Source: an uncultured bacterium (GTDB lineage: Bacteria; Vulcanimicrobiota; Xenobia; Xenobiales; Xenobiaceae). Taken from it: a stretch of DNA of 64,000 nucleotides. The position numbers and the translations under genes were made by a program. The DNA lies in contig CAKTUZ010000012.1 in NCBI GenBank assembly GCA_934621605.1, positions 12,074 to 76,073 of the forward strand, in the 5' to 3' direction. Position 1 is the first letter of the stretch. Each line of letters starts with the position of its first letter. The notes below the pieces were generated by a model. That model was not told the origin of the DNA. It did not search any database and saw only the letters and a program-made list of their open reading frames with translations. This document shows, piece by piece, positions 1 to 64,000 of the stretch.

Positions 1-170
1 ATTATACTTTTGTATTCTAGCGTAATGTGTGAAAGCGCTGATAATGGTGAATTCATTTGGTCATATCCTAGGCTGTGCGATGGTTTGATCGTTGCAAAAT
101 CAGATAGATCGTATCGTAATTTCGTAATTTACATGAGCGCATAACATTTAAATAGGAGCCAATAAAAATA

Positions 171-1673
171 ATGAACAATGATACTGTCAATCTCCTTGCT
201 TCATATGTCGAAGCCTTATATCCCATTATCTATATCAACCACTTTGACTTCAAAGTTATTGATGACATTATTGCTAGTATTGCTGGCGATAGGAAAATTT
301 TTGAATACAATAATGGCTTAGGCTCTGTCGATTTTAAGACTAAATCGGCTATGTCGGCTATGCAAGAATGTGGCTTAACTCAATTCTTGAATGATGTCAA
401 AGACGAGGGCTACGAGCAGAATACGCTCATTGTCCTTAAGGATGTCCACAATCAACTGGACGATTCGGCAGTTATTTCTTTATTGAAATATATTGCCGAG
501 CGCAACTTGTATAACGATGAGTATAGCGCTTCTATTTTCATTGTCTCTAGTAAGCTTCATATTCCCGAAGAATTGGAAGATCTTATTACCGTTTTTGAAA
601 TACCTTTGCCGGACGATTCGGAAATTCGCAATATTATCTTGGAATTTGCTCAAGACTTAGATATTGATATTGCCGAGGACGTCTTAAACGAAATTACTAT
701 TTCCTTTAAAGGCTTAAATGAATTTCAAATTAAACAAATTCTCAATTTAGCCTATCAAGAAGGCGGTTGCTTGGACTTTGACGATAAGCAACTGATTTTC
801 CGCGAGAAAGAGCAATTGGTTAAAAAGGCCGGTTTATTAGAGATGATTTTGGTTCGTGAAGATATCAATGATATTGGCGGACTGGAAAACTTAAAAGATT
901 GGCTGGGCAAGAAAGAGCGTATTTTCAACCAGTTGGACAAGGCTATTAAGTTCGGAGTAGATATTCCCAAAGGCATGATGATTGTAGGTATGCCCGGTTG
1001 CGGTAAGAGTTTGGCCGCTAAAGCTACAGCTAAGCTATTTAAAGTGCCGCTGGTTAGGCTCGATGTGGGACGCTTATTGGGTAAGTATATCGGCGAATCG
1101 GAAGAGAATATGAGGCGAGCTTTGAAGTTAGCTGAAGCTATTAGCCCTTGCGTACTTTGGATCGACGAATTGGAAAAGGCCTTCTCCGGGATTGGCTCTA
1201 CTGGTGGCGGCAGCGACGTCACTACGCGCTTATTTGGTCAGTTCTTAACTTGGATGCAAGAAAAGGAAAATACTGTCTTTATTGTGGCTACTGCTAACGA
1301 TATTTCTCGGATTCCTCCGGAATTTTTGCGCAAAGGCCGCTTCGACGAGCTTTTCTATGTAGATTTCCCCAATAACGAAGAGCGCAAGAAAATTATAGAA
1401 ATTCACCTTAAGAAGCGCGGCAAATGGAATAGGGACTTGGACATTATCTCTGTTGTCAAAGATACCGATGGCTATAGCGGAGCCGATTTGGAAGCTATCG
1501 TTAAAGACGCCGTAGAAAGTTGCTTTGTAGAGGGAAGAAAGCAAATGACTACTGATGATCTTAAGAAAGCTCAGAAAAGTATCAAGTCTATTTCTAGTAC
1601 TCTTTCTACGCGTATTAAGCAAATAAAAGAAGCGGTTAAAGATATGGATCTTAAGCCAGCTTCTAAGAAATAA
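171..1673 (+). CDS. AAA+ ATPase of the classic clade. The N-terminal ~250 aa look like a degenerate AAA-like domain, followed by an active AAA module.
   Basis: Walker A GMPGCGKS and Walker [10 protein letters not shown], with a second region of homology carrying Arg residues ([24 protein letters not shown]). [11 protein letters not shown] linker precedes the AAA module. RBS TAGGAG lies 11 nt upstream of the ATG. Confidence 0.8.
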
Positions 1674-1737
1674 AGTAGCGTGGAATTTAGCTTTGCGTTT
1701 TAGGCTTTGGGTAGCGATAAGGTAGGTAGATAAAAAA

Positions 1738-3564
1738 ATGGAAGACAAACAAGAAGCGGAAGTATTTGATTCTTACTGCGTAGAGAAGATTTGGCCGGAA
1801 GAAAAAGCTAAGCAAGTTTTCCAAATAGAAAAAGCCTTCTTAAAAAGCTACGCTGCCTCTCAAGAGGTGCCTTTAGCCCAATGGTTGGCGCAAGAATTGC
1901 ATAAGCAATTACCGGAAAAGAGCGCTAATGAAGTTGAAGCTATAAGCAACGAAATTATTTCTGCGTTGCAAACTGCTGAAGAGATGAAAGCTTCTCAGCA
2001 AAAAGCTATTGCTATAGGCAGAAGTAAAGAGAGTTGGTTTGCTTCTAAAGTAATGCAAGCTACTGCGGATATGCCAATTTCCAAGAGAGCTGAATATTTG
2101 CAAAGCTTAGAAGAAGCTATTAAAAGCGCCAATGAAGCAACATATAAAGTAATTGCTGCAGAAAATGGCAGCAGTAATTCTGCGTCGGCTTCTGCTACTG
2201 GAGCCAAAACCGAAGCTGCTGAGAAGCGCCAAGAGTCGAATAGCGCTTTAAATATAGGCAAGCAAGCTTGTCATGCTGGGGTACAAACTGCTGCCGCTAC
2301 TGCCGGTAGAGATATTGCCCAAAAGGTTCTTAATGGAGAAGAGATTGACGGCGACGAGGTTGTAAAAAAAGCGGTAGATGCTGGCGTAGGTGAAGCAGTA
2401 AAAGTAGCGGTAGATGGCGCTACCAAGGTAGCTGAAGAGAAAGGCTGGATTTCGCATGAAGCTAAAGCCGAAGCTACTGAAAAGCGGCAGCAAGAATCGG
2501 GTAGGCAAAGCAATTCTGGAAGTTCTGAGGCTAAGCCTAAGATAAAAGAAAATGAATATACGCTGAAAAATACTGCTTTAAGTATAGGTAGACAAGCTTG
2601 TTACGCTGGTGTGCAAAATGCTGCTGTGGCTGTTGGTAGAGATCTTGCCCAAAAGGTTATCAATGGAGAAGAGATTGAAGGCGACGAGGTTGTAAAAAAA
2701 GCGGTCGATGCTGGCGTAGATGAAGGAGTAAAAGTAGCGGTAGCTGGCGCTATAAGGGTAGCTGGAGAGAAAGGCTTGATACCACAGATACAGCAGCTTA
2801 AAGGCGGCAGCGGAAATGTTTGTGCCAATGTAGCTTTTGTGGCTATCGAGAATGTCAAGGTCGCCAAGCAAGTAGCCGACGGAAGGTTGACCGTTCATGA
2901 AGGCTTAGAAGTTATGGCCCAGACAACAGGCGCTTGTGTAGCCGGAATAGCCGTAGCCGCTAAGGGAGGGGCTATAGTAGGTTCAGCATTAGGTTCACTA
3001 GTAGGCCCGGCTGGTACTGCCATAGGCGGATTTGTAGGCAACGCCGCAGGCTATATAGCCGGCTCTACCATTGGCGGTGCAGTAATGCAAGGTGTCAAGG
3101 AACTATATAATACAGCTTGTGATATAGTTAAAGATGTAGCCAGCACAGCGGTAAATTGCATAGGATCTGCGCTAAGTACAGCGGCAAGTTGTGTAGAGAA
3201 TAAAATCGATAACATACTCAGTGGTGGTGGCGGCGGTTGTTACATTACTACCGCTACTTGCCAAGAGTATGGCAAGGGTGACAATTGTTATGAATTGACA
3301 ATGTTCCGTTCCTTCCGTGATATGTGGCTTAGAAAGCAGCCTGACGGTGAGCAATTGATTAAGCACTATTATGCTACAGCTCCGGCTCTTGTTGAGTTAA
3401 TCAATAAACAACCTAACCGCCGCGCTATTTATCGCCATTTAAATGAAGCTTATCTTTCCAAGTGTTTGCGATACATTGAAGATGGCGAAAATATTAAGTG
3501 CAAAGAGCTTTATGTTGACATGGTTGAATTTTTATACGGTGAGCAACAAAGGTGGCAAAAGTAA
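1738..3564 (+). CDS. Large hypothetical protein with a helical N-terminal region, two ~105-aa tandem repeats, a glycine-zipper hydrophobic segment and a Cys-containing C-terminal globular domain (GGGGGCYITTATC...CYEL...).
   Basis: 608-aa ORF starting 64 nt after the AAA ATPase on the same strand. Gly-zipper run GACVAGIAVAAKGGAIVGSALGSLVGPAGTAIGGFVGNAAGYIAGSTIGG. The product is not recognised. Confidence 0.6.
   Translation: MEDKQEAEVFDSYCVEKIWPEEKAKQVFQIEKAFLKSYAASQEVPLAQWLAQELHKQLPEKSANEVEAISNEIISALQTAEEMKASQQKAIAIGRSKESWFASKVMQATADMPISKRAEYLQSLEEAIKSANEATYKVIAAENGSSNSASASATGAKTEAAEKRQESNSALNIGKQACHAGVQTAAATAGRDIAQKVLNGEEIDGDEVVKKAVDAGVGEAVKVAVDGATKVAEEKGWISHEAKAEATEKRQQESGRQSNSGSSEAKPKIKENEYTLKNTALSIGRQACYAGVQNAAVAVGRDLAQKVINGEEIEGDEVVKKAVDAGVDEGVKVAVAGAIRVAGEKGLIPQIQQLKGGSGNVCANVAFVAIENVKVAKQVADGRLTVHEGLEVMAQTTGACVAGIAVAAKGGAIVGSALGSLVGPAGTAIGGFVGNAAGYIAGSTIGGAVMQGVKELYNTACDIVKDVASTAVNCIGSALSTAASCVENKIDNILSGGGGGCYITTATCQEYGKGDNCYELTMFRSFRDMWLRKQPDGEQLIKHYYATAPALVELINKQPNRRAIYRHLNEAYLSKCLRYIEDGENIKCKELYVDMVEFLYGEQQRWQK
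2233..2865 (+). repeat. Tandem in-frame duplication of ~315 bp (two ~105-aa units, ~85-90% nt identity) inside the 1738..3564 CDS.
   Basis: Units begin ESNSALNIGKQACHAGVQTAAATAGRDIAQKVLNGEEIDGDEVVKKAVDAGV and ENEYTLKNTALSIGRQACYAGVQNAAVAVGRDLAQKVINGEEIEGDEVVKKAVDAGV. Nucleotide 2281.. aligns with 2601... Confidence 0.85.
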
Positions 3565-3869
3565 ATTTTTAGCTATTACTGTCATAGACAAGGTCAGAAC
3601 GGTTTAAGGCTTTTGGCTTTTTCCATTCCTTACTGTTTATAGAAAGGCAGCTTTCGCTTTATAGCGTACAGGCTAGACGAAGGCTGCTTTTATTTTTATG
3701 GTATATTAGGGTATAACCATCTAAGCTATTATAGAAATGAAGTTGATCGAGATAATGAAAATGTTTATATACAACTCGGTGAACGGTTTCTTGGTGGTCA
3801 TTATATTTGCCTTACTGCTAGAGGTCCAGTTAGTTATGAAGACTATGTAGGCTTTCATCGCACTTATAT

Positions 3870-4418
3870 ATGCTATGCCGAACTATTAAAAAAAAGTTTT
3901 CCAATTGGCTTAATTCAGTAGAACTACTGCAAAAGTTCTGCGGCGATAGTAAAAATGCTGTCCATAAATTTATAATATTTCACCTAAAATTAGGAGCTGA
4001 TTTCTATAGAGAAAAAATGAATCAGCTCAATCGCTTTCTTTATGATTTGTATGTTTGTATGCGTACTAAGATTGATTGGTATTCATATGATTGCAATAAA
4101 ATTTCTTGCTGTGCCATTGATGATACTATAAATTTCAATTATTGGTTGTGGCAACATGGTATAGAGAAAGTTGAAAAGGGTGAATTTACTATAGGTGAAT
4201 TTTATGCTTGGTATACTAAAAAAATATTGTTATATACAACTAAGCAGTACTATCACCATTCTTTAGATTGTCCATTTTATATGAGAGGTAAATGGAAAAG
4301 AGATAGGCTCAAAGTAATTGAGTTTTTCACATCAAGGGTGCGTCATAAGGAGTTTTTTACTGAGCATTTTGGTGATGTTAGAAAGATGCCTTTGCCAAAC
4401 TATGCAAAGATTAGTTAA
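3870..4418 (+). CDS. Hypothetical protein, Cys/Tyr/Trp-rich, in an AT-rich islet.
   Basis: 182-aa ORF with no recognisable domain. Local GC is lower than the flanks. Confidence 0.35.
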   Translation: MLCRTIKKKFSNWLNSVELLQKFCGDSKNAVHKFIIFHLKLGADFYREKMNQLNRFLYDLYVCMRTKIDWYSYDCNKISCCAIDDTINFNYWLWQHGIEKVEKGEFTIGEFYAWYTKKILLYTTKQYYHHSLDCPFYMRGKWKRDRLKVIEFFTSRVRHKEFFTEHFGDVRKMPLPNYAKIS

Positions 4419-4509
4419 TTAAATTTATATGGAGACGTTTTTGAGATATTTGGCAAAAAGTTTAATGTGTACGTGAAGAGTACTATTTAGAAGAGGAGTT
4501 TAGTATGTT

Positions 4510-4791
4510 GTGAGCAGACGTGAAGAAGATTATTATGCTTCTAGTGGATGTGTGCAAGATATGATGGAATCAATGTTCTCAGCAAAGCATGTAGATGATA
4601 TTGAAACTATCGAAGATAAGATAATTTTCTTTAGCAAGTTAATTGTCGATGAGGATACTTTGAGTGATCTTGCATTCTGGAATAACTTTTTTACTAATCG
4701 CATAAACGAGTTTAAACAACGTTATAAAGAACTAACTGGGAAAGAATATGATGAGAAAAATACAGAGAATTATGCAAAAAATATCAGTTAA
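4510..4791 (+). CDS. Hypothetical small acidic protein.
   Basis: 93-aa ORF in the AT-rich islet. The start is uncertain. Confidence 0.25.
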   Translation: MSRREEDYYASSGCVQDMMESMFSAKHVDDIETIEDKIIFFSKLIVDEDTLSDLAFWNNFFTNRINEFKQRYKELTGKEYDEKNTENYAKNIS

Positions 4792-4827
4792 AATATAACT
4801 AAAAGACAAAAGCTAGGAGCGTAAAAC

Positions 4828-5097
4828 GTGTGTAGTAATTCAGAAGATTATGATCCAGACGGGAAGTTTAATTTGCCTATGACTTTCAAAAAAAACTTTG
4901 GCTGTCTTATCACAGACGACATGGTAAAAGAATTGATAGTAAGCTTGCTTAAGAGAAAATCTATAACACAAGATGAACTTCAAAAGCATGGAATTTTGGA
5001 AAGCTCTATCGAGAAATATGGCCTTGAACACCTTGTTGCCGGTGGATATAAAAAACAGTCTGCAACCAACAATATGCCAGGAGAGAAAAATGTTTGA
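4828..5097 (+). CDS. Hypothetical small protein with a GTG start.
   Basis: 89-aa ORF with AGGAGCG upstream. Its end overlaps the start of the next gene by 8 nt. Confidence 0.25.
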   Translation: MCSNSEDYDPDGKFNLPMTFKKNFGCLITDDMVKELIVSLLKRKSITQDELQKHGILESSIEKYGLEHLVAGGYKKQSATNNMPGEKNV

Positions 5098-6415
5098 AAG
5101 TCAAAATATAGAATGGAAAAGTAAATGGAAAGACGAGTATCTAGAATGGATTTGCGGTTACGCAAATGCGCAAGGTGGTAAAATTTGTATTGGCTGTGAC
5201 GACAACGGAAATGTAGTCGGTCTACCTAATGCTCGTAAGCTTCTGGAGGATATTCCCAACAAAATTCGTGACACTATGGGTATAATCGTTGGTGTCAATT
5301 TATTAAGCGTGGAGGATAAGGAATATATTGAAGTTGATGTTCCGTCTTACCCAATTGGTATCTCCTGCAAAGGCGTGTATTATTATCGCAGTGGTAGCAC
5401 AAGACAAGTATTAACAGGGCCTGCGTTAGAAGCGTTTTTGATGCGTAAACGTGGCGTTACATGGGATAATCTTCCACTGCCAGCTTTTTCAATAAATGAT
5501 ATTGATGATGGAATTGTGGCACGTTTCAAACAATTAGCAATAAGAAAAGGACGTATTGACGAGAGCTTGTTGGATGAATCCAAAGAAACTCTGATGGAAA
5601 AGTTGCATCTGATGAATGGCAATTACTTGACTAATGCAGCGATGTTACTTTTTAGTAAAGACCCAGAAAAATGGCAGCTCGGAGCGTACGTTAAGCTTGG
5701 ATATTTTGAAACGGATGCAGATCTTGTGTACCAAGATGAAATTCACGGTTCTATTCTGGAGCAGATTGATAAAATTGTAGAACTAGTGCATCTTAAATAT
5801 ATGAAAGCAAGGATAACCTATGATGATATGCAGAGGCTCGAGCGTTACTTTGTCCCTGAAGCTGCCTTGCGAGAAGCTCTCTTGAATGCTTTGTGTCATA
5901 AACAATATCAATCTGGCGTTCCCATTCAGATTAGTGTTTATGAAGATAAACTATACATTGCTAATTGTGGTTGCCTACCTGAAAAGTGGACATTAGAAAA
6001 TTTAATGCGCAAGCATGCTTCTGTTCCATACAACCCTAATATCGCTCATGTTTTCTATTTAGCCGGTTTTATTGAAAGTTGGGGACGCGGCATAGAAAAG
6101 ATTTGTTCATCTTGCAAAAAAGACGGCGTTCCACAGCCAGAGTATACTATCAATCCAGGCGATATTATGATTCAGTTTACTGCTCCTGTAGTTCAAACTA
6201 TTCGCCCAAATAGGATGACTGTAAAGGTTAACGATAATGAATATGCTTTGCTTAAACTTATTTCTGAAGATCCTGGCTATACCATGTCTCAGTTGTCGGA
6301 CAAACTTAATATAAGTAGAAAGACAGTTGCACTGCGTATAAAAGGACTTAAGGAAAGGGGCATTATTGAGCGGATCGGTTCAGATCGCAATGGACATTGG
6401 AATGTAAAATTGTAA
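5090..6415 (+). CDS. Schlafen-like ATP-binding protein with AlbA_2-type N-terminal domain, HATPase_c_4-like middle region and C-terminal winged HTH (often annotated as a putative transcriptional regulator or RecG-like DNA-binding protein).
   Basis: MFESQNIEWKSKWKDEYLEWICGYANAQGGKICIGCDDNGNVVGL is typical of AlbA_2, and the C-terminal tail is YTMSQLSDKLNISRKTVALRIKGLKERGIIERIG. RBS GGAGAG lies before the ATG at 5090, in frame with track ORF 4973. Confidence 0.75.
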   Translation: MFESQNIEWKSKWKDEYLEWICGYANAQGGKICIGCDDNGNVVGLPNARKLLEDIPNKIRDTMGIIVGVNLLSVEDKEYIEVDVPSYPIGISCKGVYYYRSGSTRQVLTGPALEAFLMRKRGVTWDNLPLPAFSINDIDDGIVARFKQLAIRKGRIDESLLDESKETLMEKLHLMNGNYLTNAAMLLFSKDPEKWQLGAYVKLGYFETDADLVYQDEIHGSILEQIDKIVELVHLKYMKARITYDDMQRLERYFVPEAALREALLNALCHKQYQSGVPIQISVYEDKLYIANCGCLPEKWTLENLMRKHASVPYNPNIAHVFYLAGFIESWGRGIEKICSSCKKDGVPQPEYTINPGDIMIQFTAPVVQTIRPNRMTVKVNDNEYALLKLISEDPGYTMSQLSDKLNISRKTVALRIKGLKERGIIERIGSDRNGHWNVKL

Positions 6416-6457
6416 AAAAATACTATTTTTGCAATGATTGTAAGGTGACTGATCATA

Positions 6458-6532
6458 GTAAAGGTGACTGTAAAGGTGACTGTAAAGGTGACTGTAAAGG
6501 TGACTGTAAAGGTGACTGTAAATTGTTGGAGG
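6458..6532. repeat. 12-bp minisatellite TAAAGGTGACTG, about 6 perfect tandem copies.
   Basis: Direct reading gives aaggtgactg taaaggtgactg ... Six-frame ORFs MTVKVTVKV (+) and HLYSHLYS (-) are artefacts of the repeat. Confidence 0.9.
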
Positions 6533-6541
6533 TTTCAACGC

Positions 6542-6736
6542 ATGGATAAAGATGATAAACCAGTTTGGGAAGAATTTCCGCCATCTAAATATAATTGTTC
6601 GTTGTCTCGTTATACATTCTATTTGACGACAGATCCAGATTTTTATGATAAATATAGAGATAAAGAAATAGTACTTGCTAAGGCAAAAGAAGCTGTAGAA
6701 TGGGTTTGTCAATTTCCAGAAGTAAGTATGCTTTGA
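6542..6736 (+). CDS. Hypothetical small protein of 64 aa.
   Basis: GGAGG lies 9 nt before the ATG at 6542. Sequence MDKDDKPVWEEFPPSKYNCSLSRYTFYLTTDPDFYDKYRDK. Confidence 0.35.
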   Translation: MDKDDKPVWEEFPPSKYNCSLSRYTFYLTTDPDFYDKYRDKEIVLAKAKEAVEWVCQFPEVSML

Positions 6737-6788
6737 GGAAATGCTTAAATTCCAACAGATATAAAATATACCAAGGAGATAAAAACAA

Positions 6789-7241
6789 ATGAAGATGACA
6801 GTTTCCAGAGCTTTGAAAGAGCGGGCGCGTTTAGCTGGTAAATTAGGGGAAATATTTAAGCTTATAAGAAACGAAAACTCAGTTTTAGCTGGAGCAACTC
6901 GCACTTGTGATATTCGGGAAAAATTTGTTGAATATAAAAGTATTGTCAAGAAAATGACCGCAATTAAGGCAGCCGTTACTAAAGCAAATGCCGATATCGC
7001 TGCCGAATTAGCTGAACTAGCTGAAACAAAATCAATGATAACTCAGCTTAAAAGTATAAACGTTGTAGAAGGCAAACAGCGTGAATCTGGCTACAGCGGA
7101 GCTTCTGAATACGAAATGGAAGCGGCTATCAGTAAAGCAGAGTTATATCGTGAGCTTGAACTATTGCAAGATAGGGCTAATATGTTGCAAGATAAGATTG
7201 ATGAATTCAACGCGAAAACTTCAGTCGAAGTTGAGCTTTGA
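6789..7241 (+). CDS. Hypothetical coiled-coil protein.
   Basis: RBS AAGGAGA 7 nt upstream. 150 aa, helical and charged with heptad-like composition. Confidence 0.45.
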   Translation: MKMTVSRALKERARLAGKLGEIFKLIRNENSVLAGATRTCDIREKFVEYKSIVKKMTAIKAAVTKANADIAAELAELAETKSMITQLKSINVVEGKQRESGYSGASEYEMEAAISKAELYRELELLQDRANMLQDKIDEFNAKTSVEVEL

Positions 7242-7449
7242 ATTAAATCCTGAATGGCAGACTAGTCCGCTTTATGAAACAATGAAAAGCAAACTGGCCT
7301 TAGGGTCTAACCGATAAAGTATAGAGATAGCTGACAAAGATAAACCCACAATGTATTGCACGTTGAAAACTCAATTTTCAGTTATTAAACTTTAAGGTTA
7401 AAAACTTATCTGTTAAAATTTAGTATTGGATTAGTTTGGCTATTTAGGT

Positions 7450-7485
7450 CAAGAGAGCTTCTGCGGAGGCTCTCTTGTTTTTTTT
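7450..7485 (+). terminator. Rho-independent terminator.
   Basis: Perfect 9-bp stem CAAGAGAGC/GCTCTCTTG with a 10-nt loop, followed by TTTTTTTT. Confidence 0.6.
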
Positions 7486-7597
7486 ATGCTTTAGCCGTTA
7501 CTTTTTTGTGATTAACGTATATCCTTAAAGCAAGAGTTTGAGTGGTAAATATAAAATATAGTACGGCTGTATCAAGCAATGGCTTTAATGTTGATAA

Positions 7598-9391
7598 TTA
7601 GGCAATTAGCTTATTTAATGGCAAGTTAAAGTCTGTCTTTAAGCAGTAAAAATAGGGGAAAATAATACCCTCAAAGTAACCAATAGATGCTTTTGTCGGC
7701 CTATTATAAAGAACTTCTCTAGTTTGCTTTTGCAATTCTCCCACAAATTCGGCGTAGCTTTCACTGGCAATAACTGTCAGTACATTAACGTTATGTACAT
7801 TATCTTTTAAGATGTCGGCATCCATGCGAGTTCCTTGCTTATTGACACAAAGACGCAAACCGCGGCCAACTTCTTGGCGTTTTTGCACAGTGCTGTCGCT
7901 GCGTTTTTAAAGTACAAATTTGGAAAATGTTGGGATTATCCCAACCTTCACGCAAAGCTGAATGTGAGAAAATAAAGCGTGTAGGTTCGTCAAAAGAAAG
8001 CAAACGCTCTTTATTTTTTAAGATCAGATCATAAGCGGAGATATCGTCAGAAATATCAGTACCGCGCTTTACAGAACTGTTTATACTGCGGCCTTTTTTA
8101 TCTATACTGAAATAACCTCGATGTACTTTATGAACTTCACTTTGTCTTAAATAATGCAAATACTTTTCATATTTTTTGCCTAAAAAATTGCACAATTCAT
8201 CAATAATTTTAGTGTATTCTTCTTCAAATATTTGGCCATATTCTCCTAAAAGCTCTTGGCCGTTTTCGTCATACTGGCGATACTTAGCCACCTCGTCGAT
8301 AAAGAAAAGTGAAAGCGTTTTGATACCTTTAGCAAAAAGCTTTTTCTCTTTTTCAATATGGGAAAGAATAGTTTCTCTAATTTGTACTCGACGTAAAGTC
8401 TTTTCGGAAGCGTCGCCAACTACTTCGCCTTTGCGCAACTTTTCACCATTGGTAAAAGTTACTATACCAATATAAGGATCAATATCAATAATGGCCAATT
8501 CTTTGTATTGTTCCATATTGTTGGATTCATAGTAGAGATTATCGCCGACTTCTAGAGTGTGGATTTCACGCTTAATGCCGCTTTTGTGAGCTACTTCAAG
8601 TTCTAGCTTAACTTTGGGAGCATGCTTAGCGGAAAGGACGATACTTTGCAAATATAAATACTTATCGGTACCGCGCAAGTTTTTAACTTCGAAGCCTTTA
8701 ACTTCTATTTTATTACCGCCACGTTCAGCTAAGCCTTTTTCTTCACTCATAGAAGTATTAAAAGCTTGAGTATTGATAATCATAACACGTTAATAGCCGA
8801 ACTACTGGAAAAAGAGTCCAAGGCGGTTAGATTGTCGCTATCATAAACAAAGAAGCAAGCCTTTTGGCCGTAGTATTCGTGGAAGTGATCGGCAGTAATT
8901 TCAAACGACTTCTTGACGCCTTCGCGAATAGCAATACTAGGTACTACTACGATAAATTTGCTCCAGCCGTAGCGCTTATTAAGCTCAAACATAGTCTTGA
9001 TATAGACATAAGTTTTGCCAGTACCAGTTTCCATTTCTATATCGAGAGAGCAACGTCCTAAACCGTAAGCGGTTACCAAATTATTGGAAATAGTCAAGTT
9101 GTTTTCCGCTTGCAAAACTTGGATATTATGGAGCAATTGTTCGTTAGTTAAGCGCACAGCCGTATTTTTATAGCCGTTTTCATTAACTGACTCGCGAAAG
9201 TCGATGCGGTTCACATCATCTTCTAGCGTATTGGTAGGCAGCTCAAATTGTTGCTGATGGATATTATCTAGAATAGTACCTAGATCGCGGCGGTATCTAT
9301 CATTTTCGCCTTTAGGCTGGCCTTGAAAAATGCGTACTACAGCTTCGACAGCCTCGGTTTGGTATGGCTGAATCTTAAAATGGAACTTCAT
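7598..9391 (-). pseudogene. res: Type III restriction enzyme Res subunit (SF2 helicase). It is split into three ORFs by two frameshifts and is C-terminally truncated, with no endonuclease domain after motif VI.
   Basis: Track ORFs 8780..9391 ([16 protein letters not shown]...ETGTGKTYV, motif I), 7839..8783 and 7598..7888 (QEVGRGLRLCVNKQG, motif VI) are collinear on the minus strand in different frames. Confidence 0.7.
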
Positions 9392-9394
9392 CTT

Positions 9395-9721
9395 TTAAAG
9401 CACTTTCGTTGTCGTATCGGGACTGTAAGCTTTGAAAATTTGCTCAAAGTTGGTAGCTAAGCTGTCATTGAAAAGAGAACTATCGCGCAAAACAGCATAA
9501 ATAGGCGTTTCTTTGGCAATAGCGGTAACTACCTCTTCAGTAATATTAGGCTCAAAGCAAGCGATTAAATAATTACCGTTAACTTTAAAAACTTTGTGGC
9601 CGGCAATATCGACAGTTTCTATAGGCGAAGAAAGCTCCAAGCTAAGTTCGAGCATAACTTGGAAAAGCAAGTCCTCGGCGCTGCGATCGTCTTTAACGTT
9701 ATCGATTAGCTCATCTCTGTC
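9395..9721 (-). pseudogene. mod: Type III R-M Mod methyltransferase, C-terminal ~109 codons only.
   Basis: Minus-strand frame reads DNVKDDRSAEDLLFQVMLELSLELSSPIE...NFEQIFKAYSPDTTTKVL, matching the conserved C-terminal tail of Mod proteins. The frame is closed by a stop at 9722-9724, so no N-terminal MTase domain remains. Confidence 0.65.
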
Positions 9722-9807
9722 CTAAAAAATTAGCTGCTAACTGGAATACTTATAAAGATAACTACGTTAACAATCCTATTTCCGGCGATCGTCTCAATTA
9801 TGATGTA

Positions 9808-12117
9808 TTGTTCCATACTGATTTATCCAGGACGTCTGGTGTGTCAAATGGCATTGATTTATCTCGTTTCAATTGGAGCAATTACGACTTAATAGTTATT
9901 GACGAATCACACAATTTCCGCAACGGTATAGGCACTCGCCAGGGCGAAAATCGCTACCAAAAACTTATAAATAAAGTGCTGCGCAGTGGCGTTAAAACTA
10001 AAGTGCTTATGCTTTCGGCAACTCCAGTTAATAACAACTTTAGCGATTTAGAAAACCAGCTGGCTTTAGTTTATGATGGCGGCGACTCTTCTAAATTAGA
10101 TGAAAAGCTCAATACCTCTAAAAGCATCAACAATATTTTTACCCAAGCTCGCAGTGCTTTTAAAGAGTGGAGTAGATTATCTATTGAAAAGCGCACTACC
10201 GATACTTTATTAAAGAAGCTTGACTTTGATTTTTTCGAACTTTTAGACAGTTTAACTATCGCACGTTCGCGAAAGCATATCGTTAAATATTACAATACAA
10301 CAGAAATAGGCGTTTTCTCCCATAAAAATAGGCCCATTTCTTTGCGTCCGCCTCTTACCAACATAAGTAACTTAAATTCAGCAGCTACTTATAGCAAAAT
10401 TTATGGGCAGCTTATGACTCTCAGTTTAGAAGTTTACACACCTTTTAAGTATATTTTGAAAACTAAAAAAGACGAGTATATTAGGAAGCTGGCTCGCAAG
10501 CAAAGCAGTAAATTATCTGATGATAAAAAGCTAAAATTCTTTGAAGGGCGCGATAATGGCGTCATTCGTTTAATGGCTACTAACCTTCTGAAGCGTTTGG
10601 AAAGTTCTATCCATTCTTTCAAAATTACTTTAGAAAAAATGATCTTTTTAATTGATAATACAATTAAAAAGATTGATGATTATGAAAATGAAAGTTTAAT
10701 TCACCAAACTGCTAGTAAGGAAATTGACACTTTTGAGCTCTCAAACAGCGAAGATTTGGATATTAGCGATGAAGAAACAGAGTTTTTCACCGAAAGTAAA
10801 AGGGTAAAAATTGCTATTGCTGATATGGATTATGTAACTTGGCGTGCTAGTTTGCGAAAAGACGTAGCTATTCTAAAAGATGTAGCTAAAGCGGTACAAA
10901 ATATTACTCCAGAACATGATGCCAAATTGCAAGAATTATTGCATTTAATCTCTTCTAAAATTGAGCATCCTATCAACGTCGGCAATAAAAAGATCATTAT
11001 TTTTTCAGCTTTTTCTGATACAGCTAGTTATCTTTACGATTATGTCAGTCAATATGTAAAAGCTAAATATGACTTAAATTCTGCACTTGTTACTGGCGAT
11101 AAGGAAAAAACAAATTTAAAAGTTGAATGTAGTAAAGCTCTTCGCTTAAACGATATTTTGACCTATTTTTCGCCTATTTCTAAAGATCGAGACAAGATCT
11201 TTCCTGGCAGCCGAGATGATATTGATATTTTAATTGCTACCGATTGTATTTCTGAAGGTCAAAACTTACAAGATTGCGACTATTTAGTCAATTATGATAT
11301 TCACTGGAACCCTGTGCGCATTATTCAGCGCTTTGGACGTATAGATCGTATTGGCAGCCACAATAAGTGTATCCAGCTAGTCAATTTTTGGCCCGACGTA
11401 AACTTAGACGATTATATCAGTTTAGAAGATCGCGTCAGAGATCGCATGAAACTTACCGTCATGGTTAGTACGGGTGATGATAATCCCATTAGCGAAGAAA
11501 AAGGCGACTTAGAGTATCGCAAGCGCCAGTTACAACGTTTACAAAATGAAGTTATCGATATTGACGAAGACTCTGAAGGCGGAATTTCCATTATGAACTT
11601 AGGCTTAAATGAATTTCGTCTCGACTTGCTCGATTATATAAAAAAACACGGACACTTAGACAAAAAGCCCTTGGGACTTTATGCTGTAGTGCCAGCTAGC
11701 CAAGATTTGCCCGAAGGCGCCATATTTATTCTGAAAAACATCAATCCCAATATGAACATCAATGGCAAAAACCGCATCCATCCTTTTTATATGATCTATG
11801 TAGATAAAGATGGCCGTATCCTTTGCAATTATCTCAACCCCAAGAAGTTGCTGGACGATGTGCGTTTACTTTGTCGCGGTAAAGCTGAGCCTATAAAGAT
11901 ACTGTGCGATAAGTTTAATACCGAAACAGATAACGGCAAAAATATGAAAGCTATGTCTAAATTGCTTAATAAAGCTATAAAATCTATTATCGATACAAAA
12001 CAAGATGAAGATGTAGACAGCTTATTTAGGCCCGGCGGTACTTCAGCTTTAGAAGGCGATATTTCCGGCTTGGAAGACTTCGAATTGGTTTGTTTCTTTG
12101 CTGTTAGGGAGCTGTAA
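9808..12117 (+). CDS. SNF2/SF2 helicase-related protein, N-terminally truncated. The frame opens at helicase motif II and is open back to 9697.
   Basis: DLIVIDESHNFRN (motif II), LSATPVNN (motif III), and C-terminal helicase motifs IIFSAFSDTASYL...IATDCISEGQNLQDCDYLVNYDIHWNPVRIIQRFGRIDRIG. Motif I and upstream domains are absent. Confidence 0.7.
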   Translation: MFHTDLSRTSGVSNGIDLSRFNWSNYDLIVIDESHNFRNGIGTRQGENRYQKLINKVLRSGVKTKVLMLSATPVNNNFSDLENQLALVYDGGDSSKLDEKLNTSKSINNIFTQARSAFKEWSRLSIEKRTTDTLLKKLDFDFFELLDSLTIARSRKHIVKYYNTTEIGVFSHKNRPISLRPPLTNISNLNSAATYSKIYGQLMTLSLEVYTPFKYILKTKKDEYIRKLARKQSSKLSDDKKLKFFEGRDNGVIRLMATNLLKRLESSIHSFKITLEKMIFLIDNTIKKIDDYENESLIHQTASKEIDTFELSNSEDLDISDEETEFFTESKRVKIAIADMDYVTWRASLRKDVAILKDVAKAVQNITPEHDAKLQELLHLISSKIEHPINVGNKKIIIFSAFSDTASYLYDYVSQYVKAKYDLNSALVTGDKEKTNLKVECSKALRLNDILTYFSPISKDRDKIFPGSRDDIDILIATDCISEGQNLQDCDYLVNYDIHWNPVRIIQRFGRIDRIGSHNKCIQLVNFWPDVNLDDYISLEDRVRDRMKLTVMVSTGDDNPISEEKGDLEYRKRQLQRLQNEVIDIDEDSEGGISIMNLGLNEFRLDLLDYIKKHGHLDKKPLGLYAVVPASQDLPEGAIFILKNINPNMNINGKNRIHPFYMIYVDKDGRILCNYLNPKKLLDDVRLLCRGKAEPIKILCDKFNTETDNGKNMKAMSKLLNKAIKSIIDTKQDEDVDSLFRPGGTSALEGDISGLEDFELVCFFAVREL

Positions 12118-12120
12118 AAA

Positions 12121-12828
12121 ATGGCAGAGGAGATTGGCAATATGTGGAACTTTCCGCCGGAAACAAAATTAGCTGCCACAAAAGCTAATGTATTTAAAGG
12201 AATGTACGAGCGATTTAATAACAGTTTGTCTATGGCGCAAAGAAGCTTGAAAAGAACTTTTAAGCGACAAATAAAAGATATACTTTGGCTCAACAAATTG
12301 GCAGCTAATACTTTACACTTAGAAAGAGAACAGCAGGCTAGGGAAATACAAGTATTTACCATTGACTTAATTGAACCTGATTTACATAGAGATATTCTTC
12401 AGCAACTGGACAGAATTGTACCTTATTACATTTTGTTTATCTTGCGCTATCAAAATAGGCGTCAGGCTATTATAGCTTATAAAGAATTTGACGAAGAAGG
12501 CAATGTATCTAAAGTTGACCCTTACTTTGGGACAGGCTGGCTAGCTGAAACAGAATCTCCATTTGAATTTAAGGCAGCTTCTTCTATAGAAGGAGTATAC
12601 ACTAATATTATACGCCAAGTAGCTGGGCCGACTTTAAGTTATTTTGATACTTCACGCTCTTTAAAAGAAAATATAGAAATTCAAACTCAACTGAAATTTC
12701 TCCAAGCACAAATAGATAATCTCAATCAAAAGATACGCAGAGAAAAGCAACCCAAAGAAAAACACAGACTGTTCGCTTGCAAAAAAGAATTTGAGGAGCA
12801 AAAGCGCCATTTCATTATCAACTTATAA
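12121..12828 (+). CDS. DUF4391-like protein.
   Basis: 235-aa ORF that starts 4 nt after the helicase stop, suggesting translational coupling. The family assignment is from memory of DUF4391 proteins encoded downstream of methylase-helicase pairs and is hedged. Confidence 0.5.
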   Translation: MAEEIGNMWNFPPETKLAATKANVFKGMYERFNNSLSMAQRSLKRTFKRQIKDILWLNKLAANTLHLEREQQAREIQVFTIDLIEPDLHRDILQQLDRIVPYYILFILRYQNRRQAIIAYKEFDEEGNVSKVDPYFGTGWLAETESPFEFKAASSIEGVYTNIIRQVAGPTLSYFDTSRSLKENIEIQTQLKFLQAQIDNLNQKIRREKQPKEKHRLFACKKEFEEQKRHFIINL

Positions 12829-13099
12829 AAATGGTATATAATACATACCAAAATAATACTATAAATATATAAATATATTTTATAACTTCCTATTTTTTAA
12901 GGTTTTATGTATTAAAAATAATAAATTAGTCTCTAATACTCTTGACTAATAATTTTGCTTTTGCTATATTCTGGGTAACAAAACTGCATATATAACCTCA
13001 TCCTCTTAAAATCTTATAACAATCAGTGCTGCGTAAATTATGCGGCACGTAAATGGCCTCTGAATAGTCGATAACAGAGGCTTATTTATTTCCTGGCTA

Positions 13100-13118
13100 T
13101 TTTTATGTATAATTTTGT
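13100..13118 (+). promoter_or_regulatory. Extended -10 promoter candidate (TGTATAAT).
   Basis: tttttatgTGTATAATtttg sits ~70 nt upstream of the 13185 start. A TTGACT-N17-TATATT pair also occurs at 12942-12970. Confidence 0.35.
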
Positions 13119-13184
13119 AGAAGATTTGACTTTTGTACCATAAATAGTGTTGTTTTTTTATGGAGAGGGGAATTTATTATTAAA

Positions 13185-14615
13185 ATGAATGCTGACCGGT
13201 TTGAGCAAATATTAGAAATTGGCGAAACAGTTGCCGTTGAATTTAAACGTTGCGGAAACGGCATAGAAGATGATGTCTATGAAACGGTTTGTTCATTTCT
13301 AAACAGGTTTGGTGGAGATATTTTTTTGGGCATTTTAGATGACGGTACAGTTTGCGGAGTTCCTGAAAAAGCAGCACCTGATCTTATAAAAAATTTTATC
13401 AAGCGTATTAGCAACCAAAACAGTTTCACTCCAACAGTATACTTAGCTCCTGAAATTCTTGATTATAATGACAGAACTGTTATCCATATACACGTTCCGC
13501 CTAGCGCTGAAGTGCATAAATTTAAGGGTATAATTTATGATCGCATTGATGATTCTGATGTAAAAGTAAGTGCTACATCTCAAATTGCGCAGATGTACAT
13601 TCGTAAGCAAAACATATTTACTGAACGTAAGGTATACCCCTACGTTGAAATGGCTGATTTGCGCTTAGATTTACTTCCTAAATTACGCCTTATGGCAGCA
13701 AATAGTAGTAGCAATAAACAACATCCTTGGATGAGCATGTCTGATGAAGAACTTTTTAAAAGCTCAAGGCTATACAGTATGGATCGCGCTACTGGAGAAA
13801 AAGGTTTAAATCTGGCAGCAGTTATGCTATTAGGTAAAGATGATGTCATCGCTGACATTGTGCCGACTTACGTTACAGATGCCCTCTTGAAAAGGGTAAA
13901 TATTGATCGCTATGATGATAGAGAAATTATAAAAACTAATCTAATCGAAAGCTATGAGCAACTTATGGAATTTGGTCGTAAACATTTATCTGATAAATTT
14001 TTCCTTGATGGAGACCAAAGAAAAAGTTTGCGTAACATAATTACACGCGAAATTGTGGCCAATACGCTTATTCATAGGGAATTTACTAGCTCTTATCAAG
14101 CTAAGTTTATTATAGAGTCTGATAAAATGTACGTTGAGAATGCTAGTAGAGCTGTGCAAAACGCTATTATAACTTTGGATAATTTAGAGCCAAATCCCAA
14201 AAATCCTATAATTGCCGCTTTTTTCAGAAATATAGGTTATGCCGATCAACTTGGTTCAGGCGTTAGAAATTTATTCAGATATAGCAAATATTATTCAGGC
14301 CAAGATCCAGAATTTTTTGAAGGTGATATTTTTAGAATTATAGTGCCTTTAGATGGAGCTACTACCCAAGCTACCCAAGTTACTACCCAAGTTACCCAAG
14401 CTACTACCCAAGTTACCCAAGCTCGATCTATTGATAGTGAACAAAAAATTGTAAATTTACTTCAGCAAAATCCGAGCGCTTCGCAAGCGGAAGTTGCTGC
14501 AAAACTCGGGATCAGCGTTAATGCAGTCAAGTATTATATCAGAAAGTTACGCGATCTCGGGCATTTAGAACGAGTTGGCTCTCCGCAAAAAGGTAAATGG
14601 ATAGTAAAATCTTAG
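13185..14615 (+). CDS. Schlafen-like ATP-binding protein (AlbA_2 + HATPase_c_4-like + C-terminal wHTH), paralog of 5090..6415.
   Basis: VAVEFKRCGNGIEDDVYETVCSFLNRFGGDIFLGILDDGTVCGV, with C-terminal QAEVAAKLGISVNAVKYYIRKLRDLGHLERVG. Confidence 0.75.
   Translation: MNADRFEQILEIGETVAVEFKRCGNGIEDDVYETVCSFLNRFGGDIFLGILDDGTVCGVPEKAAPDLIKNFIKRISNQNSFTPTVYLAPEILDYNDRTVIHIHVPPSAEVHKFKGIIYDRIDDSDVKVSATSQIAQMYIRKQNIFTERKVYPYVEMADLRLDLLPKLRLMAANSSSNKQHPWMSMSDEELFKSSRLYSMDRATGEKGLNLAAVMLLGKDDVIADIVPTYVTDALLKRVNIDRYDDREIIKTNLIESYEQLMEFGRKHLSDKFFLDGDQRKSLRNIITREIVANTLIHREFTSSYQAKFIIESDKMYVENASRAVQNAIITLDNLEPNPKNPIIAAFFRNIGYADQLGSGVRNLFRYSKYYSGQDPEFFEGDIFRIIVPLDGATTQATQVTTQVTQATTQVTQARSIDSEQKIVNLLQQNPSASQAEVAAKLGISVNAVKYYIRKLRDLGHLERVGSPQKGKWIVKS
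14344..14418 (+). repeat. Imperfect 9-bp tandem repeat (acccaagct/acccaagtt) encoding a TQ-rich linker.
   Basis: Encodes ATTQATQVTTQVTQATTQVTQA, lying between the ATPase-like region and the wHTH of the 13185 gene. Confidence 0.6.
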
Positions 14616-14673
14616 CTAGAGCTAGGATATATAGGTTGTGCATAAAAGTGGGTTCAAAAAAGAAAAACAAAAA

Positions 14674-15222
14674 ATGGAAAATATAATGTATACGAGCACT
14701 TATGATTCTGCAATTGGCAGCTTATTGCTGGCGGCTGACGATATAGGTTTAGTCGGTTTATGGCTCAATAGCGATCGCTTTTATGCCAATTTGTTGGCCA
14801 ACTGTGAGTCTGTTGTCAAAGAAACGCCTATTTTAGAGGCTGTCAAGCGTTGGTTAAACGCGTATTTTAGTGGACATGAACCAAAAGTTGAGGTGCCGCT
14901 TCATCTTATCGGCACGCCATTTCGCCAGGAAGTTTGGAAGTTACTTTTGCAAATTCCTTATGGCAAAGTAATTACATATGGAGATTTAGCTAAAAAAATG
15001 GCTGAAAAAAGGGGAGTTGAGCATATGTCTGCTCAAGCAATAGGTGGCGCTGTCGGCCATAATGAAATTTCAATTATTATTCCCTGTCATAGAGTTATTG
15101 GTGCTAATGGTAACTTAACCGGTTATGCCGGCGGAATAGATAAAAAGCTCAAATTGCTTGAGCTAGAAGGCGTAGATACGAAGAAGTTGTTTTTGCCTAA
15201 AAACTATAAAGCCAACGCCTAA
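14674..15222 (+). CDS. ogt: Methylated-DNA--protein-cysteine methyltransferase.
   Basis: PCHRVIGANGNLTGYAGG active-site motif. The start was chosen at MENIMYTS and is uncertain (the track ORF starts at 14638). Confidence 0.8.
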   Translation: MENIMYTSTYDSAIGSLLLAADDIGLVGLWLNSDRFYANLLANCESVVKETPILEAVKRWLNAYFSGHEPKVEVPLHLIGTPFRQEVWKLLLQIPYGKVITYGDLAKKMAEKRGVEHMSAQAIGGAVGHNEISIIIPCHRVIGANGNLTGYAGGIDKKLKLLELEGVDTKKLFLPKNYKANA

Positions 15223-15409
15223 TATTGCTAAGTTATTTTATAGCTTAGTGCACGCACATATGAATGGCCTCTGTTTAGTTAAGGAACAAAGGCTTTATTG
15301 TATATTTGGCGATCATGAAGTGAATATTTTATTGTAGGTATTTTGCCACCAAGCTCAAAAGGGCAGTTCGCATATTTGTAGTTTGATAGCGGAAAAGGAA
15401 GCAATAAAA

Positions 15410-16378
15410 ATGGACTTAAATCAACTAACAAGAAAAGTTCTTGATGGCGACCAAATTACTAAAGAAGAAGCACTTTTCTTGTACGGACAGCCTCTTTTAG
15501 AACTATGTGAAAAGGCTAATCAAATTCGTCAGCATTTTTGTGCTAATAAATTTGATATTTGTACAATTATCAATGCTAAAAGCGGAAAATGTTCTGAAAA
15601 TTGCAAGTATTGTGCCCAATCAGCTCACAATCATACCAATGCTGTCACTTATCCGCTTCTTTCTGAGAAAGAAATTGTCGATCAAGCTAAAGTTGATCAT
15701 GAGCAAGGAGTCCTTCGTTACTCAATTGTAACTTCAGGAAAGCGCTTATCTGATGCAGAAATAGATGCTGTTTGCGAAGCCGTTCGAGAAATTAAAGAAA
15801 AAGTTGGAATCTCTGTTTGCGTTTCCTTAGGACTATTAAATGAACAGCAATTTCGCAAGTTAAAAGAAGCTGGCGTAACAAGGGTGCATAACAATTTGGA
15901 AACTTCTCGCAGAAATTTCCCCAACGTTTGTACTACGCACAAATTTGAAGATAAAGTACAAGCAATTAAGGCTGCCCAGAAGGCCGGTCTCTCCGTTTGT
16001 AGCGGCGGCATTATGGGACTTGGCGAAACGGTCGAGGATAGGATTTATATGGCTTTTAGTTTGCGGGAACTGGGTGTACTTAGCGTGCCCGTAAATATGC
16101 TAAATGCCATTCCCGGTACGCCATTTGCTAATAATAAGAGATTAACTAATGAAGATATGTGCAGAATCGTCGCTGTCTATCGTTTTATTCTTCCCAAAGC
16201 TTCTATCCGTCTGGCCGGTGGACGAGGCTTGCTGCCAGATAAAGGAAAGAGTTGCTTGACTTCAGGAGCAAACGCTGCCATTTCTGGAGATATGTTAACA
16301 ACTGCTGGAATTACCACAAAAACAGATATGGCCTTATTAAAAGAGCTTGGGTATGAGGCAGAAATTTGCAATGAGTAA
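15410..16378 (+). CDS. bioB: Biotin synthase.
   Basis: Radical SAM motif CSENCKYCAQS. RBS AAAGGAAG lies before the ATG at 15410. Confidence 0.9.
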   Translation: MDLNQLTRKVLDGDQITKEEALFLYGQPLLELCEKANQIRQHFCANKFDICTIINAKSGKCSENCKYCAQSAHNHTNAVTYPLLSEKEIVDQAKVDHEQGVLRYSIVTSGKRLSDAEIDAVCEAVREIKEKVGISVCVSLGLLNEQQFRKLKEAGVTRVHNNLETSRRNFPNVCTTHKFEDKVQAIKAAQKAGLSVCSGGIMGLGETVEDRIYMAFSLRELGVLSVPVNMLNAIPGTPFANNKRLTNEDMCRIVAVYRFILPKASIRLAGGRGLLPDKGKSCLTSGANAAISGDMLTTAGITTKTDMALLKELGYEAEICNE

Positions 16379-16979
16379 AAATCTATTTGTTACCGGAACT
16401 GGAACAGATGTAGGTAAAACATATGTGACAGGTTTAATTGTCAAAAAGCTCAGAGAAAAGGGGATATCTGCGGCCTATTATAAGGCTGCCATGAGTGGCA
16501 ATGAACGCAGAGCGGATGACACTTTAATTCCAGGTGACGCCTTACAGGTAAAAAATATGTCTGGAATTGAGCAGCCTCTTGAAGAAATGTGTCAGTATAT
16601 TTATGAAACAGCTGTTTCTCCGCACTTGGCAGCAAAACTTGAGGGCAATCCTATTAGCATGGAATGTGTGCTGAAAAATTTTAACCATGTTTGCCAAAAG
16701 TATGATTATGTTACCATAGAAGGTTCAGGGGGAATTGTTTGTCCGCTTCGTTTTGATGAGCAAAAAATTCAACTTGAGGATTTTATTAAAGCTTGCAATT
16801 TAAGTTGCTTAGTAATAGCTGATGCGGGACTTGGTACTATCAATGCGGTTGTATTGACGATTGAATATATGAAAGCTCGCCAAATACCTATAAAAGGTAT
16901 TATCTTCAATCATTACGAGCCGGGCAACCAGTTACATGAAGATAACCGTTTGATGTGTGAAACTATGACACTGGCTTAA
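16371..16979 (+). CDS. bioD: Dethiobiotin synthetase.
   Basis: MSKNLFVTGTGTDVGKTYVTGLIV P-loop. The start overlaps the bioB stop by 8 nt. Confidence 0.85.
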   Translation: MSKNLFVTGTGTDVGKTYVTGLIVKKLREKGISAAYYKAAMSGNERRADDTLIPGDALQVKNMSGIEQPLEEMCQYIYETAVSPHLAAKLEGNPISMECVLKNFNHVCQKYDYVTIEGSGGIVCPLRFDEQKIQLEDFIKACNLSCLVIADAGLGTINAVVLTIEYMKARQIPIKGIIFNHYEPGNQLHEDNRLMCETMTLA

Positions 16980-17076
16980 ATGTAATTGCTTGTATAAAGA
17001 ATGGCGATACAAAGTTAGATCTTCCATTTGAAATTTTGGAAGGACTTTACGAATAGAGCAGAGGGACACGTATAAC

Positions 17077-18276
17077 ATGATTTGGTATCCGTACCAGCAA
17101 ATGAAAACAATGAAGCCTCCTTACAAAATTGTCAATGCGGAGGGAGTTTATTTGTATACCGAAGATCAGAAATTGATCGACTCTGTATCTTCTTGGTGGA
17201 GCGTCATCCACGGCTATAAACATCCGGAACTCAATCAAGCCATTGAAACGCAACTCAACAAATTCTCCCATGTGATGCTAGGTGGTTTAACTCATGATCC
17301 GGTAGAGAAGCTTTCTCAAAAGCTTCAGAGCTGGCTGCCTGGAGACTTAGATTATTGCTTCTTTTCTGATTCTGGCAGTGTTGCTGTAGAAGTTGCCCTT
17401 AAAATGGCCTTGCAATACTATATGAATCGCGGAGAAAGCCAGCGTACTATGGTATTGGCCCTAGAGCATGCATACCACGGAGATACGTTCAAAACTATGG
17501 AAGTTGGCGATGATGAAGATTATCATTTTGTTTTGAACGCCTATGGAAAAAGCAACTATGTTAAGCATATTCCTACCGATATAAAAGCTCTCGAACAAGC
17601 CTTTGCTCAATATCATGATCGCTTAAATTGCTTTATCGTTGAGCCTTTGTTGCAAGGTGCAGGCGGCATGAGAATGTATGACGTTTCCTTTTTACAGCGT
17701 GCCCGTGAGCTTTGCGATCAATATGATGTACTTCTTATCTTTGATGAAGTAGCTACAGGTTTTGGACGTACCGGAAATCGCTTTGTGGCTGATTTAGTCT
17801 TACCTGATATTATAGTCCTTGGCAAAGCTCTAACTGGCGGATATATGGGCCACGCTGTCACAGTAGCCAATCACAAGGTATATGAAGGTTTTTACGATGA
17901 TAATCCTACTCATGCACTAATGCATGGCCCTACATTTATGGGCAATGCCCTGGCTTGTAGCGTAATATTAAAGTCTATCGAGCTATTCGAAAAATATGAC
18001 TATATGTCTAAAATACGCAGAATTGAAGAAATAACTCGCCGTGAAATGGACGGTTTTTCTGATTCACGTATTAAGGAAATTCGTATTCTTGGTGGATGTA
18101 TATGCATCGAAGTATACGATCCAGCTACTATTAAAGAATATCAGCAATTTGCCTATGACCGTGGTGTTTTTAGTCGGCCATTCTTAAATTATCTATACGC
18201 CATGGTTCCTTATGTAATAGAAGAAAACGACTTAGTTAAAGTTTTACAAACAATGAAAGATTGGTTCTCTAAATAA
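17077..18276 (+). CDS. bioA: Adenosylmethionine-8-amino-7-oxononanoate aminotransferase.
   Basis: WYPYQQMK...SWWSVIHGYKHPELN, class III aminotransferase with the PLP lysine region DEVATGFGRTG. Confidence 0.9.
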   Translation: MIWYPYQQMKTMKPPYKIVNAEGVYLYTEDQKLIDSVSSWWSVIHGYKHPELNQAIETQLNKFSHVMLGGLTHDPVEKLSQKLQSWLPGDLDYCFFSDSGSVAVEVALKMALQYYMNRGESQRTMVLALEHAYHGDTFKTMEVGDDEDYHFVLNAYGKSNYVKHIPTDIKALEQAFAQYHDRLNCFIVEPLLQGAGGMRMYDVSFLQRARELCDQYDVLLIFDEVATGFGRTGNRFVADLVLPDIIVLGKALTGGYMGHAVTVANHKVYEGFYDDNPTHALMHGPTFMGNALACSVILKSIELFEKYDYMSKIRRIEEITRREMDGFSDSRIKEIRILGGCICIEVYDPATIKEYQQFAYDRGVFSRPFLNYLYAMVPYVIEENDLVKVLQTMKDWFSK

Positions 18277-18384
18277 GATCGCCAAATACTAATAAAAACT
18301 GTTAATTGTTGATAAAAGTATGTATATTTTGGTGAAAGTTAAGCGTTTGCCAAGATAGAGCCAGTTTGCAATAAAGGCTTGCTG

Positions 18385-18472
18385 CCCTATATTTATAGCT
18401 AGTTACGCCAAATTTAGCTATTATAAATAGTTCGGCAGCAAGCTTTATTTTTAAGCTAAAAAAAAGCCTAAA
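18385..18472 (+). terminator. Long-loop hairpin followed by a T-run, the likely bioA terminator.
   Basis: aaGGCTTGCTGCC ... GGCAGCAAGCtttattttt: a 10-11-bp stem around a ~45-nt loop that itself contains an imperfect palindrome. Confidence 0.4.
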
Positions 18473-18502
18473 TAACGCTAAAAAGCCATTTTATTACAAA
18501 AA

Positions 18503-18766
18503 CTAAGGTTCACGCATAACAACTTGGCATAAGTATCTGTTGAACTGGTCGTATTCAAGCTGAGATAATAAGCTAGGAGAAGACATCACAATTAGCTCAT
18601 GGCCAGCAAATCCAGGGCGGTAGGGTAGATGTATATGTTTAAAAGTGTTGGCCACAAAGCCGCAACGTTCATAGAACGATTTTCTACGTTTTGCAATGTC
18701 ATCAACTAAGGGATCTATTTCCAAAATTAGCTTTTTATCAGCATATTCTTTTCTTAATAATTGCAA
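18503..18766 (-). pseudogene. GNAT acetyltransferase, C-terminal fragment.
   Basis: Ends ...FYERCGF.. as in GNAT beta6-beta7, but at 87 aa it lacks the acetyl-CoA-binding motif region. It abuts the IS200/IS605 element. Confidence 0.45.
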
Positions 18767-19023
18767 AGTTCTTTTACCATATTGTTTATTTATAAGTTGC
18801 GCATTTTATGGCAAAATGCTCTATATAAATAAATTGATTAAACTCCCAAAAACAAATAATTCCTAACCATTGATCAGAATCACAAATAAGATCAAATTTG
18901 TATTCATAAATATAAATCCTTCCAATTGTAGTAGGCGGAAACCCACTGCCTTTAGGCTGTGGGAGGAGTCTTGTAAATTTTTGGACATTAACCTTGGTTT
19001 TCTATGTATTTTTGTATAGTAAC

Positions 19024-19390
19024 TTATGATACCTCGCCTATACTGCACACGAAAACCGTCTGACCAAAAGGTTTTCTTTTTTCAATATTGTTTGGACAAT
19101 AAGTTCGAATATTTTTGCCATAAGTATATGTAATTTCTTGCTGAATTACTTTTACAATATCGCAAACTCTGTCTACTGCATTATGACTTATTAAACAGTG
19201 TATATGGTCTTTATCAGCCTCCATTGCTATAAATATCATAGCCTCTAAAAGCACAGATGTCATAAAATTTTTGTTTTACGTCGTCAACTATAGAACCTGT
19301 AAGAAGCTGTTTACGATATTTAGTGACAAGAACTATATGAATTTTTAGGTTATATTTTCGTCTGTTATGACGATTATATTTATTATCCAT
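19024..19390 (-). pseudogene. tnpA: IS200/IS605 TnpA (Y1 HuH transposase), single frameshift.
   Basis: The N-terminal piece MDNKYNRHNRRKYNLKIHIVLVTKYRKQLLTG (19390 downward) is in one frame. The continuation ...EADKDHIHCLIS...(HuH-like) is in the track ORF 19024..19263 frame. Confidence 0.7.
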
Positions 19391-19474
19391 GTATTTTTCC
19401 TACAAAGTATTGATTTTAATTAATATATATTATTAAAATATACTTAGTAATATATAAGTGAAAGGAGTACATAT

Positions 19475-20614
19475 ATGAAGCAGATGGTTGCCACAGCTAA
19501 AATCCAAATATCTGTAGATATGGATAGTAAAATTTTGCTTGACGAAACCATGTCTGCCTATTCTGCTGCCTGCAACTATGTTTCTGACTATGTATTCCGC
19601 ACTCACGACTTAAAACAGTTTTCTCTTAACAAAGCTCTATATTCAATACTTCGAGAAAAGTTTAGTCTTAAATCACAAATGGCTCAATCTGTTTTAAAAA
19701 CTGTAGTTGCCAGATATAAGACCATTTTGGAAAATCAGAAAAAGTGGATTAGACCATGTTTCAAGAGGCCACAATACGATCTTGTATGGAATAGAGACTA
19801 TTCTCTTACCAGGAGCTGTTTTTCAGTAAACACGCTAAAGGGTCGTGTTAAACTGTCTTATTTTGCTAAAGGTATGTCTAAATATTTTGACCATACTATT
19901 TATAAATTTGGTACTGCCAAACTTGTAAATAAACGCGGTAAGTATTTTTTACATATCGCTGTTACTTACGATATTGAAGAAGTTAGACTCTCTGAGATCT
20001 GCAACATTGTTGGCATTGATAGAGGTATTAACTTTGTTGTTGCTACTTACAACAGTCAGCACAGATCTGATTTTGTGAATGGCAGAATTATAAAACAAAA
20101 ACGTGCCAACTATTCAAAACTTCGTAAAGAATTACAAATGCGTCAAACTCCGTCGGCAAGACGTAGACTTAAAGCTATTGGTTCACGAGAAAACCGTTGG
20201 ATGCAAGATGTTAACCACTGTGTATCAAAGGCACTCGTGAAAGCCAATCCCAAGCATACGTTATTTGTCCTTGAAGACTTGTCAGGCGTTCGAAATGCCA
20301 CAGAGCGCGTTAAAACAAAAGATCGCTATGTATCTGTATCGTGGTCATTCTATGACCTTGAACAGAAGCTTATCTACAAAGCTAAACAAAATCAATCTAT
20401 AGTAATTAAGGTTGACCCTCGTTATACAAGCCAGCGTTGTCCGGTGTGTGGGCACATTGAAAAAGCCAATCGCAACAAAAAGACACATCTGTTTAGCTGT
20501 AAAAGCTGTGGCTACAAATCAAATGATGATCGTGTTGGAGCGATGAATCTGTATCACATGGGGGTAAACTATCTTAGAGATAGTCAAGTACCTGATACAG
20601 TTACAGTAGAGTAA
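19475..20614 (+). CDS. tnpB: TnpB (IS605 OrfB family RuvC-like RNA-guided nuclease).
   Basis: 379 aa with the C-terminal zinc finger CPVCGH...CKSCGY and RuvC-like segments GIDRGINF...DRVGAMN. RBS AAAGGAG. Confidence 0.85.
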   Translation: MKQMVATAKIQISVDMDSKILLDETMSAYSAACNYVSDYVFRTHDLKQFSLNKALYSILREKFSLKSQMAQSVLKTVVARYKTILENQKKWIRPCFKRPQYDLVWNRDYSLTRSCFSVNTLKGRVKLSYFAKGMSKYFDHTIYKFGTAKLVNKRGKYFLHIAVTYDIEEVRLSEICNIVGIDRGINFVVATYNSQHRSDFVNGRIIKQKRANYSKLRKELQMRQTPSARRRLKAIGSRENRWMQDVNHCVSKALVKANPKHTLFVLEDLSGVRNATERVKTKDRYVSVSWSFYDLEQKLIYKAKQNQSIVIKVDPRYTSQRCPVCGHIEKANRNKKTHLFSCKSCGYKSNDDRVGAMNLYHMGVNYLRDSQVPDTVTVE

Positions 20615-20760
20615 ATCTCTGCTGTAAAGGGTGTTGTCAACCACCCTACGATGTAACGCCACCTTAGATAGCGATACTTAAGGAATAAAAGTCGGAGGGG
20701 TAACCCGTTACCACGACTGGGCAGTTACAAGCCCATTACCTTTAGATGATGCGTAGTTGA
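20560..20760 (+). ncRNA. Candidate TnpB omega (right-end) RNA region.
   Basis: Inferred from position only: the 3' end of tnpB plus the right end with hairpin GGTAACCCGTTACC. Not validated by sequence signature. Confidence 0.3.
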
Positions 20761-21203
20761 CGGCAGCTTTATACATAGAATCGTTGTGCGAAGTTAATCT
20801 TTTAAAATGCATTCGAACCTCAAAAGTATGAACATGATATAAAAAAACATCACACGATATTATGATCGTATATGATGTTATAGTTAGACATTTAACCATA
20901 TATGATCATAATACTATATATACGTATGATCGCCAAAGAATAGTTTGGCGATCATAAATTAGATCAAAAAAGCAGGGGGGCTTTTTATGTGTTTTTTTGT
21001 ATCTATTAGTCTTATCTTTTACAAATTTGCATTTAAAAAAATTCAGCTATATATCCAACCAATCTACTCTAGATGAAAAATTGAACAACACAAAAAAAAA
21101 CAAACGATACTCACTCTATGTTTAGTTTTTACTTATCGTCGTGATATAAACTCTGTGAGCTTGTAGCTCATATCTCCATTTCAGCTTTTCGGAGGTATGT
21201 TTT

Positions 21204-21773
21204 ATGATCATAGAATCTTTGGCGCAACGTCGCAGTTATTATGCTATTAACAAAAGCTTGCCAGTTACCAAGGCGCAGCTCATACAAACTATTGAACGCG
21301 TTGTCGAATTAGTTCCTGACGCTTTTAATATGAAAAGTGCTCGTGTAGTTGTAGCTTTAGAAGCTAAGCACGATCAACTGTGGGACATCATTTATGACGC
21401 TTTTGATGGCAAAGTCTCTAGAGCTAAAATTGACAGCTTCAAAGCCGGCGCTGGGACAATTCTGTATTTCTACGATAAAAACGTTGTTGAAGGACTTCAA
21501 GCCAAGTTTCCCCTTTATGCTGACAACTTCCCTATTTGGGCCAATCAAGCTAACGGTATGCTGCAAATTTGCCTTTGGAGCGCTTTGCGCGAACTTGGCT
21601 TAGGCGCTTCCTTGCAACATTACAATCCAATCATCGATACTGCCGTATATCAGCTATTCGATTTACCAGAAAACTATGTACTTTTAGCTCAAATGCCCTT
21701 TGGAGGTATTGTTGAAGAGCCTCAAGCCAAAGAAAAGGAAAATATTAAGCAGCGAGTGACTGTATTTAGTTAA
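21204..21773 (+). CDS. Nitroreductase family protein.
   Basis: 189-aa nitroreductase-fold sequence (RRSYYAINKSLPV...). RBS GGAGG. Confidence 0.8.
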   Translation: MIIESLAQRRSYYAINKSLPVTKAQLIQTIERVVELVPDAFNMKSARVVVALEAKHDQLWDIIYDAFDGKVSRAKIDSFKAGAGTILYFYDKNVVEGLQAKFPLYADNFPIWANQANGMLQICLWSALRELGLGASLQHYNPIIDTAVYQLFDLPENYVLLAQMPFGGIVEEPQAKEKENIKQRVTVFS

Positions 21774-21837
21774 AGAAAAAAGCTGTACGACAAAATAATT
21801 ACTGATTCATACACTTTCTTAGTGCGTGGAACATACA

Positions 21838-21898
21838 GAAAGAGCAAGATTTAGTTGCCAAACAACATTTCCTCTGCTCTTTCTTTGTATTTTTTAAC
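21838..21898 (+). terminator. Hairpin plus T-run after the nitroreductase gene.
   Basis: cAGAAAGAGCAag...ctGCTCTTTCTttgtatttttt. Confidence 0.4.
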
Positions 21899-22012
21899 AC
21901 GTCAAAAAGAAATTTTGCTTGCAAAGCGAATGGCCGCCACATTAAAAATTTGATTTACAAAATAATGTACCTACAATATTTATAAATAAAAAAAGAAAGC
22001 GGAAATATTTCT

Positions 22013-22684
22013 ATGGTCAAAGGTGTTATTTTTGATTTTAACGGCACGCTTTTTTATGATACGCCGCAACAAGAAAAAGCTTGGCGTGAATTCGCTTGGC
22101 AAAATTTCAGGCGCGACATTAGCGATCAAGAATTTAAAGAACTTATTCATGGACGCAATGCCAATTTTACTTTGGAATACTTAGCCAACCGCAATTTAAA
22201 TAAAACTGAAGTTGATGCCTACGTAAAAGCTAAAGAAACTATATATATTGATATTTGCGAAAAAGATCCACAAAATACTCACTTAAATAGCGGCGCCGAA
22301 CGCCTTTTAAATGAGCTAAAAGAACGCGGCCTTCCCTTAGCTATAGCTACTGCTGCCCCTAAAATTAACATAGATTACTACATTAAAAAATTTAATTTGG
22401 AGCGTTGGTTTTCGCTCGATAAAATTATTTATAATGACGGCACTATTAAAGGTAAGCCGGCGCCAGATTTTTATCTAAAAGCCGCCCAAGCTTTGCAATT
22501 AGATGCTAAAGATTGTCTTGTTTTTGAAGATGCCATTTCCGGTATTCAGGCTGCTCACAATGCCAATATAGGTAAAATTGTCGCTATTACTATTTCTGAT
22601 ATGGTAGAAAAATTTAGGCATATGGCTGAGCTATGTGCAGTAATTGATAGTTTTGACAATTTTGATCGTTCAATTCTTGGTTGA
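22013..22684 (+). CDS. HAD-IA family hydrolase (beta-phosphoglucomutase-like).
   Basis: Motif I VIFDFNGTL and motif IV FEDAISGIQAA. Confidence 0.8.
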   Translation: MVKGVIFDFNGTLFYDTPQQEKAWREFAWQNFRRDISDQEFKELIHGRNANFTLEYLANRNLNKTEVDAYVKAKETIYIDICEKDPQNTHLNSGAERLLNELKERGLPLAIATAAPKINIDYYIKKFNLERWFSLDKIIYNDGTIKGKPAPDFYLKAAQALQLDAKDCLVFEDAISGIQAAHNANIGKIVAITISDMVEKFRHMAELCAVIDSFDNFDRSILG

Positions 22685-22940
22685 TAAGGGTCAAAGTGTT
22701 TGGGATCTTCCCTATCCTATGCTGGCTGCTGTTTGCGTGTTTAAGCTGACTGTGCAAAAGCTTAGTTGCGCTAGCAATGACAACTTAGTATCTCGCGATA
22801 TTATAGACAAGTTTGTCCGCAAATTTAATTGCCAGCTGACTATTATGGAGCATGGCGAACACTGGTTCCATACGCCAGAGCAAGTCAAGTTCTTGAGCAA
22901 GTGGGTTAGTGAACAAACTAGTACTAAACTATTATCGTGA
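22644..22940 (+). pseudogene. Possible alpha/beta-hydrolase (YqiA-like esterase) C-terminal remnant.
   Basis: Ends ...IMEHGEHWFHTPEQVKFLSKW, like the catalytic-His region of small esterases. No N-terminal part is present. Weak. Confidence 0.2.
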
Positions 22941-22952
22941 AATGAACAGTTT

Positions 22953-23399
22953 CTACTCTCTATCCCTACTAATATTATGCTCCACTATATGTAGCATTTG
23001 CTTAGCATCGTTATGGCCTTGCTTGGCCGCTTTTGCCAGCCATTTTACAGCTTCTGCATCATTGCTTTCTTCTTCCCTTAATGCAAGTATAGCTAACTGA
23101 AATTTAGCTTCTCTTGTAGATTGCTTATAAAGCCCATGACGAATGGCAAGTTCACCCTGATAAAAACGAACGCCAAGCGCAAATTGAGCATCTGCGTTAC
23201 CTAGCTCAGCAGCCCTATGAAAGCATTTTGCAGCCTCATAAAAATCACCTTTATCATAATAAGATGCCCATTGGTATAAATAATAATCTGCTCGTGATGT
23301 TTGTACGCCACAAGCTACACTAGTTAAGCCTAAAATAAGTAGTGTCAGAAGAAAAGCAAACTTGCCAATATTTTTATGTGCAAAGCAGTTAGAAAACAC
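22953..23399 (-). CDS. Sel1-repeat (TPR-like) lipoprotein or secreted protein.
   Basis: Signal peptide with LTSVACG lipobox. Sel1 units FHRAAELGNADAQFALGVRFYQG. Confidence 0.75.
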   Translation of the reverse strand: MFSNCFAHKNIGKFAFLLTLLILGLTSVACGVQTSRADYYLYQWASYYDKGDFYEAAKCFHRAAELGNADAQFALGVRFYQGELAIRHGLYKQSTREAKFQLAILALREEESNDAEAVKWLAKAAKQGHNDAKQMLHIVEHNISRDRE

Positions 23400-23490
23400 T
23401 AGAGACCTTCTTTATATTTCTATAGAAGTAAGAGCCAATGGCTCTTTCATTTTCGTTTTTAATTCACACTATTATACGAAAACTTAAATG

Positions 23491-24540
23491 TTACGGCTCT
23501 CCATACGGCCCTTCAATAAGGCCCTCTGTAGCTGAGAATTTAGGATAGCCTTCTTCAACATAATCATCTCTGTGATTGCCTTTACACTGAAGCGTGTATG
23601 TATCAGGGCAAGTATTATAGTCATAATCATAATAACAATCTGGAGAAGTCGGACAAGTCGGCATTTTCTCAAGATAAGGAGGCTGGCCATCAGGAAGACG
23701 ATCTAATAAAACTTCTAAGTTCTGAGGATAACGTCCAGCATTGTCTACGGCATACATTTCACAGGCAGTGCCTATAATTTTTAAATTATTTTTACACGTT
23801 ACAAGATTGTCTTGTGCCTGCTCAAAATCACTACTATTACTTCCATAAATTAATTTCTCGGAACAGGTAAACTTAGGATAACCTTGCTCTCTATTCATTT
23901 TTTTATGAGAGCCACTACATATTAATTCAAAGTTATTGCCATTGTCAGTAACTTGGTAAAAATAGTTTACGTTATCAGTATTGGGACAGGTTGGCAATTT
24001 CTTAATGTAGGAACGAGTACCACCTGAACCGATTAATTTCTCTAAATTTGGCGGATACTGGCCATCATTATCAGCAGCATACAATTCACACAAAGCGCCT
24101 AGCTCTCTGAGATAGAACTGACATCTGCTCAGAGCTTTATAATCTTCTTCTTCTGAAGTTAAGTCATTTTCTAAACTATTAGAACTATATGTCACATTAT
24201 TACTTACATTGTTATTGGAATAATATTCTTGAGTTGTGCTGTCACTATCAGTTATTTCATTACTATCATTCATAGATATATAACCATCTTCATAGCGGCT
24301 GCTGATATCCGTAATAGGTTCTTTGTTTTCAGATAAACGTGCCTGAAAAACAATCAAAGCAATGAGAATAGCAAAAGCGGCAAAAATTTTAATACCATAA
24401 GAAAGTGAAGCGGCAACAACACAGGCTTTGGATCTTTTTGGCGTTTCGTCTTGATAGCAACTCCAGTGAATAAAGCCTACGTCAGGTACAATAAATGAAA
24501 GAATACATAATTCAATACTTACTTCATCTTGTGTTTTCAT
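23491..24540 (-). CDS. Membrane protein with an N-terminal TM hairpin carrying the PKRSKAC motif, a low-complexity linker and two GspG/pseudopilin-like domains.
   Basis: CELYAADNDGQYPPNLEKL...YIKKLPTCP and CEMYAVDNAGRYPQNLEVL...YLEKMPTCP resemble the T2SS GspG core (xMYxLDNGRYPTTEQGL...YLRRLPKDP). Confidence 0.7.
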   Translation of the reverse strand: MKTQDEVSIELCILSFIVPDVGFIHWSCYQDETPKRSKACVVAASLSYGIKIFAAFAILIALIVFQARLSENKEPITDISSRYEDGYISMNDSNEITDSDSTTQEYYSNNNVSNNVTYSSNSLENDLTSEEEDYKALSRCQFYLRELGALCELYAADNDGQYPPNLEKLIGSGGTRSYIKKLPTCPNTDNVNYFYQVTDNGNNFELICSGSHKKMNREQGYPKFTCSEKLIYGSNSSDFEQAQDNLVTCKNNLKIIGTACEMYAVDNAGRYPQNLEVLLDRLPDGQPPYLEKMPTCPTSPDCYYDYDYNTCPDTYTLQCKGNHRDDYVEEGYPKFSATEGLIEGPYGEP

Positions 24541-24589
24541 GATTATTCCTTATTTACGAACAAATATAGACAACAAAAAATAATAATAT

Positions 24590-25777
24590 TTAATTTAGGG
24601 CATTATCATTTAAGAAACGTTTCGCTTCATCGTTACCATGTTCGCTGGCTTTATTGAACCATTCCGTAGCTTCTGCTTTATCTTGTTTAACTCCATCACC
24701 GTTATAATAAATTTTACCTAAAGTAAACTCAGCTTCGGCTCCAGCATTAATTTCTTCACTTCCCAAAAACAGCACCCCCTCTGTATGTTTGGCAACCATA
24801 CGGAACCATTTTATAGCTTCTGTTGTATCTCGCTTAACTCCGTCGCCGTTATAATAGATTTTACCCAAACTAAGCTGAGCCTGAGCATTATTACCATTAT
24901 CATCATGATCGCTTTGAGCAGCAGCTTTACGGAACCACTTTCTGGCTTTGTTTTTATCTTGGACTATCCCATCGCCATTGTAACAAATTTCACCCAAACT
25001 AAATTCTGCTCTCCCACTAGAAGAGCTATAACTATCGTAATGAAGCTTATTCCATTCAAGAGCCTTGCGATACCATTGTATAGCCATAGCTTTATCTTGA
25101 TCTGCACCAATACCGTAATAATAGCAATCGCCCAACGCAACTCGTGCATCACCATGCTCGGAAACTCGACAATCAGTTTTTCTTGCACTTTGACGAAGCT
25201 TTGCAAAATATTTGGTTGCTTCTCTTCTGTTTTGCTGCACACCGTCCCCATTCCAATAGCATTTTAATAACATAAACTGAGCAGCAGTAGATTGATGGGG
25301 CTCTCTGCTGCAGTATTCCGTAAAAGTAAAAGCATTATGGAAATCAGCGATGGTATCTCCCTTTTCAGCAGCCTCACGGAACCATTTTATAGCTTCCTTC
25401 TTATTTTGCTTTACCGCCTCACCATACCAACAAAACTTCCCAACTGAATATTGAGCATTTGCATCTCCTTTATCAGCTTGCATAATAAGATACTTTAGAG
25501 CTTCAGTTTTATTAGGTTCAATTTGGTTGCCATCAACATCTTTTCCGTTATAACACATAGTAAATGCGTGATAGAGCATACCTCTAGCAGAACCAGTATC
25601 TCCATATTGTATGATGCTTTCACGTAAGCGAGAAGCTTCATCGTCGTAGTTATCAGCTAGAGCTATCTCAACAGAGCAAAATGACAAAGCGCCAACAAAC
25701 ATTAAGGCGGTCAAAGGTAAAGTAATATTATCAATAAATCTAGTTTTACCAACGTTGAACATATGCTTACTCTCCAT
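24590..25777 (-). CDS. Sel1-repeat protein, secreted.
   Basis: N-terminal signal/TM segment, then at least 7 Sel1 units (e.g. EAIKWFREAAEKGD, QYSVGKFCWYGEAVKQN). Confidence 0.8.
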   Translation of the reverse strand: MESKHMFNVGKTRFIDNITLPLTALMFVGALSFCSVEIALADNYDDEASRLRESIIQYGDTGSARGMLYHAFTMCYNGKDVDGNQIEPNKTEALKYLIMQADKGDANAQYSVGKFCWYGEAVKQNKKEAIKWFREAAEKGDTIADFHNAFTFTEYCSREPHQSTAAQFMLLKCYWNGDGVQQNRREATKYFAKLRQSARKTDCRVSEHGDARVALGDCYYYGIGADQDKAMAIQWYRKALEWNKLHYDSYSSSSGRAEFSLGEICYNGDGIVQDKNKARKWFRKAAAQSDHDDNGNNAQAQLSLGKIYYNGDGVKRDTTEAIKWFRMVAKHTEGVLFLGSEEINAGAEAEFTLGKIYYNGDGVKQDKAEATEWFNKASEHGNDEAKRFLNDNALN

Positions 25778-25879
25778 CCATACAATTAAATGTTTTTATT
25801 TAGCTATCAACGGCGAATACCAATTTAATGCATTGTGTTCGCTTAAAATTAGGACAATAGGTTTTTACTAATATGAAAA

Positions 25880-26653
25880 CTAACCACAGCAGCTGCCAGC
25901 CACACAAAAAATCACAATTGCAGCAATTATACAACCGCAGCAGCTTGTCCATTCGTCTTCTTTATCTTCCTTGTCTTCTTTTTGTCTGCTCTTTATGCTC
26001 TCTTTTGCTGAATTAATCAATAATTTTTTTAACTCTTTTTCTTTAAGATTAAACTCTTGAAGAACTTCTTTTAACCCTTCTTCTTTAAACTCTTGAAGAA
26101 CTTCTTTTAACTCTTTTTCTTTAAGGTTGAACTCTTGAAGGGCTTCTTTCAACTCTTTTTCTTTAAGATTAAACTCTTGAAGGACTTTTTTTAGCCATTC
26201 TTCTTTGCACATTTGAAAGAGTTCTTCTTCTGCTTCATCATCAGGGGAAATTTCTTCTTCGTATTCCTCTACCAGTTTTTTATACTTTTGAAGAATTTTC
26301 TTTAACTCTTCTTTAAACTCTTGGAGAACTTCTTTTATGTCATCGTTCCAATCCCCATATTTAGCTTTTAACGCGTCAACTTTATCTTCAACGCCAATAT
26401 CCTCTTCTAATGCTTTATCAACATAAAGGTTAAACTTTTCCTTATCGCCACTCTTTCCATATCTTTCTGCTAAAGCTACATAATTTTCTGCCCTACGTCG
26501 AGCTGCAGCGGTATCATCAACAGTAACTTGGCCGCTTACTTTTGTGCGCTCACCAATTAAAATCTTTTTGCCACAATAAGAACAAAAAGCTACATCTCTA
26601 TCTTCTGGCAAATCTAAATCAGCTGCGCAATTGGGACAAGTCAAATTTATCAT
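25880..26653 (-). CDS. Zinc-ribbon protein with a coiled-coil repeat region and a C-terminal Cys-rich TM anchor (paralog B).
   Basis: Starts MINLTCPNCAADLDLPEDRDVAFCSYCGKKI, with AGGAG 7 nt upstream of the ATG at 26653. Repeats LQEFNLKEKELKE and C-terminal WTSCCGCIIAAIVIFCVAGSCCG. Confidence 0.7.
   Translation of the reverse strand: MINLTCPNCAADLDLPEDRDVAFCSYCGKKILIGERTKVSGQVTVDDTAAARRRAENYVALAERYGKSGDKEKFNLYVDKALEEDIGVEDKVDALKAKYGDWNDDIKEVLQEFKEELKKILQKYKKLVEEYEEEISPDDEAEEELFQMCKEEWLKKVLQEFNLKEKELKEALQEFNLKEKELKEVLQEFKEEGLKEVLQEFNLKEKELKKLLINSAKESIKSRQKEDKEDKEDEWTSCCGCIIAAIVIFCVAGSCCG
26020..26230 (-). repeat. Tandem ~33-39-bp repeats encoding LKEVLQEFNLKEKELKE units.
   Basis: Visible as repeated cttgaag(a/g)acttcttttaac... 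blocks. Confidence 0.7.
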
Positions 26654-26721
26654 ATCAATACTCCTACAAAAAAATATGAAACTTCCAAGAAACAAGCCTG
26701 TCTATAAAGAAACAAGCCTGT

Positions 26722-27078
26722 CTACACGCGGGAAGATATTGTATATAATATTAGGTACAACAAAGAGCAGAAAATTGAAACAATAAGTAGTCTAAAAGAA
26801 GTTAGAGCAGCGGTACCGCAAGCTTTAGCCCTTTTGGGCAACTCTTTACGATAACAGAGCCAATATACTAATCCTACTGGAGGTATATAGTACGAAAGGA
26901 TGGCCAGCCAAACACTTATTTCATCTGCTGGGTTTGAATTTGCTTCATCCTCAGTAGATAATTCATCATCAAAAACTTCATTAGAATCAGGTAGCTTATC
27001 TATCTTCTGGCTTTCGCTAAGCTTATGTTGGTCGGCTGTCTGCTGCTTATTCATAGCCCTAGTACGCAACTTACTCAT
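26722..27078 (-). CDS. Small membrane protein with the conserved PKRAKAC TM-hairpin motif.
   Basis: ILSYYIPPVGLVYWLCYRKELPKRAKACGTAA aligns with the N-terminus of 23491..24540 (ILSFIVPDVGFIHWSCYQDETPKRSKACVVAA). Confidence 0.5.
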   Translation of the reverse strand: MSKLRTRAMNKQQTADQHKLSESQKIDKLPDSNEVFDDELSTEDEANSNPADEISVWLAILSYYIPPVGLVYWLCYRKELPKRAKACGTAALTSFRLLIVSIFCSLLYLILYTISSRV

Positions 27079-27155
27079 AGTTATTCAACCTCCTTACCTG
27101 TGTTTGAGAAATAAGACCAAAGTGTAAATTTTCAGTCTATGCCTTAGTTCAGTAA

Positions 27156-27929
27156 TTACCAGTTTTTCAGTATCTCTTTAGCCTTTTCGTTCCCTGACTC
27201 TGCTGCTCGTTTCGCCCATTTAAAAGCTTCTGTGACGTTACGCTCTACACCGTCACCATTTGCGTAACTCACTGCCAAATAAAATTGAGCATCTGCGTTC
27301 CCTGACTCCGCTGCTCGTTTCAACCATTTAAAAGACTCTGCGACGTTACGCTCTACACCGTCACCAGTTACGTAACGCAATGCCAAATAAAATTGAGCAT
27401 CTGCGTTACCTGACTCCGCTGCTCGTTTCGCCCATCTAAAAGCTTCTGCGTCGTTACGCTCCACACCATCACCATTTTCGTAACGCATTGCCCAATAAAA
27501 TTGAGCATCTGCGTTCCCTGACTCCGCTGCTCGTTTCAACCATTTCAAAGCTTCTGCGTCGTTACGCTCTACACCGTCACCTTGTGCATAACTCACTGCC
27601 AAATAAAATTGAGCATCTGCGTTCCCTGACTCCGCTGCTCGTTTCATCCATTTCAAAGACTCTGCGACGTTACGCTCTACGCCCCAACCTTTTACGTAAC
27701 TCACTGCTAAACAAAATTGAGCATTTGCGTTACCTATCTCAGCAGATTCGCGGAAATATTGTACAGCTCTATTAAAATCTCCATCGCTAAAACATTGACG
27801 ACCACGTTCAAATAAATAATCTGCTCGTGCTGGCGAGTTGCTCCACGCTAAGTTAGTAAAATTTAAAATTAAGAGTAGTACTGAAATAAAAGTAAATTTA
27901 GCAGCATTATTAAACCTAAAAACTTCCAT
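27156..27929 (-). CDS. Sel1-repeat secreted protein with near-identical tandem units.
   Basis: Start MEVFRF at 27929 with a signal peptide. Six or more 36-aa units of the form AAESGNADAQFYLAVSYAQGDGVERNDAEALKWLKR. Confidence 0.8.
   Translation of the reverse strand: MEVFRFNNAAKFTFISVLLLILNFTNLAWSNSPARADYLFERGRQCFSDGDFNRAVQYFRESAEIGNANAQFCLAVSYVKGWGVERNVAESLKWMKRAAESGNADAQFYLAVSYAQGDGVERNDAEALKWLKRAAESGNADAQFYWAMRYENGDGVERNDAEAFRWAKRAAESGNADAQFYLALRYVTGDGVERNVAESFKWLKRAAESGNADAQFYLAVSYANGDGVERNVTEAFKWAKRAAESGNEKAKEILKNW
27190..27740 (-). repeat. 108-bp tandem repeat (Sel1 unit), about 5 copies at >85% identity.
   Basis: Repeated ...ctgactccgctgctcgtttc(g/a)(c/a)ccatt(t/c)aaaag(c/a)(t/c)tctgcg... 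blocks. Confidence 0.85.
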
Positions 27930-27948
27930 TTTTATCGCCTCACTCTCT

Positions 27949-28851
27949 TTAAGAAGCCATACTAACAATAATTAGAATAATGAATATGATTACCGATATT
28001 ACAGCCACACAACATGATGCCATACCGTAAATTTCACGTATAGTTCCAAATAAAAAACTTCCCTCTACATCTTCTTCTGATGTGTCGTCGCCATAAAGTT
28101 TTAGTTTGTATATAGTACGAAGTATAACTTTAACTTCAGCTTCAGAAGACTTAATAAACTCTTTTCGTTTATTAAAGCCATACACTAACAAAAATATTAC
28201 ACTAATTGCAGACACAGTAAATGAAACTTGCTCATCAGTTCCTAATACTGCCGATATAAGTAAACCCAGAATAAGTAACAATAATAATGCGCCTAGAAAG
28301 GGTATAGGGGTGAGAAATTTTTCCCAATTATAGTCTCTGTTTTTATTATCATTCCAATAGGCTACAACGCCATACCTAAGCTGTTCTTTTCTAACCTTTA
28401 ACCTATGACGTAGTTCCTTTATAGTTTCAGTTGCCAAAGCTTTTAATTTTATACGAATACAAGGCTCAGATGACAAAGCTTGACTTATATCGCTATCTAT
28501 AAGCGAATATTGTCCGTCTTCCAAGCGCTTGTGAATATCATCGGAAAGCTTTTTGTAAGTTTTACTTACATTTGACTTCAATTCATTAATTTTAGGAAGT
28601 AAGCTCTCGTCTTCTGTTAAAGCTTGTCGCAAACAGTGCTCATACATCTCTTTGTCACCAGCACTGGCATATTTTTTTGCCAACTCAAAAAAGTTACCTT
28701 TTTCAGTTGGTTTAGTAACAGTAACTTGACCGCTTACTTTTGTACGCTCACCAATTAGGATCTTTTTGCCACAATAAGAACAAAAAGCTACATCTCTATC
28801 TTCTGGCAAATCTAAGTTAGCTGCGCAGTTGGGACAAGTCAAATTTATCAT
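27949..28851 (-). CDS. Zinc-ribbon protein with a C-terminal TM anchor (paralog A).
   Basis: Starts MINLTCPNCAANLDLPEDRDVAFCSYCGKKILIGERTKVSGQVTV, with AAGGAG upstream. The C-terminal end carries two TM segments and MASCCVAVISVIIFIILIIVSMAS. Confidence 0.7.
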   Translation of the reverse strand: MINLTCPNCAANLDLPEDRDVAFCSYCGKKILIGERTKVSGQVTVTKPTEKGNFFELAKKYASAGDKEMYEHCLRQALTEDESLLPKINELKSNVSKTYKKLSDDIHKRLEDGQYSLIDSDISQALSSEPCIRIKLKALATETIKELRHRLKVRKEQLRYGVVAYWNDNKNRDYNWEKFLTPIPFLGALLLLLILGLLISAVLGTDEQVSFTVSAISVIFLLVYGFNKRKEFIKSSEAEVKVILRTIYKLKLYGDDTSEEDVEGSFLFGTIREIYGMASCCVAVISVIIFIILIIVSMAS

Positions 28852-28945
28852 ATCAATCTCCTTGCAAAATATGGAACTTTCATAAATAAGTCTGTCTATG
28901 TGCGGGAAGATATTTAGGTACAAACAAAGAGCAGAAAAAAGTATT

Positions 28946-29827
28946 CTATTTTGACAATTCTTTTAATCTGGTTTTTGCACCAACATGCCATTTTTTGGCA
29001 GCTAATCCATACCATTTTTTGGCTTCATTGATGTTTTTCTTAACACCATCACCTTTGTAATAAAGCTCACCTAAAAGAAACTGTGCTTCAGCTGTATCAT
29101 CGCAAAAATCATCATCCCGAGCTTCAGCAACTTCACGCCATAGTCTTCTAGCTTCTGTTTTATTCTGGTCTACAAAAATACCATAGTAAAAGCATTTACC
29201 TAATACAAATTTGTATTCTGGAAATTGGTCACCATATTCACTATAATTTCTAATTATTTCATTAAACCATTTTCTAGATTCTTCTAGGTCTTGTTCTACA
29301 ACATGACCATACCAATAGCATTTGCATAACATAAATTGAGCATCTGCATGATGCAATTCAGGAGGATAACGTCCCTCTAAGTTACCTCTACCAAGAAACA
29401 CCCCTTCCTCAGCAGCTCTGCGATACCACTCGAGAGCTTCTGCCGTATCTTGCTTAACACCATCGCCTTTCCAGTACATTTCAGCTAACTTAAATTGCGC
29501 ATCAGCAACGGTTTGCCCCTTCGTTCCAATATGCTCTTTCGCGGCCTTACGATACCACTTTAGAGCCTTGCCTTTATCTTGTGGCACATACCAACCTTTA
29601 AAATGCCCCTTAGAATAAATATCACCAAGCATAACCATGGCAAAAACTTCGCCATTTTCAGCTGCTTTACTAATTTTACTCACACTTGTATAGTTCTGGA
29701 GTACACATCCCATACAAGCTTTTGCTTCATCATTGCCTATAGTTGCACTGAATATAACACAAAAAGTTGTTACAGCTGATATAGCAATAACCTTTAAAAC
29801 TGTTTTAAGTATATGACTTTGAAACAC
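28946..29827 (-). CDS. Sel1-repeat secreted protein.
   Basis: Signal peptide, then Sel1 units (KALKWYRKAAKEH, EALEWYRRAAEEG). Confidence 0.8.
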   Translation of the reverse strand: MFQSHILKTVLKVIAISAVTTFCVIFSATIGNDEAKACMGCVLQNYTSVSKISKAAENGEVFAMVMLGDIYSKGHFKGWYVPQDKGKALKWYRKAAKEHIGTKGQTVADAQFKLAEMYWKGDGVKQDTAEALEWYRRAAEEGVFLGRGNLEGRYPPELHHADAQFMLCKCYWYGHVVEQDLEESRKWFNEIIRNYSEYGDQFPEYKFVLGKCFYYGIFVDQNKTEARRLWREVAEARDDDFCDDTAEAQFLLGELYYKGDGVKKNINEAKKWYGLAAKKWHVGAKTRLKELSK

Positions 29828-29902
29828 TAGTTAACTCCTTTATTTTTATTTGCTGCCCTGATTCAAACTAGTTAGTAACATGCTTGTCAAAATAAGTGAC
29901 AA

Positions 29903-31537
29903 CTAATTAGTAATAGTGCAAAATGGACGACCCCTTCTCAATTTTTCGTGATTTCCGTTACATTTTATTTTGTAGCTATTATTGTCATAAGATATAGAAT
30001 ACTGACTATCGTTAGTCGGACAAGTTAACATATTATTGCTTATATAAGTGGGTGTGAGAGCTGATAAATTGTAAGGGTAATTTCCATTACTATTGCGATA
30101 CAGTTCACAAGCAGCAGCTAATTCTTTTAAATTACTAACACATTTTTCATAGTCGTAAATTTGTCTCTGCATTACTTTACCTTCAGCAGATCCTGTTTGA
30201 GACATCAAGCTAAAAGCTTCCAAAGCCGACTTTTTATCTTCAAATTTATTATAAAGTAAACATCCCAACCTAGACATTGCCTCAATATTGCCAAGATTAG
30301 CAGCCTTGATAAAATATGAGACAGCCTGTTCAAGGGAATATCTGGAATTTATGAACTTTCCACCGTCATACGTATTTTCGTAACCTTGTGCTATCTTGAA
30401 AAATAATTCTTCTTTCTTGAACATTGGATCTTCATAACAACCAAGTTCTGAAGCCATTTCCCATGCACCAACTGCATTAAATTCAGAACGACTATCATGG
30501 TAATGCTCACCAAGTATATAACATACATTACCATCTAAATAATCACTCGTTTTAGATTGTTCATATGCTTGTTTAAACAGCGCTATAGATTTATCATAAT
30601 CCTTTTTAACACCATCTCCATAGTAAAAATACCACCCCAACCCAATTTTCGCATCACAGTCACCTTGGTTTGCTTTTTGAATATAAAAGCGCATAACGTC
30701 AGTAGTTAGTCCAGCCTCACTAGCCATTTGAAGATAAACACGTCCCAATTTTTTATTTTTTTTGACACCATTTCCCTCAAAATAGCAACGTCCCAAATAC
30801 AATTGCGATTCAGCATCCAAATGTACAGCCGTTTCAGCAATTGATTTAGCTTTTTTTACCTCATTATTTTCTTCATAAGAGCAAGCTATAGCAGATAATT
30901 CATCATTTTCTTCCCAAACTGCCTGGTTAAAAAATCCATCTCCACTGTATGTCAATGTCATATTGTCACCAATATCGGAAGCTTGGCTATTACTGTCCTG
31001 ATTTACAGTAGTAGAGCTACTATTGTCTTTACTTGTTTCAGCGGCAGAATTTTCTTCGTTAGTTTTATTCTCTACGGCAGAGTTATTGTCAGAACTATTA
31101 TCTTCATTGCTCTGGCTTTCTGCTGCCGGAGTGCTGTCATCAGAGGATGTGCTTGGCTCTTGATATTGAATAGTCGTTGTAGGAGTATCCTTATGTTTGC
31201 CTCCGTCAGCTTCTTGCTTAAGCTTATGACTAACAACAGATACTGCTATGGCAAAAATAACAGAAACTACGATTATAATATTTTTAGCACTAGGATTTTT
31301 AACTTTGCTGGCCAGAGAAAACCCAGCGGTAACTATAGCTATCGCTGCTATAGGCCAGAAATATACAGTAATCCAAGTAGCAATGAAGGCAAAAATTGCA
31401 CAGCCAATAATTTCTTCTTTAAGTGCCTTCATTAAGTTTATATATATAACATTGAAGCATTTATGATAAACAACGAAGCCTAAGATCATGTAAAACAGAA
31501 AAATTACAAGACAGACACCACTCATAGCTTGAGACAT
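29903..31537 (-). CDS. Multidomain membrane protein with N-terminal TM segments (KVKNPSAKN motif), a Ser/Asn/Asp-rich linker, Sel1 repeats and a C-terminal GspG-like domain.
   Basis: C-terminus ACELYRNSNGNYPYNLSALTPTYISNNMLTCPTND...KCNGNH. Sel1 units LYLGRCYFEGNGVKKN. Confidence 0.75.
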   Translation of the reverse strand: MSQAMSGVCLVIFLFYMILGFVVYHKCFNVIYINLMKALKEEIIGCAIFAFIATWITVYFWPIAAIAIVTAGFSLASKVKNPSAKNIIIVVSVIFAIAVSVVSHKLKQEADGGKHKDTPTTTIQYQEPSTSSDDSTPAAESQSNEDNSSDNNSAVENKTNEENSAAETSKDNSSSTTVNQDSNSQASDIGDNMTLTYSGDGFFNQAVWEENDELSAIACSYEENNEVKKAKSIAETAVHLDAESQLYLGRCYFEGNGVKKNKKLGRVYLQMASEAGLTTDVMRFYIQKANQGDCDAKIGLGWYFYYGDGVKKDYDKSIALFKQAYEQSKTSDYLDGNVCYILGEHYHDSRSEFNAVGAWEMASELGCYEDPMFKKEELFFKIAQGYENTYDGGKFINSRYSLEQAVSYFIKAANLGNIEAMSRLGCLLYNKFEDKKSALEAFSLMSQTGSAEGKVMQRQIYDYEKCVSNLKELAAACELYRNSNGNYPYNLSALTPTYISNNMLTCPTNDSQYSISYDNNSYKIKCNGNHEKLRRGRPFCTITN

Positions 31538-31875
31538 TTCATACTCTCCATCCTCACAACAAACTTTTTATTATCTAATGATCAATTTGAGGATACGCTG
31601 TTTTCCCTAAAAATCGCAGTTTGTCTAATATTGAGCCATAAAGTCACTACTAATTATTTAATAATAATTATCAATATAAGCAAAAATTGATATAGAAACT
31701 ATATGCCCTATTTTGCCGTAAAAACGCATTTATTAGATTGTATTATGTTAAATTTGTAATATTTAAATTAAATAGTAGGAAAAACTAAAAGATCCTCAAA
31801 TTGATCATTAGAGGATCCACTTTAACCTTTTGCGGTATTACTTAGTGCCAGTAGCTTTTTCAATTCCAGTTTAAA

Positions 31876-32925
31876 CTATCGCAAATTACGATCTGCCATT
31901 AAAGTGTTAGCCTTGTGTATGGATTTAGAAATGGCCACTTTATTGATCGTATTGATACCATCTTCACGCTCACTTTTAATTACAAGTTCTACTTTACACA
32001 TATTGTATAATAGACCAACCAAAAGCACGGTATTTTCAATAGCTAGGCGTTCGTGCTCAGTGTAATTATTCCAATCTGTACGGCCAGTATTAACTAAGTG
32101 CTCAAGAGTACTTAAATGTTTTTTATATATGTTCTTCACCTCTACTAAGGTACGGAGATACTCATCGCTAGTTTGGCGCAAATCAATTAAATAATCGCAA
32201 ATTTTATTGATTTTTTCTTCAGCTCTAAGCATTTGTGAGTAGGCTTCGTCAGCTTTATCACACATTTGGTCGCCGCTAAAAGCAAAAATTATGCCGCCAA
32301 CCAGTAATCCTACGCCTAAAGTAGCACCTCCCAAAACGGCAGTGCCTAAGGCCATTCCGCCTCCTCCAGCTGTCAAAGAACCACCGCCTAAAAATGCTAA
32401 AATGGCATTAGTGGCCGCCGCACCGCTCAATCCGGAAATGGCCGTACCAGTAGAAGCAACACCTACGGCTGTAACCGCTGCCGTAGTGGCACCAGAAGCG
32501 GCAACAGCTCCCGCAGTACCTACTGCTGCTCCACCTAAGCCACCTAAAATAACTCCAGCTCCCACTGAAACTTTCTTTAAATCTTCCCGATTATATTTGG
32601 GCAAATCTAAATTATTTCGCTCGTAAGTAGCAAAATGAGGTCTGTTTTTGATCTGTTCAAAAAGATCGGAAAATTTTTCAAAGCTTTGAAGAATGTGCAA
32701 TTCCAATTTGCCCAGTTTATCCATACGCTCATTGGTAGCTGTGCTTTCATTCTTAAAACGCCGCTCATTATTTTCGTGACGAGCTTTAGCGCTTTGCATA
32801 GTATCATTGGCTTCCTTCATTTTAGAAGCGCCATGTATGGCAGCTCCAGCTCCGACAACTCCGGCAGTAGCCGCAGCACCTCCAAGAAGCCAGGGAACAG
32901 CTGCAACAAGAAATGGCAAGGGCAT
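31876..32925 (-). CDS. Glycine-zipper membrane protein.
   Basis: Two long GxxxG/AxxxG tracts (VGAGVILGGLGGAAVGTAGAVAASGA...GGGGMALGTAVLGGATLGVGLLVGGIIFAF), then a helical C-terminal region. RBS AAAGGAG. Confidence 0.65.
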   Translation of the reverse strand: MPLPFLVAAVPWLLGGAAATAGVVGAGAAIHGASKMKEANDTMQSAKARHENNERRFKNESTATNERMDKLGKLELHILQSFEKFSDLFEQIKNRPHFATYERNNLDLPKYNREDLKKVSVGAGVILGGLGGAAVGTAGAVAASGATTAAVTAVGVASTGTAISGLSGAAATNAILAFLGGGSLTAGGGGMALGTAVLGGATLGVGLLVGGIIFAFSGDQMCDKADEAYSQMLRAEEKINKICDYLIDLRQTSDEYLRTLVEVKNIYKKHLSTLEHLVNTGRTDWNNYTEHERLAIENTVLLVGLLYNMCKVELVIKSEREDGINTINKVAISKSIHKANTLMADRNLR

Positions 32926-33020
32926 AGAATTTACTCCTTTAAATTCGGTTACTTTAGTTTTACCATAATATTAACAAATATTAAATTCACTAAAAATGGT
33001 ACTTATCTATTTATGTGGAG

Positions 33021-33281
33021 TTATGTGCAAGCCTTTTTAACTCGTTTTAACTCTCGACAGCTCTGATAGTTTATTTTCAAATATTCATCATAACTTAAAA
33101 TCTCTTTGAAAAATGCCTCGTAGCATTCATCAACTCGACATAGCAGCGGCCTTTGTTCATAAATAGAACACAAATTGCCGTCTAGATATTTGCATATTCC
33201 GTCTCCGGTATGCAATTTTGCATATAACGGTGAGCGGCTTAAATTTCGACAACATAGGCCACAGCGATCACACTTGAACAT
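33021..33281 (-). CDS. YkgJ-family cysteine-cluster (CxxCxxCC) protein.
   Basis: MFKCDRCGLCCRNL...CSIYEQRPLLCR. The ATG lies 1 nt after the upstream gene's stop, suggesting coupling. Confidence 0.65.
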   Translation of the reverse strand: MFKCDRCGLCCRNLSRSPLYAKLHTGDGICKYLDGNLCSIYEQRPLLCRVDECYEAFFKEILSYDEYLKINYQSCRELKRVKKACT

Positions 33282-33282
33282 C

Positions 33283-34569
33283 TTAGCAAAACTCCAAGCG
33301 AGAAGATTTATCTTGCATAAAGCTATTAAAGCTTCCCTGATAAGGCAAAGGAATGCCCAAATTGTGATACTCATTTTTTAATATGCTAGTTAAATCGGCT
33401 TCACTGCTGGCACAATTTATACGTTCAAGCAATTGTTTATAAGCGCTTGTTTCTTGCTTAAACCGTTCATAATCTATCTTTTCAAGTTCGGAAAGATATT
33501 CATCTAACGCCTCATTTATTCTAATATAAGCGTCCAACTGTTTTTGTAACGGAAGACTAATTCCTGAACGGATACAAATTTCCTTAAGGACCAATAATGA
33601 AAATTTGTACCAAGCAATTAAATTCAAACGCAAAAAGAAAGCTAAGCAATTGCCACCAGAGCGTATGTAAGCGTCAGCTCCATCCATTAAACATAAAGTT
33701 CCCTGGCCAATAAGCAACATGATACGCAAGTCATCATGTTGTATACTAGGAATACATTCTTTTAATGGTCTTTTATGATAAAAGTAATGCTTAAGTGCCC
33801 AAATAAGCTTTATAGATAAATCGCACAGAACTACGGGAACGGCCATAGTCAGTCCCCATCTGGCATCGTATCCGGCTTGGAAAACTTTTGTAGCTAAAGT
33901 AGCTAAAGTGTTCCTATCTTGACCTACTTGAAAAGAACCAAAATCGCAAAGTTGAAATAATTCATAAAAAGGAATAACTACACCGCTACCGCGTCCACCC
34001 TGCCCAACGGAACCAGAACTGCCGGCTATATCAGACATAATATGTCCAAGCCAATTGACAAAGCCGCAAAATAATTTAGAGACAAAATTGCTGCCTCTAA
34101 GCTCAAAAGTATCAGTTTTTATAGTTATAAGCTTGCCATCACTCAAAAAAGTGGAAGTTGAAGTAAACTGGTTAAGTATAGAGAAGAATAATCCCACAAT
34201 ATCTGGCGAATGGGCCAGCGATTTCATGTGGTGATTTTTGGAAGACATATTTAAGGCTCCACCCACATCAGCCGTATGTCTTTGGTCGTAATTTACCGGA
34301 AATTTTTTCTCTAAAAATCCTATAGCGCTAGCTTCTTTGCCATTATCTTTCCAACCGCACATTTTGGCAAAGCCCATAACCGCTTTGTCAACTTGGCTAT
34401 CGGTCCAAGTTTGGAGTTTGCTATCACCGGGCGCTCCCACTAAAAATACATCTATTAGGCCCGCTACAGCACCACAGCCAACAGCAACTAAATAATCATA
34501 TCTATCACATTTATCTTGATAGAAGAAAGGTTTAACTGATGTTTTGTTAATTAAATCGCCGATATCCAC
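33283..34569 (-). CDS. Hypothetical protein of 428 aa, not recognised, with a Gly/Ser-rich segment GSSGSVGQGGRGSG.
   Basis: Long ORF cotranscribed between RhuM and YkgJ. Confidence 0.6.
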   Translation of the reverse strand: MDIGDLINKTSVKPFFYQDKCDRYDYLVAVGCGAVAGLIDVFLVGAPGDSKLQTWTDSQVDKAVMGFAKMCGWKDNGKEASAIGFLEKKFPVNYDQRHTADVGGALNMSSKNHHMKSLAHSPDIVGLFFSILNQFTSTSTFLSDGKLITIKTDTFELRGSNFVSKLFCGFVNWLGHIMSDIAGSSGSVGQGGRGSGVVIPFYELFQLCDFGSFQVGQDRNTLATLATKVFQAGYDARWGLTMAVPVVLCDLSIKLIWALKHYFYHKRPLKECIPSIQHDDLRIMLLIGQGTLCLMDGADAYIRSGGNCLAFFLRLNLIAWYKFSLLVLKEICIRSGISLPLQKQLDAYIRINEALDEYLSELEKIDYERFKQETSAYKQLLERINCASSEADLTSILKNEYHNLGIPLPYQGSFNSFMQDKSSRLEFC

Positions 34570-34623
34570 TGTTAATTTCCAAAAACTAAATATATAATCC
34601 TATAATAAAGGGAATATGATATG

Positions 34624-35652
34624 TTAGTCGTGTTTTTCTTTCGTGCTGGCGACAAGACGGTCAAAATCACTTTGATACAAACGATCTTGAATGACACGAT
34701 ACTGCTCAAATTCACTTTCCGCAAAAGCTTTTGCGATTGCGGCTGTGACTTCACCCTTGTTTTGTAAGACTTCTGCATCGTTGAATTGCAGGAACGAATC
34801 CAGTTTGGAAGCCCAATCTGCCATCGTCATGGGAATATGCCGCCGTGCCTGTCTTGTAGCGTAGTCCAAATACATTGTAACGATCTCGTTAAGCTCCTGC
34901 ATTTCACCTTTGGATAAGTAATTCTTTGCAATCGACACATCTGCTTTTACGATTTTTCCATTAGGAGCATTGCGCCATGAGGTTAATCCCATATGTTCTT
35001 TTGCGTGGTCTGCTCTTGCTACAATGACCTCCGCTGCGGTATTTCCATGGACGGCATAATGCATCTTATTTTGCACTGTAGCAAAGAAATCTTTCGTAAT
35101 TTGGCTATCAAAGGAATAATCGATGGCAGTAGCATAGATGTCTGTAATCTTTTGATAGAAACGACGCTCACTGGCTCGAATCTCTTGTATCTCAGAAATT
35201 AAGTGATTAAAATAATCTTCATCGAAAATTTGACCGTTAATTAATCTGCTCTTATCTAAAACATACCCTTGCTTCGCAAAGGTATCCAGCACTTTTGTTG
35301 CCCACTGCCTGAATTGTGTTGCCCTGCCAGAGTTGACACGGTAACCAACGGCAATTATGGCAGATAGCGAATAAAACTTATATTGATATGTTTTTCCGTT
35401 ATCCGCAACTTGTGCAAAATTTGCACAAGTTGATTCCTCGGACAATTCGCCGCTTTCATAGATGTTTTTCAAATGTCTTGTGACAACACTTCTATCTATA
35501 TCGAAAAGCTGTCCAATTACTTTTTGTGTCAGCCACACATCGTGATTCTGAACACGAACTTCAATACCATCCTCGTGGGCATCCTTTGTAAATATAAGAA
35601 AATCCACCGTACTGTTTCGGATCTGCAATTTTGTATTCTTATTTTCAGCCAT
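34624..35652 (-). CDS. RhuM-family (Fic/DOC-related virulence protein RhuM) protein.
   Basis: N-terminal region MAENKNT...IRNSTVDFLIFTKDAHEDGIEVRVQNHDVWLTQKVIGQLFDIDRSVVTRHLKNIY is characteristic of RhuM. Confidence 0.75.
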   Translation of the reverse strand: MAENKNTKLQIRNSTVDFLIFTKDAHEDGIEVRVQNHDVWLTQKVIGQLFDIDRSVVTRHLKNIYESGELSEESTCANFAQVADNGKTYQYKFYSLSAIIAVGYRVNSGRATQFRQWATKVLDTFAKQGYVLDKSRLINGQIFDEDYFNHLISEIQEIRASERRFYQKITDIYATAIDYSFDSQITKDFFATVQNKMHYAVHGNTAAEVIVARADHAKEHMGLTSWRNAPNGKIVKADVSIAKNYLSKGEMQELNEIVTMYLDYATRQARRHIPMTMADWASKLDSFLQFNDAEVLQNKGEVTAAIAKAFAESEFEQYRVIQDRLYQSDFDRLVASTKEKHD

Positions 35653-35804
35653 TATGTATCACTATCCAAGCATTCCTTATCGGAGCTGTTTTTTCTCGCT
35701 CTGCGATAGAAAAAAACACCTTTAATGTCTTTTCTTATACCAACAATAGCAACACGAGGCCGCAATTGAGGAACGTCATAATCTGAAGCATCACACACAC
35801 TGAG

Positions 35805-36305
35805 CTATTCTTCGCTAATTTCAAAGCCTTCATCATCCAATTCGCAAACAGCTACAGCTTCTTCTGGAGTAAGCTCGCCACTCATAACAGCTGCTATACC
35901 GCCAGCGTACTTGTAGAACATAGCTAAAGGCATGTTGAAGCTATTATCAATCATATCATAAGAGGGCACTTGATCCTCTTCTAAAGGTACGAAAGACTTA
36001 TAGCGTACTTCTCCAGTTGTGTAATCAAGTTCAAAATTGCCAAGCTTTAAACCAAAGTTGGCTCTGGTAATAAATTCGGCCATAGCAGCTAAACATTTAT
36101 CGGCTGGATCGGGATAACTGGCGTAGATATAAAACGAATCACTATCAGCTATCAAATTGTAAAACAGAGTTGGAGCGAATTTAATTGGCGTTTCTAAGTT
36201 AAAATAAAAAATGTTACCGCCTTCGTCACTGTCTTCCAGATTGTATTTCAGTTCTTCTTCATCGAGATAGTTTTTTAAAGCCGCTTCTATTTTTTCTAAA
36301 CTCAT
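35805..36305 (-). CDS. YbjN-domain protein (putative sensory transduction regulator or T3SS-chaperone-like fold).
   Basis: 166-aa acidic protein with a YbjN-like pattern (FYFNLE...FYIYASYPD). Confidence 0.55.
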   Translation of the reverse strand: MSLEKIEAALKNYLDEEELKYNLEDSDEGGNIFYFNLETPIKFAPTLFYNLIADSDSFYIYASYPDPADKCLAAMAEFITRANFGLKLGNFELDYTTGEVRYKSFVPLEEDQVPSYDMIDNSFNMPLAMFYKYAGGIAAVMSGELTPEEAVAVCELDDEGFEISEE

Positions 36306-36457
36306 CTTTTTCTCTATCTTTCCTAATATGCTTTACAACTAAAAATAACAAACGCTGCCACCAGCTTGACTTGTTGATAATATAACATACCTACCAAGCT
36401 GACGACAGCGTCATCTAATCACGAAAGTTACGCCATTACGCCAAGAAGCGTCCGAAC

Positions 36458-38260
36458 CTACTCGTCATCTTTCTTCAGTACAGCTAAGAAGGCTTCTTGC
36501 GGAATATCTACATTACCTATGCGTTTCATGCGCTTCTTACCTTCTTTTTGTTTTTCCAGCAATTTACGCTTACGCGAAATGTCACCACCGTAGCACTTAG
36601 CCAAAACGTTTTTGCGCATAGCTTTGACAGTTTCGCGAGCTAAGATCTTACCGCCTAAACAAGCTTGAATTGGAACTTCAAACATTTGGCGAGGAATAAC
36701 CTCTTTGAGACGTTCGGCTAAATCGCGGCCGGCAGCATAAGCTCGTTCGCGGTGCACAATGATAGAGAGAGCATCCACTTTTTGACCATTAACTAAAATA
36801 TCTAAACGCACCAAATCAGACTGGCGCGAACCACATAACTCGTAGTCAAAGGAAGCGTAGCCCCTAGTTCTGGATTTAAGCTGATCGAAGAAGTCAGTAA
36901 TAATTTCTGACAAAGGCAATTCGTAGTGAATCATAGCCCTTCCTGGAGAGGGATATTCCATATCCATAAAGATACCGCGACGTCCTTGGCAGAGTTCCAT
37001 AATCGGGCCAACATAATCTTCAGGCACAATAATTGTAGCTAAGACAATAGGCTCATCAATAACCATTTGCTGCTCGCCAGCCGGAAAATCGGATGGGTTT
37101 TGAATCAGTTTAATAGAGCCGTCTTTGTTGCGAATAGTGTAGATAACGCTGGGAGCTGTAGCGATAAGATCCAGATTAAACTCGCGTTCTAAGCGCTCTT
37201 GCACAATTTCCATATGTAACAAGCCCAAGAAACCGCAGCGATAACCAAAACCTAAAGCAACTGATGTTTCAGGTTCCCATACCAGAGCAGCATCGTTAAG
37301 TTTAAGCTTGGAAAGAGCGTCTCGTAAATTGTTATAATCCAAAGGATCAATAGGATAAAGACCGCTATAAACCATAGGAACAGCCGGACGATAACCAGGC
37401 AGAGCTTCAGCAGCGCCGTCTTTGGCAAGAGTTAAAGTATCGCCTACTCTGGTTTCTTCAATATTGCGGATCTGAGCCACTAAATAACCTACATCGCCAG
37501 CTTTAAGCACCTCAGCAGGACGAGGACCGGGCGTAAAAATACCAACTTCATCAACTTGATACTCTTTGCTTGTACTCATCATGCGCACTATATCACCTTT
37601 GCGCACCTGACCATCAACTACTCTAAAGAAAGGTACAACACCGCGATATTTATCATAGCGAGAGTCAAAAATCAAAGCTCTTAAAGGTTTATTCAGATCG
37701 CCTTTAGGAGGCGGTATATGTCCTACGATAGCTTCCATAAGCTCATCAATGCCGATATTTTGTTTCGCTGAAACTAAGCATGCGTCTGAAGCTGGCAAAG
37801 CTAAAACTTCTTCAATTTCATGGATTACACGATCGGGATCAGCTGAAGGCAAATCGATCTTATTGATGACCGGTACAACTTCAAGTCCTTGATCTAAAGC
37901 CATTTGATAATTAGCCAGAGTCTGGGCTTCTACTCCTTGAGAAGCATCTACAACTAATAAAGCGCCTTCACAAGCTGCCAAAGAACGGGAAACCTCGTAG
38001 GTAAAATCGACGTGTCCTGGAGTATCAAGCAAATTGAGCTGATAAAGCTCGCCATTTTTGGCAGTATAATACAAAGTTACCGGGTGTGACTTAATAGTAA
38101 TGCCGCGTTCACGCTCTAAGTCCATGGAATCTAATACTTGATCCATCATATCGCGTTTATCTATGGCATTAGTACGCTCTAAAATACGATCAGCCAAAGT
38201 AGACTTACCGTGGTCGATATGGGCAATTATACAAAAATTTCTAACGTGACTCTGATCCAT
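36458..38260 (-). CDS. lepA: Elongation factor 4 (LepA).
   Basis: [20 protein letters not shown]-domain, with the full-length conserved LepA C-terminus. Confidence 0.95.
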
Positions 38261-38379
38261 ATAAATTTCTTTTGCTCTATTTTATATTTTTCCTTAAGCT
38301 ACCCTATATTACAAGTGGAAGCAGCATTAAACTTTACCTTAACCTAAGTTAATTTGCAAGTTTCACCTGTTTCTGAAAT

Positions 38380-38432
38380 AAAAAAGCAGCAGATATGTGT
38401 ACCTAAGATACACCACCTGCTACTCTTATACG
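38380..38432 (-). terminator. Imperfect hairpin plus T-run downstream of hup.
   Basis: Minus-strand reading: agcaggtggtgtatcttaggtacacatatctgctgctttttt. Confidence 0.35.
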
Positions 38433-38584
38433 TGTTCTTATCTCATTGACAGGCTCCCCATGACTAAAACCAGAGGAGTCTAGGACAGTAAAAAGACTCT
38501 ATACTTACATCTACCGGTATTTGAAGTGGTAGCTTCCTACTTAAACTTCAACCGCGTTAAATTAAAGCCAAGCCTTGCAAAACT

Positions 38585-38908
38585 TTACTTAACAGCCTCT
38601 TTGAGTTCTTTACCAGGACGGAAGACAGGAACTCTTCTGGCGGGGATGAGAATCTTTTCACTCTCTTCACCAGCAGCCCCGGGACGACGGCCGGTACGAG
38701 CCTTACGATCGCGAATTTCGAAAGCGCCAAAAGGTATCAAACGCACATTTTCACCGTTTTTAAGGCGATTTACGATAACTTTCAAAAGCGTCTGAAGAAG
38801 TTCAGCAGCTTCTTTTTTATTTAATTTGGCTTCAGCAGCGAAATCTGCCACGATTTCACTTTTGCCTACCTTATTTCTCTTTTCATCATGGACTGTACTC
38901 TTATCCAT
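38585..38908 (-). CDS. hup: DNA-binding protein HU with an N-terminal extension.
   Basis: ...RLIPFGAFEIRDRKARTGRRPGAAGEESEKILIPARRVPVFRPGKELKEAV, the HU arm signature. Confidence 0.85.
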   Translation of the reverse strand: MDKSTVHDEKRNKVGKSEIVADFAAEAKLNKKEAAELLQTLLKVIVNRLKNGENVRLIPFGAFEIRDRKARTGRRPGAAGEESEKILIPARRVPVFRPGKELKEAVK

Positions 38909-39599
38909 AATATCCCTCCAAAGCATTTTACCTTTCCGGAACTCATCTCAAACCGTGCCCAAAGATTAAAAGGCACCGAATGGGCTACAAACTCGCGAAA
39001 AGACGGGTCAGCGCCAATTATAATCACAACTCTTAAACTTCGACTCGCTGACTAGAGTAACTCTTTAAAAGCCAACCCTCACGCCAAATCTAATAAACAA
39101 AGTTCCTGACGCCTACTTTGCCCCATCAGGTTCAATCTACATTGAGGCGCACAGAAAAAGTATAACGATTTTATTCTCCAACAACTTGCTCCAAGCTAGC
39201 TGCTGAAGAGCACCGCCTAACACAAAGCTGCCTTAAGCTGTACTGATTGCAAAAACTCAATATAGAAAATCCCCTCATGCAGTCTCTGTATGTTCACATA
39301 GAAAAAGCTAAAAATCAACGACTGAATACACGAATTTTAAAATTTTTTTACAAAAAAAAACTACAAAAATAATATTTTTATCACTTATGCATATTTAGAA
39401 TATATAATTGTGCATATTTTATACAAATTTATATACTTTTTAGAGTAACATTTCGGTATATTACACAAATGGTACAAGTTATAATCTTATTGTTTATAAT
39501 CATTGATATTTAAAGTAAATACAAATGATAATTATTATCTAAAAATTTGTTAACTTATACAGAGGATTGAGAGAAAAATAGCAGAAAAAGCGCCACATT

Positions 39600-40601
39600 A
39601 TGCGGTTTCCATTTGATTTTACTTTTACTCAGGCTATTTATCAAGCCAAAATGAAACGTCATGGTCGGCGTTATCCTACCGTGTGTATGCTGGAGCCCCT
39701 TTATACTTGCAATTTAGCTTGTCGAGGCTGTACTCCTGAGCGTCACATGGGTAAATTAGCCGATCGCTTAAGCGTTGCCCAGTGTTTACAAGCTGTAAAA
39801 GAAGCCAATGTTCCTATTGTTTCTGTCTGTGGTGGTGAGCCTATGCTCTACCCTGAACTCCCCGAACTTTTGAGCCAACTTATAGCTTGCGGCAAATATA
39901 TTATTCTTTGTACCAACGCGCAGTTATTAGATACGAAGTTTTTCGGTATTGTGCCTCCGGATCGTCACATGTTCGTAAATGTTCACTTAGATGGCATGGA
40001 AAAAACTCATGATTATGTAACTAATCGTCCGGGTACTTGGCTGCGTTCTATAGCTATGATCCGTGAGAGTAAGCAGCGCGGTTATCTGACTATCGTTAAT
40101 TGCACCGTTTATAAAGAAACTGATGTGGAAGAGCTTGAGGAACTTTGCAAGCTTTTGACCGAGATTGGCATTGACGGTATTTTGGTAACTCCGGGATATC
40201 AGTTTGAAAATGTCCACGAAAATGTCTTCCTGACAGCTAAAGATACTTCCGAAAAGTTTAAGCGCATTAAAGAGTTTGCTCACAAGTATAAGATCACTTC
40301 CACTCCAGCTTTCTTAGAGTTCTGTGCCGGCGAACGCAAACTTACTTGTGCTCCTTATTCTACAGTTAATTACACTCCCCACGGTTGGAAAGCTCCTTGC
40401 TACTTGGTAGACAGTCAGGAGTTTTATCCAGATTTCAAAACTTTCTGGAATAGTGTAGATTGGGACTATTGGGAAAAGCATGAAGACGCCCGTTGTGCCA
40501 ACTGCCGTATGCACTCCGGCTTTGAACAGACAGCTGTGGAACAGGCTTTCAATTCTCCTATAGATATTCTTAAATTGGCTGCCTGGCAATTTTCCGGTTA
40601 G
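39600..40601 (+). CDS. hpnH: Hopanoid-associated radical SAM protein HpnH (adenosylhopane synthase).
   Basis: MLEPLYTCNLACRGCT radical SAM cluster. Collinear similarity to HpnH up to the C-terminal ...ARCANCRMHSGFE. Sits with hpnG-like and hpnA genes. Confidence 0.75.
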   Translation: MRFPFDFTFTQAIYQAKMKRHGRRYPTVCMLEPLYTCNLACRGCTPERHMGKLADRLSVAQCLQAVKEANVPIVSVCGGEPMLYPELPELLSQLIACGKYIILCTNAQLLDTKFFGIVPPDRHMFVNVHLDGMEKTHDYVTNRPGTWLRSIAMIRESKQRGYLTIVNCTVYKETDVEELEELCKLLTEIGIDGILVTPGYQFENVHENVFLTAKDTSEKFKRIKEFAHKYKITSTPAFLEFCAGERKLTCAPYSTVNYTPHGWKAPCYLVDSQEFYPDFKTFWNSVDWDYWEKHEDARCANCRMHSGFEQTAVEQAFNSPIDILKLAAWQFSG

Positions 40602-40685
40602 CGGCCGTATTATTTGTGCTTAGACTGTAATTAATAAAAAATGTAGGTAGGCTTCGGTCATTTTCGGCAAACAGAGGGTTAAAAA

Positions 40686-41351
40686 GTGAAAGAGTTTTGG
40701 GATGTTTTAACTTTATGTTTCCGCGAATGGCCGATTCTTTTTAAAGTAAAAAAGCTTTGGCAAGTAGAGCTACTAATGTGGCTTTACTATTTATTCCGCC
40801 TTCCAGGTTTTGATATCTGGTTACAGCGTCGCTTGATAGATCGTCCGGCCGACGATTTTCGTTTTGGCGATACTCCCTACCAGACCGGCTTAAAAATTTT
40901 GCAAAAAGCTAAAGTTAGTGAGAATGATCTCTTCATAGACTTAGGATCTGGCCGCGGCAAGATGGTCTTTTTGGCAGCTTTAGCTTGTCATTGTCAAGCT
41001 GTCGGTATAGAGCTTTTACCTAGCTATAATATTTTATGTAACCGTATTGCCAGCAATTTACATTTAGAAGATCAGGTTCAATTCCTCAACGATGATTTTC
41101 TGGAATGCGATCTTACCGGTGTAAGCGTAATTTTTACTGCCTGTACTACTTGGTCAGAGATGACTCATGATTTGCTTCTGGATCGCGTAGAGGAGCTTCC
41201 CAATGGAGTGCGTTGGATTTCGGCGGGCCAAGAACAACGTCACCCCGACTTAAGTTTAGTAGGAGCCGATACTTTACTTTTCAGCTGGGGCTATGAAAAT
41301 GTATGGTTCTATGAAGTAAAGCACCAAGCTCAGATTGATGAAGACAAATAG
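40686..41351 (+). CDS. Class I SAM-dependent methyltransferase.
   Basis: Motif I DLGSGRGKMV. Possible GTG start. Confidence 0.55.
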   Translation: MKEFWDVLTLCFREWPILFKVKKLWQVELLMWLYYLFRLPGFDIWLQRRLIDRPADDFRFGDTPYQTGLKILQKAKVSENDLFIDLGSGRGKMVFLAALACHCQAVGIELLPSYNILCNRIASNLHLEDQVQFLNDDFLECDLTGVSVIFTACTTWSEMTHDLLLDRVEELPNGVRWISAGQEQRHPDLSLVGADTLLFSWGYENVWFYEVKHQAQIDEDK

Positions 41352-41375
41352 TTAAGTATATACAACTTATAAAAA

Positions 41376-42575
41376 TTAATCGATAGATTGTAAAGTACCA
41401 TCTGAGTTGACTTTATATTTTTTGCCACCCCACTCTACTCTGTCACCACCAAAAGCAGCCAACCAAAGTATAATGTAAATAAAATCTTTGACTATAGAAA
41501 ACAGCAAATACTTAGCTCGGAAAAATTCGCTTTTATTTTCTGTAAAAATGCCCCAGGTATATGCCGAACTAAAGAAGCGCAAAAATACCCACAGACCTAC
41601 TAAAACTTCGGCGCATCCCAAGAACGAACTGTCTGAGAGCAAAACGGTCAACATAAGCATACCGCTCCAAAAGAATCCTTGAGTGATAAAAAAAGAAAGA
41701 AAACCTCCAGGGCGAGAAACACGATAAGTGCGCATCCAACGCAATTGGTGAGTAAAATATTCTTCGAAAGACATATCACCAATCACATCTTCTACGACTT
41801 CTCTAGATAAAACAACACGCTGACCGCTTTGAGCCGTTCTGAAACCTAATTGATAGTCATCAGCCAAATAATCTTTGATAGCTACCAGGCCACCTATCTT
41901 TTGTAAAGTTTCTTTTTTTATGGCCATTACTGCGCCTAAAGCGAAATTGATACCTTCAACTAAGCGGGCAACCAATACCGAAGCGCAAAAGTCATTAACT
42001 GAAATTCCTTCCAGCAAAGAACCATAACCATACATGTGTTTAACTGTGTAAAGGCAAGTTACCAGGCCAACATCTTCATGAGAAGCCAAGTCAGCAATAT
42101 CACTCAACAAATTAGATGGCGCAATCATATCGGCGTCAGACAGAATAATAATATCGCCTTTGGCTTTTCTTTCAGCTTCAATACATACAGAAATCTTCTT
42201 ATTCAAAGAATCGATACTTCCTAAGGATATTTCCGTATTTTCTCCCAAGGACAGAAGCAGCTTCTCTTCTTCAGGCCATTTGGTAATATCATGATGACCG
42301 TCTAAAGCTAAGATAACTTGATTTTTATTATAATTCTGATTGATGAAACTATTTAGGCATTTCCGTTCAACGGCATCAGGAACAGTACGCAAAGGTTTTA
42401 TTTGCGTAACATCGGGAGTAAAATCGGCTGCTCCTCCAGAAGTAATCCTCTCTCTGGCTTGTCGGCGTTCATTACTAAATTGACGAGTTACCCAAATAAC
42501 TAAAGCCAAATAGGCACATGAAGCTAAAGTACCCAAAGCAAAAACCGATATAAAGAAATTAGCTACGGTAAACAT
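41376..42575 (-). CDS. Family 2 glycosyltransferase, membrane-anchored. An HpnI-like role is suggested by context.
   Basis: Signature LSDADMIAP (DxD) and QLRWMRTYR (QxxRW), with a TM N-terminus. Confidence 0.65.
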   Translation of the reverse strand: MFTVANFFISVFALGTLASCAYLALVIWVTRQFSNERRQARERITSGGAADFTPDVTQIKPLRTVPDAVERKCLNSFINQNYNKNQVILALDGHHDITKWPEEEKLLLSLGENTEISLGSIDSLNKKISVCIEAERKAKGDIIILSDADMIAPSNLLSDIADLASHEDVGLVTCLYTVKHMYGYGSLLEGISVNDFCASVLVARLVEGINFALGAVMAIKKETLQKIGGLVAIKDYLADDYQLGFRTAQSGQRVVLSREVVEDVIGDMSFEEYFTHQLRWMRTYRVSRPGGFLSFFITQGFFWSGMLMLTVLLSDSSFLGCAEVLVGLWVFLRFFSSAYTWGIFTENKSEFFRAKYLLFSIVKDFIYIILWLAAFGGDRVEWGGKKYKVNSDGTLQSID

Positions 42576-43388
42576 TTACTTCCCACTTTGTTGTTCAAAT
42601 TGAACTGCATTTAAACGTCTAAGGAAAATATCCAAAAAGACGGCTAAATTTTTAGCAGCTCTACTGCTATTTTTAGCCAAATGGCATAAGCGTGAAATTA
42701 AAACCGGACGCTTAAAAACTTCAAAAATAACCTTGTTTTTATTGACCTGGCCGCTTTCTTCATCGGAAAAATCATTAAAATTTAAGGGCATAGCAAAAGA
42801 AGCTTCATCACTAACCACTTTAATGGCATTCCAAGGAAGATTAAATTTTTGAGCAGCGGCAGCTATAGAACTAGCTTCCATATCTACCACAGCAGCTCCA
42901 AAGCGGCTGAGTAAAGCGGTCTTTTCTTTTACTGTAACAATCACTTTAGCACTGGTCAAAGCCTTAACAAGTTCAATATTAGAGCCGGGTATAGCTTTCT
43001 CAGCGTTGAGTCTGTATAAAATTTCCAAGCCTAAACCTGAGGGTTGAGAGTAAACTGTATTGAGCAAAGCTTCCGCACCTACTACTTGACCGGCTTTTAA
43101 GCCAGCCGAAAGGGCTCCGCAAAAGCCAGCTGAAACCAGCATAGAAGGCTTAAAGCGTCTAATAACCAGTTGAGCCGATTCTAAAGCGCGTTCACGTCCC
43201 ATACCACATAAACAAACTAAAGCATTTTGAGAACGTATATGCCAAACTACCGGCGATGAAGTTGCCAAGCCATCTAATTGTATACCGCTATCCCAATCAA
43301 TAGAGTAAATATTCAAGAGAGGCTTTACCTCTTCGGGAGTAGCCATAAAAACAGCGACTGATTGCTTTTGTTTTCCCATAACTATCAC
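42576..43388 (-). CDS. PNP/UDP-family phosphorylase, HpnG-like (hopanoid-associated phosphorylase).
   Basis: Nucleoside phosphorylase fold (LVCLCGMGRERA...SAGFCGAL). Adjacent to hpnA and near hpnH. Confidence 0.6.
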   Translation of the reverse strand: MIVMGKQKQSVAVFMATPEEVKPLLNIYSIDWDSGIQLDGLATSSPVVWHIRSQNALVCLCGMGRERALESAQLVIRRFKPSMLVSAGFCGALSAGLKAGQVVGAEALLNTVYSQPSGLGLEILYRLNAEKAIPGSNIELVKALTSAKVIVTVKEKTALLSRFGAAVVDMEASSIAAAAQKFNLPWNAIKVVSDEASFAMPLNFNDFSDEESGQVNKNKVIFEVFKRPVLISRLCHLAKNSSRAAKNLAVFLDIFLRRLNAVQFEQQSGK

Positions 43389-43401
43389 CTAAAAGCCCTT
43401 T

Positions 43402-44412
43402 CTAGCCTCTTTTAATATTAAGCTTACGCTTAACATAGCCATTGTCAATAAACCACTGCACAGCTCTCTCTAAAGCCAAACGAATAGGCCGTGGCTCGTA
43501 CCCCAGCTCTTTGTAAGCTTTGCGCCAACTGAAGTACATAAGTTTATGAGCCATCTTTACACCTTCCAAAGGTACACTGGGCTCCTTATGAATTTTTGTG
43601 CATATAAAAGTATCTATAGAACCAACAAGATAAGCAAACCACAGGGGTAATTCAACCTGTGGAGCCTTTAAGCCAGTAATATCAGCCAATTCTAAAAGAA
43701 TTTGCTGTAAAGTCATATCCCAGCCGCCTAAAATATAGCGTTGACCCGATTTGCCCTTTTCGGCAGCTAAAATATGACCACGACATACATCTTCCACATC
43801 TACTAAGTTGAGACCGGTATTTACATAAGCTGGCATTTTACCATTTAAGAAACGAGTGATAATTTTACCGGTATCGGTAGGCTTTATATCGCGATCTCCA
43901 ATAGGTGTCGAAGGATTGACAATAACGATATCTTGTCCTTCTTCGGCAGCCTTCAAGGCCACATGCTCAGCTAAAAATTTAGAGCGTTTATAATGACCAA
44001 TCATATCTTCCAAAGCAACCGGCACATCTTCATTGCCTGGACCACCGTTTTTGGGTAAGCCTACGGCAGCAACCGAAGAAGTAACAACTATACGATCTAC
44101 TCCGCCATCTCGACAAGCTCGCAAAATATTTTCCGTACCTTTAACGTTACTTTCGTACAGTTCGTCAGTATTTTCCGCCCAAAGCCTATAATCAGCTGCA
44201 CAATGAAAAACTAAACTACAACCACTTACTGCCGAGCGCAAGGACTCAAAATCACGCAAATCGCCCTGCACATATTCGACATCTAAGCCGTCTAAATTGG
44301 CTAAATTGGAAGAAGGACGTACTAAAGCACGTACTTTTCTTCCCGATTGTAATAATTGGCGCACTAAATGGCTGCCTATAAAACCGGTTCCCCCCGTTAC
44401 AAATACACACAT
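43402..44412 (-). CDS. hpnA: Hopanoid-associated NAD-dependent sugar epimerase HpnA.
   Basis: VTGGTGFIGSHLVRQL Rossmann motif, then RALVRPSSNLANLDGLDVEYVQGDLRD...FHCAADYRLW, matching the HpnA consensus. Confidence 0.75.
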   Translation of the reverse strand: MCVFVTGGTGFIGSHLVRQLLQSGRKVRALVRPSSNLANLDGLDVEYVQGDLRDFESLRSAVSGCSLVFHCAADYRLWAENTDELYESNVKGTENILRACRDGGVDRIVVTSSVAAVGLPKNGGPGNEDVPVALEDMIGHYKRSKFLAEHVALKAAEEGQDIVIVNPSTPIGDRDIKPTDTGKIITRFLNGKMPAYVNTGLNLVDVEDVCRGHILAAEKGKSGQRYILGGWDMTLQQILLELADITGLKAPQVELPLWFAYLVGSIDTFICTKIHKEPSVPLEGVKMAHKLMYFSWRKAYKELGYEPRPIRLALERAVQWFIDNGYVKRKLNIKRG

Positions 44413-44470
44413 AAAGCTGCCTTTCCTTAAATTGAATGGCTATCCCTTTTACCCTATATATCCATGGCAA

Positions 44471-44523
44471 ATAAAAAGAACCGTACAGTTATTCATCAAA
44501 ATACAAGAAGCTGTACGGTTCTT
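44471..44523 (-). terminator. Rho-independent terminator with a 13-bp perfect stem.
   Basis: AAGAACCGTACAG ... CTGTACGGTTCTT, with a T-run on the minus strand downstream of the 44546..46057 gene. Confidence 0.6.
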
Positions 44524-44545
44524 CTTTATGGAACAAAAATTACGT

Positions 44546-46057
44546 TTATTCTACAATAATTTTAGTTTCAGCATTATAAGTTGGTAATTTATCGATTTTA
44601 CCTACACTTAAAGTATAATTACCGACTTTAGTACCAATCTTTAATACATAACTTCTGTTATCGGAATTAAGCGATAAATTCGGACAATCAGGTTCGTTAG
44701 GTTTAACATAAGACGCAGGATACGTGGGAATTACATTTTCATCAAGTAAAATATAGTCGCAAACATTAGAACTCAGGTCGCCACTCGCACGTAAGTAATT
44801 ACCTATAATTCGAATATTGTCCAGTACTTTTCCAGCATTGAATTTAAATTCGTCAATATCTTCATATTTTTTAGTTTTACCACCTTTTACACCTAAAATT
44901 ACATTGGCATAGGCTTTGACAAGCTTAACATCGATACTGCCGGTTTTGGCTTCAGCCTCGCCTTCGAGCTTGACACTGGCCCCAACTCTGGTAGTTTGAC
45001 TGTCAGCTAAACTATTGAAAGTTACTATATTACCCTTAACAGAAGCATCTTTATAATCGCAAGTAATGGTAGCTTTATCGGTCAGATCCTGAGGATCTGG
45101 CTGAGGGCCTTTGCTAGTATCATCAGTATAAATACCCAAAACTTTAAATTGCTCTTGTCCAACAGCCATAGTTGTATCATCAGAAGATTTATCTACTTTG
45201 TCGGCTCCCAAATTTACATCGGGAACAATAACTTCGCAGCTAGATATTTTTCCCGACTCGGAAAGAGTACTATAAACGGGCTGCAAAGAAATACCTTCGA
45301 TCGTATTATCGGAAATAAAAATAGGATCGAAATTAAAATCTATACTAAAATCCTTTACCGGCAAAGTAGCAGTAAAGTTGTATTTACCATAATTATTAGT
45401 TTCATAGTGACCGGAAGTAGTACTATATTCAAAACTCTCGTCGTCGGCAGATTTTACGGCCTTCAAATTAACTTCTTGACCATCATTTTTAAAAGTTACA
45501 AAATCGGTAACATAATAAGCTTTGTTAGTGGCAGCCAAAGTGAGCATTGTTTCCAATTTGAGTTCTTGGCCTTTGGCAATAACGCTCTTATTTACCGAGC
45601 AACCGACTATATCTGCGTTTTTAAATTCAACAATCTCGGGATTCTTAACGTCGGCATTATAGTAAGAGTTCCAAGAAAGATCATTAAGACCGATATTTAC
45701 AATATTATTGTCCTTGTCATAATAAGCGGCGACTACAGTTTTAGCTGTAATAGGCACTCCATTGACAGTCAAAGAGGCTTGATCTACTTTTTGGCTCTGA
45801 TGAGGTACTTCATAACTCTTGGTAAAAAAGACTGTGGAGTTTTCAGCATTGCGGAAGCTATATTTAACAGAAGTAATCGTATTAGGAATTTCGGTACGTG
45901 AAGCAGCTTGCAAAGAATACTCGAAAACGACACTTCCGCGCTTAACGCTTTGAGAGGAACCGTTGTCGTCATTGTCACTGCACCCGGCCACCAATAAACC
46001 TGCCGTTACTACGGCTGCGGTAAAGCAAAAAATATTTTTTGTGTTCTTTTTAAGCAT
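44546..46057 (-). CDS. Lipoprotein, function unknown.
   Basis: Lipobox LVAGCSDN. 503 aa, beta-rich, Thr/Asn-rich. Confidence 0.6.
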   Translation of the reverse strand: MLKKNTKNIFCFTAAVVTAGLLVAGCSDNDDNGSSQSVKRGSVVFEYSLQAASRTEIPNTITSVKYSFRNAENSTVFFTKSYEVPHQSQKVDQASLTVNGVPITAKTVVAAYYDKDNNIVNIGLNDLSWNSYYNADVKNPEIVEFKNADIVGCSVNKSVIAKGQELKLETMLTLAATNKAYYVTDFVTFKNDGQEVNLKAVKSADDESFEYSTTSGHYETNNYGKYNFTATLPVKDFSIDFNFDPIFISDNTIEGISLQPVYSTLSESGKISSCEVIVPDVNLGADKVDKSSDDTTMAVGQEQFKVLGIYTDDTSKGPQPDPQDLTDKATITCDYKDASVKGNIVTFNSLADSQTTRVGASVKLEGEAEAKTGSIDVKLVKAYANVILGVKGGKTKKYEDIDEFKFNAGKVLDNIRIIGNYLRASGDLSSNVCDYILLDENVIPTYPASYVKPNEPDCPNLSLNSDNRSYVLKIGTKVGNYTLSVGKIDKLPTYNAETKIIVE

Positions 46058-46200
46058 AAATTTTAGCTCCTAAAGAATAACTGCTCCCGTTGGCAGAAAA
46101 CCACAAAAATAAACCACCAACCCGAGCCTAACTAAGAAAAATTAGACATTGAGCTTAGAAATTTCCTCAGAATAACCTTTTTTTCAAGAAGAAAATTTTT

Positions 46201-46782
46201 CTAAATTTCGTCAGAAAGTACCCATTCCGGCACGGGTGGAAGTTGAAAATTTTCAATAGCGGGAATAACCTCTTCAGGTTTATTTACAACTGTAAAGTAA
46301 CGACTGTAAGGTAAAGCTAATACTCCTTCTTGGTGAGTACGTTCCATAAATTTAATTAAATCGTCGAAAAAGCCATCGCTATTCAATACGACAATAGGCT
46401 TGCGCACTTTGCCTAAAGAACTTAAGCAAGCTACTTCAAAAAATTCGTCCAAAGTTCCGACTCCGCCTGGCAAAATTACGAAAGCATCTGATTTTTCAAT
46501 CATCATAGCTTTGCGCTCGGCCATATCGGAAACAATGTAGCTCTCATCTAGTTTAGCAGCACTAATTTCCCTATTGGTTAAAAACTTAGGCATAATACCG
46601 ATAATTTTGCCTCCACAAGCGGACACACGGCCAGCTACCACCCACATCAAACCAACACTTGCTCCACCATAGACTAACTTGTGGCCGCCTCTTACCAAAC
46701 AATCGGCAAAGGCTGCGCAATCGCGACTGATTTGCTCGCTTTTTGGCATAGCGGAAGCACAAAATACACAAATATTGAACAT
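46201..46782 (-). CDS. LOG family protein (cytokinin riboside 5'-monophosphate phosphoribohydrolase or Rossmann-fold nucleotide-binding protein).
   Basis: The conserved PGGxGTxxE-like motif reads PGGVGTLDEFFE here. The start was moved to MFNICVFCAS (ATG at 46782). Confidence 0.8.
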   Translation of the reverse strand: MFNICVFCASAMPKSEQISRDCAAFADCLVRGGHKLVYGGASVGLMWVVAGRVSACGGKIIGIMPKFLTNREISAAKLDESYIVSDMAERKAMMIEKSDAFVILPGGVGTLDEFFEVACLSSLGKVRKPIVVLNSDGFFDDLIKFMERTHQEGVLALPYSRYFTVVNKPEEVIPAIENFQLPPVPEWVLSDEI

Positions 46783-46909
46783 TACCAGCACCTCTGTTAG
46801 GCTAGACAGGATGTTAGTATAAATCAAGCTTAAGTTGTGAAATACCTGCCGCCTAATTTTATCGTAAGGTAGCGAAGGAAAAATAAATACTGTGAAAGGA
46901 CAAATCAAA

Positions 46910-47473
46910 ATGGTCGAGGCCACGAATATAAGGGAAGTTTCTTTTACTGAATTAAAGCATATTTACGATAAATACTCACGCCAAACATTCCCTTCGGAAG
47001 AGCTAGAGCCTTGGAATAAGGTTGCCAGGCTATGCAAAGAGAAACGCTATCTGGGCTGGGGACTTTATGATGCAAAAGAAGAACTTTGCTGTTATGCTTT
47101 CTTTAGCGTTACTCCCAATGGACTTTACTTATTAAATATGCTGGAAACTATACCAGAAAAACGCGGTTCCGGCTATGGACAAAAAATGTTGGCTTATTTG
47201 AAAGAGCACTACGCTCCCCAGCCTCTTTTTATGGAAGTAGAAGCACCAGAATTAGCTGCCAATGAAGAAGAACGCATCATAAGAGAACGACGCATGAAGT
47301 TTTATCACAGGTTGGAAGCTTACGATACAACCTTGCGTTCTTCCTTAGGCGGCATAGTTATGCATATTTTGGCAGTAAACGGCAACTTAGCGGAATTGGA
47401 TCTACACAAGGTTCACAATGAATTAAGCCTACATTACCCTACAATTTACAATCCAACTTCACATATGCTGTAG
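46910..47473 (+). CDS. GNAT family N-acetyltransferase.
   Basis: ...ETIPEKRGSGYGQKMLAYL motif A. The start is probably MVEATNI. Confidence 0.7.
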   Translation: MVEATNIREVSFTELKHIYDKYSRQTFPSEELEPWNKVARLCKEKRYLGWGLYDAKEELCCYAFFSVTPNGLYLLNMLETIPEKRGSGYGQKMLAYLKEHYAPQPLFMEVEAPELAANEEERIIRERRMKFYHRLEAYDTTLRSSLGGIVMHILAVNGNLAELDLHKVHNELSLHYPTIYNPTSHML

Positions 47474-47479
47474 TTTTAA

Positions 47480-47778
47480 TAGCACCTTATTACCTACAAG
47501 CAAAAGCGTCAGACTAGCTGCATCAAGCACAGTAGTCGGCGCTTTTTAATTTATTACAAATTGTTTAACAAGCCAACTTAAGTTTAAATTCTAACCTAAA
47601 AATATGCTTACTAAAATTGACTCTTACTAAAACTTAAAGCTACAATTAAGACGTTTTATTGCTAAGTATTTTAGCTGCAGCACATAAGACAAAAATGGTT
47701 AACACCTTAAACTATGGCAACCGAGCCAAGTTTACAGCTAACTCGGTTGGCAAATTTTACACCCGGAGGTAATTAACT
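47480..47778 (+). repeat. Leader repeat copy 1 (~300 bp, ~90% identical to 49060..49376), with terminator-like hairpin, promoter and pre-RBS hairpin.
   Basis: caaaagcgtcagact...ttgactcttactaaaacttaaagctacaat...ggcaaccgagcc...ctcggttggc...acccggaggt. Confidence 0.8.
47617..47646 (+). promoter_or_regulatory. Sigma70-like promoter TTGACT-N18-TACAAT.
   Basis: -35 at 47617-47622 and -10 at 47641-47646. Conserved in the second leader copy (TTGACT-N18-TATATT, ~49200). Confidence 0.45.
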
Positions 47779-48438
47779 GTGTGTGACTATTTTGATGTTA
47801 TAGTAAAGCCATACAAAAAAGAACGTATGGCTTTTACTAAGCATGGCAATAAGCTTAAGCTCATTAAGCTCAAGAAAGGACAGCGCTACCCTACTTCATT
47901 GGTCTATGAGCACTCATATGGAATGGGAATAGTTCGGTTAGCCGATCCGCGTAAATACCATATCACAGATTTTGCTGCTAAGGTTACTTTTGGTCAAGAG
48001 GGATGTACAAATCGTTGCGATTTTTGTAACTCATGGGAATCTTGTGAAGATTTTTTCTATGCAGTGACAAGCCTTCAACGAGAAGAATCTGGATTACCTT
48101 ATATTATTTACTTCTGTAGTTCCGGTAAAGACCGTAAAGTAATTCTAAACCCACCTCATGTACGAGTGGATGTAGGTTACTTAAGGCTGCTTATACCAGT
48201 AATACTCTCCCCAACAAACCCATATATTCCCAAGCATATTTGGGATAGAGTATTACACAAGAAACCTATTAAATGCTTTTCCGCCGTAAAAAAGCTTCTC
48301 GTTGACAACTACAAAAAAATAATGAACATTTGGAACCAAGGAGGAGAAAGTAGCTTTTGGTTCGGAGACGACGGAATAGCTATAGAAGAGTATTGCAAAA
48401 AGCACAAGCTAGAATTTATCCAATGGAAGGAGGACTGA
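47779..48438 (+). CDS. Uncharacterised family member A (219 aa, GTG start).
   Basis: GGAGGT lies 8 nt upstream. Conserved blocks LVYEHSYGMGI, CEDFFYA, SPTNPYIPK and a C-terminal block VKKLLVDNYKKIMNIWN. Confidence 0.6.
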   Translation: MCDYFDVIVKPYKKERMAFTKHGNKLKLIKLKKGQRYPTSLVYEHSYGMGIVRLADPRKYHITDFAAKVTFGQEGCTNRCDFCNSWESCEDFFYAVTSLQREESGLPYIIYFCSSGKDRKVILNPPHVRVDVGYLRLLIPVILSPTNPYIPKHIWDRVLHKKPIKCFSAVKKLLVDNYKKIMNIWNQGGESSFWFGDDGIAIEEYCKKHKLEFIQWKED

Positions 48439-48440
48439 CA

Positions 48441-48950
48441 ATGTCAGACTATTATTCGGAAGACTGTTACACAGAAGACGAAGACAAGTTTAATCTTCGC
48501 GAATGGATGGACGAATTTAATCGCATTAGAGAATTAAACAAGAGTACGTACGAATACCCTATTGGTTGGGGTGTTCTAGTAACGCAAGACGATTGCATAA
48601 ATGAGCAGAGCCGTCTGGATATTTTATCAGAAGTGGCTTTGAAAGCCAGCAATCCAACACTTCCATATGAATTATGGTTTGATGATGCCGGAAAAACTCG
48701 TTACACTGGGCACCACGCCATGAGAGTTAAATTTTATTCAGTAGATCTTCATGATTGGATACCAATCATTATGACCGATGATGAAAAGATCGGTAAAAGA
48801 GTATACATAAAGCTACCAAACGTAAAAGAGCCAAGTCATTTTGGCAAAGTTAAAAAATTTTTGATTAAAAATTATGACTTGGTATACGGTTGGTGGATCG
48901 GAAGATATTCAGCTAAGCAATTAGTCTCCATACTAGAAAAACAAACTTAA
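48441..48950 (+). CDS. Uncharacterised family member B (169 aa), a distant paralog of A.
   Basis: GGAGGA then ATG 2 nt after A's stop. Shares STYEYPIGWGVLV and a C-terminal block VKKFLIKNYDLVYGWW with A. Confidence 0.55.
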   Translation: MSDYYSEDCYTEDEDKFNLREWMDEFNRIRELNKSTYEYPIGWGVLVTQDDCINEQSRLDILSEVALKASNPTLPYELWFDDAGKTRYTGHHAMRVKFYSVDLHDWIPIIMTDDEKIGKRVYIKLPNVKEPSHFGKVKKFLIKNYDLVYGWWIGRYSAKQLVSILEKQT

Positions 48951-49059
48951 AGATAACAAAAGATAATAAACAATAAATTGTACACTCAATAAATAGAAGA
49001 GCACAAAAGGCGCCGGGCAGCTGCTATGCTGCTGAGGTGCCTTTTTGCATACATTATGA

Positions 49060-49376
49060 TCCCGTAGATTTTTAGCTACAAAAGCGTCAGACTGGCTGCC
49101 ATCAGGTACAGCAGCAGGCGCTTTTTAATTTATTACAAATTGTTTAACAAGCCAACTTAAGTCTAAATTCTAACCTAAAAATATGCTTCCTAAAATTGAC
49201 TCTTGCTAGAATTTAAAGCTATATTTAAGACGTTTTATTGCCAAGCATTTTAGCTACTGTACATAAGACAAAAATGGTTAACATCTTAAACTATGGCAAC
49301 CTAGCTAAATTTTACAGCTAACTCGGTTGGCAAATTTTACACCCGGAGGTGATTACTATTAGCGAAACAAACGTTG
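49060..49376 (+). repeat. Leader repeat copy 2.
   Basis: Near-identical to 47480..47778, including the promoter and the GGAGGT. Confidence 0.8.
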
Positions 49377-49476
49377 ATGAAAAAAGCGGTACAAGAAAGA
49401 GCGCCTAACTTTCACTAAGCATGGCAATAAGCTTAAGCTCATTAAGCTTAAGAAAGGACAGCGCTACCCTCCTTCA

Positions 49477-50073
49477 TTGGTATATGAGCACCCATATGGA
49501 ATAGGAATAATCAGCTTAAGGGATCAAAAATATTACCGTTCACATAAATTCAAAACCCCAGGACATTTTGACGGCAAGGGATGCTTACTTTATTATTGTA
49601 GCGATTGCTGGTATTGGGATGCGTGTGAAGATTTTTTCTATGCCATGGAAAGATTTGATGAAGAATTATCAGGACTGCCATATCCAGGACTACCCTATAT
49701 TATTGACATGAATTCTTTTGGCAAAGATCGTCATACAGGGCCGAATCCTCCCAACTTAAGAGTAATTGTTGGAAACTTAAGCATACCAGTTATAATATCC
49801 CCTACTAATCCGTATATCCCTAAAAAAATTTTAGTTACAGTTCTACACGGAAAACTGTTCCCTCATTTCAATGTCATCAGAAAAATCATTATTGATAATT
49901 ACGATGACCTAATGGCGCACTGGAACAGCCCCCTTGACTACAACATATTACGTCCATTAGCTAAATACTGCAAAAAGCATAGGCAAGAGCTGGAACTAAT
50001 GCAGAAAGGTGAAGGTGAATTTTTAGAAAAAAGTACGCAAAGAATAAAAAGAAATAATCAGCTTAACATATAA
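49477..50073 (+). CDS. Uncharacterised family member C (198 aa). The N-terminal region is disrupted relative to A, and the only in-frame start is TTG.
   Basis: In-frame upstream codons still encode KKRYKKERLTFTKHGNKLKLIKLKKGQRYPPSL (homologous to A's N-terminus) but are preceded by a TGA. The ATG at 49377 is out of frame. Confidence 0.5.
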   Translation: MVYEHPYGIGIISLRDQKYYRSHKFKTPGHFDGKGCLLYYCSDCWYWDACEDFFYAMERFDEELSGLPYPGLPYIIDMNSFGKDRHTGPNPPNLRVIVGNLSIPVIISPTNPYIPKKILVTVLHGKLFPHFNVIRKIIIDNYDDLMAHWNSPLDYNILRPLAKYCKKHRQELELMQKGEGEFLEKSTQRIKRNNQLNI

Positions 50074-50202
50074 AGAATTGTATATTCAACGATAAACTAT
50101 ATCAAAAAAGGCGCCCCAGCAATCAAGCTGAGGCACCTTTCTGTACAAGTTCGAACCTAAACATCAAACTAGCGATATGAAGCCCCGAACTACTCTATAA
50201 GC

Positions 50203-50757
50203 TTAGCGCCAAGAATCATAGTCGCGATCTTTGTTACGACGTTCGCGTTTATTGTTGCGACGACCACCGGAGCTTGGCGGCGGATACATATCGACGAAGC
50301 TGGACATATCGAAGTCTGCGTCAAAAGAAGAAGCTGACGGGGTATAACCATTATTGGAACGAGGAGCGCTAGGACGACTATTATTACTACTGCCGTAGCT
50401 GCGGGAACCGCCGGGACGCGAAACACCACCGCCGTTGTTAGCACGATAACAGTCGGAGCAATAGACAGGACGACCGTTAGTAGGTTGGAAAGGAACTTGC
50501 GTTTCCTTACCACATTCTGCGCACACAGCGCTATACATCTGGCGAGGGGGACGCGCATTGGCTGTTGCAGCGCTATTTTCTACACCACCATTGCTGCGAG
50601 GGGCTCTGTTTCCGCCCTGACCGGCTTTACGTGCGGCCCTGCAGCTGGGGCAGCGGCGAGGCTCACTCGTAAATCCTTGGGACGCATAAAACTCTTGTTC
50701 ACCATCAGTAAACACAAACTCAGCGCCGCACTCGACGCATTTTAGGGACTTATCCAC
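50203..50757 (-). CDS. Protein with two zf-trcl-type CxxC-x17-CxxC zinc ribbons and an Arg/Gly/Ser/Asn-rich low-complexity tail.
   Basis: KCVECGAEFVFTDGEQEFYASQGFTSEPRRCPSCR and VCAECGKETQVPFQPTNGRPVYCSDCY. Confidence 0.7.
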   Translation of the reverse strand: MDKSLKCVECGAEFVFTDGEQEFYASQGFTSEPRRCPSCRAARKAGQGGNRAPRSNGGVENSAATANARPPRQMYSAVCAECGKETQVPFQPTNGRPVYCSDCYRANNGGGVSRPGGSRSYGSSNNSRPSAPRSNNGYTPSASSFDADFDMSSFVDMYPPPSSGGRRNNKRERRNKDRDYDSWR

Positions 50758-50997
50758 TCCGATTTAGATCTCCAGTATATTTTACAAAGGCATACAAATT
50801 TCTTACATTAAAAAGAAACCCTGCCCGGTAAGCTTAGCATTTTTAAAGTTCTCTTTCAATACCAATTAGAGGGAAAAATAGGCTGGAATTAAGAAGGAAA
50901 AAAGTTTGGATTGCTAGACTAAACCTGAGTGAGCCTGGCACTTCTCACTATCTTTGGTCTTTCCTTTCAAGATATTAACAGGTAGTAGGTTTATTTT

Positions 50998-52152
50998 ATG
51001 ATTTTTTCGATTCAAACAAAAAAAAATATCAACAGTCTGGCACTTCTTACTCTAGCTTTCAGTTTATTGGGATGCGGTTGTCAAAAAAATAACAATACTG
51101 CCTCTAACGATACTTTATCAACAATCAAACCAAAGGCAGCTCAATCTACCACCAATGCAACTGATAACGGCTCTTTATCCCCTTCTTTGCCCAAAACAAT
51201 TAGCATTTTCAATGCTGTCAAAGCTTGGCAGGATTTGGTATATCAAGTAGAGATTGGCCCCCGTTACGTTGGCAGTGTCGGTTCTGTAAAAACTCGCCAA
51301 TGGTTAAAGAAAGAGCTAGACGATTTAGGCGGTCAAGTATATGAGCAAAAATTTACTGTCCAAACCGTTGAAGGAGCAAAAGAATTTGTTAATATTATCG
51401 CCTGCTTTGATCCAAATACTAAGCAAAACTCTTCTGTCACAGCTACTGACACATTAGAATCAAAAACGGCCCCAAGTAGCAACAGCAAGCAAACTGTAGC
51501 CAATGAAACCAAAGAAACGACTACTATAGTTTTAGGAGCCCATTATGATACCAAATATTTCAAAGATATAGATTTTGTTGGCGCTAATGACGGAGCTTCG
51601 GGAACAGCTGTGCTTTTGGAATTGGCTAGAGTTTTCCAGAAACAACCGCTCAAGCAACATAAACTTATGCTCTGCTTCTTTGACGGCGAAGAAGCGTTTG
51701 GCGAATGGAGCGACACAGACGGAACTTATGGTAGCCGATATTTCGTTGAAAATTTGGGGAAAGCCACCTCACCGATAGAGTTAGAAGTTAAGGATATTGT
51801 AGCTGCAGTTATTATAGATATGGTCGGAGATAAAAAACTACATCTGACCTATGATACAATTTCCCATCCACAGCTTTTAGAAATGCTCTTTAACAAAGGC
51901 CGAGAGTTAAAATTTACTAAACAATTTAAACGCAGCGATGTAGGAGCTATTTCCGATGATCATCTTCCGTTTTTACTGGCAAAAATTCCAGCCGTTGATA
52001 TTATAGGTTTCAATAGTAACGAAAACGGACTTTATCCAAGTTATTGGCATACAGCCGAAGATACGCTCGATAAAGTTTGCGCGGATAGTTTATATGTAGT
52101 CGGTACTACCGTTGAGCTTTTTACCCGAGATTTAGATGACGTTTTGGAATAG
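50998..52152 (+). CDS. M28-family peptidase lipoprotein.
   Basis: Lipobox LLGCGC. Metal ligands in GAHYDTKY, GANDGASG and FFDGEE. Confidence 0.8.
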   Translation: MIFSIQTKKNINSLALLTLAFSLLGCGCQKNNNTASNDTLSTIKPKAAQSTTNATDNGSLSPSLPKTISIFNAVKAWQDLVYQVEIGPRYVGSVGSVKTRQWLKKELDDLGGQVYEQKFTVQTVEGAKEFVNIIACFDPNTKQNSSVTATDTLESKTAPSSNSKQTVANETKETTTIVLGAHYDTKYFKDIDFVGANDGASGTAVLLELARVFQKQPLKQHKLMLCFFDGEEAFGEWSDTDGTYGSRYFVENLGKATSPIELEVKDIVAAVIIDMVGDKKLHLTYDTISHPQLLEMLFNKGRELKFTKQFKRSDVGAISDDHLPFLLAKIPAVDIIGFNSNENGLYPSYWHTAEDTLDKVCADSLYVVGTTVELFTRDLDDVLE

Positions 52153-52160
52153 CTTCAAAA

Positions 52161-52232
52161 AAAAGAAAAAGCCGTCAAACTCACATATTCTTTTGCTATA
52201 CGGAAAGAAACAAACTAGACGGCTTTTTCTGT
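52161..52232. terminator. Bidirectional hairpin between convergent genes.
   Basis: AAAAAGCCGTC ... GACGGCTTTTT: a 10-bp stem around a ~40-nt loop, flanked by A- and T-runs. Confidence 0.4.
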
Positions 52233-52245
52233 AGCAATAGCTAAT

Positions 52246-53130
52246 CTAATATTGACAATTAATGCAATAAACGCTGCTGCGGCCACCAATAGTTTCTTTG
52301 TGAAGTTCTTGACCACAAGTAAAACAAGGCTGGCCGCCGCGTCCATATACTTTAAGCTGAGCGGCATTGTTACCTTTATGACCATCAGCATCACGATAAT
52401 CTGAGAATGTAGTGCCACGATTATCAATTGATTTTTGTAAAATAGGTTTAATCACATTAAAGATCGCTTCTATTTCAGAATCAGTTAAACTTTTTGCCGA
52501 TCTTGTCGGTAAAATATGACTTGCAAAAAGAACTTCATCTGCATAAATATTGCCTAAACCAGCCACTATTGATTGATCTAAAAGAGCTGTTTTTATAGCT
52601 CTAGATGTTTTCTTTAACCCTTTAGCCAAATTATCAATAGTATAATCATTTCCAAAAGGATCCGGCCCTAAAGAATTAAGTTCAGGAGAATTTTTCAGTT
52701 CATTTTTAGCGTAAAGATACCACTTGCCAAATTGGCGTATATCTCTGTAACATAATGAAGTATGGCCATCTAAATGTAAAATAATATGGGTATGTTTATC
52801 AGGCTCAAACTGTCCCTGAGCTCTCTGCAAACCGGTTATAGGATGAACAGTAAATTCATTTGTGTCAGGCGAATTTAAGTCACGAAAAGTAAGCTGACCA
52901 GTCATTCCCAAGCGCACAAGCAAAGAATAATTTTCACTGTCGAGAATCAATATCTTGCCCAGACGACGTATTGCAGTAAATTTACATCCTACCAAAGCTT
53001 CTTCCAACTCTTTTGGATCGGCATTAACAAGCAATTTTAGGAGCTTAATTTCAATTTTTTCAACAATACGACCGGGTAATTTGGCTTCCAAACCGCAACG
53101 TATAGTTTCAACTTCAGGTAATTCCGGCAT
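52246..53130 (-). CDS. mutM: Formamidopyrimidine-DNA glycosylase.
   Basis: MPELPEVETIR N-terminus and C-terminal zinc finger CFTCGQELHKETIGGRSSVYCINCQ. Confidence 0.9.
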   Translation of the reverse strand: MPELPEVETIRCGLEAKLPGRIVEKIEIKLLKLLVNADPKELEEALVGCKFTAIRRLGKILILDSENYSLLVRLGMTGQLTFRDLNSPDTNEFTVHPITGLQRAQGQFEPDKHTHIILHLDGHTSLCYRDIRQFGKWYLYAKNELKNSPELNSLGPDPFGNDYTIDNLAKGLKKTSRAIKTALLDQSIVAGLGNIYADEVLFASHILPTRSAKSLTDSEIEAIFNVIKPILQKSIDNRGTTFSDYRDADGHKGNNAAQLKVYGRGGQPCFTCGQELHKETIGGRSSVYCINCQY

Positions 53131-53221
53131 TTTGTTCCCTTTTCTGCTGATAAAAAAATGATTTCATCAAAAAAAAAAAACGTGAAATCTCACGTTCAGC
53201 TACTCGCACTTTCCGACAAAA

Positions 53222-54652
53222 TCAAATGCTCTTGTAAATAACGGCCGCTTTTATTAAATCTTTTATATCTTCTAGTGTGCGAATCTTGCTTAAGCGACGC
53301 ATAATAAATTTAGGACGCAAATAAAAGCGCGTATAAGCTTCTTTAAGCATAGAGTGAAGTTTGGCTTCATCCCATAAATCAGTTTCCAAAATGGGAAAAT
53401 CTTGGCGAGACTGCTGCAACAGGGTATATTTTTTCCAATAATCCTTATCTATTAAACCTAATTCACTAGCTTCACGGAAAAGATCAGTAGCTGGCAAAGG
53501 AGTCGTGATGGAAAAAGAAGCATAATCCAAATTCAATTCACAGGCTAAACTTACGGTATCATTAAAAGTTTGAAGATTTTCTCCCAAATAGCCGATCATA
53601 AAATAGCCTCTGGTTTCAAAACCATATTTTTTTGCCCAACTTACAGCTTGACGCACTTGTTCATGAGTGATGCCTTTACGCATACGCTTTAGAATTTGCG
53701 CATTACCAGCCTCTACGCCAAAATGAATACGTCGACCACCCACTTCACGCAGTTCTCTAATCATCTCCTCATCAACTGAATCCACTCTGGTACGTACGTC
53801 AAAATTAACTTTAATTTGCCGCTCTTTCAAGAGACGGCAAATATCCATAACTCTCTGTTTTTTTAAAGTAAAAGTTTCATCGAAGAAAACAATCTCTTTG
53901 GCTCCATATTGATTGACATACAATTCTATTTCATCGACTACATTCTCCGGTGAACGAAAACGCACCCCGGAAACACCGTTATAAATTTGGCTGCAAAAAC
54001 CGCATTTAAAAGGACAACCTCTACTAGTAATCATAGTAAAGAAAGGGCTTTCTACAGTCAAAGCATGGTAAAGATCACGCTGCAGTAAATCTACAGCGGG
54101 AAATGGGTAACTGTCTATCGATTCAAACTTAGTACGCGGCTTATTAAGTTTTACTTTATCACCTATACGCACAACCGTACCGTCTATATTTTCCCAACTT
54201 TCTCCGACACTATATTTACTGAGCACTTCTTTCAAAGTCTCTTCACCATCACCAATAATACCTATGTCAAACTCTGTAAACGAGAGGCACAATTCTGGGT
54301 AAATAGATAAATGCGGCCCTCCAACAATAAGTAAAGAATCTGGCAAAACCTCTTTAATAATTTTGGCTGCTTCTACTGTAGAGGGCCACCCCGCACTCAT
54401 AGTAGTCAGCGCAATTATTTCCGGACGCTGTTCCTCTAAATAATGCCTAAACATCTCGGGGGAAATACGCGAAGCATTAGCGTCAAGAAAATTAACCGGA
54501 TAACCGTTCTGCCTGGCATAAGCCGCCAAATAAAGAATTCCCAAAGATGGCAATACTTGCAAAGAGCGCTCAGCTTCATCCGGAATGGGACGAATATTTA
54601 CATCATGATACTTAAGAAAAAGAATAGCAGGCTTACGCAAAACCTTACCCAC
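53222..54652 (-). CDS. B12-binding domain radical SAM protein (class B). It could be HpnJ-like given the nearby hopanoid genes, but this is not established.
   Basis: N-terminal cobalamin-binding region, then ITSRGCPFKCGFCSQ. Confidence 0.75.
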   Translation of the reverse strand: MGKVLRKPAILFLKYHDVNIRPIPDEAERSLQVLPSLGILYLAAYARQNGYPVNFLDANASRISPEMFRHYLEEQRPEIIALTTMSAGWPSTVEAAKIIKEVLPDSLLIVGGPHLSIYPELCLSFTEFDIGIIGDGEETLKEVLSKYSVGESWENIDGTVVRIGDKVKLNKPRTKFESIDSYPFPAVDLLQRDLYHALTVESPFFTMITSRGCPFKCGFCSQIYNGVSGVRFRSPENVVDEIELYVNQYGAKEIVFFDETFTLKKQRVMDICRLLKERQIKVNFDVRTRVDSVDEEMIRELREVGGRRIHFGVEAGNAQILKRMRKGITHEQVRQAVSWAKKYGFETRGYFMIGYLGENLQTFNDTVSLACELNLDYASFSITTPLPATDLFREASELGLIDKDYWKKYTLLQQSRQDFPILETDLWDEAKLHSMLKEAYTRFYLRPKFIMRRLSKIRTLEDIKDLIKAAVIYKSI

Positions 54653-54690
54653 AAGAAACGACCTCTAAATTAAATCTTTCTAAGCTGTGA

Positions 54691-56814
54691 TTATTTGCGT
54701 CCCTGACGGCGAGCTGTACCTACAGCATCATAAATCATCATACGCAACTGATCAGGAACCATTTCCGGCCCCTTATCCTGCATAGCCTTACCCAAAGCCA
54801 AAGCTAAACCTGGCTTAGAAGCAACCCTAATGGCCCGCTTTATTAAATCCTTGGATTTTTCCCCCTTTTTACTACCTTGCGGAGCTGGCCCGGCTATCTT
54901 ACGGAAGACATCTTTATAATCGTATTCACTCTCCCAGAAGCAATTCTCAATATCTATATCTTTAAGTACAGTAACTTTTCCCAAACCAACAGCCTCAGCG
55001 TAAGGCCTAGCCAATTTACCGTAAGTATGACCGGCTTTATCGCCGTCAGCCAAAAGATGCCAGCTAATACCAAGTTCGTTAGCTAAATTAGCCAAAGGTG
55101 CCAAGCCGCACTGAGCAAATTCGACCAGCTCTATACCCTCGCTCCATAGATCGAACCCTAAAACCCTGGCAATTTCCGGCAACAACCAACACTCGGTTTC
55201 TCCCTCAACCAGAAGCCAAAAACGCATAAATAAGGCGGCTCCGCGCCTAATACGCAAATGGTAAGCTATGCGGCGCAAGTCGTTAATGTGAATATGACCA
55301 GAATTTACTTTATAGACACTAGCAATACCTTCGGAAGAACGAACCATACGACGAATACCAGTTAATGGCACAGCCGAAAGCAAATCTGAATTATTGGTAG
55401 AAAGCAAGCGTTGCGGTGACATGCGGTCGATTAAACTCCAAACCGAAGTAAGCATAAGTGGATGCAGATAAGCCTCGGGATCTTCTACAGAAAGCAAAGG
55501 ATAATAATCACCATTGCCGTCATTGGCTTCAGAGAAACCTTGAGACTGGGCCTTAAAAAACGAATCGGCAAAAGCCAACATAGCTAAACTTCTAGCACCA
55601 GTACCACGTAAGAGAGCACTAAAACGCTCGTAATCATCGCGCTCATGGCCATCACTGTCTAAAAGAGGATTGAGTGTGGACATTGGCGCTTGCAATCTCT
55701 CTTTAATAATTCGACCATCACCTTTATGAGCAGAGAGAATCTGAGTATAGCGATCTTGGCCGCGCTTTGACTCTTCATCCTCGGAGAAGTCACTAGCCTC
55801 ATCAATAGCAGAATCAATACGCTCAGTCTCATTGTGAGAATTGTGCACCAAGATTTTTTCCAAATTGTCCAAGTTACTTTCCAACTCGTCGCGATGAGCG
55901 GCAATAAACTCCTGAGCAGAACATTCAGCGCTCTCGGTCAATTCAGAATAAGCCTGACTAAAAAGTGAATCAACTTTATCCTGAGCCGGACGCTGCTCCT
56001 GACCGCTTCTGATAGGCGGAAGCAAAGCACCAGGACGAATACGCAAGAAAGGACATACAGTTTTTATAGTCTTCAGATATTCCAAAGAATCAGCCAACTC
56101 AATTTTTTTATGTGCAGCATCCTCAAAATGGTACTGAGTAAAAACCTGATTGCCCTCGCGCTTAGCTTCTACACAAAGATAAAAATTAAGAACTCTAGCC
56201 CTATGACCACCGCGCATAAGTAAGTCAGTCATAAAATGATCATCTCTAAATTTTTGCAAACTACTGTAAGAAGCGCAAGCCCTTTCCTCTTGCAAGGCTA
56301 TAGCCGCCTCGTCTTGAGCAGAAAATCCATCAGCCTCAGCTGTATGTTTATAAAGTTCACTAGCTTCATCGGCTCGCAAAATCCGAGAATTATCTTCCTC
56401 AGTTTCGGTATATTCGGAAACTAAATGTCTATCTGCAGCTTCAGTCTTATTGCCGGAAAAGCTGCCTCCAAAACCAATAACTATGCGCATCTCCTTAGTT
56501 TGCAAATCTTCAGAAGGAGCAGCCGCATAATAAAAAGTCTCACGATTGCGGTGAAAGTCGGAAGCACTTATATCAAAGCCATCCTTAGGCACATTACGCC
56601 CCAGAACAGCTTCCAAAGCGTTCAAAATACTAGACTTGCCGCAGCCATTTTCCCCGATCAGTACGGTGACGCGACTTTGGAAAGAAATATCAACCTTTTT
56701 TATGGAACGGAAGTTCTCTATAAGTAAACTACGTACAAACACACCTACGTTTTTCGCGCTCTTTAAACTATTTGCCTTCCCCTGAGCATGGAGGAAAACG
56801 TAGAACCTAAACAA
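54691..56814 (-). CDS. OLD-family ATP-dependent endonuclease (N-terminal ABC-type ATPase + C-terminal TOPRIM).
   Basis: Walker A GENGCGKSS and C-terminal TOPRIM LLVEGETECWLLPE...LLADGDKAG. The N-terminal 25 aa of the track ORF may be read-through. Confidence 0.75.
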   Translation of the reverse strand: MFRFYVFLHAQGKANSLKSAKNVGVFVRSLLIENFRSIKKVDISFQSRVTVLIGENGCGKSSILNALEAVLGRNVPKDGFDISASDFHRNRETFYYAAAPSEDLQTKEMRIVIGFGGSFSGNKTEAADRHLVSEYTETEEDNSRILRADEASELYKHTAEADGFSAQDEAAIALQEERACASYSSLQKFRDDHFMTDLLMRGGHRARVLNFYLCVEAKREGNQVFTQYHFEDAAHKKIELADSLEYLKTIKTVCPFLRIRPGALLPPIRSGQEQRPAQDKVDSLFSQAYSELTESAECSAQEFIAAHRDELESNLDNLEKILVHNSHNETERIDSAIDEASDFSEDEESKRGQDRYTQILSAHKGDGRIIKERLQAPMSTLNPLLDSDGHERDDYERFSALLRGTGARSLAMLAFADSFFKAQSQGFSEANDGNGDYYPLLSVEDPEAYLHPLMLTSVWSLIDRMSPQRLLSTNNSDLLSAVPLTGIRRMVRSSEGIASVYKVNSGHIHINDLRRIAYHLRIRRGAALFMRFWLLVEGETECWLLPEIARVLGFDLWSEGIELVEFAQCGLAPLANLANELGISWHLLADGDKAGHTYGKLARPYAEAVGLGKVTVLKDIDIENCFWESEYDYKDVFRKIAGPAPQGSKKGEKSKDLIKRAIRVASKPGLALALGKAMQDKGPEMVPDQLRMMIYDAVGTARRQGRK

Positions 56815-56873
56815 AAAAGCAAATTCAATTACCAGATTTATTTTACAAAAAGACTAATGGGGCCAAGATAAAG

Positions 56874-57926
56874 ATGCGTCAATTACAGCTTTTAGAACCG
56901 GGGAAAGTTGAACTAAAAGAAGTTCCAATTCCCAAAGCCGATCCTGGAGAAGTTGTCTTGAAAATTCGGGCTGCTTTAACTTGTGGAACCGATTTAAAAA
57001 CCTTTAAACGCGGCCATCCTAAATTTAGGTTACCTATGCCTTTCGGTCACGAATTTTCTGGCGACATAGTAGAAATAGGTGACGGTGGTGTCAAGGACTT
57101 TAAAGTCGGCGATCCAGTTATGTTGGCTCCTACTGCTCCTTGTGGACATTGTTATTATTGCAAACGAAATTTAGGCAATTTGTGTTCTTATACCATGGAA
57201 ACGATGGTTCACGGCGGCTACGCTCAGTATATAAAAATACCCGCTCACGTGGCTAAAATTAATCTTTTTCATAAACCGATCTATTTGGATTACTTTGAAG
57301 CTGCCGCTTTAGAACCACTATCTTGCGTAGTTTATGGTTCATCTTTCATTGATGTAACTCCAGGTCGAAGTAATGTCTTGATTATCGGAGCTGGTCCTAT
57401 AGGCTTAATGTATATACCGATTATGAAATTGCTAGGAGCCAAGCGAGTAGTAGTTTTGGGACGCCGCCCTTTGCGCTTACACTGTGCTGAACAATTGGGG
57501 GCCGATACAATTATCGATCAAAAATTATGTCCACCCGAACTAAAAAACACAAAGTCCGTTTTGCAAAAAGCCTTTCAAGGTGAAAATTGCGATGTTATTA
57601 TCGAGTGTACCGGCCAAACTTCAGTTTGGGAAGAAAGTTTGGCCTTAGCTGATGACGGCGCTCAGGTTATGCTTTTCGGCGGCTGCGCAAGCGGCACGAC
57701 TTTCAGTTTGCCCCTGGCCGATATTACAAAACGAAAACTTACAGTAAAGGGTGCGTTCCATTTTACACCAGAATATGTAAAAAAGACTTATGATCTTCTT
57801 TGCAATAGAAAAATCAATATTTCCCCTATCATTACAAAAAAAATGGCGCTTTCACAATACGATGAAATGATCAAAGAATTAGTCAAAGGAGATAATATTA
57901 AAATTGGCATAGAGCCGGATCTGTAA
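56874..57926 (+). CDS. Zn-dependent medium-chain alcohol/polyol dehydrogenase.
   Basis: GHEFSGDIVEIG, structural zinc CGHCYYCKRNLGNLC and Rossmann motif GAGPIGL. Confidence 0.85.
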   Translation: MRQLQLLEPGKVELKEVPIPKADPGEVVLKIRAALTCGTDLKTFKRGHPKFRLPMPFGHEFSGDIVEIGDGGVKDFKVGDPVMLAPTAPCGHCYYCKRNLGNLCSYTMETMVHGGYAQYIKIPAHVAKINLFHKPIYLDYFEAAALEPLSCVVYGSSFIDVTPGRSNVLIIGAGPIGLMYIPIMKLLGAKRVVVLGRRPLRLHCAEQLGADTIIDQKLCPPELKNTKSVLQKAFQGENCDVIIECTGQTSVWEESLALADDGAQVMLFGGCASGTTFSLPLADITKRKLTVKGAFHFTPEYVKKTYDLLCNRKINISPIITKKMALSQYDEMIKELVKGDNIKIGIEPDL

Positions 57927-57955
57927 TCTGTTTAGTTCATCTGTAGTATTCGCAA

Positions 57956-59056
57956 ATGAAAGCCAAGATCGAGTGGATAGTTAAGCTGTTCAATTCCGTT
58001 TATTTTCGCCTTTTAACCGGAATTGCACTCTTAGGGATTCTGTTCTTTTACCTAGATATTAATTCTTTGCGACAACTGTTAAATTCATGTCAGCCTAAAC
58101 TATTAGTCTTAGCCTGGTTAGCTCTGTTCGGAACTATTTTAACCGGCGCTTTGTCTTGGAAAATTCTTCTCAAAAGTTTAGGCTTCCGTTTAGACTTTTG
58201 GCCTTCTTTGAAGCTTACTTTAGCCGCTTATGGATTGAATAATTTGCTTATAGGCGGTTTTTGGGGGGAACTTTATCGCTTAAAGGCAGCGCAGAAGTAC
58301 TCGATACAGCCAACCGCAGCAGCTTATGCAGTCATTTTTGAATTGTGGGCCTCAGCCTGCGCTCTAATAGTTGCCGCTTCTGCGGCTTTATGTTTTATAA
58401 GCTGTAAACTGAATAATACTCTTGACACACCCTTGGCTTTGGCAACAAGTACAAATATTTATATTTTTATCATTTTTTATCTGCTGACCTTAACCATAGT
58501 TTTATTCTTAGGTTATTATTTTTTTTCTGATTTTATTATATATCTATATAGATCAAAAGATCAATTTTCAATAGTACATAAGCATGCCAGTATACGCCAT
58601 TACATTTTTCAATACATTAAAATTAAAACTATAAACATTATCCTAAAATTCGGAATTAAACAAGATACTATTTATCATAATATTGATTTTCTTATTAAGA
58701 ATAAAAAGTCAATAAAGAGATCTTTAATTGCAGCAATTATTATCAATATCTTTACATCTATAAGCGAAGCTATATCTTATGTATTTTTGGCAAACGCCAT
58801 AAATATTGATACTGAATTTCATCAATTTTTAAGTACAGTTCCGCTCTTTAGTATATTGTCATGGTTACCAATTTCGCTCAATGGTCTGGGAATTCAGGAA
58901 GTGGCAGCTTTAATCGTGTGGCAACCTTTTGGTTTTAGTCAAGAAGCTATCATTACAGTTTCTGCTCTCAACCATATTATCAAATTAACTTGGGCTGCTT
59001 TTGGAGTAATTATTTATATATTAGAAAGCTGCTCTAAATCCCTAAAAATAAAATAA
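57956..59056 (+). CDS. UPF0104 / lysylphosphatidylglycerol-synthase-TM-like (flippase-like) membrane protein.
   Basis: Multi-TM protein with an N-terminus like LPG_synthase_TM family members. Confidence 0.55.
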   Translation: MKAKIEWIVKLFNSVYFRLLTGIALLGILFFYLDINSLRQLLNSCQPKLLVLAWLALFGTILTGALSWKILLKSLGFRLDFWPSLKLTLAAYGLNNLLIGGFWGELYRLKAAQKYSIQPTAAAYAVIFELWASACALIVAASAALCFISCKLNNTLDTPLALATSTNIYIFIIFYLLTLTIVLFLGYYFFSDFIIYLYRSKDQFSIVHKHASIRHYIFQYIKIKTINIILKFGIKQDTIYHNIDFLIKNKKSIKRSLIAAIIINIFTSISEAISYVFLANAINIDTEFHQFLSTVPLFSILSWLPISLNGLGIQEVAALIVWQPFGFSQEAIITVSALNHIIKLTWAAFGVIIYILESCSKSLKIK

Positions 59057-59098
59057 GTTCCGCCTCCTTCAATTACTTTGAAGAAAACCGGAACTTAA
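59054..59098. terminator. Bidirectional hairpin between convergent genes.
   Basis: TAAGTTCCG ... CGGAACTTA: a 9-bp stem with a nested TTCAA/TTGAA palindrome in the loop. Confidence 0.45.
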
Positions 59099-59148
59099 AT
59101 TAATTAAAAACGTTTAGGCACTACCCATCACATACACATGCCCACCAA

Positions 59149-60255
59149 TTACGGTTTAAATAATGTTCTTTTTTTGTCATTATAACGTGCAATAGCTAAA
59201 CTTATCAAACGATCCAAAAGCTCACTGTATTCGACACCGGAAGCTTCCCAAAGCTTGCTAAACATAGAAAACTGAGTAAAACCTGGCAAAGTATTAACTT
59301 CATTAAGCCAAATATTGCCTTGAGAGTCCATAAGAAAATCGATACGGGCCAATCCATTAAGATCGGCGGCTGTCCAAGCTTTTTGCGCCAACTTCTTAAT
59401 TTCCATTACAGTTTCCTTAGGTAACGGCGCAGGAATAAGAAGTTGCGGAGCTCCGTCGTTTTTATATTTAGTACTGTAATCATAAAATTCGCTGGTATAA
59501 GTAATCTCACCAGGTACAGAGCATTCAGGAACATCGTTACCAATAACGCCAATTTCAATTTCGCGAGGAGATTGGCAGGCAGCTTCTACCAAAACTTTAC
59601 GATCAAATTTGGCCGCCAGCACCAAGGACTCACCCAATTCTTCTCTAGTGTCGGCTTTAGTAATCCCTACGCTTGAACCTGCGTTGGAAGGTTTAACAAA
59701 ACAAGGTAAACCGGGCTTCTTAAGAGCCTTTTCCACACAACTATCCAAATCTGCTTCAATTTTAGAACGCAATAAAGTTACGCTAGGCAAGACTGGCAAT
59801 CCATTGTGAGCCCAAACGTCTTTAATAACAGCCTTATCCATACCAACAGCCGAAGCCAAAACACCATCGCCTACATAGGGAATATCGGCCATCTCAAGCA
59901 AACCCTGAATAGTGCCATCTTCGCCAAAAGTACCATGTAAAACTGGGAAAACTACATCAAAGTTGAGATCTAATAATTCATGAGAATTATTTTTATACTC
60001 TGAAATCGAGCGTCCCTGATAGCCGGGACGAACAGTAGCTTCCCCCTCTTCACTATCTTCGACAATTCCTTTATTTAAGGCCGATTGAGCTTGAGAACCA
60101 ATCACCCATCGACCGCTACGCGAAATACCAGCAAGAAAAACATTATACTTTTCAGGTGACAAAGCCGCTGCTACAGAGCGAGCTGACAACACGCTTATTT
60201 CATGTTCAGCCGACTTTCCACCAAAGACGACCAATATATTAAGTTTTTTAATCAT
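59149..60255 (-). CDS. ddl: D-alanine--D-alanine ligase.
   Basis: ILVVFGGKSAEHEISVLSA N-terminus and ATP-grasp body. Confidence 0.9.
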   Translation of the reverse strand: MIKKLNILVVFGGKSAEHEISVLSARSVAAALSPEKYNVFLAGISRSGRWVIGSQAQSALNKGIVEDSEEGEATVRPGYQGRSISEYKNNSHELLDLNFDVVFPVLHGTFGEDGTIQGLLEMADIPYVGDGVLASAVGMDKAVIKDVWAHNGLPVLPSVTLLRSKIEADLDSCVEKALKKPGLPCFVKPSNAGSSVGITKADTREELGESLVLAAKFDRKVLVEAACQSPREIEIGVIGNDVPECSVPGEITYTSEFYDYSTKYKNDGAPQLLIPAPLPKETVMEIKKLAQKAWTAADLNGLARIDFLMDSQGNIWLNEVNTLPGFTQFSMFSKLWEASGVEYSELLDRLISLAIARYNDKKRTLFKP

Positions 60256-60400
60256 AGCTGCGTTCTGTTCTATACCTAAGAGATTGAGCCTGCCGCTTCA
60301 GTCCTTTTTATTTGCCTACTCAAGCAGGTTTTCAAGCTATACTCGCTAAAGTTCGCGGTTCAAGTTTTTTTCAAAAGTTTAAATTGTTCGTGATAAAAAA

Positions 60401-61141
60401 ATGTTAGAAACAAAAGATACCATTGTTGTTTTATGCAGTCCTGAGGGTGAAGCCAATATGGGCGGAGCCGCTCGTTCTATGACCTGTTTCGGTTTAAATA
60501 AACTCGTTTTGGTCTCACCGCGCAAACAACCAGGCATAACTGCTCAGAACTGGGCTTGTCATGGCTTGGAAGTTTTGCAAGCGGCTAAACAAGTATCAAC
60601 TTTGGAAGAAGCGCTCTCGGAAGTAAATTTTGCTTTTGGATTTACCAGACGTTACGGTAAAAAACGCCACAAGCTTCTGTCGCTGCCCGACTTAAAAAGC
60701 GAATTGGACGCTCACGTCCAACCGGGCAAAGTAGCTTTAGTCTTTGGTAACGAAGAATCAGGGCTATCTAATGAAGAACTGGAAGGCTGCCATCGTCTGG
60801 TAACTATCCCCAGTGAAGGTTCGCTGAATCTTTCTCACTCGGTTTCTTTAGCCTTATATGAGCTTTTCGGTCGCTCTCACAGCGTTCCCGGAACTCAGCA
60901 AAAAAAATTGGCTGCAGCAGATAAGCGCCTCAAATTAATGAAAGCTGTGGGTAACTACTTAGAAGAAATGGGCTATCCACCTCAACGAGGAGCCAGCAAA
61001 TTGGAAGAAATTGCCAAATTCAGTGATATTTTAGATCGCGCCCAGTTAGAAGATTGGGAAATTGGCTACATTGGCGGCATGTTTAAACATCTCTATGTAA
61101 AATTTCAAGAATTGCAAAGTAAAATCGACAGCTTTAAGTAA
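60401..61141 (+). CDS. SpoU/TrmH-family RNA 2'-O-methyltransferase (TrmJ-like).
   Basis: LVFGNEESGLSNEEL and VTIPSEGSLNLSHSV SPOUT motifs. Confidence 0.75.
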   Translation: MLETKDTIVVLCSPEGEANMGGAARSMTCFGLNKLVLVSPRKQPGITAQNWACHGLEVLQAAKQVSTLEEALSEVNFAFGFTRRYGKKRHKLLSLPDLKSELDAHVQPGKVALVFGNEESGLSNEELEGCHRLVTIPSEGSLNLSHSVSLALYELFGRSHSVPGTQQKKLAAADKRLKLMKAVGNYLEEMGYPPQRGASKLEEIAKFSDILDRAQLEDWEIGYIGGMFKHLYVKFQELQSKIDSFK

Positions 61142-61264
61142 GATAAATAAGAAACGATAAAAGCTAATGACTATTATATTACTCATGCATTTATTATTTA
61201 TCTATTTTACATAATTGTTGCATATTAAGTTTTAGAAAATAAAAAAATCCAGTACGGAGGCCCT

Positions 61265-63427
61265 ATGAATATCAATCAATGGAAAAAAGCGGCAACTATG
61301 TGCGGCTTGATGTTGGCTACTGTAGCTATTCAACCCGCTTATGCCGAAACTCCCCAGACCGGAGAATGCGCTAAAAAAGCCGGTTGCTGTGCTAAAAGCA
61401 GTTCGACTTGCGCTCGCTCTCAAACAGCTTCTGATTCTTGCTGTACCGGGTCAAAAACTGAAACTAAAGCCGATTCCAGAACAGGCAGCGGTATAAATGA
61501 GCAAGATTTTGATCGCTCTGTTAAACCCAGCGATAATTTCTATGAATATGCCATCGGTGGCTGGAAAAAGGCCAATCCTATCCCCGGCGATCAGGCTCGT
61601 TGGGGTACCTTCACCATTTTAGCCGACAATAATTATAATATCCTGCACGAAATTCTAGAAGAAGCTGCTGCCAATCCTCAAAGTGAACTAGAAACTAAGT
61701 TAGGCAAACTTTACAAGAGCGGTATGAACGAAAAAGCTCGCCAACAAGTAGGTATTGCTCCTTTAGAGAGTGAGCTTAAAGCTGTTCAAGATATCAAAGA
61801 TTCCACCGCATTGCTTAATATGATAGCTTATCAGCATAGTCGCGGCTTAACTCCTTATTTCAATTTAGATTCAGCTCAGGATGACAAAAATAGCACTAAG
61901 ATTGTAGCTACTATTTGGCAAGCTGGCTTAGGCTTACCCGAGCGCGACTATTATATCCGCACGGACGATCAATCTAAGAAACTGCGCTCCCAGTATGTCA
62001 GTTTCATGACTAATATGTTTAAACTGGCCGGTTATCCGGCTCGCAAGGCCCAAACAGCTGCTCGCAATGTTATGGACATCGAAACCAGTTTAGCCAAAGC
62101 TTCTCTACCTGCCGCCGAAATGCGCGATCCGCAGAAGATGTACCATATGATGAGCCAAGATAGTTTGACTAACCTTGTTCCAACTATTGATTGGAATAGC
62201 TACTACAAAACTATCGGCATTAACGTCCCCCAGGAAGTTAATGTCACTGTCCCTGACTTTATGAAGTCTGTTAACGGCCTTTTGAACGATAAGTCGCTCT
62301 TCGCTAAACATAAAGATTATTTAGCTTGGCGTGTTATTTCCTCAGGAGCTCCTTATCTGACTAAAGAATTTGAAGAATGTTCTTTCAATTTCTACAGCAA
62401 AACCTTACGCGGCATTAAAGTTATGAAACCTAGCTGGAAGAGAGTTACCGGTGTAGTCGATAACTTAATGGGACACGGCTTGGGTCAGCTTTATGTTAAG
62501 AGAGCTTTTCCCCCCGAAGCTAAACAAAAAGTATTGGATATGGTGAAGAATATTACAGCTTACATGGCTGAAGATATTCCTCGTTTGGATTGGATGAGTG
62601 AAACTACCAAACAGGAAGCTTTAAATAAGCTGCACGCTTTCCGAGCCAAAATCGGCTATCCGGACGTACCTCGTGATTACTCCAAGCTTACCATTACTGA
62701 TTCTTACTATGATAATATGCGCAATGCTGAACGCTTTGAAAAGCAGCGCAGCTTAGCCAAAATCGGTAAACCTATCGATCCCAATGATTGGTATATGGCT
62801 CCTCAGGAAGTTAATGCCTATTACGCTCCCAGCGATAATGAAATCGTCTTCCCGGCAGGTATTTTACAGCCTCCGTTCTTTGATCCAAAAGTTGATGATG
62901 CAACAAACTACGGTGGTATAGGCATGGTAATTGGTCATGAAATCAGTCACGGTTTCGATGATCAAGGCGCTCAGTATGACGGTCAAGGTAATATGCGCAA
63001 CTGGTGGACAGCTGAAGATAAAGCCAAATTTGATAAGTTGACTAAGGGTGTAGAAGAACAATTTTCTTCTTATGTTGTTCAGGGGCAACATCTTAATGGC
63101 AAACTTGTGTTGGGTGAATCTATTGCAGACTTAAGCGGTTTAGCTCTTGCTTGGGGCGCTTATCAAAAATCACTTAACGGCAAAGAGGGTCCTATTATCA
63201 ATGGTTATACTCCGGCTCAGCGTTTCTTCCTCAGTTATGCCAAGATTTGGGCTATCAACATTAGTCCAGAGATGGAAAAATTACAAATCAATACCGATCC
63301 TCATCCCACAGCCATATGGCGTGTAAACGGTCCGCTTTCCAATATGGAGACTTTCTTTAAGGCCTTTGACATTCCTGAAGGTTCTCCCATGTGTCGTCCG
63401 GCCGATCAGCGCAATAAAATATGGTAA
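61265..63427 (+). CDS. pepO: M13-family zinc metallopeptidase (PepO / neprilysin-like).
   Basis: Signal peptide, then HEISHGFDDQG (HExxH), NAYY and the downstream GESIADLSG (ExxxD). Confidence 0.85.
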   Translation: MNINQWKKAATMCGLMLATVAIQPAYAETPQTGECAKKAGCCAKSSSTCARSQTASDSCCTGSKTETKADSRTGSGINEQDFDRSVKPSDNFYEYAIGGWKKANPIPGDQARWGTFTILADNNYNILHEILEEAAANPQSELETKLGKLYKSGMNEKARQQVGIAPLESELKAVQDIKDSTALLNMIAYQHSRGLTPYFNLDSAQDDKNSTKIVATIWQAGLGLPERDYYIRTDDQSKKLRSQYVSFMTNMFKLAGYPARKAQTAARNVMDIETSLAKASLPAAEMRDPQKMYHMMSQDSLTNLVPTIDWNSYYKTIGINVPQEVNVTVPDFMKSVNGLLNDKSLFAKHKDYLAWRVISSGAPYLTKEFEECSFNFYSKTLRGIKVMKPSWKRVTGVVDNLMGHGLGQLYVKRAFPPEAKQKVLDMVKNITAYMAEDIPRLDWMSETTKQEALNKLHAFRAKIGYPDVPRDYSKLTITDSYYDNMRNAERFEKQRSLAKIGKPIDPNDWYMAPQEVNAYYAPSDNEIVFPAGILQPPFFDPKVDDATNYGGIGMVIGHEISHGFDDQGAQYDGQGNMRNWWTAEDKAKFDKLTKGVEEQFSSYVVQGQHLNGKLVLGESIADLSGLALAWGAYQKSLNGKEGPIINGYTPAQRFFLSYAKIWAINISPEMEKLQINTDPHPTAIWRVNGPLSNMETFFKAFDIPEGSPMCRPADQRNKIW

Positions 63428-63521
63428 ACGCTACAGCAGTTACCGAAAGCGCTGTAAAGCCCCTGCCTTCGGACATGGGAAATATTTTGGTTTTAGCTAC
63501 AACTTGTAATCGGTAATCAAA

Positions 63522-63559
63522 ATAAAGCGGACTGAGAGATACTTTCAGTTCGCTTTATT
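63522..63559. terminator. Bidirectional terminator hairpin.
   Basis: ATAAAGCGGACTGA ... TCAGTTCGCTTTAT: 14-bp stem with one G-U pair. Confidence 0.5.
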
Positions 63560-63596
63560 TACCATTAATCGAATATAGTATAAAATTTAAACTAGG

Positions 63597-64000
63597 CTAT
63601 TCTATCTTACCAACAATTTTAGCACCCAAAGTTTGCATATGCTCAAAGAAGACACAATTAAGTAATTGTTCATCATGCGGAATTGTATTGTTTTTTTGGG
63701 CCGTTTCACAACTGCAATCAAAAGTTGCCGCCGTATTCAAAGGTACTACCAAATTCCAATGGCAACGACGCGAGATTGAATAAAATCTGAGACCTGCTAC
63801 CAAATGGTATAAGCATAAATCGGTAACTCCGCCCATAACTATTATGGTATGCAACTTATCTAAAGTGAGTAAGTGATTAAGTAAAGAAGTATCAACTAAT
63901 GAGCTGATCGTTTGTTTATTAATAATCAAAAAATCTTTAGCGCAATCTAAAGAAGTAAGAGCATCCTCTAATTGGCTTTCAGGACTATCTCTTAAACAAT
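63597..64000 (-). CDS. Isochorismatase/cysteine-hydrolase-family protein, partial. The N-terminus lies beyond the window end.
   Basis: IIVMGGVTDLCLYHLVAGL resembles the catalytic-Cys region of nicotinamidase/isochorismatase. The frame is open to the window edge. Confidence 0.4.
   Translation of the reverse strand, partial: CLRDSPESQLEDALTSLDCAKDFLIINKQTISSLVDTSLLNHLLTLDKLHTIIVMGGVTDLCLYHLVAGLRFYSISRRCHWNLVVPLNTAATFDCSCETAQKNNTIPHDEQLLNCVFFEHMQTLGAKIVGKIE

Follow-up and report, generated by a model that had tools for sequence, protein, structure and literature searches.

A widespread three-gene module built on a classic AAA ATPase and a glycine-zipper protein is a candidate anti-phage system

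Among the described systems closest to the gene pair considered here is IetAS (Gao et al. 2020), a small defence operon that, like this pair, joins a classic-clade AAA ATPase to a non-nucleic-acid effector. The pair lies at the 5' edge of the window, by which we mean the whole 64,000-nucleotide stretch of DNA analysed, and consists, as the preliminary description had it, of a 500-aa AAA+ ATPase (171..1673, + strand) and a 608-aa protein, here called C (1738..3564, +), with a spacer of 64 nt between them. The ATPase matches the IetA models at 1e-27 and 5e-25, but the PADLOC alignment is confined to the generic AAA module (aa 252-488) and is weaker than the match to PAN or Cdc48, and the NCBIfam model NF042959 (IteA/IetA) has a cutoff of 510 bits, of which the protein reaches 88.3. 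The IetAS partner is the subtilisin-like serine protease IetS, whereas in the present pair the ATPase is partnered by a helical protein with a glycine zipper, and neither the third protein of the module, A, nor the family-specific N-domain of the ATPase has an IetAS counterpart. Membership in IetAS was therefore rejected, the score being far below threshold and the neighbours being A and C rather than a protease; Pfam and PADLOC scans found no protease domain in C or A. With PADLOC also lacking a model that matches C or A, the earlier statement that the pair fits no named system holds.

The unfoldases Cdc48/p97, VAT and PAN share with the window ATPase the Walker A and B motifs, the aromatic pore loop, sensor 1, the SRH arginines and AAA_lid_3, and its closest solved relatives are Cdc48/p97 D2 domains (2e-63). 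It differs from Cdc48 in having a single active AAA module behind a P-loop-less domain, with no N and D1 domains, and from these unfoldases generally in its NCBIfam scores, which fall far under the cutoffs (139 vs 500, 134 vs 803), and in having no protease partner. Plasmids of Klebsiella, Enterobacter and Cronobacter do join C and the ATPase with genes for a vWA protein, a CARF4-PD-DExK nuclease, a PP2C phosphatase and a kinase in one operon, as in TerY-P and CARF-nuclease clusters; all four are absent from the window and from the Firmicutes triads, the extended locus described below also lacks the vWA, PP2C and kinase genes, and TerY-P membership of the window locus was rejected. Two further candidates found no support: CBASS of the Cap6/TRIP13-HORMA type, for which the TRIP13 match is only 2.6e-4 and no neighbour has a HORMA domain, and ESCRT-III/Vps4 (CdvABC)-like remodelling, for which neither the fold, nor similarity at the level of CdvC/Vps4, nor an MIT domain was found.

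The preliminary description placed the pair at the head of its locus, but an extended locus record, L006, which is identical to the window sequence over its positions 8264-20263, shows two further genes of the same operon 5' of the ATPase. These are copies of one gene family, A, so that the full operon reads A1, A2, AAA, C and the window retains two-thirds of it, at the 3' end. Directly upstream of the ATPase is A2, split into two ORFs by a frameshift in its hypervariable linker; its last 47 codons and stop occupy 1..143 (+), where the L006 ORF 7826-8407 ends. The intact ortholog has 379 aa (P0241, at L011 7269-8408), and the same split is also present in an independent assembly (L007). Farther upstream in L006 are A1, a YbaK-like (tRNA_edit) gene and a 5'-nucleotidase gene. 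A ribosome-binding site, AGGAG (154..158, +), can be read in the sequence 12 nt before the ATPase start codon, and the operon probably ends at a terminator-like hairpin followed by a U-rich run (3643..3700, +; RNA folding at -28.4 kcal/mol, z = -4.4, with 0 of 200 shuffles folding as well).

Family members were found at loci in 64 of 185,579 species-representative genomes, and linkage was counted from these 64 genomic loci, which span six or more phyla (Bacillota, Bacteroidota, Spirochaetota, Synergistota, Pseudomonadota and UBP9/Xenobia). The genes follow one another as A-AAA-C with very few exceptions: the family ATPase lies directly upstream of 48 of 51 C genes and A precedes the ATPase in 44 of 46 cases, all on the same strand, the gaps having medians of 2 and 12 nt. 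The lack of co-occurrence that the preliminary description named as refuting is thus decisively contradicted, and the two genes are a true functional pair, while the "two-gene module" of that description does not stand, A being as conserved in position as the ATPase and C. Bacteroidales have the pair in another order, C-AAA-A', and IncF plasmids of Klebsiella and Enterobacter carry it within vWA-C-AAA-CARF4/PD-DExK nuclease-PP2C-kinase (nuclease match 6.5e-262; TerY match weak, 3e-4). The ATPase and C are an obligate, tightly linked gene pair that is kept in at least three operon architectures. With A they form a three-component module that is widespread, moves horizontally and has as yet no name, and that is often met in Firmicutes of the gut and mouth of humans and animals; a literature search, Kaur et al. 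2020 included, found no description of it. Tandem paralogous modules occur at L060 and L069, and A is duplicated at L041 and in the window clade. A 118-aa gene, 'D', found downstream of C in some Firmicutes loci (L002-L005, L054, L076-L078), was left out of the module because it recurs only among close relatives.

The three partners differ in pace. Between phyla the ATPase retains 78-80% identity (over its full length in comparisons with Firmicutes orthologs), while A and C retain about 40-50%, and A is the fastest-evolving. More than 1100 A-family proteins were found. A has a conserved N-domain, a hypervariable, indel-rich linker and a C-terminal beta-domain; Foldseek against BFVD gave no match for A at an E of 1e-3 or better, and A has no PHROG match. 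Two of the three module proteins are without recognisable fold relatives.

The ATPase has every feature of the classic AAA clade, namely Walker A and B, sensor 1, two SRH arginines and a helical lid. Its catalytic module and lid (aa 269-465; 975..1565, +) match Pfam AAA (PF00004, aa 269-398, 3e-30) and AAA_lid_3 (PF17862, aa 422-465, 1.5e-10), with Walker A GMPGCGKS at 273-280, pore loop KYIG at 305-308, Walker B D332/E333, sensor-1 N376 and SRH RKGRFD at 387-392. The catalytic motifs are invariant in a 14-sequence family alignment, in which the pore loop 1, of the aromatic-hydrophobic-Gly type, has a nearly invariant Y and invariant flanking G residues. Judged by these motifs, the protein carries everything that a classic AAA unfoldase uses for catalysis and substrate threading. 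Its N-domain (aa 1-230; 171..860, +) is kept across the family alignment and has no Walker A pattern or P-loop; its profile matches residues 148-228 of RFC5 at E=2e-4, and hhalign of this profile against the protein's own AAA module aligned only overlapping boundary residues. The N-domain is probably a degenerate AAA+-like alpha/beta and lid domain. Of the preliminary description, then, the intact classic AAA module with its SRH stands firmly, and the degenerate AAA-like N-terminal half is weakly backed by the RFC5 match.

Protein C is cytoplasmic and all-helical, and the part of it that does not vary is a glycine-zipper tract that follows an amphipathic helical unit. The helical N-region noted earlier corresponds to a conserved domain (aa 20-135; 1795..2142, +) common to all family members, with AF2 pLDDT 66-90. 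It is followed by two repeat units, aa 146-238 (2173..2451, +) and aa 258-348 (2509..2781, +), the second of which has a copy in every family member (IGKQAxYAxxQxAAxxxG...NGExIxGxEVV...), the first being an extra copy in place of the central domain of most members. The two units are 64% identical (score 268 vs 38+-6 for shuffled sequences), and their DNA copies at 2239-2450 and 2569-2780 are 86% identical at a spacing of 330 nt; the tandem repeats previously reported are thus real, but their period is 110 aa and not about 105. Tandem Repeats Finder missed the 330-nt repeat, which a separate repeat search found.

The zipper tract (aa 397-448; 2926..3081, +) is the most conserved part of C and bears out the earlier reading, with eight GxxxG starts within aa 411-446 (at 411, 415, 419, 426, 430, 434, 438 and 442). 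Its glycines are invariant across 103 C-family sequences, and in C the (G/A/S)xxxG motif recurs in tandem along a hydrophobic stretch whose length suffices for a helical hairpin. The region is moderately hydrophobic, dominated by G, A, V and I, with a peak 19-residue hydropathy (KD19) of 1.7, a value that is borderline for a transmembrane helix. Pfam glycine-zipper models stay below their gathering scores, at 17.1 vs 30 bits for C19orf12 (PF20721) on the window protein and about 18 vs 25 bits for Gly-zipper_Omp (PF13488) on its homologs; related members give weak matches to Gly-zipper_Omp, C19orf12 and DUF6861. A C-family profile run against PDB sequences gave alpha-synuclein and tape-measure matches at noise level only, and the AF2 model of C has pLDDT 55 overall and is poor in the zipper region. 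The N-terminus is acidic, lacks a hydrophobic stretch and has no signal peptide, and C has no SLH or anchor domains; the surface or S-layer protein that had been named as the refuting case was therefore rejected.

After a GGGGG linker C ends in a Cys-containing domain (aa 501-608; 3238..3561, +; Cys 501, 508, 517, 576 and 588 conserved), which the preliminary description had also noticed and which is the catalogued CFI_box_CTERM domain (NCBIfam NF041770, 60.2 bits vs a cutoff of 40 over aa 501-568 of 608; AF2 pLDDT about 76-81). The domain occurs in 4541 representative proteins, with the motif CYITTATC of C common to CFI-box relatives. Among the 149 relatives listed it is C-terminal in all, and two have a hydrophobic N-terminus. 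The domain is typically carried by proteins with Sel1 or TPR repeats, by zinc-ribbon proteins and by dynamin-like GTPases, whereas the window carrier is a glycine-zipper protein; that these relatives are cytoplasmic repeat or GTPase proteins was counted against a surface role for C. Apart from the window clade, a single lineage (P0037) has the domain fused to C, and in sister strains the domain sits on the A1 subunit instead of C. It is probably an assembly, metal or redox module. Most C-family members have neither the CFI-box nor the tandem repeat and carry another central domain (NLDGFIAEQHH...YQxKYG), which could be the true effector. The CFI-box and the repeat duplication are clade-specific extras and not family features.

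The surroundings of the module are variable, mobile or rich in defence genes, and a WYL regulator often precedes it. The 309 ORFs flanking the loci fall into 258 clusters, so the flanks are variable. One locus lies within a Tn4451-like element with TnpV, MobC, a relaxase and a serine recombinase, one is on a C. butyricum megaplasmid, one adjoins an S24 LexA-like gene and a UmuC-like gene, and many copies are chromosomal, without adjacent mobility genes. An HTH-WYL-WCX (WYL/WCX) regulator is present at 14 of 45 loci (about 30%), mostly immediately upstream and on the same strand; such regulators co-localise with defence systems and are described for BREX, CBASS and others (PMC9122601). In this the family resembles WYL islands of the BrxR/CapW type, but the window copy has no WYL gene beside it among the upstream genes in L006. 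Neighbours at the loci, counted as occurrences and not as enrichment over genomic background, include BnzB of Bunzi (2e-133), PDC-M09B (1e-190), PDC-S05 (1e-170), TIR-TM (5e-115), PtuAB-like PDC-M62, mad3, RmrA, JetA/JetB (Wadjet), SIR2_2 with DUF87 (SIR2-HerA) and Fic. In the window island the decayed defence genes reported earlier were found again, as ResIII fragments (R-M relics), a Helicase_C-only SNF2-like ORF with DUF4391, and two AlbA_2/HATPase_c_4 genes; in a sister genome a type I R-M system lies at the same chromosomal site.

Since the operon recurs in many bacterial phyla, both in defence islands and on mobile elements, a role as a new anti-phage system is well worth considering. 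From genomic association we infer as the most likely reading, with a probability of about one half, that the module is an anti-phage or anti-mobile-element system of the abortive-infection type whose effector is a membrane-active glycine-zipper protein driven by the ATPase. In such a system the ATPase hexamer would grip C via its pore loops, the handle in most family members probably being the conserved C-terminal ...SLFGF tail of C, and would keep C soluble and inactive or remodel it on a trigger, with A as a sensor or adaptor for an invader cue. Released C would insert its zipper hairpin in the membrane, oligomerise and collapse the membrane potential, and phage replication would stop. In the window clade a second helical unit would take the place of the central domain of C, and the CFI-box that of the C-terminal tail. 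More tentatively, C and the ATPase may form a new immune effector cassette, in which an unfoldase arms or restrains a glycine-zipper membrane-disrupting protein, plugged into at least three sensing architectures, with the CFI-box as a swappable assembly or redox module on either subunit. The three architectures would be A in the triad, A' in Bacteroidales, and vWA, CARF (cyclic-oligonucleotide), PP2C and kinase on clinical Klebsiella mcr-10 plasmids.

Other roles fit parts of this evidence. The module may serve the maintenance of mobile elements or competition between them (addiction, post-segregational killing, exclusion), in which case C would be a membrane toxin that the ATPase, together with A, neutralises at the cost of ATP: mobilizable transposons that encode a relaxase and a serine recombinase carry the module, copies lie on the megaplasmid and the IncF plasmids, and the high cross-phylum identity of the ATPase implies recent transfer. 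We consider this unlikely, since many copies are chromosomal with no mobility genes adjacent, and immunity is the role suggested by the WYL regulators and by the known anti-phage genes nearby. Maintenance and immunity are not mutually exclusive roles. Classic AAA ATPases of this clade disassemble ESCRT-III polymers, and C, all-helical with amphipathic segments, might be a housekeeping or stress protein associated with the membrane (PspA, YtxH or ESCRT-III-like), assembled or disassembled by a Vps4-like ATPase with A as adaptor; weak similarity to YtxH, CdvC and repeats of the alpha-synuclein type speaks for this role, which we hold to be distinctly improbable. Least probable is a phage-derived module for the prophage or satellite life cycle (lysis timing, or virion or tape-measure chaperoning) that is incidental in islands. 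The ATPase does match phrog_8638 (7e-114), the AAA-ATPases of Corndog-like, Rhodobacter and Rhizobium phages, and that of the streptococcal satellite Javan368, which lies beside a 573-aa TM protein, and the zipper region is weakly like tape-measure and internal virion proteins. Yet one IMG/VR scan found no C relatives, GenBank phages gave only one 4.5-kb 'Bacteriophage sp.' fragment, and there are no phage structural genes among the top neighbour families or, as noted above, PHROG matches for A. Relatives of the ATPase in lytic phages and in one streptococcal satellite were counted against the defence reading, as were the borderline hydropathy of the zipper, the poor AF2 model of that region, the central domain of most C proteins, and, at the window copy, the missing WYL gene, the A2 frameshift and the decayed neighbours.

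A separate matter is whether the window copy still works, whatever the family does elsewhere. A2 is split relative to its intact ortholog, identically in L007, and the downstream R-M and helicase genes are fragmented, so the window copy may be partly inactive. That it is an inactive, decaying remnant nevertheless seems rather doubtful: A1, the ATPase and C have kept their full length and every conserved residue, and share 88-93% identity with orthologs that are intact in sister genomes, and the A2 frameshift, lying within the hypervariable linker, could be an assembly error or tolerated, the latter because A1 is intact.

Should the triad prove protective against phages, it would represent a defence family whose core, a glycine-zipper protein paired with an unfoldase of the Cdc48 kind, is unlike that of known systems. 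The C-terminal domain of the window's C is already catalogued by NCBIfam, while the A-AAA-C module itself has no name. Because the module rides mobilizable transposons and Klebsiella and Enterobacter resistance plasmids, it is relevant to phage therapy and plasmid ecology, and, were the defence role true, it would provide the first functional context for the very widespread CFI-box domain (about 4500 representative clusters).

The window's ATPase gene (positions 171-1673, forward strand, 500 aa) is followed after a 64-nt spacer by the gene for protein 2 (1738-3564, same strand, 608 aa), as had been described, and a strong terminator-like hairpin lies downstream (~3643-3700). The first product is a classic AAA ATPase: Pfam AAA matches residues 269-398 (3e-30) and AAA_lid_3 residues 422-465, the closest relatives of solved structure are the Cdc48/p97 D2 modules (2e-63), and the Walker A (GMPGCGKS, 273-280), pore loop (KYIG, 305-308), Walker B (D332/E333), sensor-1 (N376) and SRH (RKGRFD, 387-392) motifs are all invariant in a family alignment of 14 members. 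The N-terminal 230 residues, kept across the family, had been called a degenerate AAA-like half; a motif search found no P-loop in them, and their profile matches the sensor-1-to-lid part of the clamp-loader subunit RFC5 (E=2e-4), which lends the AAA-like assignment modest support. The ATPase misses the NCBIfam thresholds for IteA, PAN, Cdc48, FtsH and CdvC by a wide margin.

The layout of protein 2 likewise agrees with the preliminary description. Its two repeat units (residues 146-238 and 258-348) are 64% identical, with an alignment score of 268 versus 38+-6 in shuffles, and the corresponding DNA copies (2239-2450 and 2569-2780, spacing 330 nt) are 86% identical. The glycine zipper has eight GxxxG starts within residues 411-446 and a hydropathy peak of 1.7, and the Cys-containing C-terminal domain is NCBIfam CFI-box-CTERM (NF041770), scoring 60.2 bits with the cutoff at 40. 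Inspection of the sequence found no signal peptide.

The earlier reading of these genes as a two-gene module does not hold, because the window cuts the operon. A second contig, L006, holds an identical protein 2 and equals window 1-12000 at 100% identity with an offset of 8263 bases; it reveals window 1-143 as the 3' end of an upstream gene of a family we call A, the ATPase and protein 2 families being AAA and C. The A gene is present twice in this genome, as an intact A1 (280 aa, L006 6443-7285) and as A2, which consists of two overlapping ORFs (L006 7311-8407) and ends at window 1-143. The operon is thus A1-A2-AAA-C. Comparison with an intact 379-aa ortholog (P0241, from L011, a 92%-related genome) places the A2 frameshift in a hypervariable linker that is rich in Tyr, Gly and Asn and whose indels differ in nearly every close relative (P0241-P0258), and the same split occurs in an independent Logan assembly (L007). 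The window copy may therefore be partly decayed; A1, the ATPase and C are intact. More than 1100 relatives of A are in the databases, none of them annotated.

Among 185,579 species-representative genomes scanned, 64 loci were found, spanning Bacillota, Bacteroidota, Spirochaetota, Synergistota, Pseudomonadota and UBP9/Xenobia-type MAGs. The pairing of ATPase and protein 2 was upheld, a family ATPase standing directly upstream of C in 48 of the 51 cases with sufficient upstream DNA; in 44 of 46 cases the ATPase is itself preceded by an A gene, all three genes share a strand, and the median gaps measure 2 and 12 nt. Conservation is highest in the ATPase, the window protein being 78-80% identical to those of Firmicutes and 60-68% to those of most other loci, while C is ~50% and A ~35-45% identical across loci. 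At each of two loci (L060 1058-10681 and L069 7414-16313) a single genome carries a tandem pair of paralogous modules, whose ATPases are ~45% identical to each other.

Two other architectures were found. Bacteroidales and Prevotellaceae loci have the order C-AAA-A', where A' shares an N-terminal motif with A (hhalign E=3.5e-5). IncF-type plasmids of Klebsiella, Enterobacter, Cronobacter and Raoultella (e.g. pKP57-mcr10) carry the C and AAA pair in a longer operon ordered vWA, C-like, AAA, CARF4/PD-DExK nuclease, 181-aa protein, PP2C and kinase; the C-like protein shares 40% identity with Firmicutes C and likewise ends in ...SLFGF, the ATPase is 41% identical, N-domain included, and the CARF nuclease hits PADLOC PDLC01882 (6.5e-262). 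As the pair is kept in all three architectures with differing partners, C and AAA are the invariant core and the third partners vary. On K. pneumoniae pKP57-mcr10 (L080 8146-17102) and ~16 other enterobacterial plasmids, the ATPase beside the C-like protein has 715 aa, and the operon also holds a large AAA-domain protein, adjoins a PtuAB-like pair and lies ~5 kb from mcr-10.

Within the C family, whose members are mostly ~505 aa, the shared parts are an N-terminal helical domain, one helical unit, the glycine zipper and a segment KGxxGxxFANIAFVAIENVKV...TGELT. The CFI-box and the extra repeat, which had been taken as defining features, are clade-specific. In most members a different central domain (NLDGFIAEQHH...YQxKYG), missing from protein 2, occupies the position of the window protein's extra repeat copy, and most sequences terminate in ...SLFGF; a sister protein, P0001, carries three repeat units. 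The central domain (e.g. residues 150-290 of the protein at L002 8001-9518) gave no Pfam or PDB match, and its motif pattern (NLDGFIAEQHH...DxVI...YQxKYG) is reminiscent of a PD-(D/E)xK nuclease. Among C proteins the CFI-box occurs only in the window clade and in P0037, and P0022, a 93%-identical relative, is without it.

Our literature search found no publication describing the CFI-box. Across its 4541 representative clusters it is C-terminal in all, with five conserved Cys, and its carriers have mainly Sel1 or TPR repeats, zinc ribbons, or dynamin-like or MMR_HSR1 GTPases. With such varied attached domains and a hydrophobic N-terminus in only 2 of 149 carriers, the box is by its distribution a promiscuous cytoplasmic C-terminal module rather than a surface anchor. 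In some sister strains a nearly identical sequence to window 3238-3561 is fused to an A1-type protein (P0267, P0275), so the box moves between subunits of one system.

The flanks of the family's loci vary greatly: the 309 neighbouring ORFs fall into 258 clusters. The sole recurrent neighbour is an HTH-WYL-WCX regulator, present at 14 of 45 loci, in most cases as the next gene upstream and in the same orientation, and also on a C. butyricum megaplasmid; such regulators co-localise with diverse defence systems (PMC9122601). The 150 immediate neighbours scanned for defence matches include BnzB (best E 2e-133), PDC-M09B (1e-190), PDC-S05 (1e-170), TIR-TM (5e-115), mad3 (1.5e-26) and RmrA (3.8e-09), and other loci have JetA/JetB, SIR2_2+DUF87 and Fic, or the PtuAB-like PDC-M62. 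In the sister genome UBA4705 (L012 11638-17786), the module has a single A and a C without CFI-box and is followed by type I R-M (HsdR and HsdM by PDB matches). The chromosomal site is shared, and in the window it holds other genes, which suggests a variable defence hotspot.

The genes of the window's own island bear out the defence context first described for it. A paralogous pair of AlbA_2 (Schlafen-like), HATPase_c_4 and winged-helix genes (4973-6415 and 13185-14615), the first matching a PADLOC pAgo-associated model (4.5e-21), flanks a region with a type III restriction res-like helicase (ResIII) in three reverse-strand ORFs (7598-9391) and, on the forward strand, a 769-aa SNF2-like ORF with only the Helicase_C half, followed by DUF4391 (9808-12828). 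The ResIII fragments and the SNF2-like ORF look like R-M or helicase relics. The island ends at an ogt and bioB-bioD-bioA block (14638-18276), and a TnpB gene (OrfB_IS605 / Cas12f1-like TNB, 19475-20614) lies ~1.2 kb further downstream. Just past the first AlbA_2 gene is a perfect 12-nt tandem repeat (GTAAAGGTGACT x 5.4, 6458-6522), which would translate as (VKVT)n in one direction and as (YSHL)n in the other.

Classic AAA proteins have an established mechanism, the threading or remodelling of protein substrates, and most likely the ATPase would act in this way. C, its obligate neighbour, would be the obvious candidate substrate, which the ATPase would either arm or restrain, with A as a putative sensor, and the invariant glycine zipper of C suggests membrane damage as the output. 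A role in membrane stress, which would also place C at the membrane, is less well supported than the conflict or defence reading. So is a role in mobile-element addiction or competition; a Tn4451-like mobilizable element carries the triad as cargo in Lachnospiraceae. A part in the phage life cycle is again less well supported: relatives of the ATPase (phrog_8638) occur in several lytic phages, but C is essentially absent from the phage collections searched. In the Streptococcus satellite phage Javan368 (L008 3598-7551), genes for a 573-aa coiled-coil protein that bears a TM segment at its C-terminus and for a 154-aa protein precede an ATPase that is 35% identical and shares the N-domain; this set may be an analogous membrane-protein and AAA module.

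That no named system matches, as first supposed, follows from PADLOC-DB v2, which has no model for A or C and whose IetA match to the ATPase is restricted to the generic AAA module, and a literature search found no publication describing A-AAA-C. The module's linkage, mobility and accessory distribution and the diversification of A fit a conflict or defence system, as do its defence neighbours, its WYL regulators and its place within the CARF/vWA/PP2C/kinase operon. We suggest that the module is best filed as a candidate defence system of the 'NTPase plus effector' kind, comprising two novel protein families.

Follow-up and report, generated by a model that had tools for sequence, protein, structure and literature searches.

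A cluster of nine genes in an uncultured human-gut bacterium, Candidatus Bruticola (phylum Eremiobacterota, class Xenobia), brings together zinc ribbons, a conserved membrane hairpin, Sel1-repeat solenoids and type IV pilin heads that have lost their leader. The chances are about even that the locus represents an array of envelope proteins specific to the lineage of this diderm organism, for which we infer the topology, the association of the products and a ligand or output, and equally balanced that the products form an inner-membrane-anchored periplasmic binding or sensing assembly. The genes lie on the minus strand at 22953-31537 of the window, the 64-kb stretch of DNA that was analysed, and encode four putatively exported Sel1-repeat proteins, two zinc-ribbon proteins, two PKRxKAC hairpin proteins and one four-TM/Sel1 fusion. 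The assignment to this organism comes from HpnH of the window, which shares a 90%-identity cluster with proteins of Candidatus Bruticola sp. Searches of PADLOC, NCBIfam, Pfam, PHROGs and the literature bear out the initial impression that the combination is no described system; NCBIfam, PHROGs and PADLOC returned nothing meaningful for the zinc-ribbon, hairpin or head proteins.

The nine genes are probably co-transcribed. AGGAG-type ribosome-binding sites stand ahead of the genes, intergenic gaps measure 19-117 bp, and no minus-strand terminator-like site occurs between cluster genes. Promoter and terminator scans gave matches no better than those in shuffled sequence, and nothing in the window matched Rfam. 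Within the window, the Sel1, hairpin, head and zinc-ribbon families are confined to this cluster. An earlier note had counted eleven same-strand genes; the common strand stands, but the genes of the types described number nine, and the tenth inside the stated range (31876-32925) is unrelated.

The Sel1 repeats are the most readily recognized component. Three predicted exported proteins far exceed the Pfam cut-off for PF08238 (30.7 bits), at E 1e-43 to 1e-53: a 395-aa protein (24590-25777; 172 bits, E 7.5e-52, six stretches), a 257-aa protein with five near-identical 36-aa units (27156-27929; 175 bits, E 8.9e-53) and a 293-aa protein with a hydrophobic segment at residues 6-32 (28946-29827; 145 bits, E 3.6e-43, five stretches). 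The 24590-25777 product would be 390 aa long if translation started at 25762, the length also given by the gene call of the source contig. The fourth, a short Sel1-like protein of 148 aa (22953-23399), scores below the cut-off at 27.3 bits, yet is a paralogue of the 27156-27929 protein (E 1.7e-20). LTSVAC at its N-terminus fits the PROSITE lipoprotein pattern by eye. Every Sel1 protein has one N-terminal hydrophobic segment, with AxA-like or lipobox-like sites visible on inspection of the sequence, so that the signal peptides of the original description are putative. The near-identical 108-bp units reported earlier were also recovered, with 5.1 copies at 88% identity at 27188-27735 (TRF).

SLR proteins include the Hcp proteins of Helicobacter pylori and LpnE and EnhC of Legionella. 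The products of the window share with these a putative signal peptide, 36-aa Sel1 units (PF08238), a host-associated bacterium and copy-number variation. They differ in that their genes are interleaved with zinc-ribbon, hairpin and pilin-head genes and that one is fused to a pilin head.

The two zinc-ribbon genes share a duplicated segment. The 300-aa protein (27949-28851) opens with a zinc ribbon (CPNC...CSYC), continues through a helical region and a pair of central hydrophobic segments, and closes with a TM anchor that bears an SCC motif; Zn_ribbon_3 and DUF7575 match it weakly (E ~2e-3). The 257-aa protein (25880-26653) carries the same zinc-ribbon cassette, a coiled-coil LKEKELKE region encoded by 42-nt repeats at 26027-26193, and a Cys-rich C-terminal TM anchor. 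As had been noticed at the outset, a Cys-containing TM segment terminates each protein, and the N-terminal ribbons are practically the same, 44 of 45 residues being identical. The shared 5' cassette (28717-28869 and 26519-26671, minus strand) comprises 18 nt upstream and codons 1-45, giving 153 nt at 92% identity; codons 1-45 differ by five synonymous and one non-synonymous change, and similarity collapses sharply at codon 46. A contig profile search with the zinc-ribbon alignment (patterns MINLTCPN and DLPEDRDV) matched one MAG, which says little on distant relatives because the patterns are very specific. One homologue resides in a polysaccharide-synthesis locus lacking the other components, probably in a different organism (GC 42% versus 38.5%).

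The architecture recalls zinc-finger anti-sigma factors and Ser/Thr sensor kinases, in which a zinc-binding or kinase domain in the cytoplasm is likewise joined through a membrane anchor to a binding domain on the extracytoplasmic side, and leaderless pilin heads do occur on both Ser/Thr kinases and zinc ribbon-TM proteins. Unlike these single-pass sensors, the cluster has no sigma factor or kinase, and its cytoplasmic and periplasmic parts are separate proteins. An anti-sigma reading was dropped, as neither zf-HC2 nor the sigma-70 family matched the cluster or its neighbouring genes.

The PKRxKAC hairpin, attributed by the earlier note to three proteins, is present in two of them (HMM E 1e-32 to 1e-33). 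In the 118-aa protein (26722-27078), it stands alone behind an acidic disordered N-terminal tail (about 26746-26928; E 1.6e-32), and in the 349-aa protein (23491-24540) it begins the chain (about 24349-24537), with a S/N/D/E-rich linker of ~65 aa after it and then a tandem pair of type IV pilin heads that lack the leader (about 23836-24138 and 23506-23817). The 544-aa protein (29903-31537) gives no hairpin HMM match (17% identity), and its N-terminus is a different four-TM unit, visible as four hydrophobic segments in hydropathy; these precede a S/N/D/E-rich linker of ~100 aa, Sel1 repeats (64 bits, E 1.2e-17) and a single C-terminal leaderless pilin head (about 29906-30154, residues 462-540; head HMM E 1e-22).

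The 118-aa protein aligns with a family in which the hairpin is joined to an N-terminal zinc ribbon (PF13240; P0222-P0228 and Bacillus mycoides plasmid genes). The conserved stretches (...LCILSFLIPxxGxIYW...ETPKRAKACG...) identify the same module, at HMM E 1e-33 to 1e-37. A metagenome search with the hairpin found 13 loci, mostly on short contigs, and nine metagenome loci join P0222-P0228 in encoding ribbon and hairpin on the same chain. This family is known from annotation only and is uncharacterised. In its members a single gene, adjacent to that of an XRE-type regulator, encodes ribbon and hairpin together, and neither Sel1 nor head genes accompany it. In the window, by contrast, the hairpin proteins have no ribbon on the chain, have either a disordered tail or the hairpin itself at their N-terminus and in one case bear pilin heads, while the ribbons are encoded by neighbouring genes and look different from those fused to hairpins. 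A profile comparison (hhalign) of the window ribbons with those fused to hairpins or heads aligned 10 columns around one CxxCG knuckle and does not establish homology, so the ribbon is linked to hairpin and head by domain class and adjacency only.

Judged from its sequence, the hairpin may cross the membrane fully only once, by a TM helix preceded by a re-entrant segment and a basic loop in the cytoplasm; its conserved P-x-x-G, the basic character of the loop and the fusion of ribbon, hairpin and head suggest this reading. A plain two-helix hairpin with its N-terminus inside would place the heads in the cytoplasm. The CD225/IFITM-like hairpin, which has a re-entrant segment, a basic loop and a TM helix, was considered as a relative and dropped, with no Pfam match even at E<=10.

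The pilin-like domains, of which 23491-24540 has a pair and 29903-31537 a single copy, retain the similarity to GspG and pseudopilins first proposed for them, on the evidence of a Pfam match in an orthologue, of leader-bearing homologues and of the predicted fold. Against the 21-bit gathering score of Pfam T2SSG, the window heads reach 15.6 and 12.6 bits and the orthologue P0004 (79% identity) 25.7 bits; 31 of 109 head homologues match T2SSG at E<=1e-3, the best at 6.5e-13. A profile of the head retrieves pilins with a GFTLIELM leader (P0195, P0196, P0200 and P0201; E 1e-22 to 1e-29), of which P0195 and P0200 share 49-50% identity with head 2 (P0195, 50%). P0195 is encoded as the pilin within a PilB-PilT-PilC-pilin-PilD-PilMNO-secretin operon. 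The AF2 model of the isolated head (15-sequence alignment) begins at the amphipathic α1-C helix, which is predicted to lie on an antiparallel β-sheet as in pilins. Run on the full 349-aa protein (8-sequence alignment), AF2 gave a pLDDT of 35, and the usable model is that of the isolated head alone. The full protein as query in a word-indexed homologue search retrieved seven close orthologues, and a plasmid tblastn search with the head found no match.

These heads are leaderless, as the earlier note had described them. Neither 23491-24540 nor 29903-31537 contains a prepilin leader with the G|(F/M)T(L)xE cleavage and methylation motif, and NCBIfam TIGR02532 matched the control pilin P0195 and not the window proteins. 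The hydrophobic α1-N helix is missing, its place ahead of the heads being taken by S/N/D/E-rich linkers or Sel1 repeats. The window heads thus depart from type IV pilins and GspG/EpsG/XcpT (PF08334, TIGR01710) in lacking the leader, Glu5 and hydrophobic α1-N, for which reason neither processing by PilD nor polymerisation is expected of them. They also differ in being arranged in tandem or after Sel1 repeats, anchored by a hairpin or four-TM unit, with no assembly machinery nearby: T2SSE, T2SSF, PilD and secretin are absent from the annotated ORFs of the window. Leaderless heads are found in at least 1677 clusters (50% identity), with kinase, zinc-ribbon, DUF3352 or lipoprotein anchors. A zinc ribbon-TM-head architecture is seen in 11 of 149 head homologues and kinase domains in 4 of the 109 scanned; P0082 unites ribbon, hairpin and head within 195 aa.

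Several of these parts are linked by more than the proximity of their genes. Single chains of the window join hairpin with heads (23491-24540) and Sel1 repeats with a head (29903-31537). Co-localisation extends beyond the source lineage: in a second lineage, genes for a lipoprotein with a head, a hairpin protein of 63 aa and a TM+Sel1 protein adjoin, and ribbon, hairpin and head share one polypeptide elsewhere. The outcome that the earlier note named as a refutation, components that never lie together in other genomes or a GspG-like similarity that vanishes, was therefore not observed. The full arrangement is found in one genus-level lineage (Bruticola) only.

Comparison between strains reveals a locus that is fixed in order and variable in content, as the term 'diversifying' in the earlier description implied. 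Gene order is conserved in all strains, including those with up to 30% difference at the protein level, while the length and presence of genes differ. The 27156-27929 protein has 230 or 344 aa in other strains or is absent, the 25880-26653 protein has 121-275 aa (e.g. P0211, P0219), and the 22953-23399 gene is missing in L021-L023; individual Sel1 genes are thus dispensable in some strains. All cluster genes are under purifying selection, with dN/dS <1 in each and 0.15-0.69 in most, compared with 0.03-0.16 in the flanks. The idea of a tandemly reiterated three-component module overstates the evidence. The order ribbon-Sel1-hairpin is seen twice only, which on its own is a 1-in-6 coincidence, and the Sel1 genes of the supposed triads are not each other's closest paralogues. 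The closest pairs are 28946 with 24590 and 27156 with 22953, a paralogy that, from sequence comparison, does not fit simple triad duplication.

In the proposed assembly, the zinc ribbon and coiled coil would reside in the cytoplasm, held at the inner membrane by the C-terminal TM anchor, and these proteins would form its cytoplasmic face. The pilin heads, stripped of prepilin leader and α1-N and presumably unable to enter a filament, would be held in the periplasm on long disordered linkers attached to the hairpin or the four-TM anchor. The Sel1 solenoids would be exported by the Sec pathway and, with the heads, would provide an outward-facing protein-binding surface. Ribbon, hairpin and head, carried elsewhere on one chain, would in the window have been distributed over several genes and duplicated, with Sel1 proteins as additional members. 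The proteins of the hit locus of Bdellovibrio, Bd0108 and Bd0109 (PMC3818213), offer an analogy only; Bd0109 has YD repeats, not Sel1, and no ribbon or hairpin partners.

If the parts do cooperate, pilin heads have a second use apart from filaments, serving in the periplasm as binding or sensor domains tethered to the membrane, a reuse that is apparently common, some heads of the many clusters sitting on Ser/Thr kinases, and of which the literature searched contains no description. It would also link the widespread and uncharacterised zinc ribbon-hairpin small membrane proteins to pilin heads and Sel1 solenoids. A bolder and rather unlikely reading is that ribbon-hairpin-leaderless head proteins are an undescribed, widespread class of transmembrane receptors with the domesticated head as extracytoplasmic ligand-binding domain, the Bruticola locus being a split and amplified version with recruited Sel1 co-receptors or ligands. 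If so, an uncultured gut phylum possesses a rapidly diversifying envelope apparatus for sensing or adhesion. The cluster raises no question of long standing. What it offers is an initial view of the envelope biology of gut-associated Eremiobacterota (Xenobia), a lineage without cultured member, for which no functional study was found in the literature searched.

The nine genes might have no joint function, the region being a hotspot of duplication, repeat slippage and domain shuffling whose products each act alone, for instance as independent periplasmic or surface adaptors. This is a rather unlikely explanation, although the departure of Sel1 paralogy from the proposed triads, the gain and loss of Sel1 genes and the changes in repeat number between strains, a mosaic dS along the locus (0.01 to 0.43), the occurrence of components singly elsewhere and the variable defence genes bordering the region all speak for it. 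It accounts poorly for the independent fusions and neighbourhoods that unite hairpin-head, Sel1-head, ribbon-hairpin and ribbon-hairpin-head, for the nine-gene order kept across divergent strains and for families seen nowhere else in the window. Still less probable is a role in modulating type IV pili, in which tethered major-pilin heads would act as periplasmic mimics of pilin, partnered by Sel1 proteins. Such heads could control how the pilus is assembled or retracted, signal the amount of pilin to the cytoplasm or sequester factors that bind pili. The head is 50% identical to that of a pilin from a complete T4P operon, a comparison that uses P0195 and not Bruticola's own pilin or T4P locus, and the only cultured member of the phylum is a diderm that uses type IV pili (PMC9758169). 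Nevertheless, the window has no pilus gene, and the many unrelated fusion partners of leaderless heads (DUF3352, kinases, CHAT) suggest a general rather than a pilus-specific binding domain.

The surroundings of the cluster raise the question of an undescribed anti-phage or superinfection-exclusion system in a defence island, which is highly improbable. Type IV pili are common phage receptors, and the cluster lies directly downstream of RhuM and of homologues of BnzB and PDC-M09A; other strains have an NgoMIV-type restriction gene there, and DrmD-like and PtuA-like genes occur elsewhere in the window. Against this, seven cluster proteins gave only weak matches in PADLOC-DB v2 (E no better than 1e-4), located in coiled-coil or TM segments, a search of viral contigs with the hairpin revealed no relative, no PHROG match was meaningful, and Sec-exported repeat proteins are atypical as defence effectors. 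Moreover, the position of the cluster is fixed while the adjoining defence genes vary between strains. The binding or sensing assembly proposed above does not include the adjacent glycine-zipper membrane protein (31876-32925, minus strand), which was excluded on account of its match to PDC-M09A (PADLOC, E 3.8e-35), a dN/dS of 0.04-0.06 as opposed to 0.15-0.69 in most cluster genes and a 338-bp gap to the next gene. BnzA, the Bunzi partner of BnzB, had no match among the neighbours scanned with PADLOC, a set that left out RhuM. Going by its database matches, the 31876-32925 protein represents a phage-defence candidate family, pairs with the BnzB homologue (33283-34569; PADLOC BnzB, E 3.2e-140, 466 bits) and belongs with the defence-like genes upstream of the cluster, which include a CxxCxxCC gene at 33021-33281.

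Nine minus-strand genes stand head to tail between 22953 and 31537; their ribosome-binding sites are of AGGAG type, and intervals of 19-117 bp separate them. In transcription order they encode a 544-aa protein with four hydrophobic segments, a low-complexity linker, Sel1 repeats and one pilin-like domain (29903-31537), a 293-aa Sel1 protein (28946-29827), a 300-aa zinc-ribbon (ZnR) protein (27949-28851), a 257-aa Sel1 protein (27156-27929), a 118-aa PKRxKAC hairpin protein (26722-27078), a second ZnR protein of 257 aa (25880-26653), a 395-aa Sel1 protein (24590-25777), a 349-aa protein with the hairpin and two pilin-like domains (23491-24540) and a short Sel1-like protein of 148 aa (22953-23399). 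The earlier note had counted eleven genes of these types; nine are found, and HMMs built here for the pilin-like head, the hairpin and the Sel1 unit have no further matches elsewhere in the 64-kb window. Its hairpin set holds for 26722-27078 and 23491-24540 but not for the 544-aa protein, which has a different N-terminal membrane domain. The ZnR-Sel1-hairpin order, read there as a repeated triad, does occur twice, but the Sel1 genes of the two triads are not closest paralogues (the closest pairs are 28946 with 24590 and 27156 with 22953), which leaves a straightforward duplication of the triad unsupported.

The most notable aspect of the cluster is the leaderless pilin head, which appears to be a common, undescribed extracytoplasmic module. 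The three window heads share ~40% mutual identity and the pattern C...C..Y..N.G.YP.NL..L...Y...TCP...Y...C.G.H. An exhaustive HMMER search with an orthologue profile revealed homologues in 1677 representative clusters at E<=1e-3, the best 150 of which all match through the head domain only. The head-domain profile retrieves proteins in which the same head stands behind a canonical GFTLIELM prepilin leader, among them P0195 and P0200 (49-50% identity to a window head) and P0201, whose annotation reads Candidatus Xenobia type II secretion protein. P0195 is the pilin of a complete PilB-PilT-PilC-pilin-PilD-PilM-PilN-PilO-secretin cluster, although its matches to the NCBIfam GspG and PilA models lie under the cut-offs. 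For Pfam T2SSG, the orthologue P0004 scores above the gathering threshold and the window heads just under it. The GspG-like call of the earlier note is thus borne out by the leader-bearing homologues and by P0004, the domain being, more exactly, a type IV pilin/pseudopilin head. Since the window heads have neither a prepilin leader nor a hydrophobic alpha1-N helix, established pilin biology predicts that they can be neither processed by PilD nor polymerised.

Heads of this kind occur in many other contexts. A simple motif scan of the best 149 homologues detected a prepilin leader in 2 and a lipobox-like site in 25, and in 11 of the 149 an N-terminal CxxC...CxxC ribbon is followed by a TM segment and then by heads. 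A Pfam scan of 109 homologues returned T2SSG (31), DUF1559 (22), DUF3352 (16), protein kinase (4) and zinc ribbon (4). Given these varied partners and the ribbon-TM-head proteins, the head looks like a general extracytoplasmic module joined to diverse anchors and cytoplasmic domains. One secreted leaderless head, P0203 (L039, 8001-8420), is found inside a glycosyltransferase/GT87/polysaccharide-deacetylase cluster, an envelope-polysaccharide context.

A joint profile of the ZnR N-terminus and the hairpin retrieved the Bruticola orthologues and, through its hairpin part, small proteins of 89-214 aa in which an N-terminal PF13240 zinc ribbon precedes the same hairpin (...GLCILSFLIPLFGIIYW..K.KETPKRAKACGITA...), annotated solely as 'zinc ribbon domain-containing protein'. 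Nine more such loci, with host GC of 25-62%, came from a metagenome scan; the ribbon is complete in eight, and the ninth ORF ends at a contig edge. No hairpin relatives were found in viral contigs. Hhalign aligned the window ZnR with the hairpin-fused ones over a single CxxCG knuckle only. The window hairpin proteins belong to this ZnR-hairpin family through the hairpin alone. The ZnR-hairpin genes stand singly. For two of them long flanks are available: no Sel1 or head gene lies within 6-8 kb, and each adjoins a divergent gene for a 68-aa XRE-type regulator. The recurrence of this pairing with a 68-aa HTH_3 (XRE-family) gene in unrelated bacteria (L013, 5691-6330; L014, 5667-6645) suggests a conserved two-gene unit.

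Several links tie the modules together. The hairpin and heads share one chain at 23491-24540, as do Sel1 repeats and a head at 29903-31537. Zinc ribbon, hairpin (HMM E 6.5e-14) and head are combined in P0082, a single chain of 195 aa. In a second lineage (L016, L037 and L038; GC 35-37%), a head lipoprotein with 48% identity to window head 2 (BLASTP) is followed by a stand-alone hairpin protein of 63 aa, 52% identical to the window 118-aa protein. Both belong to a conserved trio (L037, 2460-3710; L016, 1695-2962) comprising a 110-aa putative lipoprotein with a CPNCG motif, the 154-aa pilin-head lipoprotein and the 63-aa hairpin protein, located ahead of a convergent TM+Sel1 gene; in L037 the latter encodes 600 aa and lies 741 bp downstream. 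In L016, a Transposase_mut element is inserted behind the trio, followed by genes for a 1194-aa PP2C-TPR/Sel1 protein and a VWA protein. Two points qualify these links: the single CxxCG knuckle aligned by hhalign, and P0206. The latter, a ZnR/coiled-coil/TM homologue of 56% identity, probably from another organism (L011, 10001-10891), is encoded next to Bac_transf/DegT/Polysacc_synt_2 genes, an envelope-polysaccharide context, and there is neither a Sel1 nor a hairpin or head gene within 10 kb.

The repeats that the earlier note described in the Sel1 and ZnR genes are confirmed. The Pfam Sel1 match is strong in four proteins and marginal in 22953-23399, and by repeat content these are ordinary Sel1 proteins; the near-identical 108-bp units amount to 5.1 copies at 88% identity. 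The two ZnR proteins are identical at 44 of their first 45 residues, the similarity ending sharply at codon 46, and the duplicated 5′ gene segment is a 153-nt DNA repeat of 92% identity. The second ZnR protein owes its coiled coil to a 42-nt repeat. The C-terminal TM anchors of both (25880-25950 and 27949-28040) are unusually cysteine-rich (WTSCCGCIIAAIVIFCVAGSCCG; ASCCVAVISVIIF...), with an SCC motif conserved among orthologues. A perfect 20-nt direct repeat at 26687-26724 (AAGAAACAAGCCTGTCTATA, 1.9 copies) takes in the stop codon of the 118-aa hairpin gene as well as the spacer that separates this gene from the second ZnR gene.

Gene order in the cluster is preserved in every strain examined, while gene content and length vary. 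The 257-aa Sel1 protein has 230 or 344 aa or is missing, depending on the strain; the second ZnR protein gains and loses coiled-coil repeats and so varies between 121 and 275 aa, one allele missing its TM anchor; some strains lack the terminal Sel1 gene, and one has a truncated 544-aa gene. Compared with strain L003, most cluster genes have a dN/dS of 0.15-0.69 and the flanks one of 0.03-0.16, and the terminal Sel1 product is identical. Synonymous divergence is patchy along the locus (dS 0.01-0.43), which suggests recombination. All dN/dS values are below 1, so that the cluster genes are kept by selection, yet under pressure that is relaxed or partly diversifying.

Conserved cysteines, together with occurrence elsewhere in lipoproteins and pilins, indicate that the heads should be extracytoplasmic. 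With heads outside, the ZnR-hairpin-head fusion requires an odd number of membrane crossings; as the first hairpin segment is only weakly hydrophobic with a conserved P-x-x-G, and the PKRxKAC loop is basic, the hairpin is best read as a re-entrant segment, then a loop on the cytoplasmic side and a single genuine TM helix, placing the N-terminus inside and the C-terminus outside. Each Sel1 protein has one N-terminal hydrophobic segment, and the ZnR proteins are probably chiefly cytoplasmic, held by their C-terminal anchor. On the best reading, given about an even chance, the cluster forms an inner-membrane-anchored periplasmic binding or sensing assembly, in which tethered heads and Sel1 solenoids would present an outward protein-binding surface and the ZnR/coiled-coil proteins the cytoplasmic face. 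It would then represent the single-chain ZnR-hairpin-head architecture, split and amplified, with Sel1 added in the Bruticola lineage. A duplication hotspot of exported proteins, each acting independently, is considered unlikely. P0082 and the second-lineage neighbourhood are independent associations, so the earlier note's own counter-case, that the components never co-localise elsewhere, is contradicted by this fusion and by the head, hairpin and Sel1 neighbours. By leader, alpha1-N and nearby machinery the cluster proteins do not qualify as pilins, and the pilin head fold is retained despite this. Modulation or mimicry of type IV pili, for which Bd0109 of Bdellovibrio, a protein with a pilin-like fold, offers an analogy (PMC3818213), seems quite improbable.

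It is more doubtful still that the cluster is an undescribed defence or exclusion system, to which the neighbourhood is the sole pointer. A defence-like minus-strand trio lies directly upstream (31876-34569): a glycine-zipper membrane protein with a match to PDC-M09A, a PADLOC candidate family (31876-32925, E 4e-35), a small CxxCxxCC (PF03692) protein (33021-33281) and a strong homologue of BnzB of the Bunzi system (33283-34569; PADLOC 466 bits, E 3e-140), covering model positions 150-490 only. BnzA was not detected by PADLOC among the neighbours tested. The gene at 31876-32925, previously placed in the cluster, is set aside as a neighbour on its PDC-M09A match, its defence-type company and its much tighter constraint (dN/dS 0.04 against 0.15-0.69 for most cluster genes); 338 bp separate it from the cluster. 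An NgoMIV-type restriction gene adjoins the BnzB homologue in other strains, RhuM is encoded at 34624-35652, and further defence-type genes at 8780-12828 and 54691-56814 encode a ResIII fragment, an SNF2 helicase with a DrmD-like region, DUF4391 and an ATPase with an N-terminal match to PtuA/Rad50-type models. The cluster itself is assembled from known folds. The earlier note did not recognise the combination as a described system, and none was matched in PADLOC, NCBIfam, Pfam or PHROGs, or found in literature text searches (Sel1+pseudopilin, DUF3352, pilin-like domain, Bruticola).

The window HpnH shares a 90%-identity cluster with proteins of Candidatus Bruticola sp. and bacterium UBP9_UBA11836; Candidatus Bruticola belongs to the class Xenobia, phylum Vulcanimicrobiota/Eremiobacterota. 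Literature text searches yielded no paper on the biology of Bruticola. The phylum has a single cultured member, whose envelope consists of an inner membrane, thin peptidoglycan and an LPS outer membrane and which bears type IV pili (PMC9758169); a periplasm is therefore a reasonable expectation. An identical contig and many variants are present in human-gut metagenomes, Hadza samples included. Hopanoid side-chain genes occur in this gut-associated Xenobia genome at 39600-40601, 41376-44412 and 53222-54652, encoding HpnH (DUF3463 radical SAM), a GT21 glycosyltransferase, a PNP_UDP_1 phosphorylase, an epimerase and an HpnJ-like B12 radical SAM protein. No Rfam family exceeded threshold across the whole window. 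An IS605-family TnpB (OrfB_IS605 with a Cas12f-like TNB domain) is encoded on the plus strand at 19475-20614, between biotin genes and the cluster, and the plus-strand genes at 171-3564 encode an AAA+ ATPase (CDC48/FtsH-like ATPase domain only) and then a 608-aa protein with a CFI-box-CTERM sorting-type domain.

Follow-up and report, generated by a model that had tools for sequence, protein, structure and literature searches.

The window, by which we mean the whole 64,000-nucleotide stretch of DNA that was analysed, comes from an uncultured UBP9 lineage of the human gut. Autonomous bicistronic cassettes are arrayed in tandem at one fixed chromosomal site, in numbers that differ from strain to strain. 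A leader, an A-type gene, a B-type gene and an intrinsic terminator make up each cassette, and it is this two-gene cassette, not the three tandem paralogs of the original prediction, that forms the repeating unit. The window contains one intact cassette (A and B) and one decayed cassette (copy C), laid out as follows.

46892–47473, forward strand: upstream flanking gene, 193 aa as listed (186 aa in relatives), weakly GNAT-like
47502–47546, forward strand: hairpin T1 (AAAAGCG...CGCTTTTT), terminator-like, −19.3 kcal/mol, z −4.1
47545–47778, forward strand: leader copy 1, about 235 nt, with promoter-like site, predicted fold and conservation in other copies
47561–47571 and 47575–47584, forward strand: short palindromes of leader 1, TTGTTTAACAA and AACTTAAGTT respectively, read from the sequence
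47617–47622 and 47641–47646, forward strand: promoter-like site of leader 1 from motif search, −35 TTGACT and −10 TACAAT, spacing 18
47653–47690, 47703–47708 and 47765–47769, forward strand: predicted helix P1, anti-SD CACCTT and SD GGAGG, in the 5' UTR of leader 1 (about 125 nt)
47718–47749, forward strand: predicted hairpin P3 of leader 1, with arms CAACCGAG (47718–47725) and CTCGGTTG (47742–47749)
47779–48438, forward strand: gene A, 219 aa, GTG start
48441–48950, forward strand: gene B, 169 aa, ATG 2 nt past the stop codon of A, with GGAAGGAGG upstream
49005–49047, forward strand: intrinsic terminator T2 at the end of cassette 1, −30.7 kcal/mol, z −4.3, then a U run
49124–49348, forward strand: leader copy 2, −35 TTGACT and −10 TATATT, P3 hairpin weakened by a G-to-T change
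49196–49225, forward strand: promoter-like site of leader 2 from motif search, TTGACT-18-TATATT
49349–50073, forward strand: copy C, ancestral GTG start at 49349 inside GGAGGTG, from alignment with the intact ortholog L001:8001-9117
50107–50140, forward strand: terminator T2' at the end of cassette 2, −17.9 kcal/mol, z −4.5
50203–50757, reverse strand: downstream flanking gene, zf_Tbcl treble-clef zinc finger, the constant right border in related loci

The left border is formed by the GNAT-like gene (Acetyltransf_1 match at E 0.006, under the Pfam cut-off), which is constant across all related contigs long enough to include it (L001, L006, L016, L017 and L018). T1 is probably the terminator of this flanking gene, and a second copy of it lies ahead of leader 2 (about 49080–49125, −17.8 kcal/mol, z −2.05). 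A terminator-like hairpin had been predicted as part of the leader, and T1 does fold as such, but it is absent from many leader copies elsewhere and is not a constant leader element. T2, on the other side of the cassette, is kept after B genes at other loci. An OLD-family nuclease gene is situated 4.6 kb from the array.

The protein products of A, B and C are paralogous, with pairwise E values of 3e-57 to 3e-7 that lie well beyond chance: 50% identity over 217 aa for A versus C (E 3e-57), 27% over 111 aa for A versus B (E 3e-7) and 29% over 82 aa for B versus C (E 1e-8), copy C being taken here as positions 49381–50073. The predicted open reading frames are present, and the blocks by which they had been grouped (SPTNPYIPK, CEDFFYA, ...V[KR]K..[IV][DK]NY...W and VYEH/TYEYP) align in the joint alignment. 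Gene A combines a conserved Lys-rich N-terminal block and four invariant cysteines (C76, C80, C83 and C89), a module common to all A-types, with a DUF4160-like C-terminal domain bearing an NPPHVRV motif, whereas gene B, to which P0005 is 100% identical, has a helical N-terminal region followed by a DUF4160-like domain (residues ~64–169) with a GHHAMRVK motif. The N-terminal ~50 residues are kept among A-types and among B-types, whereas the shared domain is strongly diverged between cassette types. Structurally, the AF2 model of gene B reaches a pLDDT of 70–92 over the domain and that of gene A is poor (pLDDT 50); fold searches with the B model returned no match in PDB or BFVD.

Copy C had been read as a functional gene with a scrambled N-terminus, reachable only from a TTG start. 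It is instead a frameshifted, 3'-deleted remnant: relative to the intact ortholog, which uses the GTG equivalent to 49349, a 1-nt deletion after codon 11, in the A-run at 49380–49386, brings about a stop at 49406–49408 and produces both the apparent scrambling and the apparent TTG start, leaving 49477–50073 as the longest remaining ORF. Further downstream, 389 nt have been deleted (junction near 50018), so that the gene now runs directly into the final ~17 codons of the B-type partner that it has lost, and the C-terminal tail of copy C is accordingly the leftover of that partner in the alignment with the L001 ortholog. The identical frameshifted sequence is found in the independently assembled contig L030, and P0019 is a 142-aa remnant. 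We also considered programmed frameshifting or transcriptional slippage at the A6 run, where a −1 shift would regain the frame and length of the ortholog; this is unlikely for such a short run with no evident stimulatory element, in a cassette whose B partner has been lost as well.

Each cassette opens with its own leader. The predicted duplication of a promoter-bearing leader was borne out, at ~93% identity over ~235 nt (17 differences over 232 columns; 90% for 47521–47733 versus 49100–49312 and 96% for 47728–47775 versus 49308–49355), and the high identity between the copies runs ~150 nt into the coding sequence before dropping to ~60%. The TTGACT-N18 promoter was likewise located in both copies, as TTGACT-18-TACAAT and TTGACT-18-TATATT, promoter-like sites as such not being enriched across the region (12 found versus 8.9 expected). 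Consistent with a cassette that has its own regulatory leader, 25 distinct leader copies were recovered from other genomes, and in a metagenome scan all eight leader matches with the SD-proximal motif precede an A-type N-terminus. The leader copies that were quantified differ from leader A at 7–15% of positions. A leader divergence of 7–12% is less than the synonymous difference in the adjoining conserved codons (pS 0.29–0.54, dS 0.36–0.94) and indicates that the leader is under constraint.

In a predicted fold that would sequester the SD and start codon, 95.7% of the alignment cells can pair, and leader variation is mostly C-to-U, whereby G-U pairs are kept; the covariation analysis yielded one double-sided change and no measure above shuffles, from sequences too alike to discriminate. 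Mismatches occur in the P3 hairpin of some leader copies. A scan of 47300–50300 against Rfam 15 gave only chance matches (E>2), none of them inside the leader. One further candidate, a leader uORF (ATG at 47714, 20 codons, ending at the SD/start region), has no SD of its own and was rejected, as a 4-nt indel shifts its frame in other leader variants and the peptide is therefore not conserved.

Across related human-gut metagenome contigs, the number of cassettes at this site ranges from at least two to four, and A and B types occur in new combinations (four in L001, L016 and L017, three in L006, and two in L007 and L018, with at least two and at least three in L020 and L024, which end at a contig edge), so that the family is polymorphic in copy number and allele content, as had been proposed. 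In the cassettes compared, the B-type start overlaps the A-type end or sits a few bases away from it, and the proteins measure 219–234 aa (A-type) and 148–191 aa (B-type). In L006, one 234-aa A allele occurs in two successive cassettes, paired first with B1 (182 aa) and then with B2 (191 aa); the last cassette is an intact A without a B in L007, L016, L017, L018 and L024, with an orphan A of 230 aa among these genes; and other genomes contain several B genes that are truncated or chimeric, P0010 and P0011 being chimeric B proteins. These comparisons show that cassettes are gained, lost, truncated and reassorted.

Mechanistically, such turnover could proceed by homologous recombination, for which the leader with the 5' end of A, the 3' end of A with the 5' end of B, and the terminator would serve as crossover points. 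A fixed site with a variable number of cassettes, separated by imperfect inverted repeats (T2 and T1), also brings to mind an integron-like or other site-specific cassette system in which the inter-cassette hairpins are the recombination sites. However, neither an integrase nor a recombinase is listed close to the array in the domain annotations of the related loci, and the cassettes are mutually homologous, each with a promoter; on these grounds we reject this reading as extremely improbable. In addition, the hairpins resemble ordinary intrinsic terminators, T1 is dispensable, and the junctions are consistent with homologous recombination at conserved segments.

Evolutionarily, the cassettes and their flanks appear to differ in their histories. 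Between the window and L001 or L016, the flanking genes show a dS of 0.42–1.68 and a dN/dS of 0.05–0.12, whereas the dS of cassette genes between lineages is 0.054 for A (whose L001 ortholog has 95% nucleotide identity), 0.157 for C and 0.083 for B, with dN/dS mostly 0.2–0.9 and 2.2 in one B1 comparison with few sites (this set omits window B versus the first L001 B gene, L001c1, the L001 gene being in another frame). A cassette dS far below that of the flanks together with a higher dN/dS points to exchange between lineages and to selection that is either relaxed or diversifying, although the low between-lineage dS could partly stem from nucleotide-level selection instead of transfer. Within the window, A and copy C had been called recently duplicated, but outside the 5' block their synonymous sites are saturated (dN ~0.45–0.6) and near-identical orthologs of each are present in other genomes, which makes them an old pair. 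Only the 5' coding block has reduced synonymous divergence (dS 0.36), suggesting some gene conversion.

That hint of gene conversion, the pseudogene state of copy C and the truncated or chimeric B genes elsewhere are also what one would expect of a neutral, decaying phage remnant or trivial segmental duplication that has no function and whose leaders are alike only through recent duplication or gene conversion. We consider this very unlikely: the array occupies the same site in lineages whose flanks differ by a dS of 0.4–1.7, the majority of A and B genes are intact and have a dN/dS <1, the leader evolves several-fold more slowly than the adjoining synonymous sites, the A/C pair is old, and no phage structural or integrase genes were found near the array.

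Beyond the array, the shared C-terminal domain gave 166 profile matches at E<=1e-3 among 1.84 billion representatives (down to 6e-17 with A2, and down to 5e-58 with A4, which includes some remote relatives). The remote relatives (P0029–P0207) are small proteins (~100–140 aa) on metagenome contigs that are mostly phage-like, and all eight of the contigs examined are phage-derived in appearance, in keeping with the earlier suggestion of a phage-derived module. Several relatives stand in tandem or are fused into two- or three-domain proteins (the phage proteins P0175 and P0176 are two-domain fusions), a leaning to tandem paralogs and fused repeats that they share with A and B along with the domain itself, and one on a phage-like contig overlaps an upstream MazE-type antitoxin gene. 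On the eight contigs, though, they are single-domain or domain-repeat proteins amid phage-type genes, without the N-terminal modules of A and B and without the leader, whereas the UBP9 cassettes are chromosomal and fixed between housekeeping genes.

Curated resources yielded little. Scans of A, B and C against Pfam, PHROGs, PADLOC and NCBIfam produced no meaningful match (none to PADLOC protein models at E<=1), none of ten family members tested rose above the curated cut-offs of Pfam, PHROGs or NCBIfam, and a sequence-profile search of PDB returned only a spurious PKA N-terminal helix (E ~0.8). No match was obtained in a tblastn search of GenBank phages and PLSDB plasmids with a remote relative, and the A-type family is absent from IMG/VR viral contigs. 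No housekeeping family was matched, and the leader is conserved in other genomes, so that neither outcome that would have spoken against the original prediction was seen. The domain represents an uncurated, undescribed family that, outside the array, apparently resides mostly in large phages.

The nearest known domain appears to be DUF4160, which the family distantly resembles in a weak but consistent manner. Tested directly, A, B and C have no match to DUF4160 (PF13711) at E<=1 and do not reach its gathering score of 23 bits, while 10 of 44 family members have sub-threshold matches, the best at E 0.0018 and none at the Pfam cut-off. Aligning the A4 profile by hhalign with two DUF4160-type sequences, a thin template whose members score 4e-26 and 1e-23 in a Pfam scan, gave a probability of 41.6% and an E value of 2.7e-4 over 55 columns; on this same thin template, HN.PRIKV is aligned with HNPPHFHV and the ...HWN helix with ...anW. 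The likeness comprises a small domain of beta strands followed by a helix, NPPHVRV or HN.PRIKV in place of HNPPHFHV, and a C-terminal ...L..HW(N) helix, whereas the array family's domain is longer (~110 aa) with an extra N-terminal segment, EMAN..GLPY.IW.DS.GK.R. In this distant, sub-threshold way the domain is toxin-like, as had been among the roles suggested earlier. In the validated DhiTA pair of Dickeya dadantii, a DUF4160/DUF2442 toxin-antitoxin system, DUF4160 is the toxin, encoded by the leading gene, which overlaps the second (PMC8198452). It is also a predicted effector domain in the NsnC proteins of the Menshen system (PMC12065111).

By analogy, each cassette might be a classical type II toxin-antitoxin system, with A as a DUF4160-type toxin, B as a cognate antitoxin derived from a paralog, and the array as an accumulation of modules for addiction or abortive infection. 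The two genes lie in one bicistronic unit, closely spaced or overlapping, and the gene order matches that of DhiTA, in which the toxin gene leads and overlaps its partner (PMC8198452); the NPPH-x-R-V of window A is near the DUF4160 NPPHFHV; and the phage relative noted above directly follows and overlaps its MazE-type antitoxin gene. Against this, the gene downstream of A is paralog B, which has no Pfam match and carries A's own domain instead of a DUF2442-type antitoxin, none of which was found, or a DNA-binding antitoxin fold. Moreover, an intact A without B is common as the last cassette and one A allele is combined with two different B types, and such orphan A genes and free reassortment argue against a strict cognate toxin-antitoxin or toxin-immunity pair. 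Nothing operator-like speaks for autoregulation, and neither gene matches a PADLOC model. DUF4160 systems also differ in having neither the extra lineage-specific N-terminal modules of A and B nor a variable multi-cassette array with a long conserved leader. On balance, strict type II pairs would be an unlikely description of the cassettes, albeit one with a real chance of being right.

Slightly less probable still, and in our view quite unlikely, is that A and B would be non-toxic accessory proteins, for example nucleic-acid-binding or regulatory ones, acquired from phages for a cellular role outside conflict and varying through unequal crossing-over between repeats. The Lys-rich N-terminal blocks and four-Cys motif would be compatible with nucleic-acid or metal binding, dN/dS is mostly <1, and the site is fixed amid housekeeping genes; yet dN/dS is several-fold above that of the flanking genes, alleles are common to diverged lineages, pseudogenisation is frequent, the relatives are phage-associated and tandemly expanded, and the OLD-family nuclease gene is close by.

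Organizationally, the array has a parallel in the orphan toxin-immunity arrays of CDI and Rhs systems, in which gene pairs likewise follow one another in tandem. In both cases a 5' homology block is conserved, a variable domain and a second small gene come after it, and homologous recombination shuffles modules that several strains have in common. The array differs from CDI/Rhs modules in that it has neither a large secreted delivery protein nor a secretion system nor any known toxin or immunity domain, and in that every cassette is complete, with both genes and a promoter, and its two genes are mutual paralogs.

We therefore return to the reading that we favor, with confidence a little above even: a variable array of leader-driven A+B cassettes that recombine and encode a toxin-like conflict module. 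Judged by its sequence, the site looks like a fast-evolving conflict locus, and we infer a toxin-like conflict role for A and B, which might be phage defence or exclusion, or addiction. In this scheme the anti-SD CACCUU would pair with the SD and start codon, keeping expression low until some signal opens the leader, and A and B would act jointly, probably via pairing of their homologous domains. A may be the more effector-like partner, because NPPH-x-R-V in window A resembles the DUF4160 NPPHFHV and the four-Cys module occurs in all A-types. Taken further, the locus could be an undescribed kind of conflict locus: a recombining library of self-promoted cassettes encoding heteromeric pairs of DUF4160-like paralogs of phage origin, silenced by an SD-sequestering leader that answers an infection or stress signal, and swapped between diverged gut lineages to match their phages. 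This fuller scenario is speculative, and we hold it to be doubtful, if by no means negligible.

The array may connect an uncurated protein family with DUF4160, a domain that has one validated toxin role and for which no mechanism is given in PMC8198452 or PMC12065111. The ~235-nt leader, met only ahead of the A/B gene family, may be a new cis-regulatory element. For the uncultured gut lineage, the site is a hot spot of cassette turnover and between-lineage exchange, the population-genetic signature expected of defence or addiction genes, and its paired versus orphan genes, intact versus decayed cassettes and conserved modules versus variable domains offer natural contrasts that bear on the role of the domain.

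The window contains three paralogous genes, all on the + strand and at the positions originally predicted:

47779-48438, + strand, gene A, 219 aa, GTG start
48441-48950, + strand, gene B, 169 aa, ATG start
49477-50073, + strand, ORF C as listed, TTG start

Run against all six translated frames of the 64-kb window, a family profile matched exactly these three, and their homology is far above chance (A versus C, E 3e-57, 50% identity over 217 residues; A versus B, E 3e-7, 27% over 111 residues; B versus C, E 1e-8, 29% over 82 residues). Curated libraries recognized none of A, B or C, in keeping with their description as an unknown family. Evolutionarily, the paralogs inside one genome are old, and not recently duplicated as had been supposed of A and C: outside codons 12-52 (dS 0.36, dN 0.07), synonymous sites between these two are saturated and dN is 0.45-0.62. 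Among B types, codons 1-50 (dS 0.36, dN 0.11) likewise differ from the remainder (dS 2.0, dN 0.60), so that each gene joins an N-terminal module that is conserved to a C-terminal domain that has diverged strongly.

As foreseen, the unit is a cassette that brings its own leader. It proves to hold two genes, of which the B-type starts a few bases from the end of the A-type or overlaps that end, and it closes with a strong hairpin that has a U run behind it:

49005-49047, cassette-end hairpin, −30.7 kcal/mol, then U run
50107-50140, cassette-end hairpin, −17.9 kcal/mol, then U run

Among 5.8 billion non-redundant proteins, the A-type forms only four clusters and the B-type nine; one cluster member is labelled 'bacterium UBP9_UBA11836', and several related contigs are from human-gut metagenomes, Hadza samples among them. 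Every related contig long enough has the same borders, a weakly GNAT-like gene and a zf_Tbcl zinc-finger gene, between which cassette number and content vary, bearing out the idea of a polymorphic family.

Cassettes between the constant borders in related gut contigs
L001: four cassettes (219+192, 234+191, 234 alone, 228+148 aa)
L006: three cassettes
L016, L017: four cassettes each
L018, L007: two cassettes each
L020, L024: ending at the contig edge, with at least two and at least three cassettes

A and B modules are reassorted: in L006 one 234-aa A pairs with a 182-aa B1 and then, in the next cassette, with a 191-aa B2, and the B proteins P0010 and P0011 are chimeric. The reading as a strict toxin-antitoxin system, in which each A would have its cognate B, is weakened by this free reassortment of types, by the intact orphan A genes and by the absence of an antitoxin-type fold. 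A further protein, P0012 (93 aa), has a B-type N-terminus and an unrelated C-terminal tail (…TFPTGLYIVRVADKSIKILKK) resembling a secretion-sorting domain; its source is a contig of 766 bp, and the fusion is probably an assembly chimera.

We aligned copy C with an intact ortholog (L001:8001-9117), whose start is the GTG within GGAGGTG that corresponds to window 49349. Relative to the ortholog, C lacks one base (GGAAAAACGCGG to GAAAAAAGCGG, 49379-49389), which closes its reading frame after 19 codons, and has a 389-nt deletion (junction near 50018) that took almost the whole of a B-type partner (148 aa) and fused C to the partner's last ~17 codons, explaining the tail '...KRNNQLNI'. The 'scrambled N-terminus' and TTG-only start first ascribed to C are thus marks of decay from an ancestral GTG at 49349, and, judged by its sequence, the copy is not functional. 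The identical frameshifted sequence is present in L030, a contig assembled independently, which suggests a real mutation and not an assembly error, though one strain could have been sampled twice; the 142-aa remnant is recorded as P0019 (NCBI and ENA). The frameshift also created a run, A-AAA-AAG (49380-49386), at which a −1 ribosomal slip or one transcription-added A would bring back a full-length protein as long as the ortholog (…VDEKKRYKKER…); such slippage is probably irrelevant.

Between lineages, the flanking genes (LOG, GNAT-like, zinc finger, M28 peptidase, Fpg) share 76-89% nucleotide identity between the window and L001 or L016, with dS 0.42-1.68 and dN/dS 0.05-0.12, so the three genomes are well diverged. 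In contrast, dS is only 0.054 for gene A versus L001 cassette 1, 0.157 for C versus L001 cassette 4 and 0.083 for gene B versus L016, which suggests that cassette alleles moved between lineages or were otherwise kept alike. Their dN/dS, mostly 0.2-0.9 (maximum 2.2, in one B1 comparison with few sites), exceeds that of the flanks and points to relaxed or diversifying selection on the alleles.

The leader is indeed duplicated, with 90% identity between 47521-47733 and 49100-49312 and 96% between 47728-47775 and 49308-49355 (17 differences in 232 aligned columns overall); beyond it, identity stays high for the first ~150 nt of the coding sequence and is ~60% thereafter. Both copies carry the promoter-like TTGACT-18-TA(C/T)A(A/T)T, as first noticed. 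Promoter-like sites are not enriched across the region (12 found versus 8.9 expected), and the case for these two therefore comes from their conservation and not from the promoter scan. The loci examined yielded 25 distinct leader copies; those quantified differ from leader A (47545-47778) at 7-15% of positions over ~235 nt, from TTTTTAATTTATTACAAATTG to GGAGGTG, and the −35 TTGACT is invariant in all 11 copies compared. The upstream terminator-like hairpin T1 (47502-47546), once counted as a constant leader part, is missing from many copies and so lies outside the conserved element. A leader-motif scan of metagenome contigs added seven loci, and all eight matches that include the SD-proximal motif precede an A-type N-terminus. 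The leader has diverged less than the synonymous sites of adjacent conserved codons, both between window copies A and C (7% versus pS 0.29, dS 0.36) and between window copy A and L001 cassette 2 (12% versus pS 0.54, dS 0.94); with small samples of 34-41 codons, this suggests constraint on the nucleotide sequence itself, beyond homogenization. Structurally, RNAalifold predicted three helices in the 5' UTR:

near the 5' end of the 5' UTR, helix P1
47703-47708 (CACCUU) plus UGGU, pairing with GAGGUG plus ACUA, long-range helix covering the SD and the ancestral GTG start
CAACCGAG/CUCGGUUG, hairpin enclosed by the long-range helix

This fold is compatible with 95.7% of cells, the variation is mostly C-to-U and so keeps G-U pairs, and the single-sequence fold has a z of −2.3; the predicted fold is plausible. 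Of the conserved, structured leader envisaged at the outset, sequence conservation is borne out by the 25 copies and covariation is not, as no measure rose above shuffled controls; Rfam gave no match to the leader.

Around the array, two further genes are conserved in related contigs, the first near the array and the second beside the LOG-family gene:

54691-56814, − strand, OLD-family nuclease gene, 707 aa, DUF2813 + AAA_15 + OLD-like TOPRIM
44546-46057, − strand, 503-aa ORF, lipoprotein-like N-terminus (…LLVAGCSDN), no Pfam match

L001-L005 lack the radical-SAM gene that parts the nuclease gene from fpg in the window. The GNAT-like ORF, with its listed start at GTG 46892, and the divergent LOG-family ORF (46201-46923) overlap at their starts (46892-46923); the gene calls for orthologs are shorter (186 and 182-193 aa), so both true starts probably lie further inside, with a short divergent promoter region common to the pair. 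Upstream of the array (window 42576-44412, − strand; L018:538-3579), the genes in related contigs for an NAD-dependent epimerase, a PNP_UDP_1 nucleosidase-like protein and a family-2 glycosyltransferase stand in a row reminiscent of hopanoid-associated (hpn) genes.

An A+B profile matched 166 of 1.84 billion representatives at E<=1e-3, mostly proteins of 100-140 aa with the consensus EMAN..sGLPY.IW.DS.GK.R...HN.PRIKV...lIPVsI..P.I......F..IK.FI..NY..L.KHWN.E, some with two or three domain copies per chain. The examined contigs of these relatives look phage-derived: one has gyrase/topoisomerase subunits, RNA ligase, RNase H and HNH genes, L012 has Amidase_3, an AcrVA2-like gene and PhoH, others have NAD-dependent ligase and giant ORFs, and one relative sits on a 70.6-kb IMG/VR viral contig. 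Of the suggested phage-derived module, the phage association of the relatives thus stands. In several phage-like contigs the domain is tandem, L010 having two neighbouring genes and L014 five ORFs in succession. Runs of up to five family ORFs (six domains), fused two-domain proteins included, occur at L014:2867-5001 and L013:5983-7193 beside NAD-dependent DNA ligase and ORFs of >1,400 aa. In L012 (9823-10378), the remote relative P0180 (125 aa) overlaps an upstream 61-aa MazE/AbrB-type antitoxin gene by 8 nt, adjoining the AcrVA2-like gene and PhoH, and may represent a genuine toxin-antitoxin pairing for the domain family.

The family's motif pattern resembles that of DUF4160 (PF13711), the DhiT toxin domain. 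Sub-threshold PF13711 matches were found in 10 of 44 family members (best E 0.0018), and hhalign against two DUF4160-type sequences (themselves DUF4160 by Pfam scan, E 4e-26 and 1e-23) gave a probability of 41.6% (E 2.7e-4), pairing HN.PRIKV with HNPPHFHV, where window A has NPPHVRV, and the ...HWN helix with ...anW. The link is probably superfamily-level similarity, not membership. The model of B (domain pLDDT 70-92) has strands followed by helices and matched no fold in PDB or BFVD; that of A was poor. A-types have four invariant cysteines (C76, C80, C83, C89), and because the spacing differs by type (C-x3-C-x2-C-x5-C in A, C-x4-C in C), we go no further than to regard them as a possible metal site.

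Functionally, we posit that the conserved segments could serve as crossover points for homologous recombination, which would shuffle the variable domains, and that the leader could keep translation low through pairing that masks the SD and start codon. A and B may work jointly through pairing of homologous domains, as the fused multi-domain phage relatives suggest paired domains as the working unit, and the module could have a toxin-like role in conflict, for which the closest defence-type gene, the OLD-family nuclease 4.6 kb downstream, offers weak contextual support. The locus appears to combine known kinds of thing, toxin-type domains resembling DUF4160 and paralog arrays that recombine, in a protein family and with a leader that are both uncurated; the evolutionary signature of the array is clear, and the locus is open to feasible experiments.
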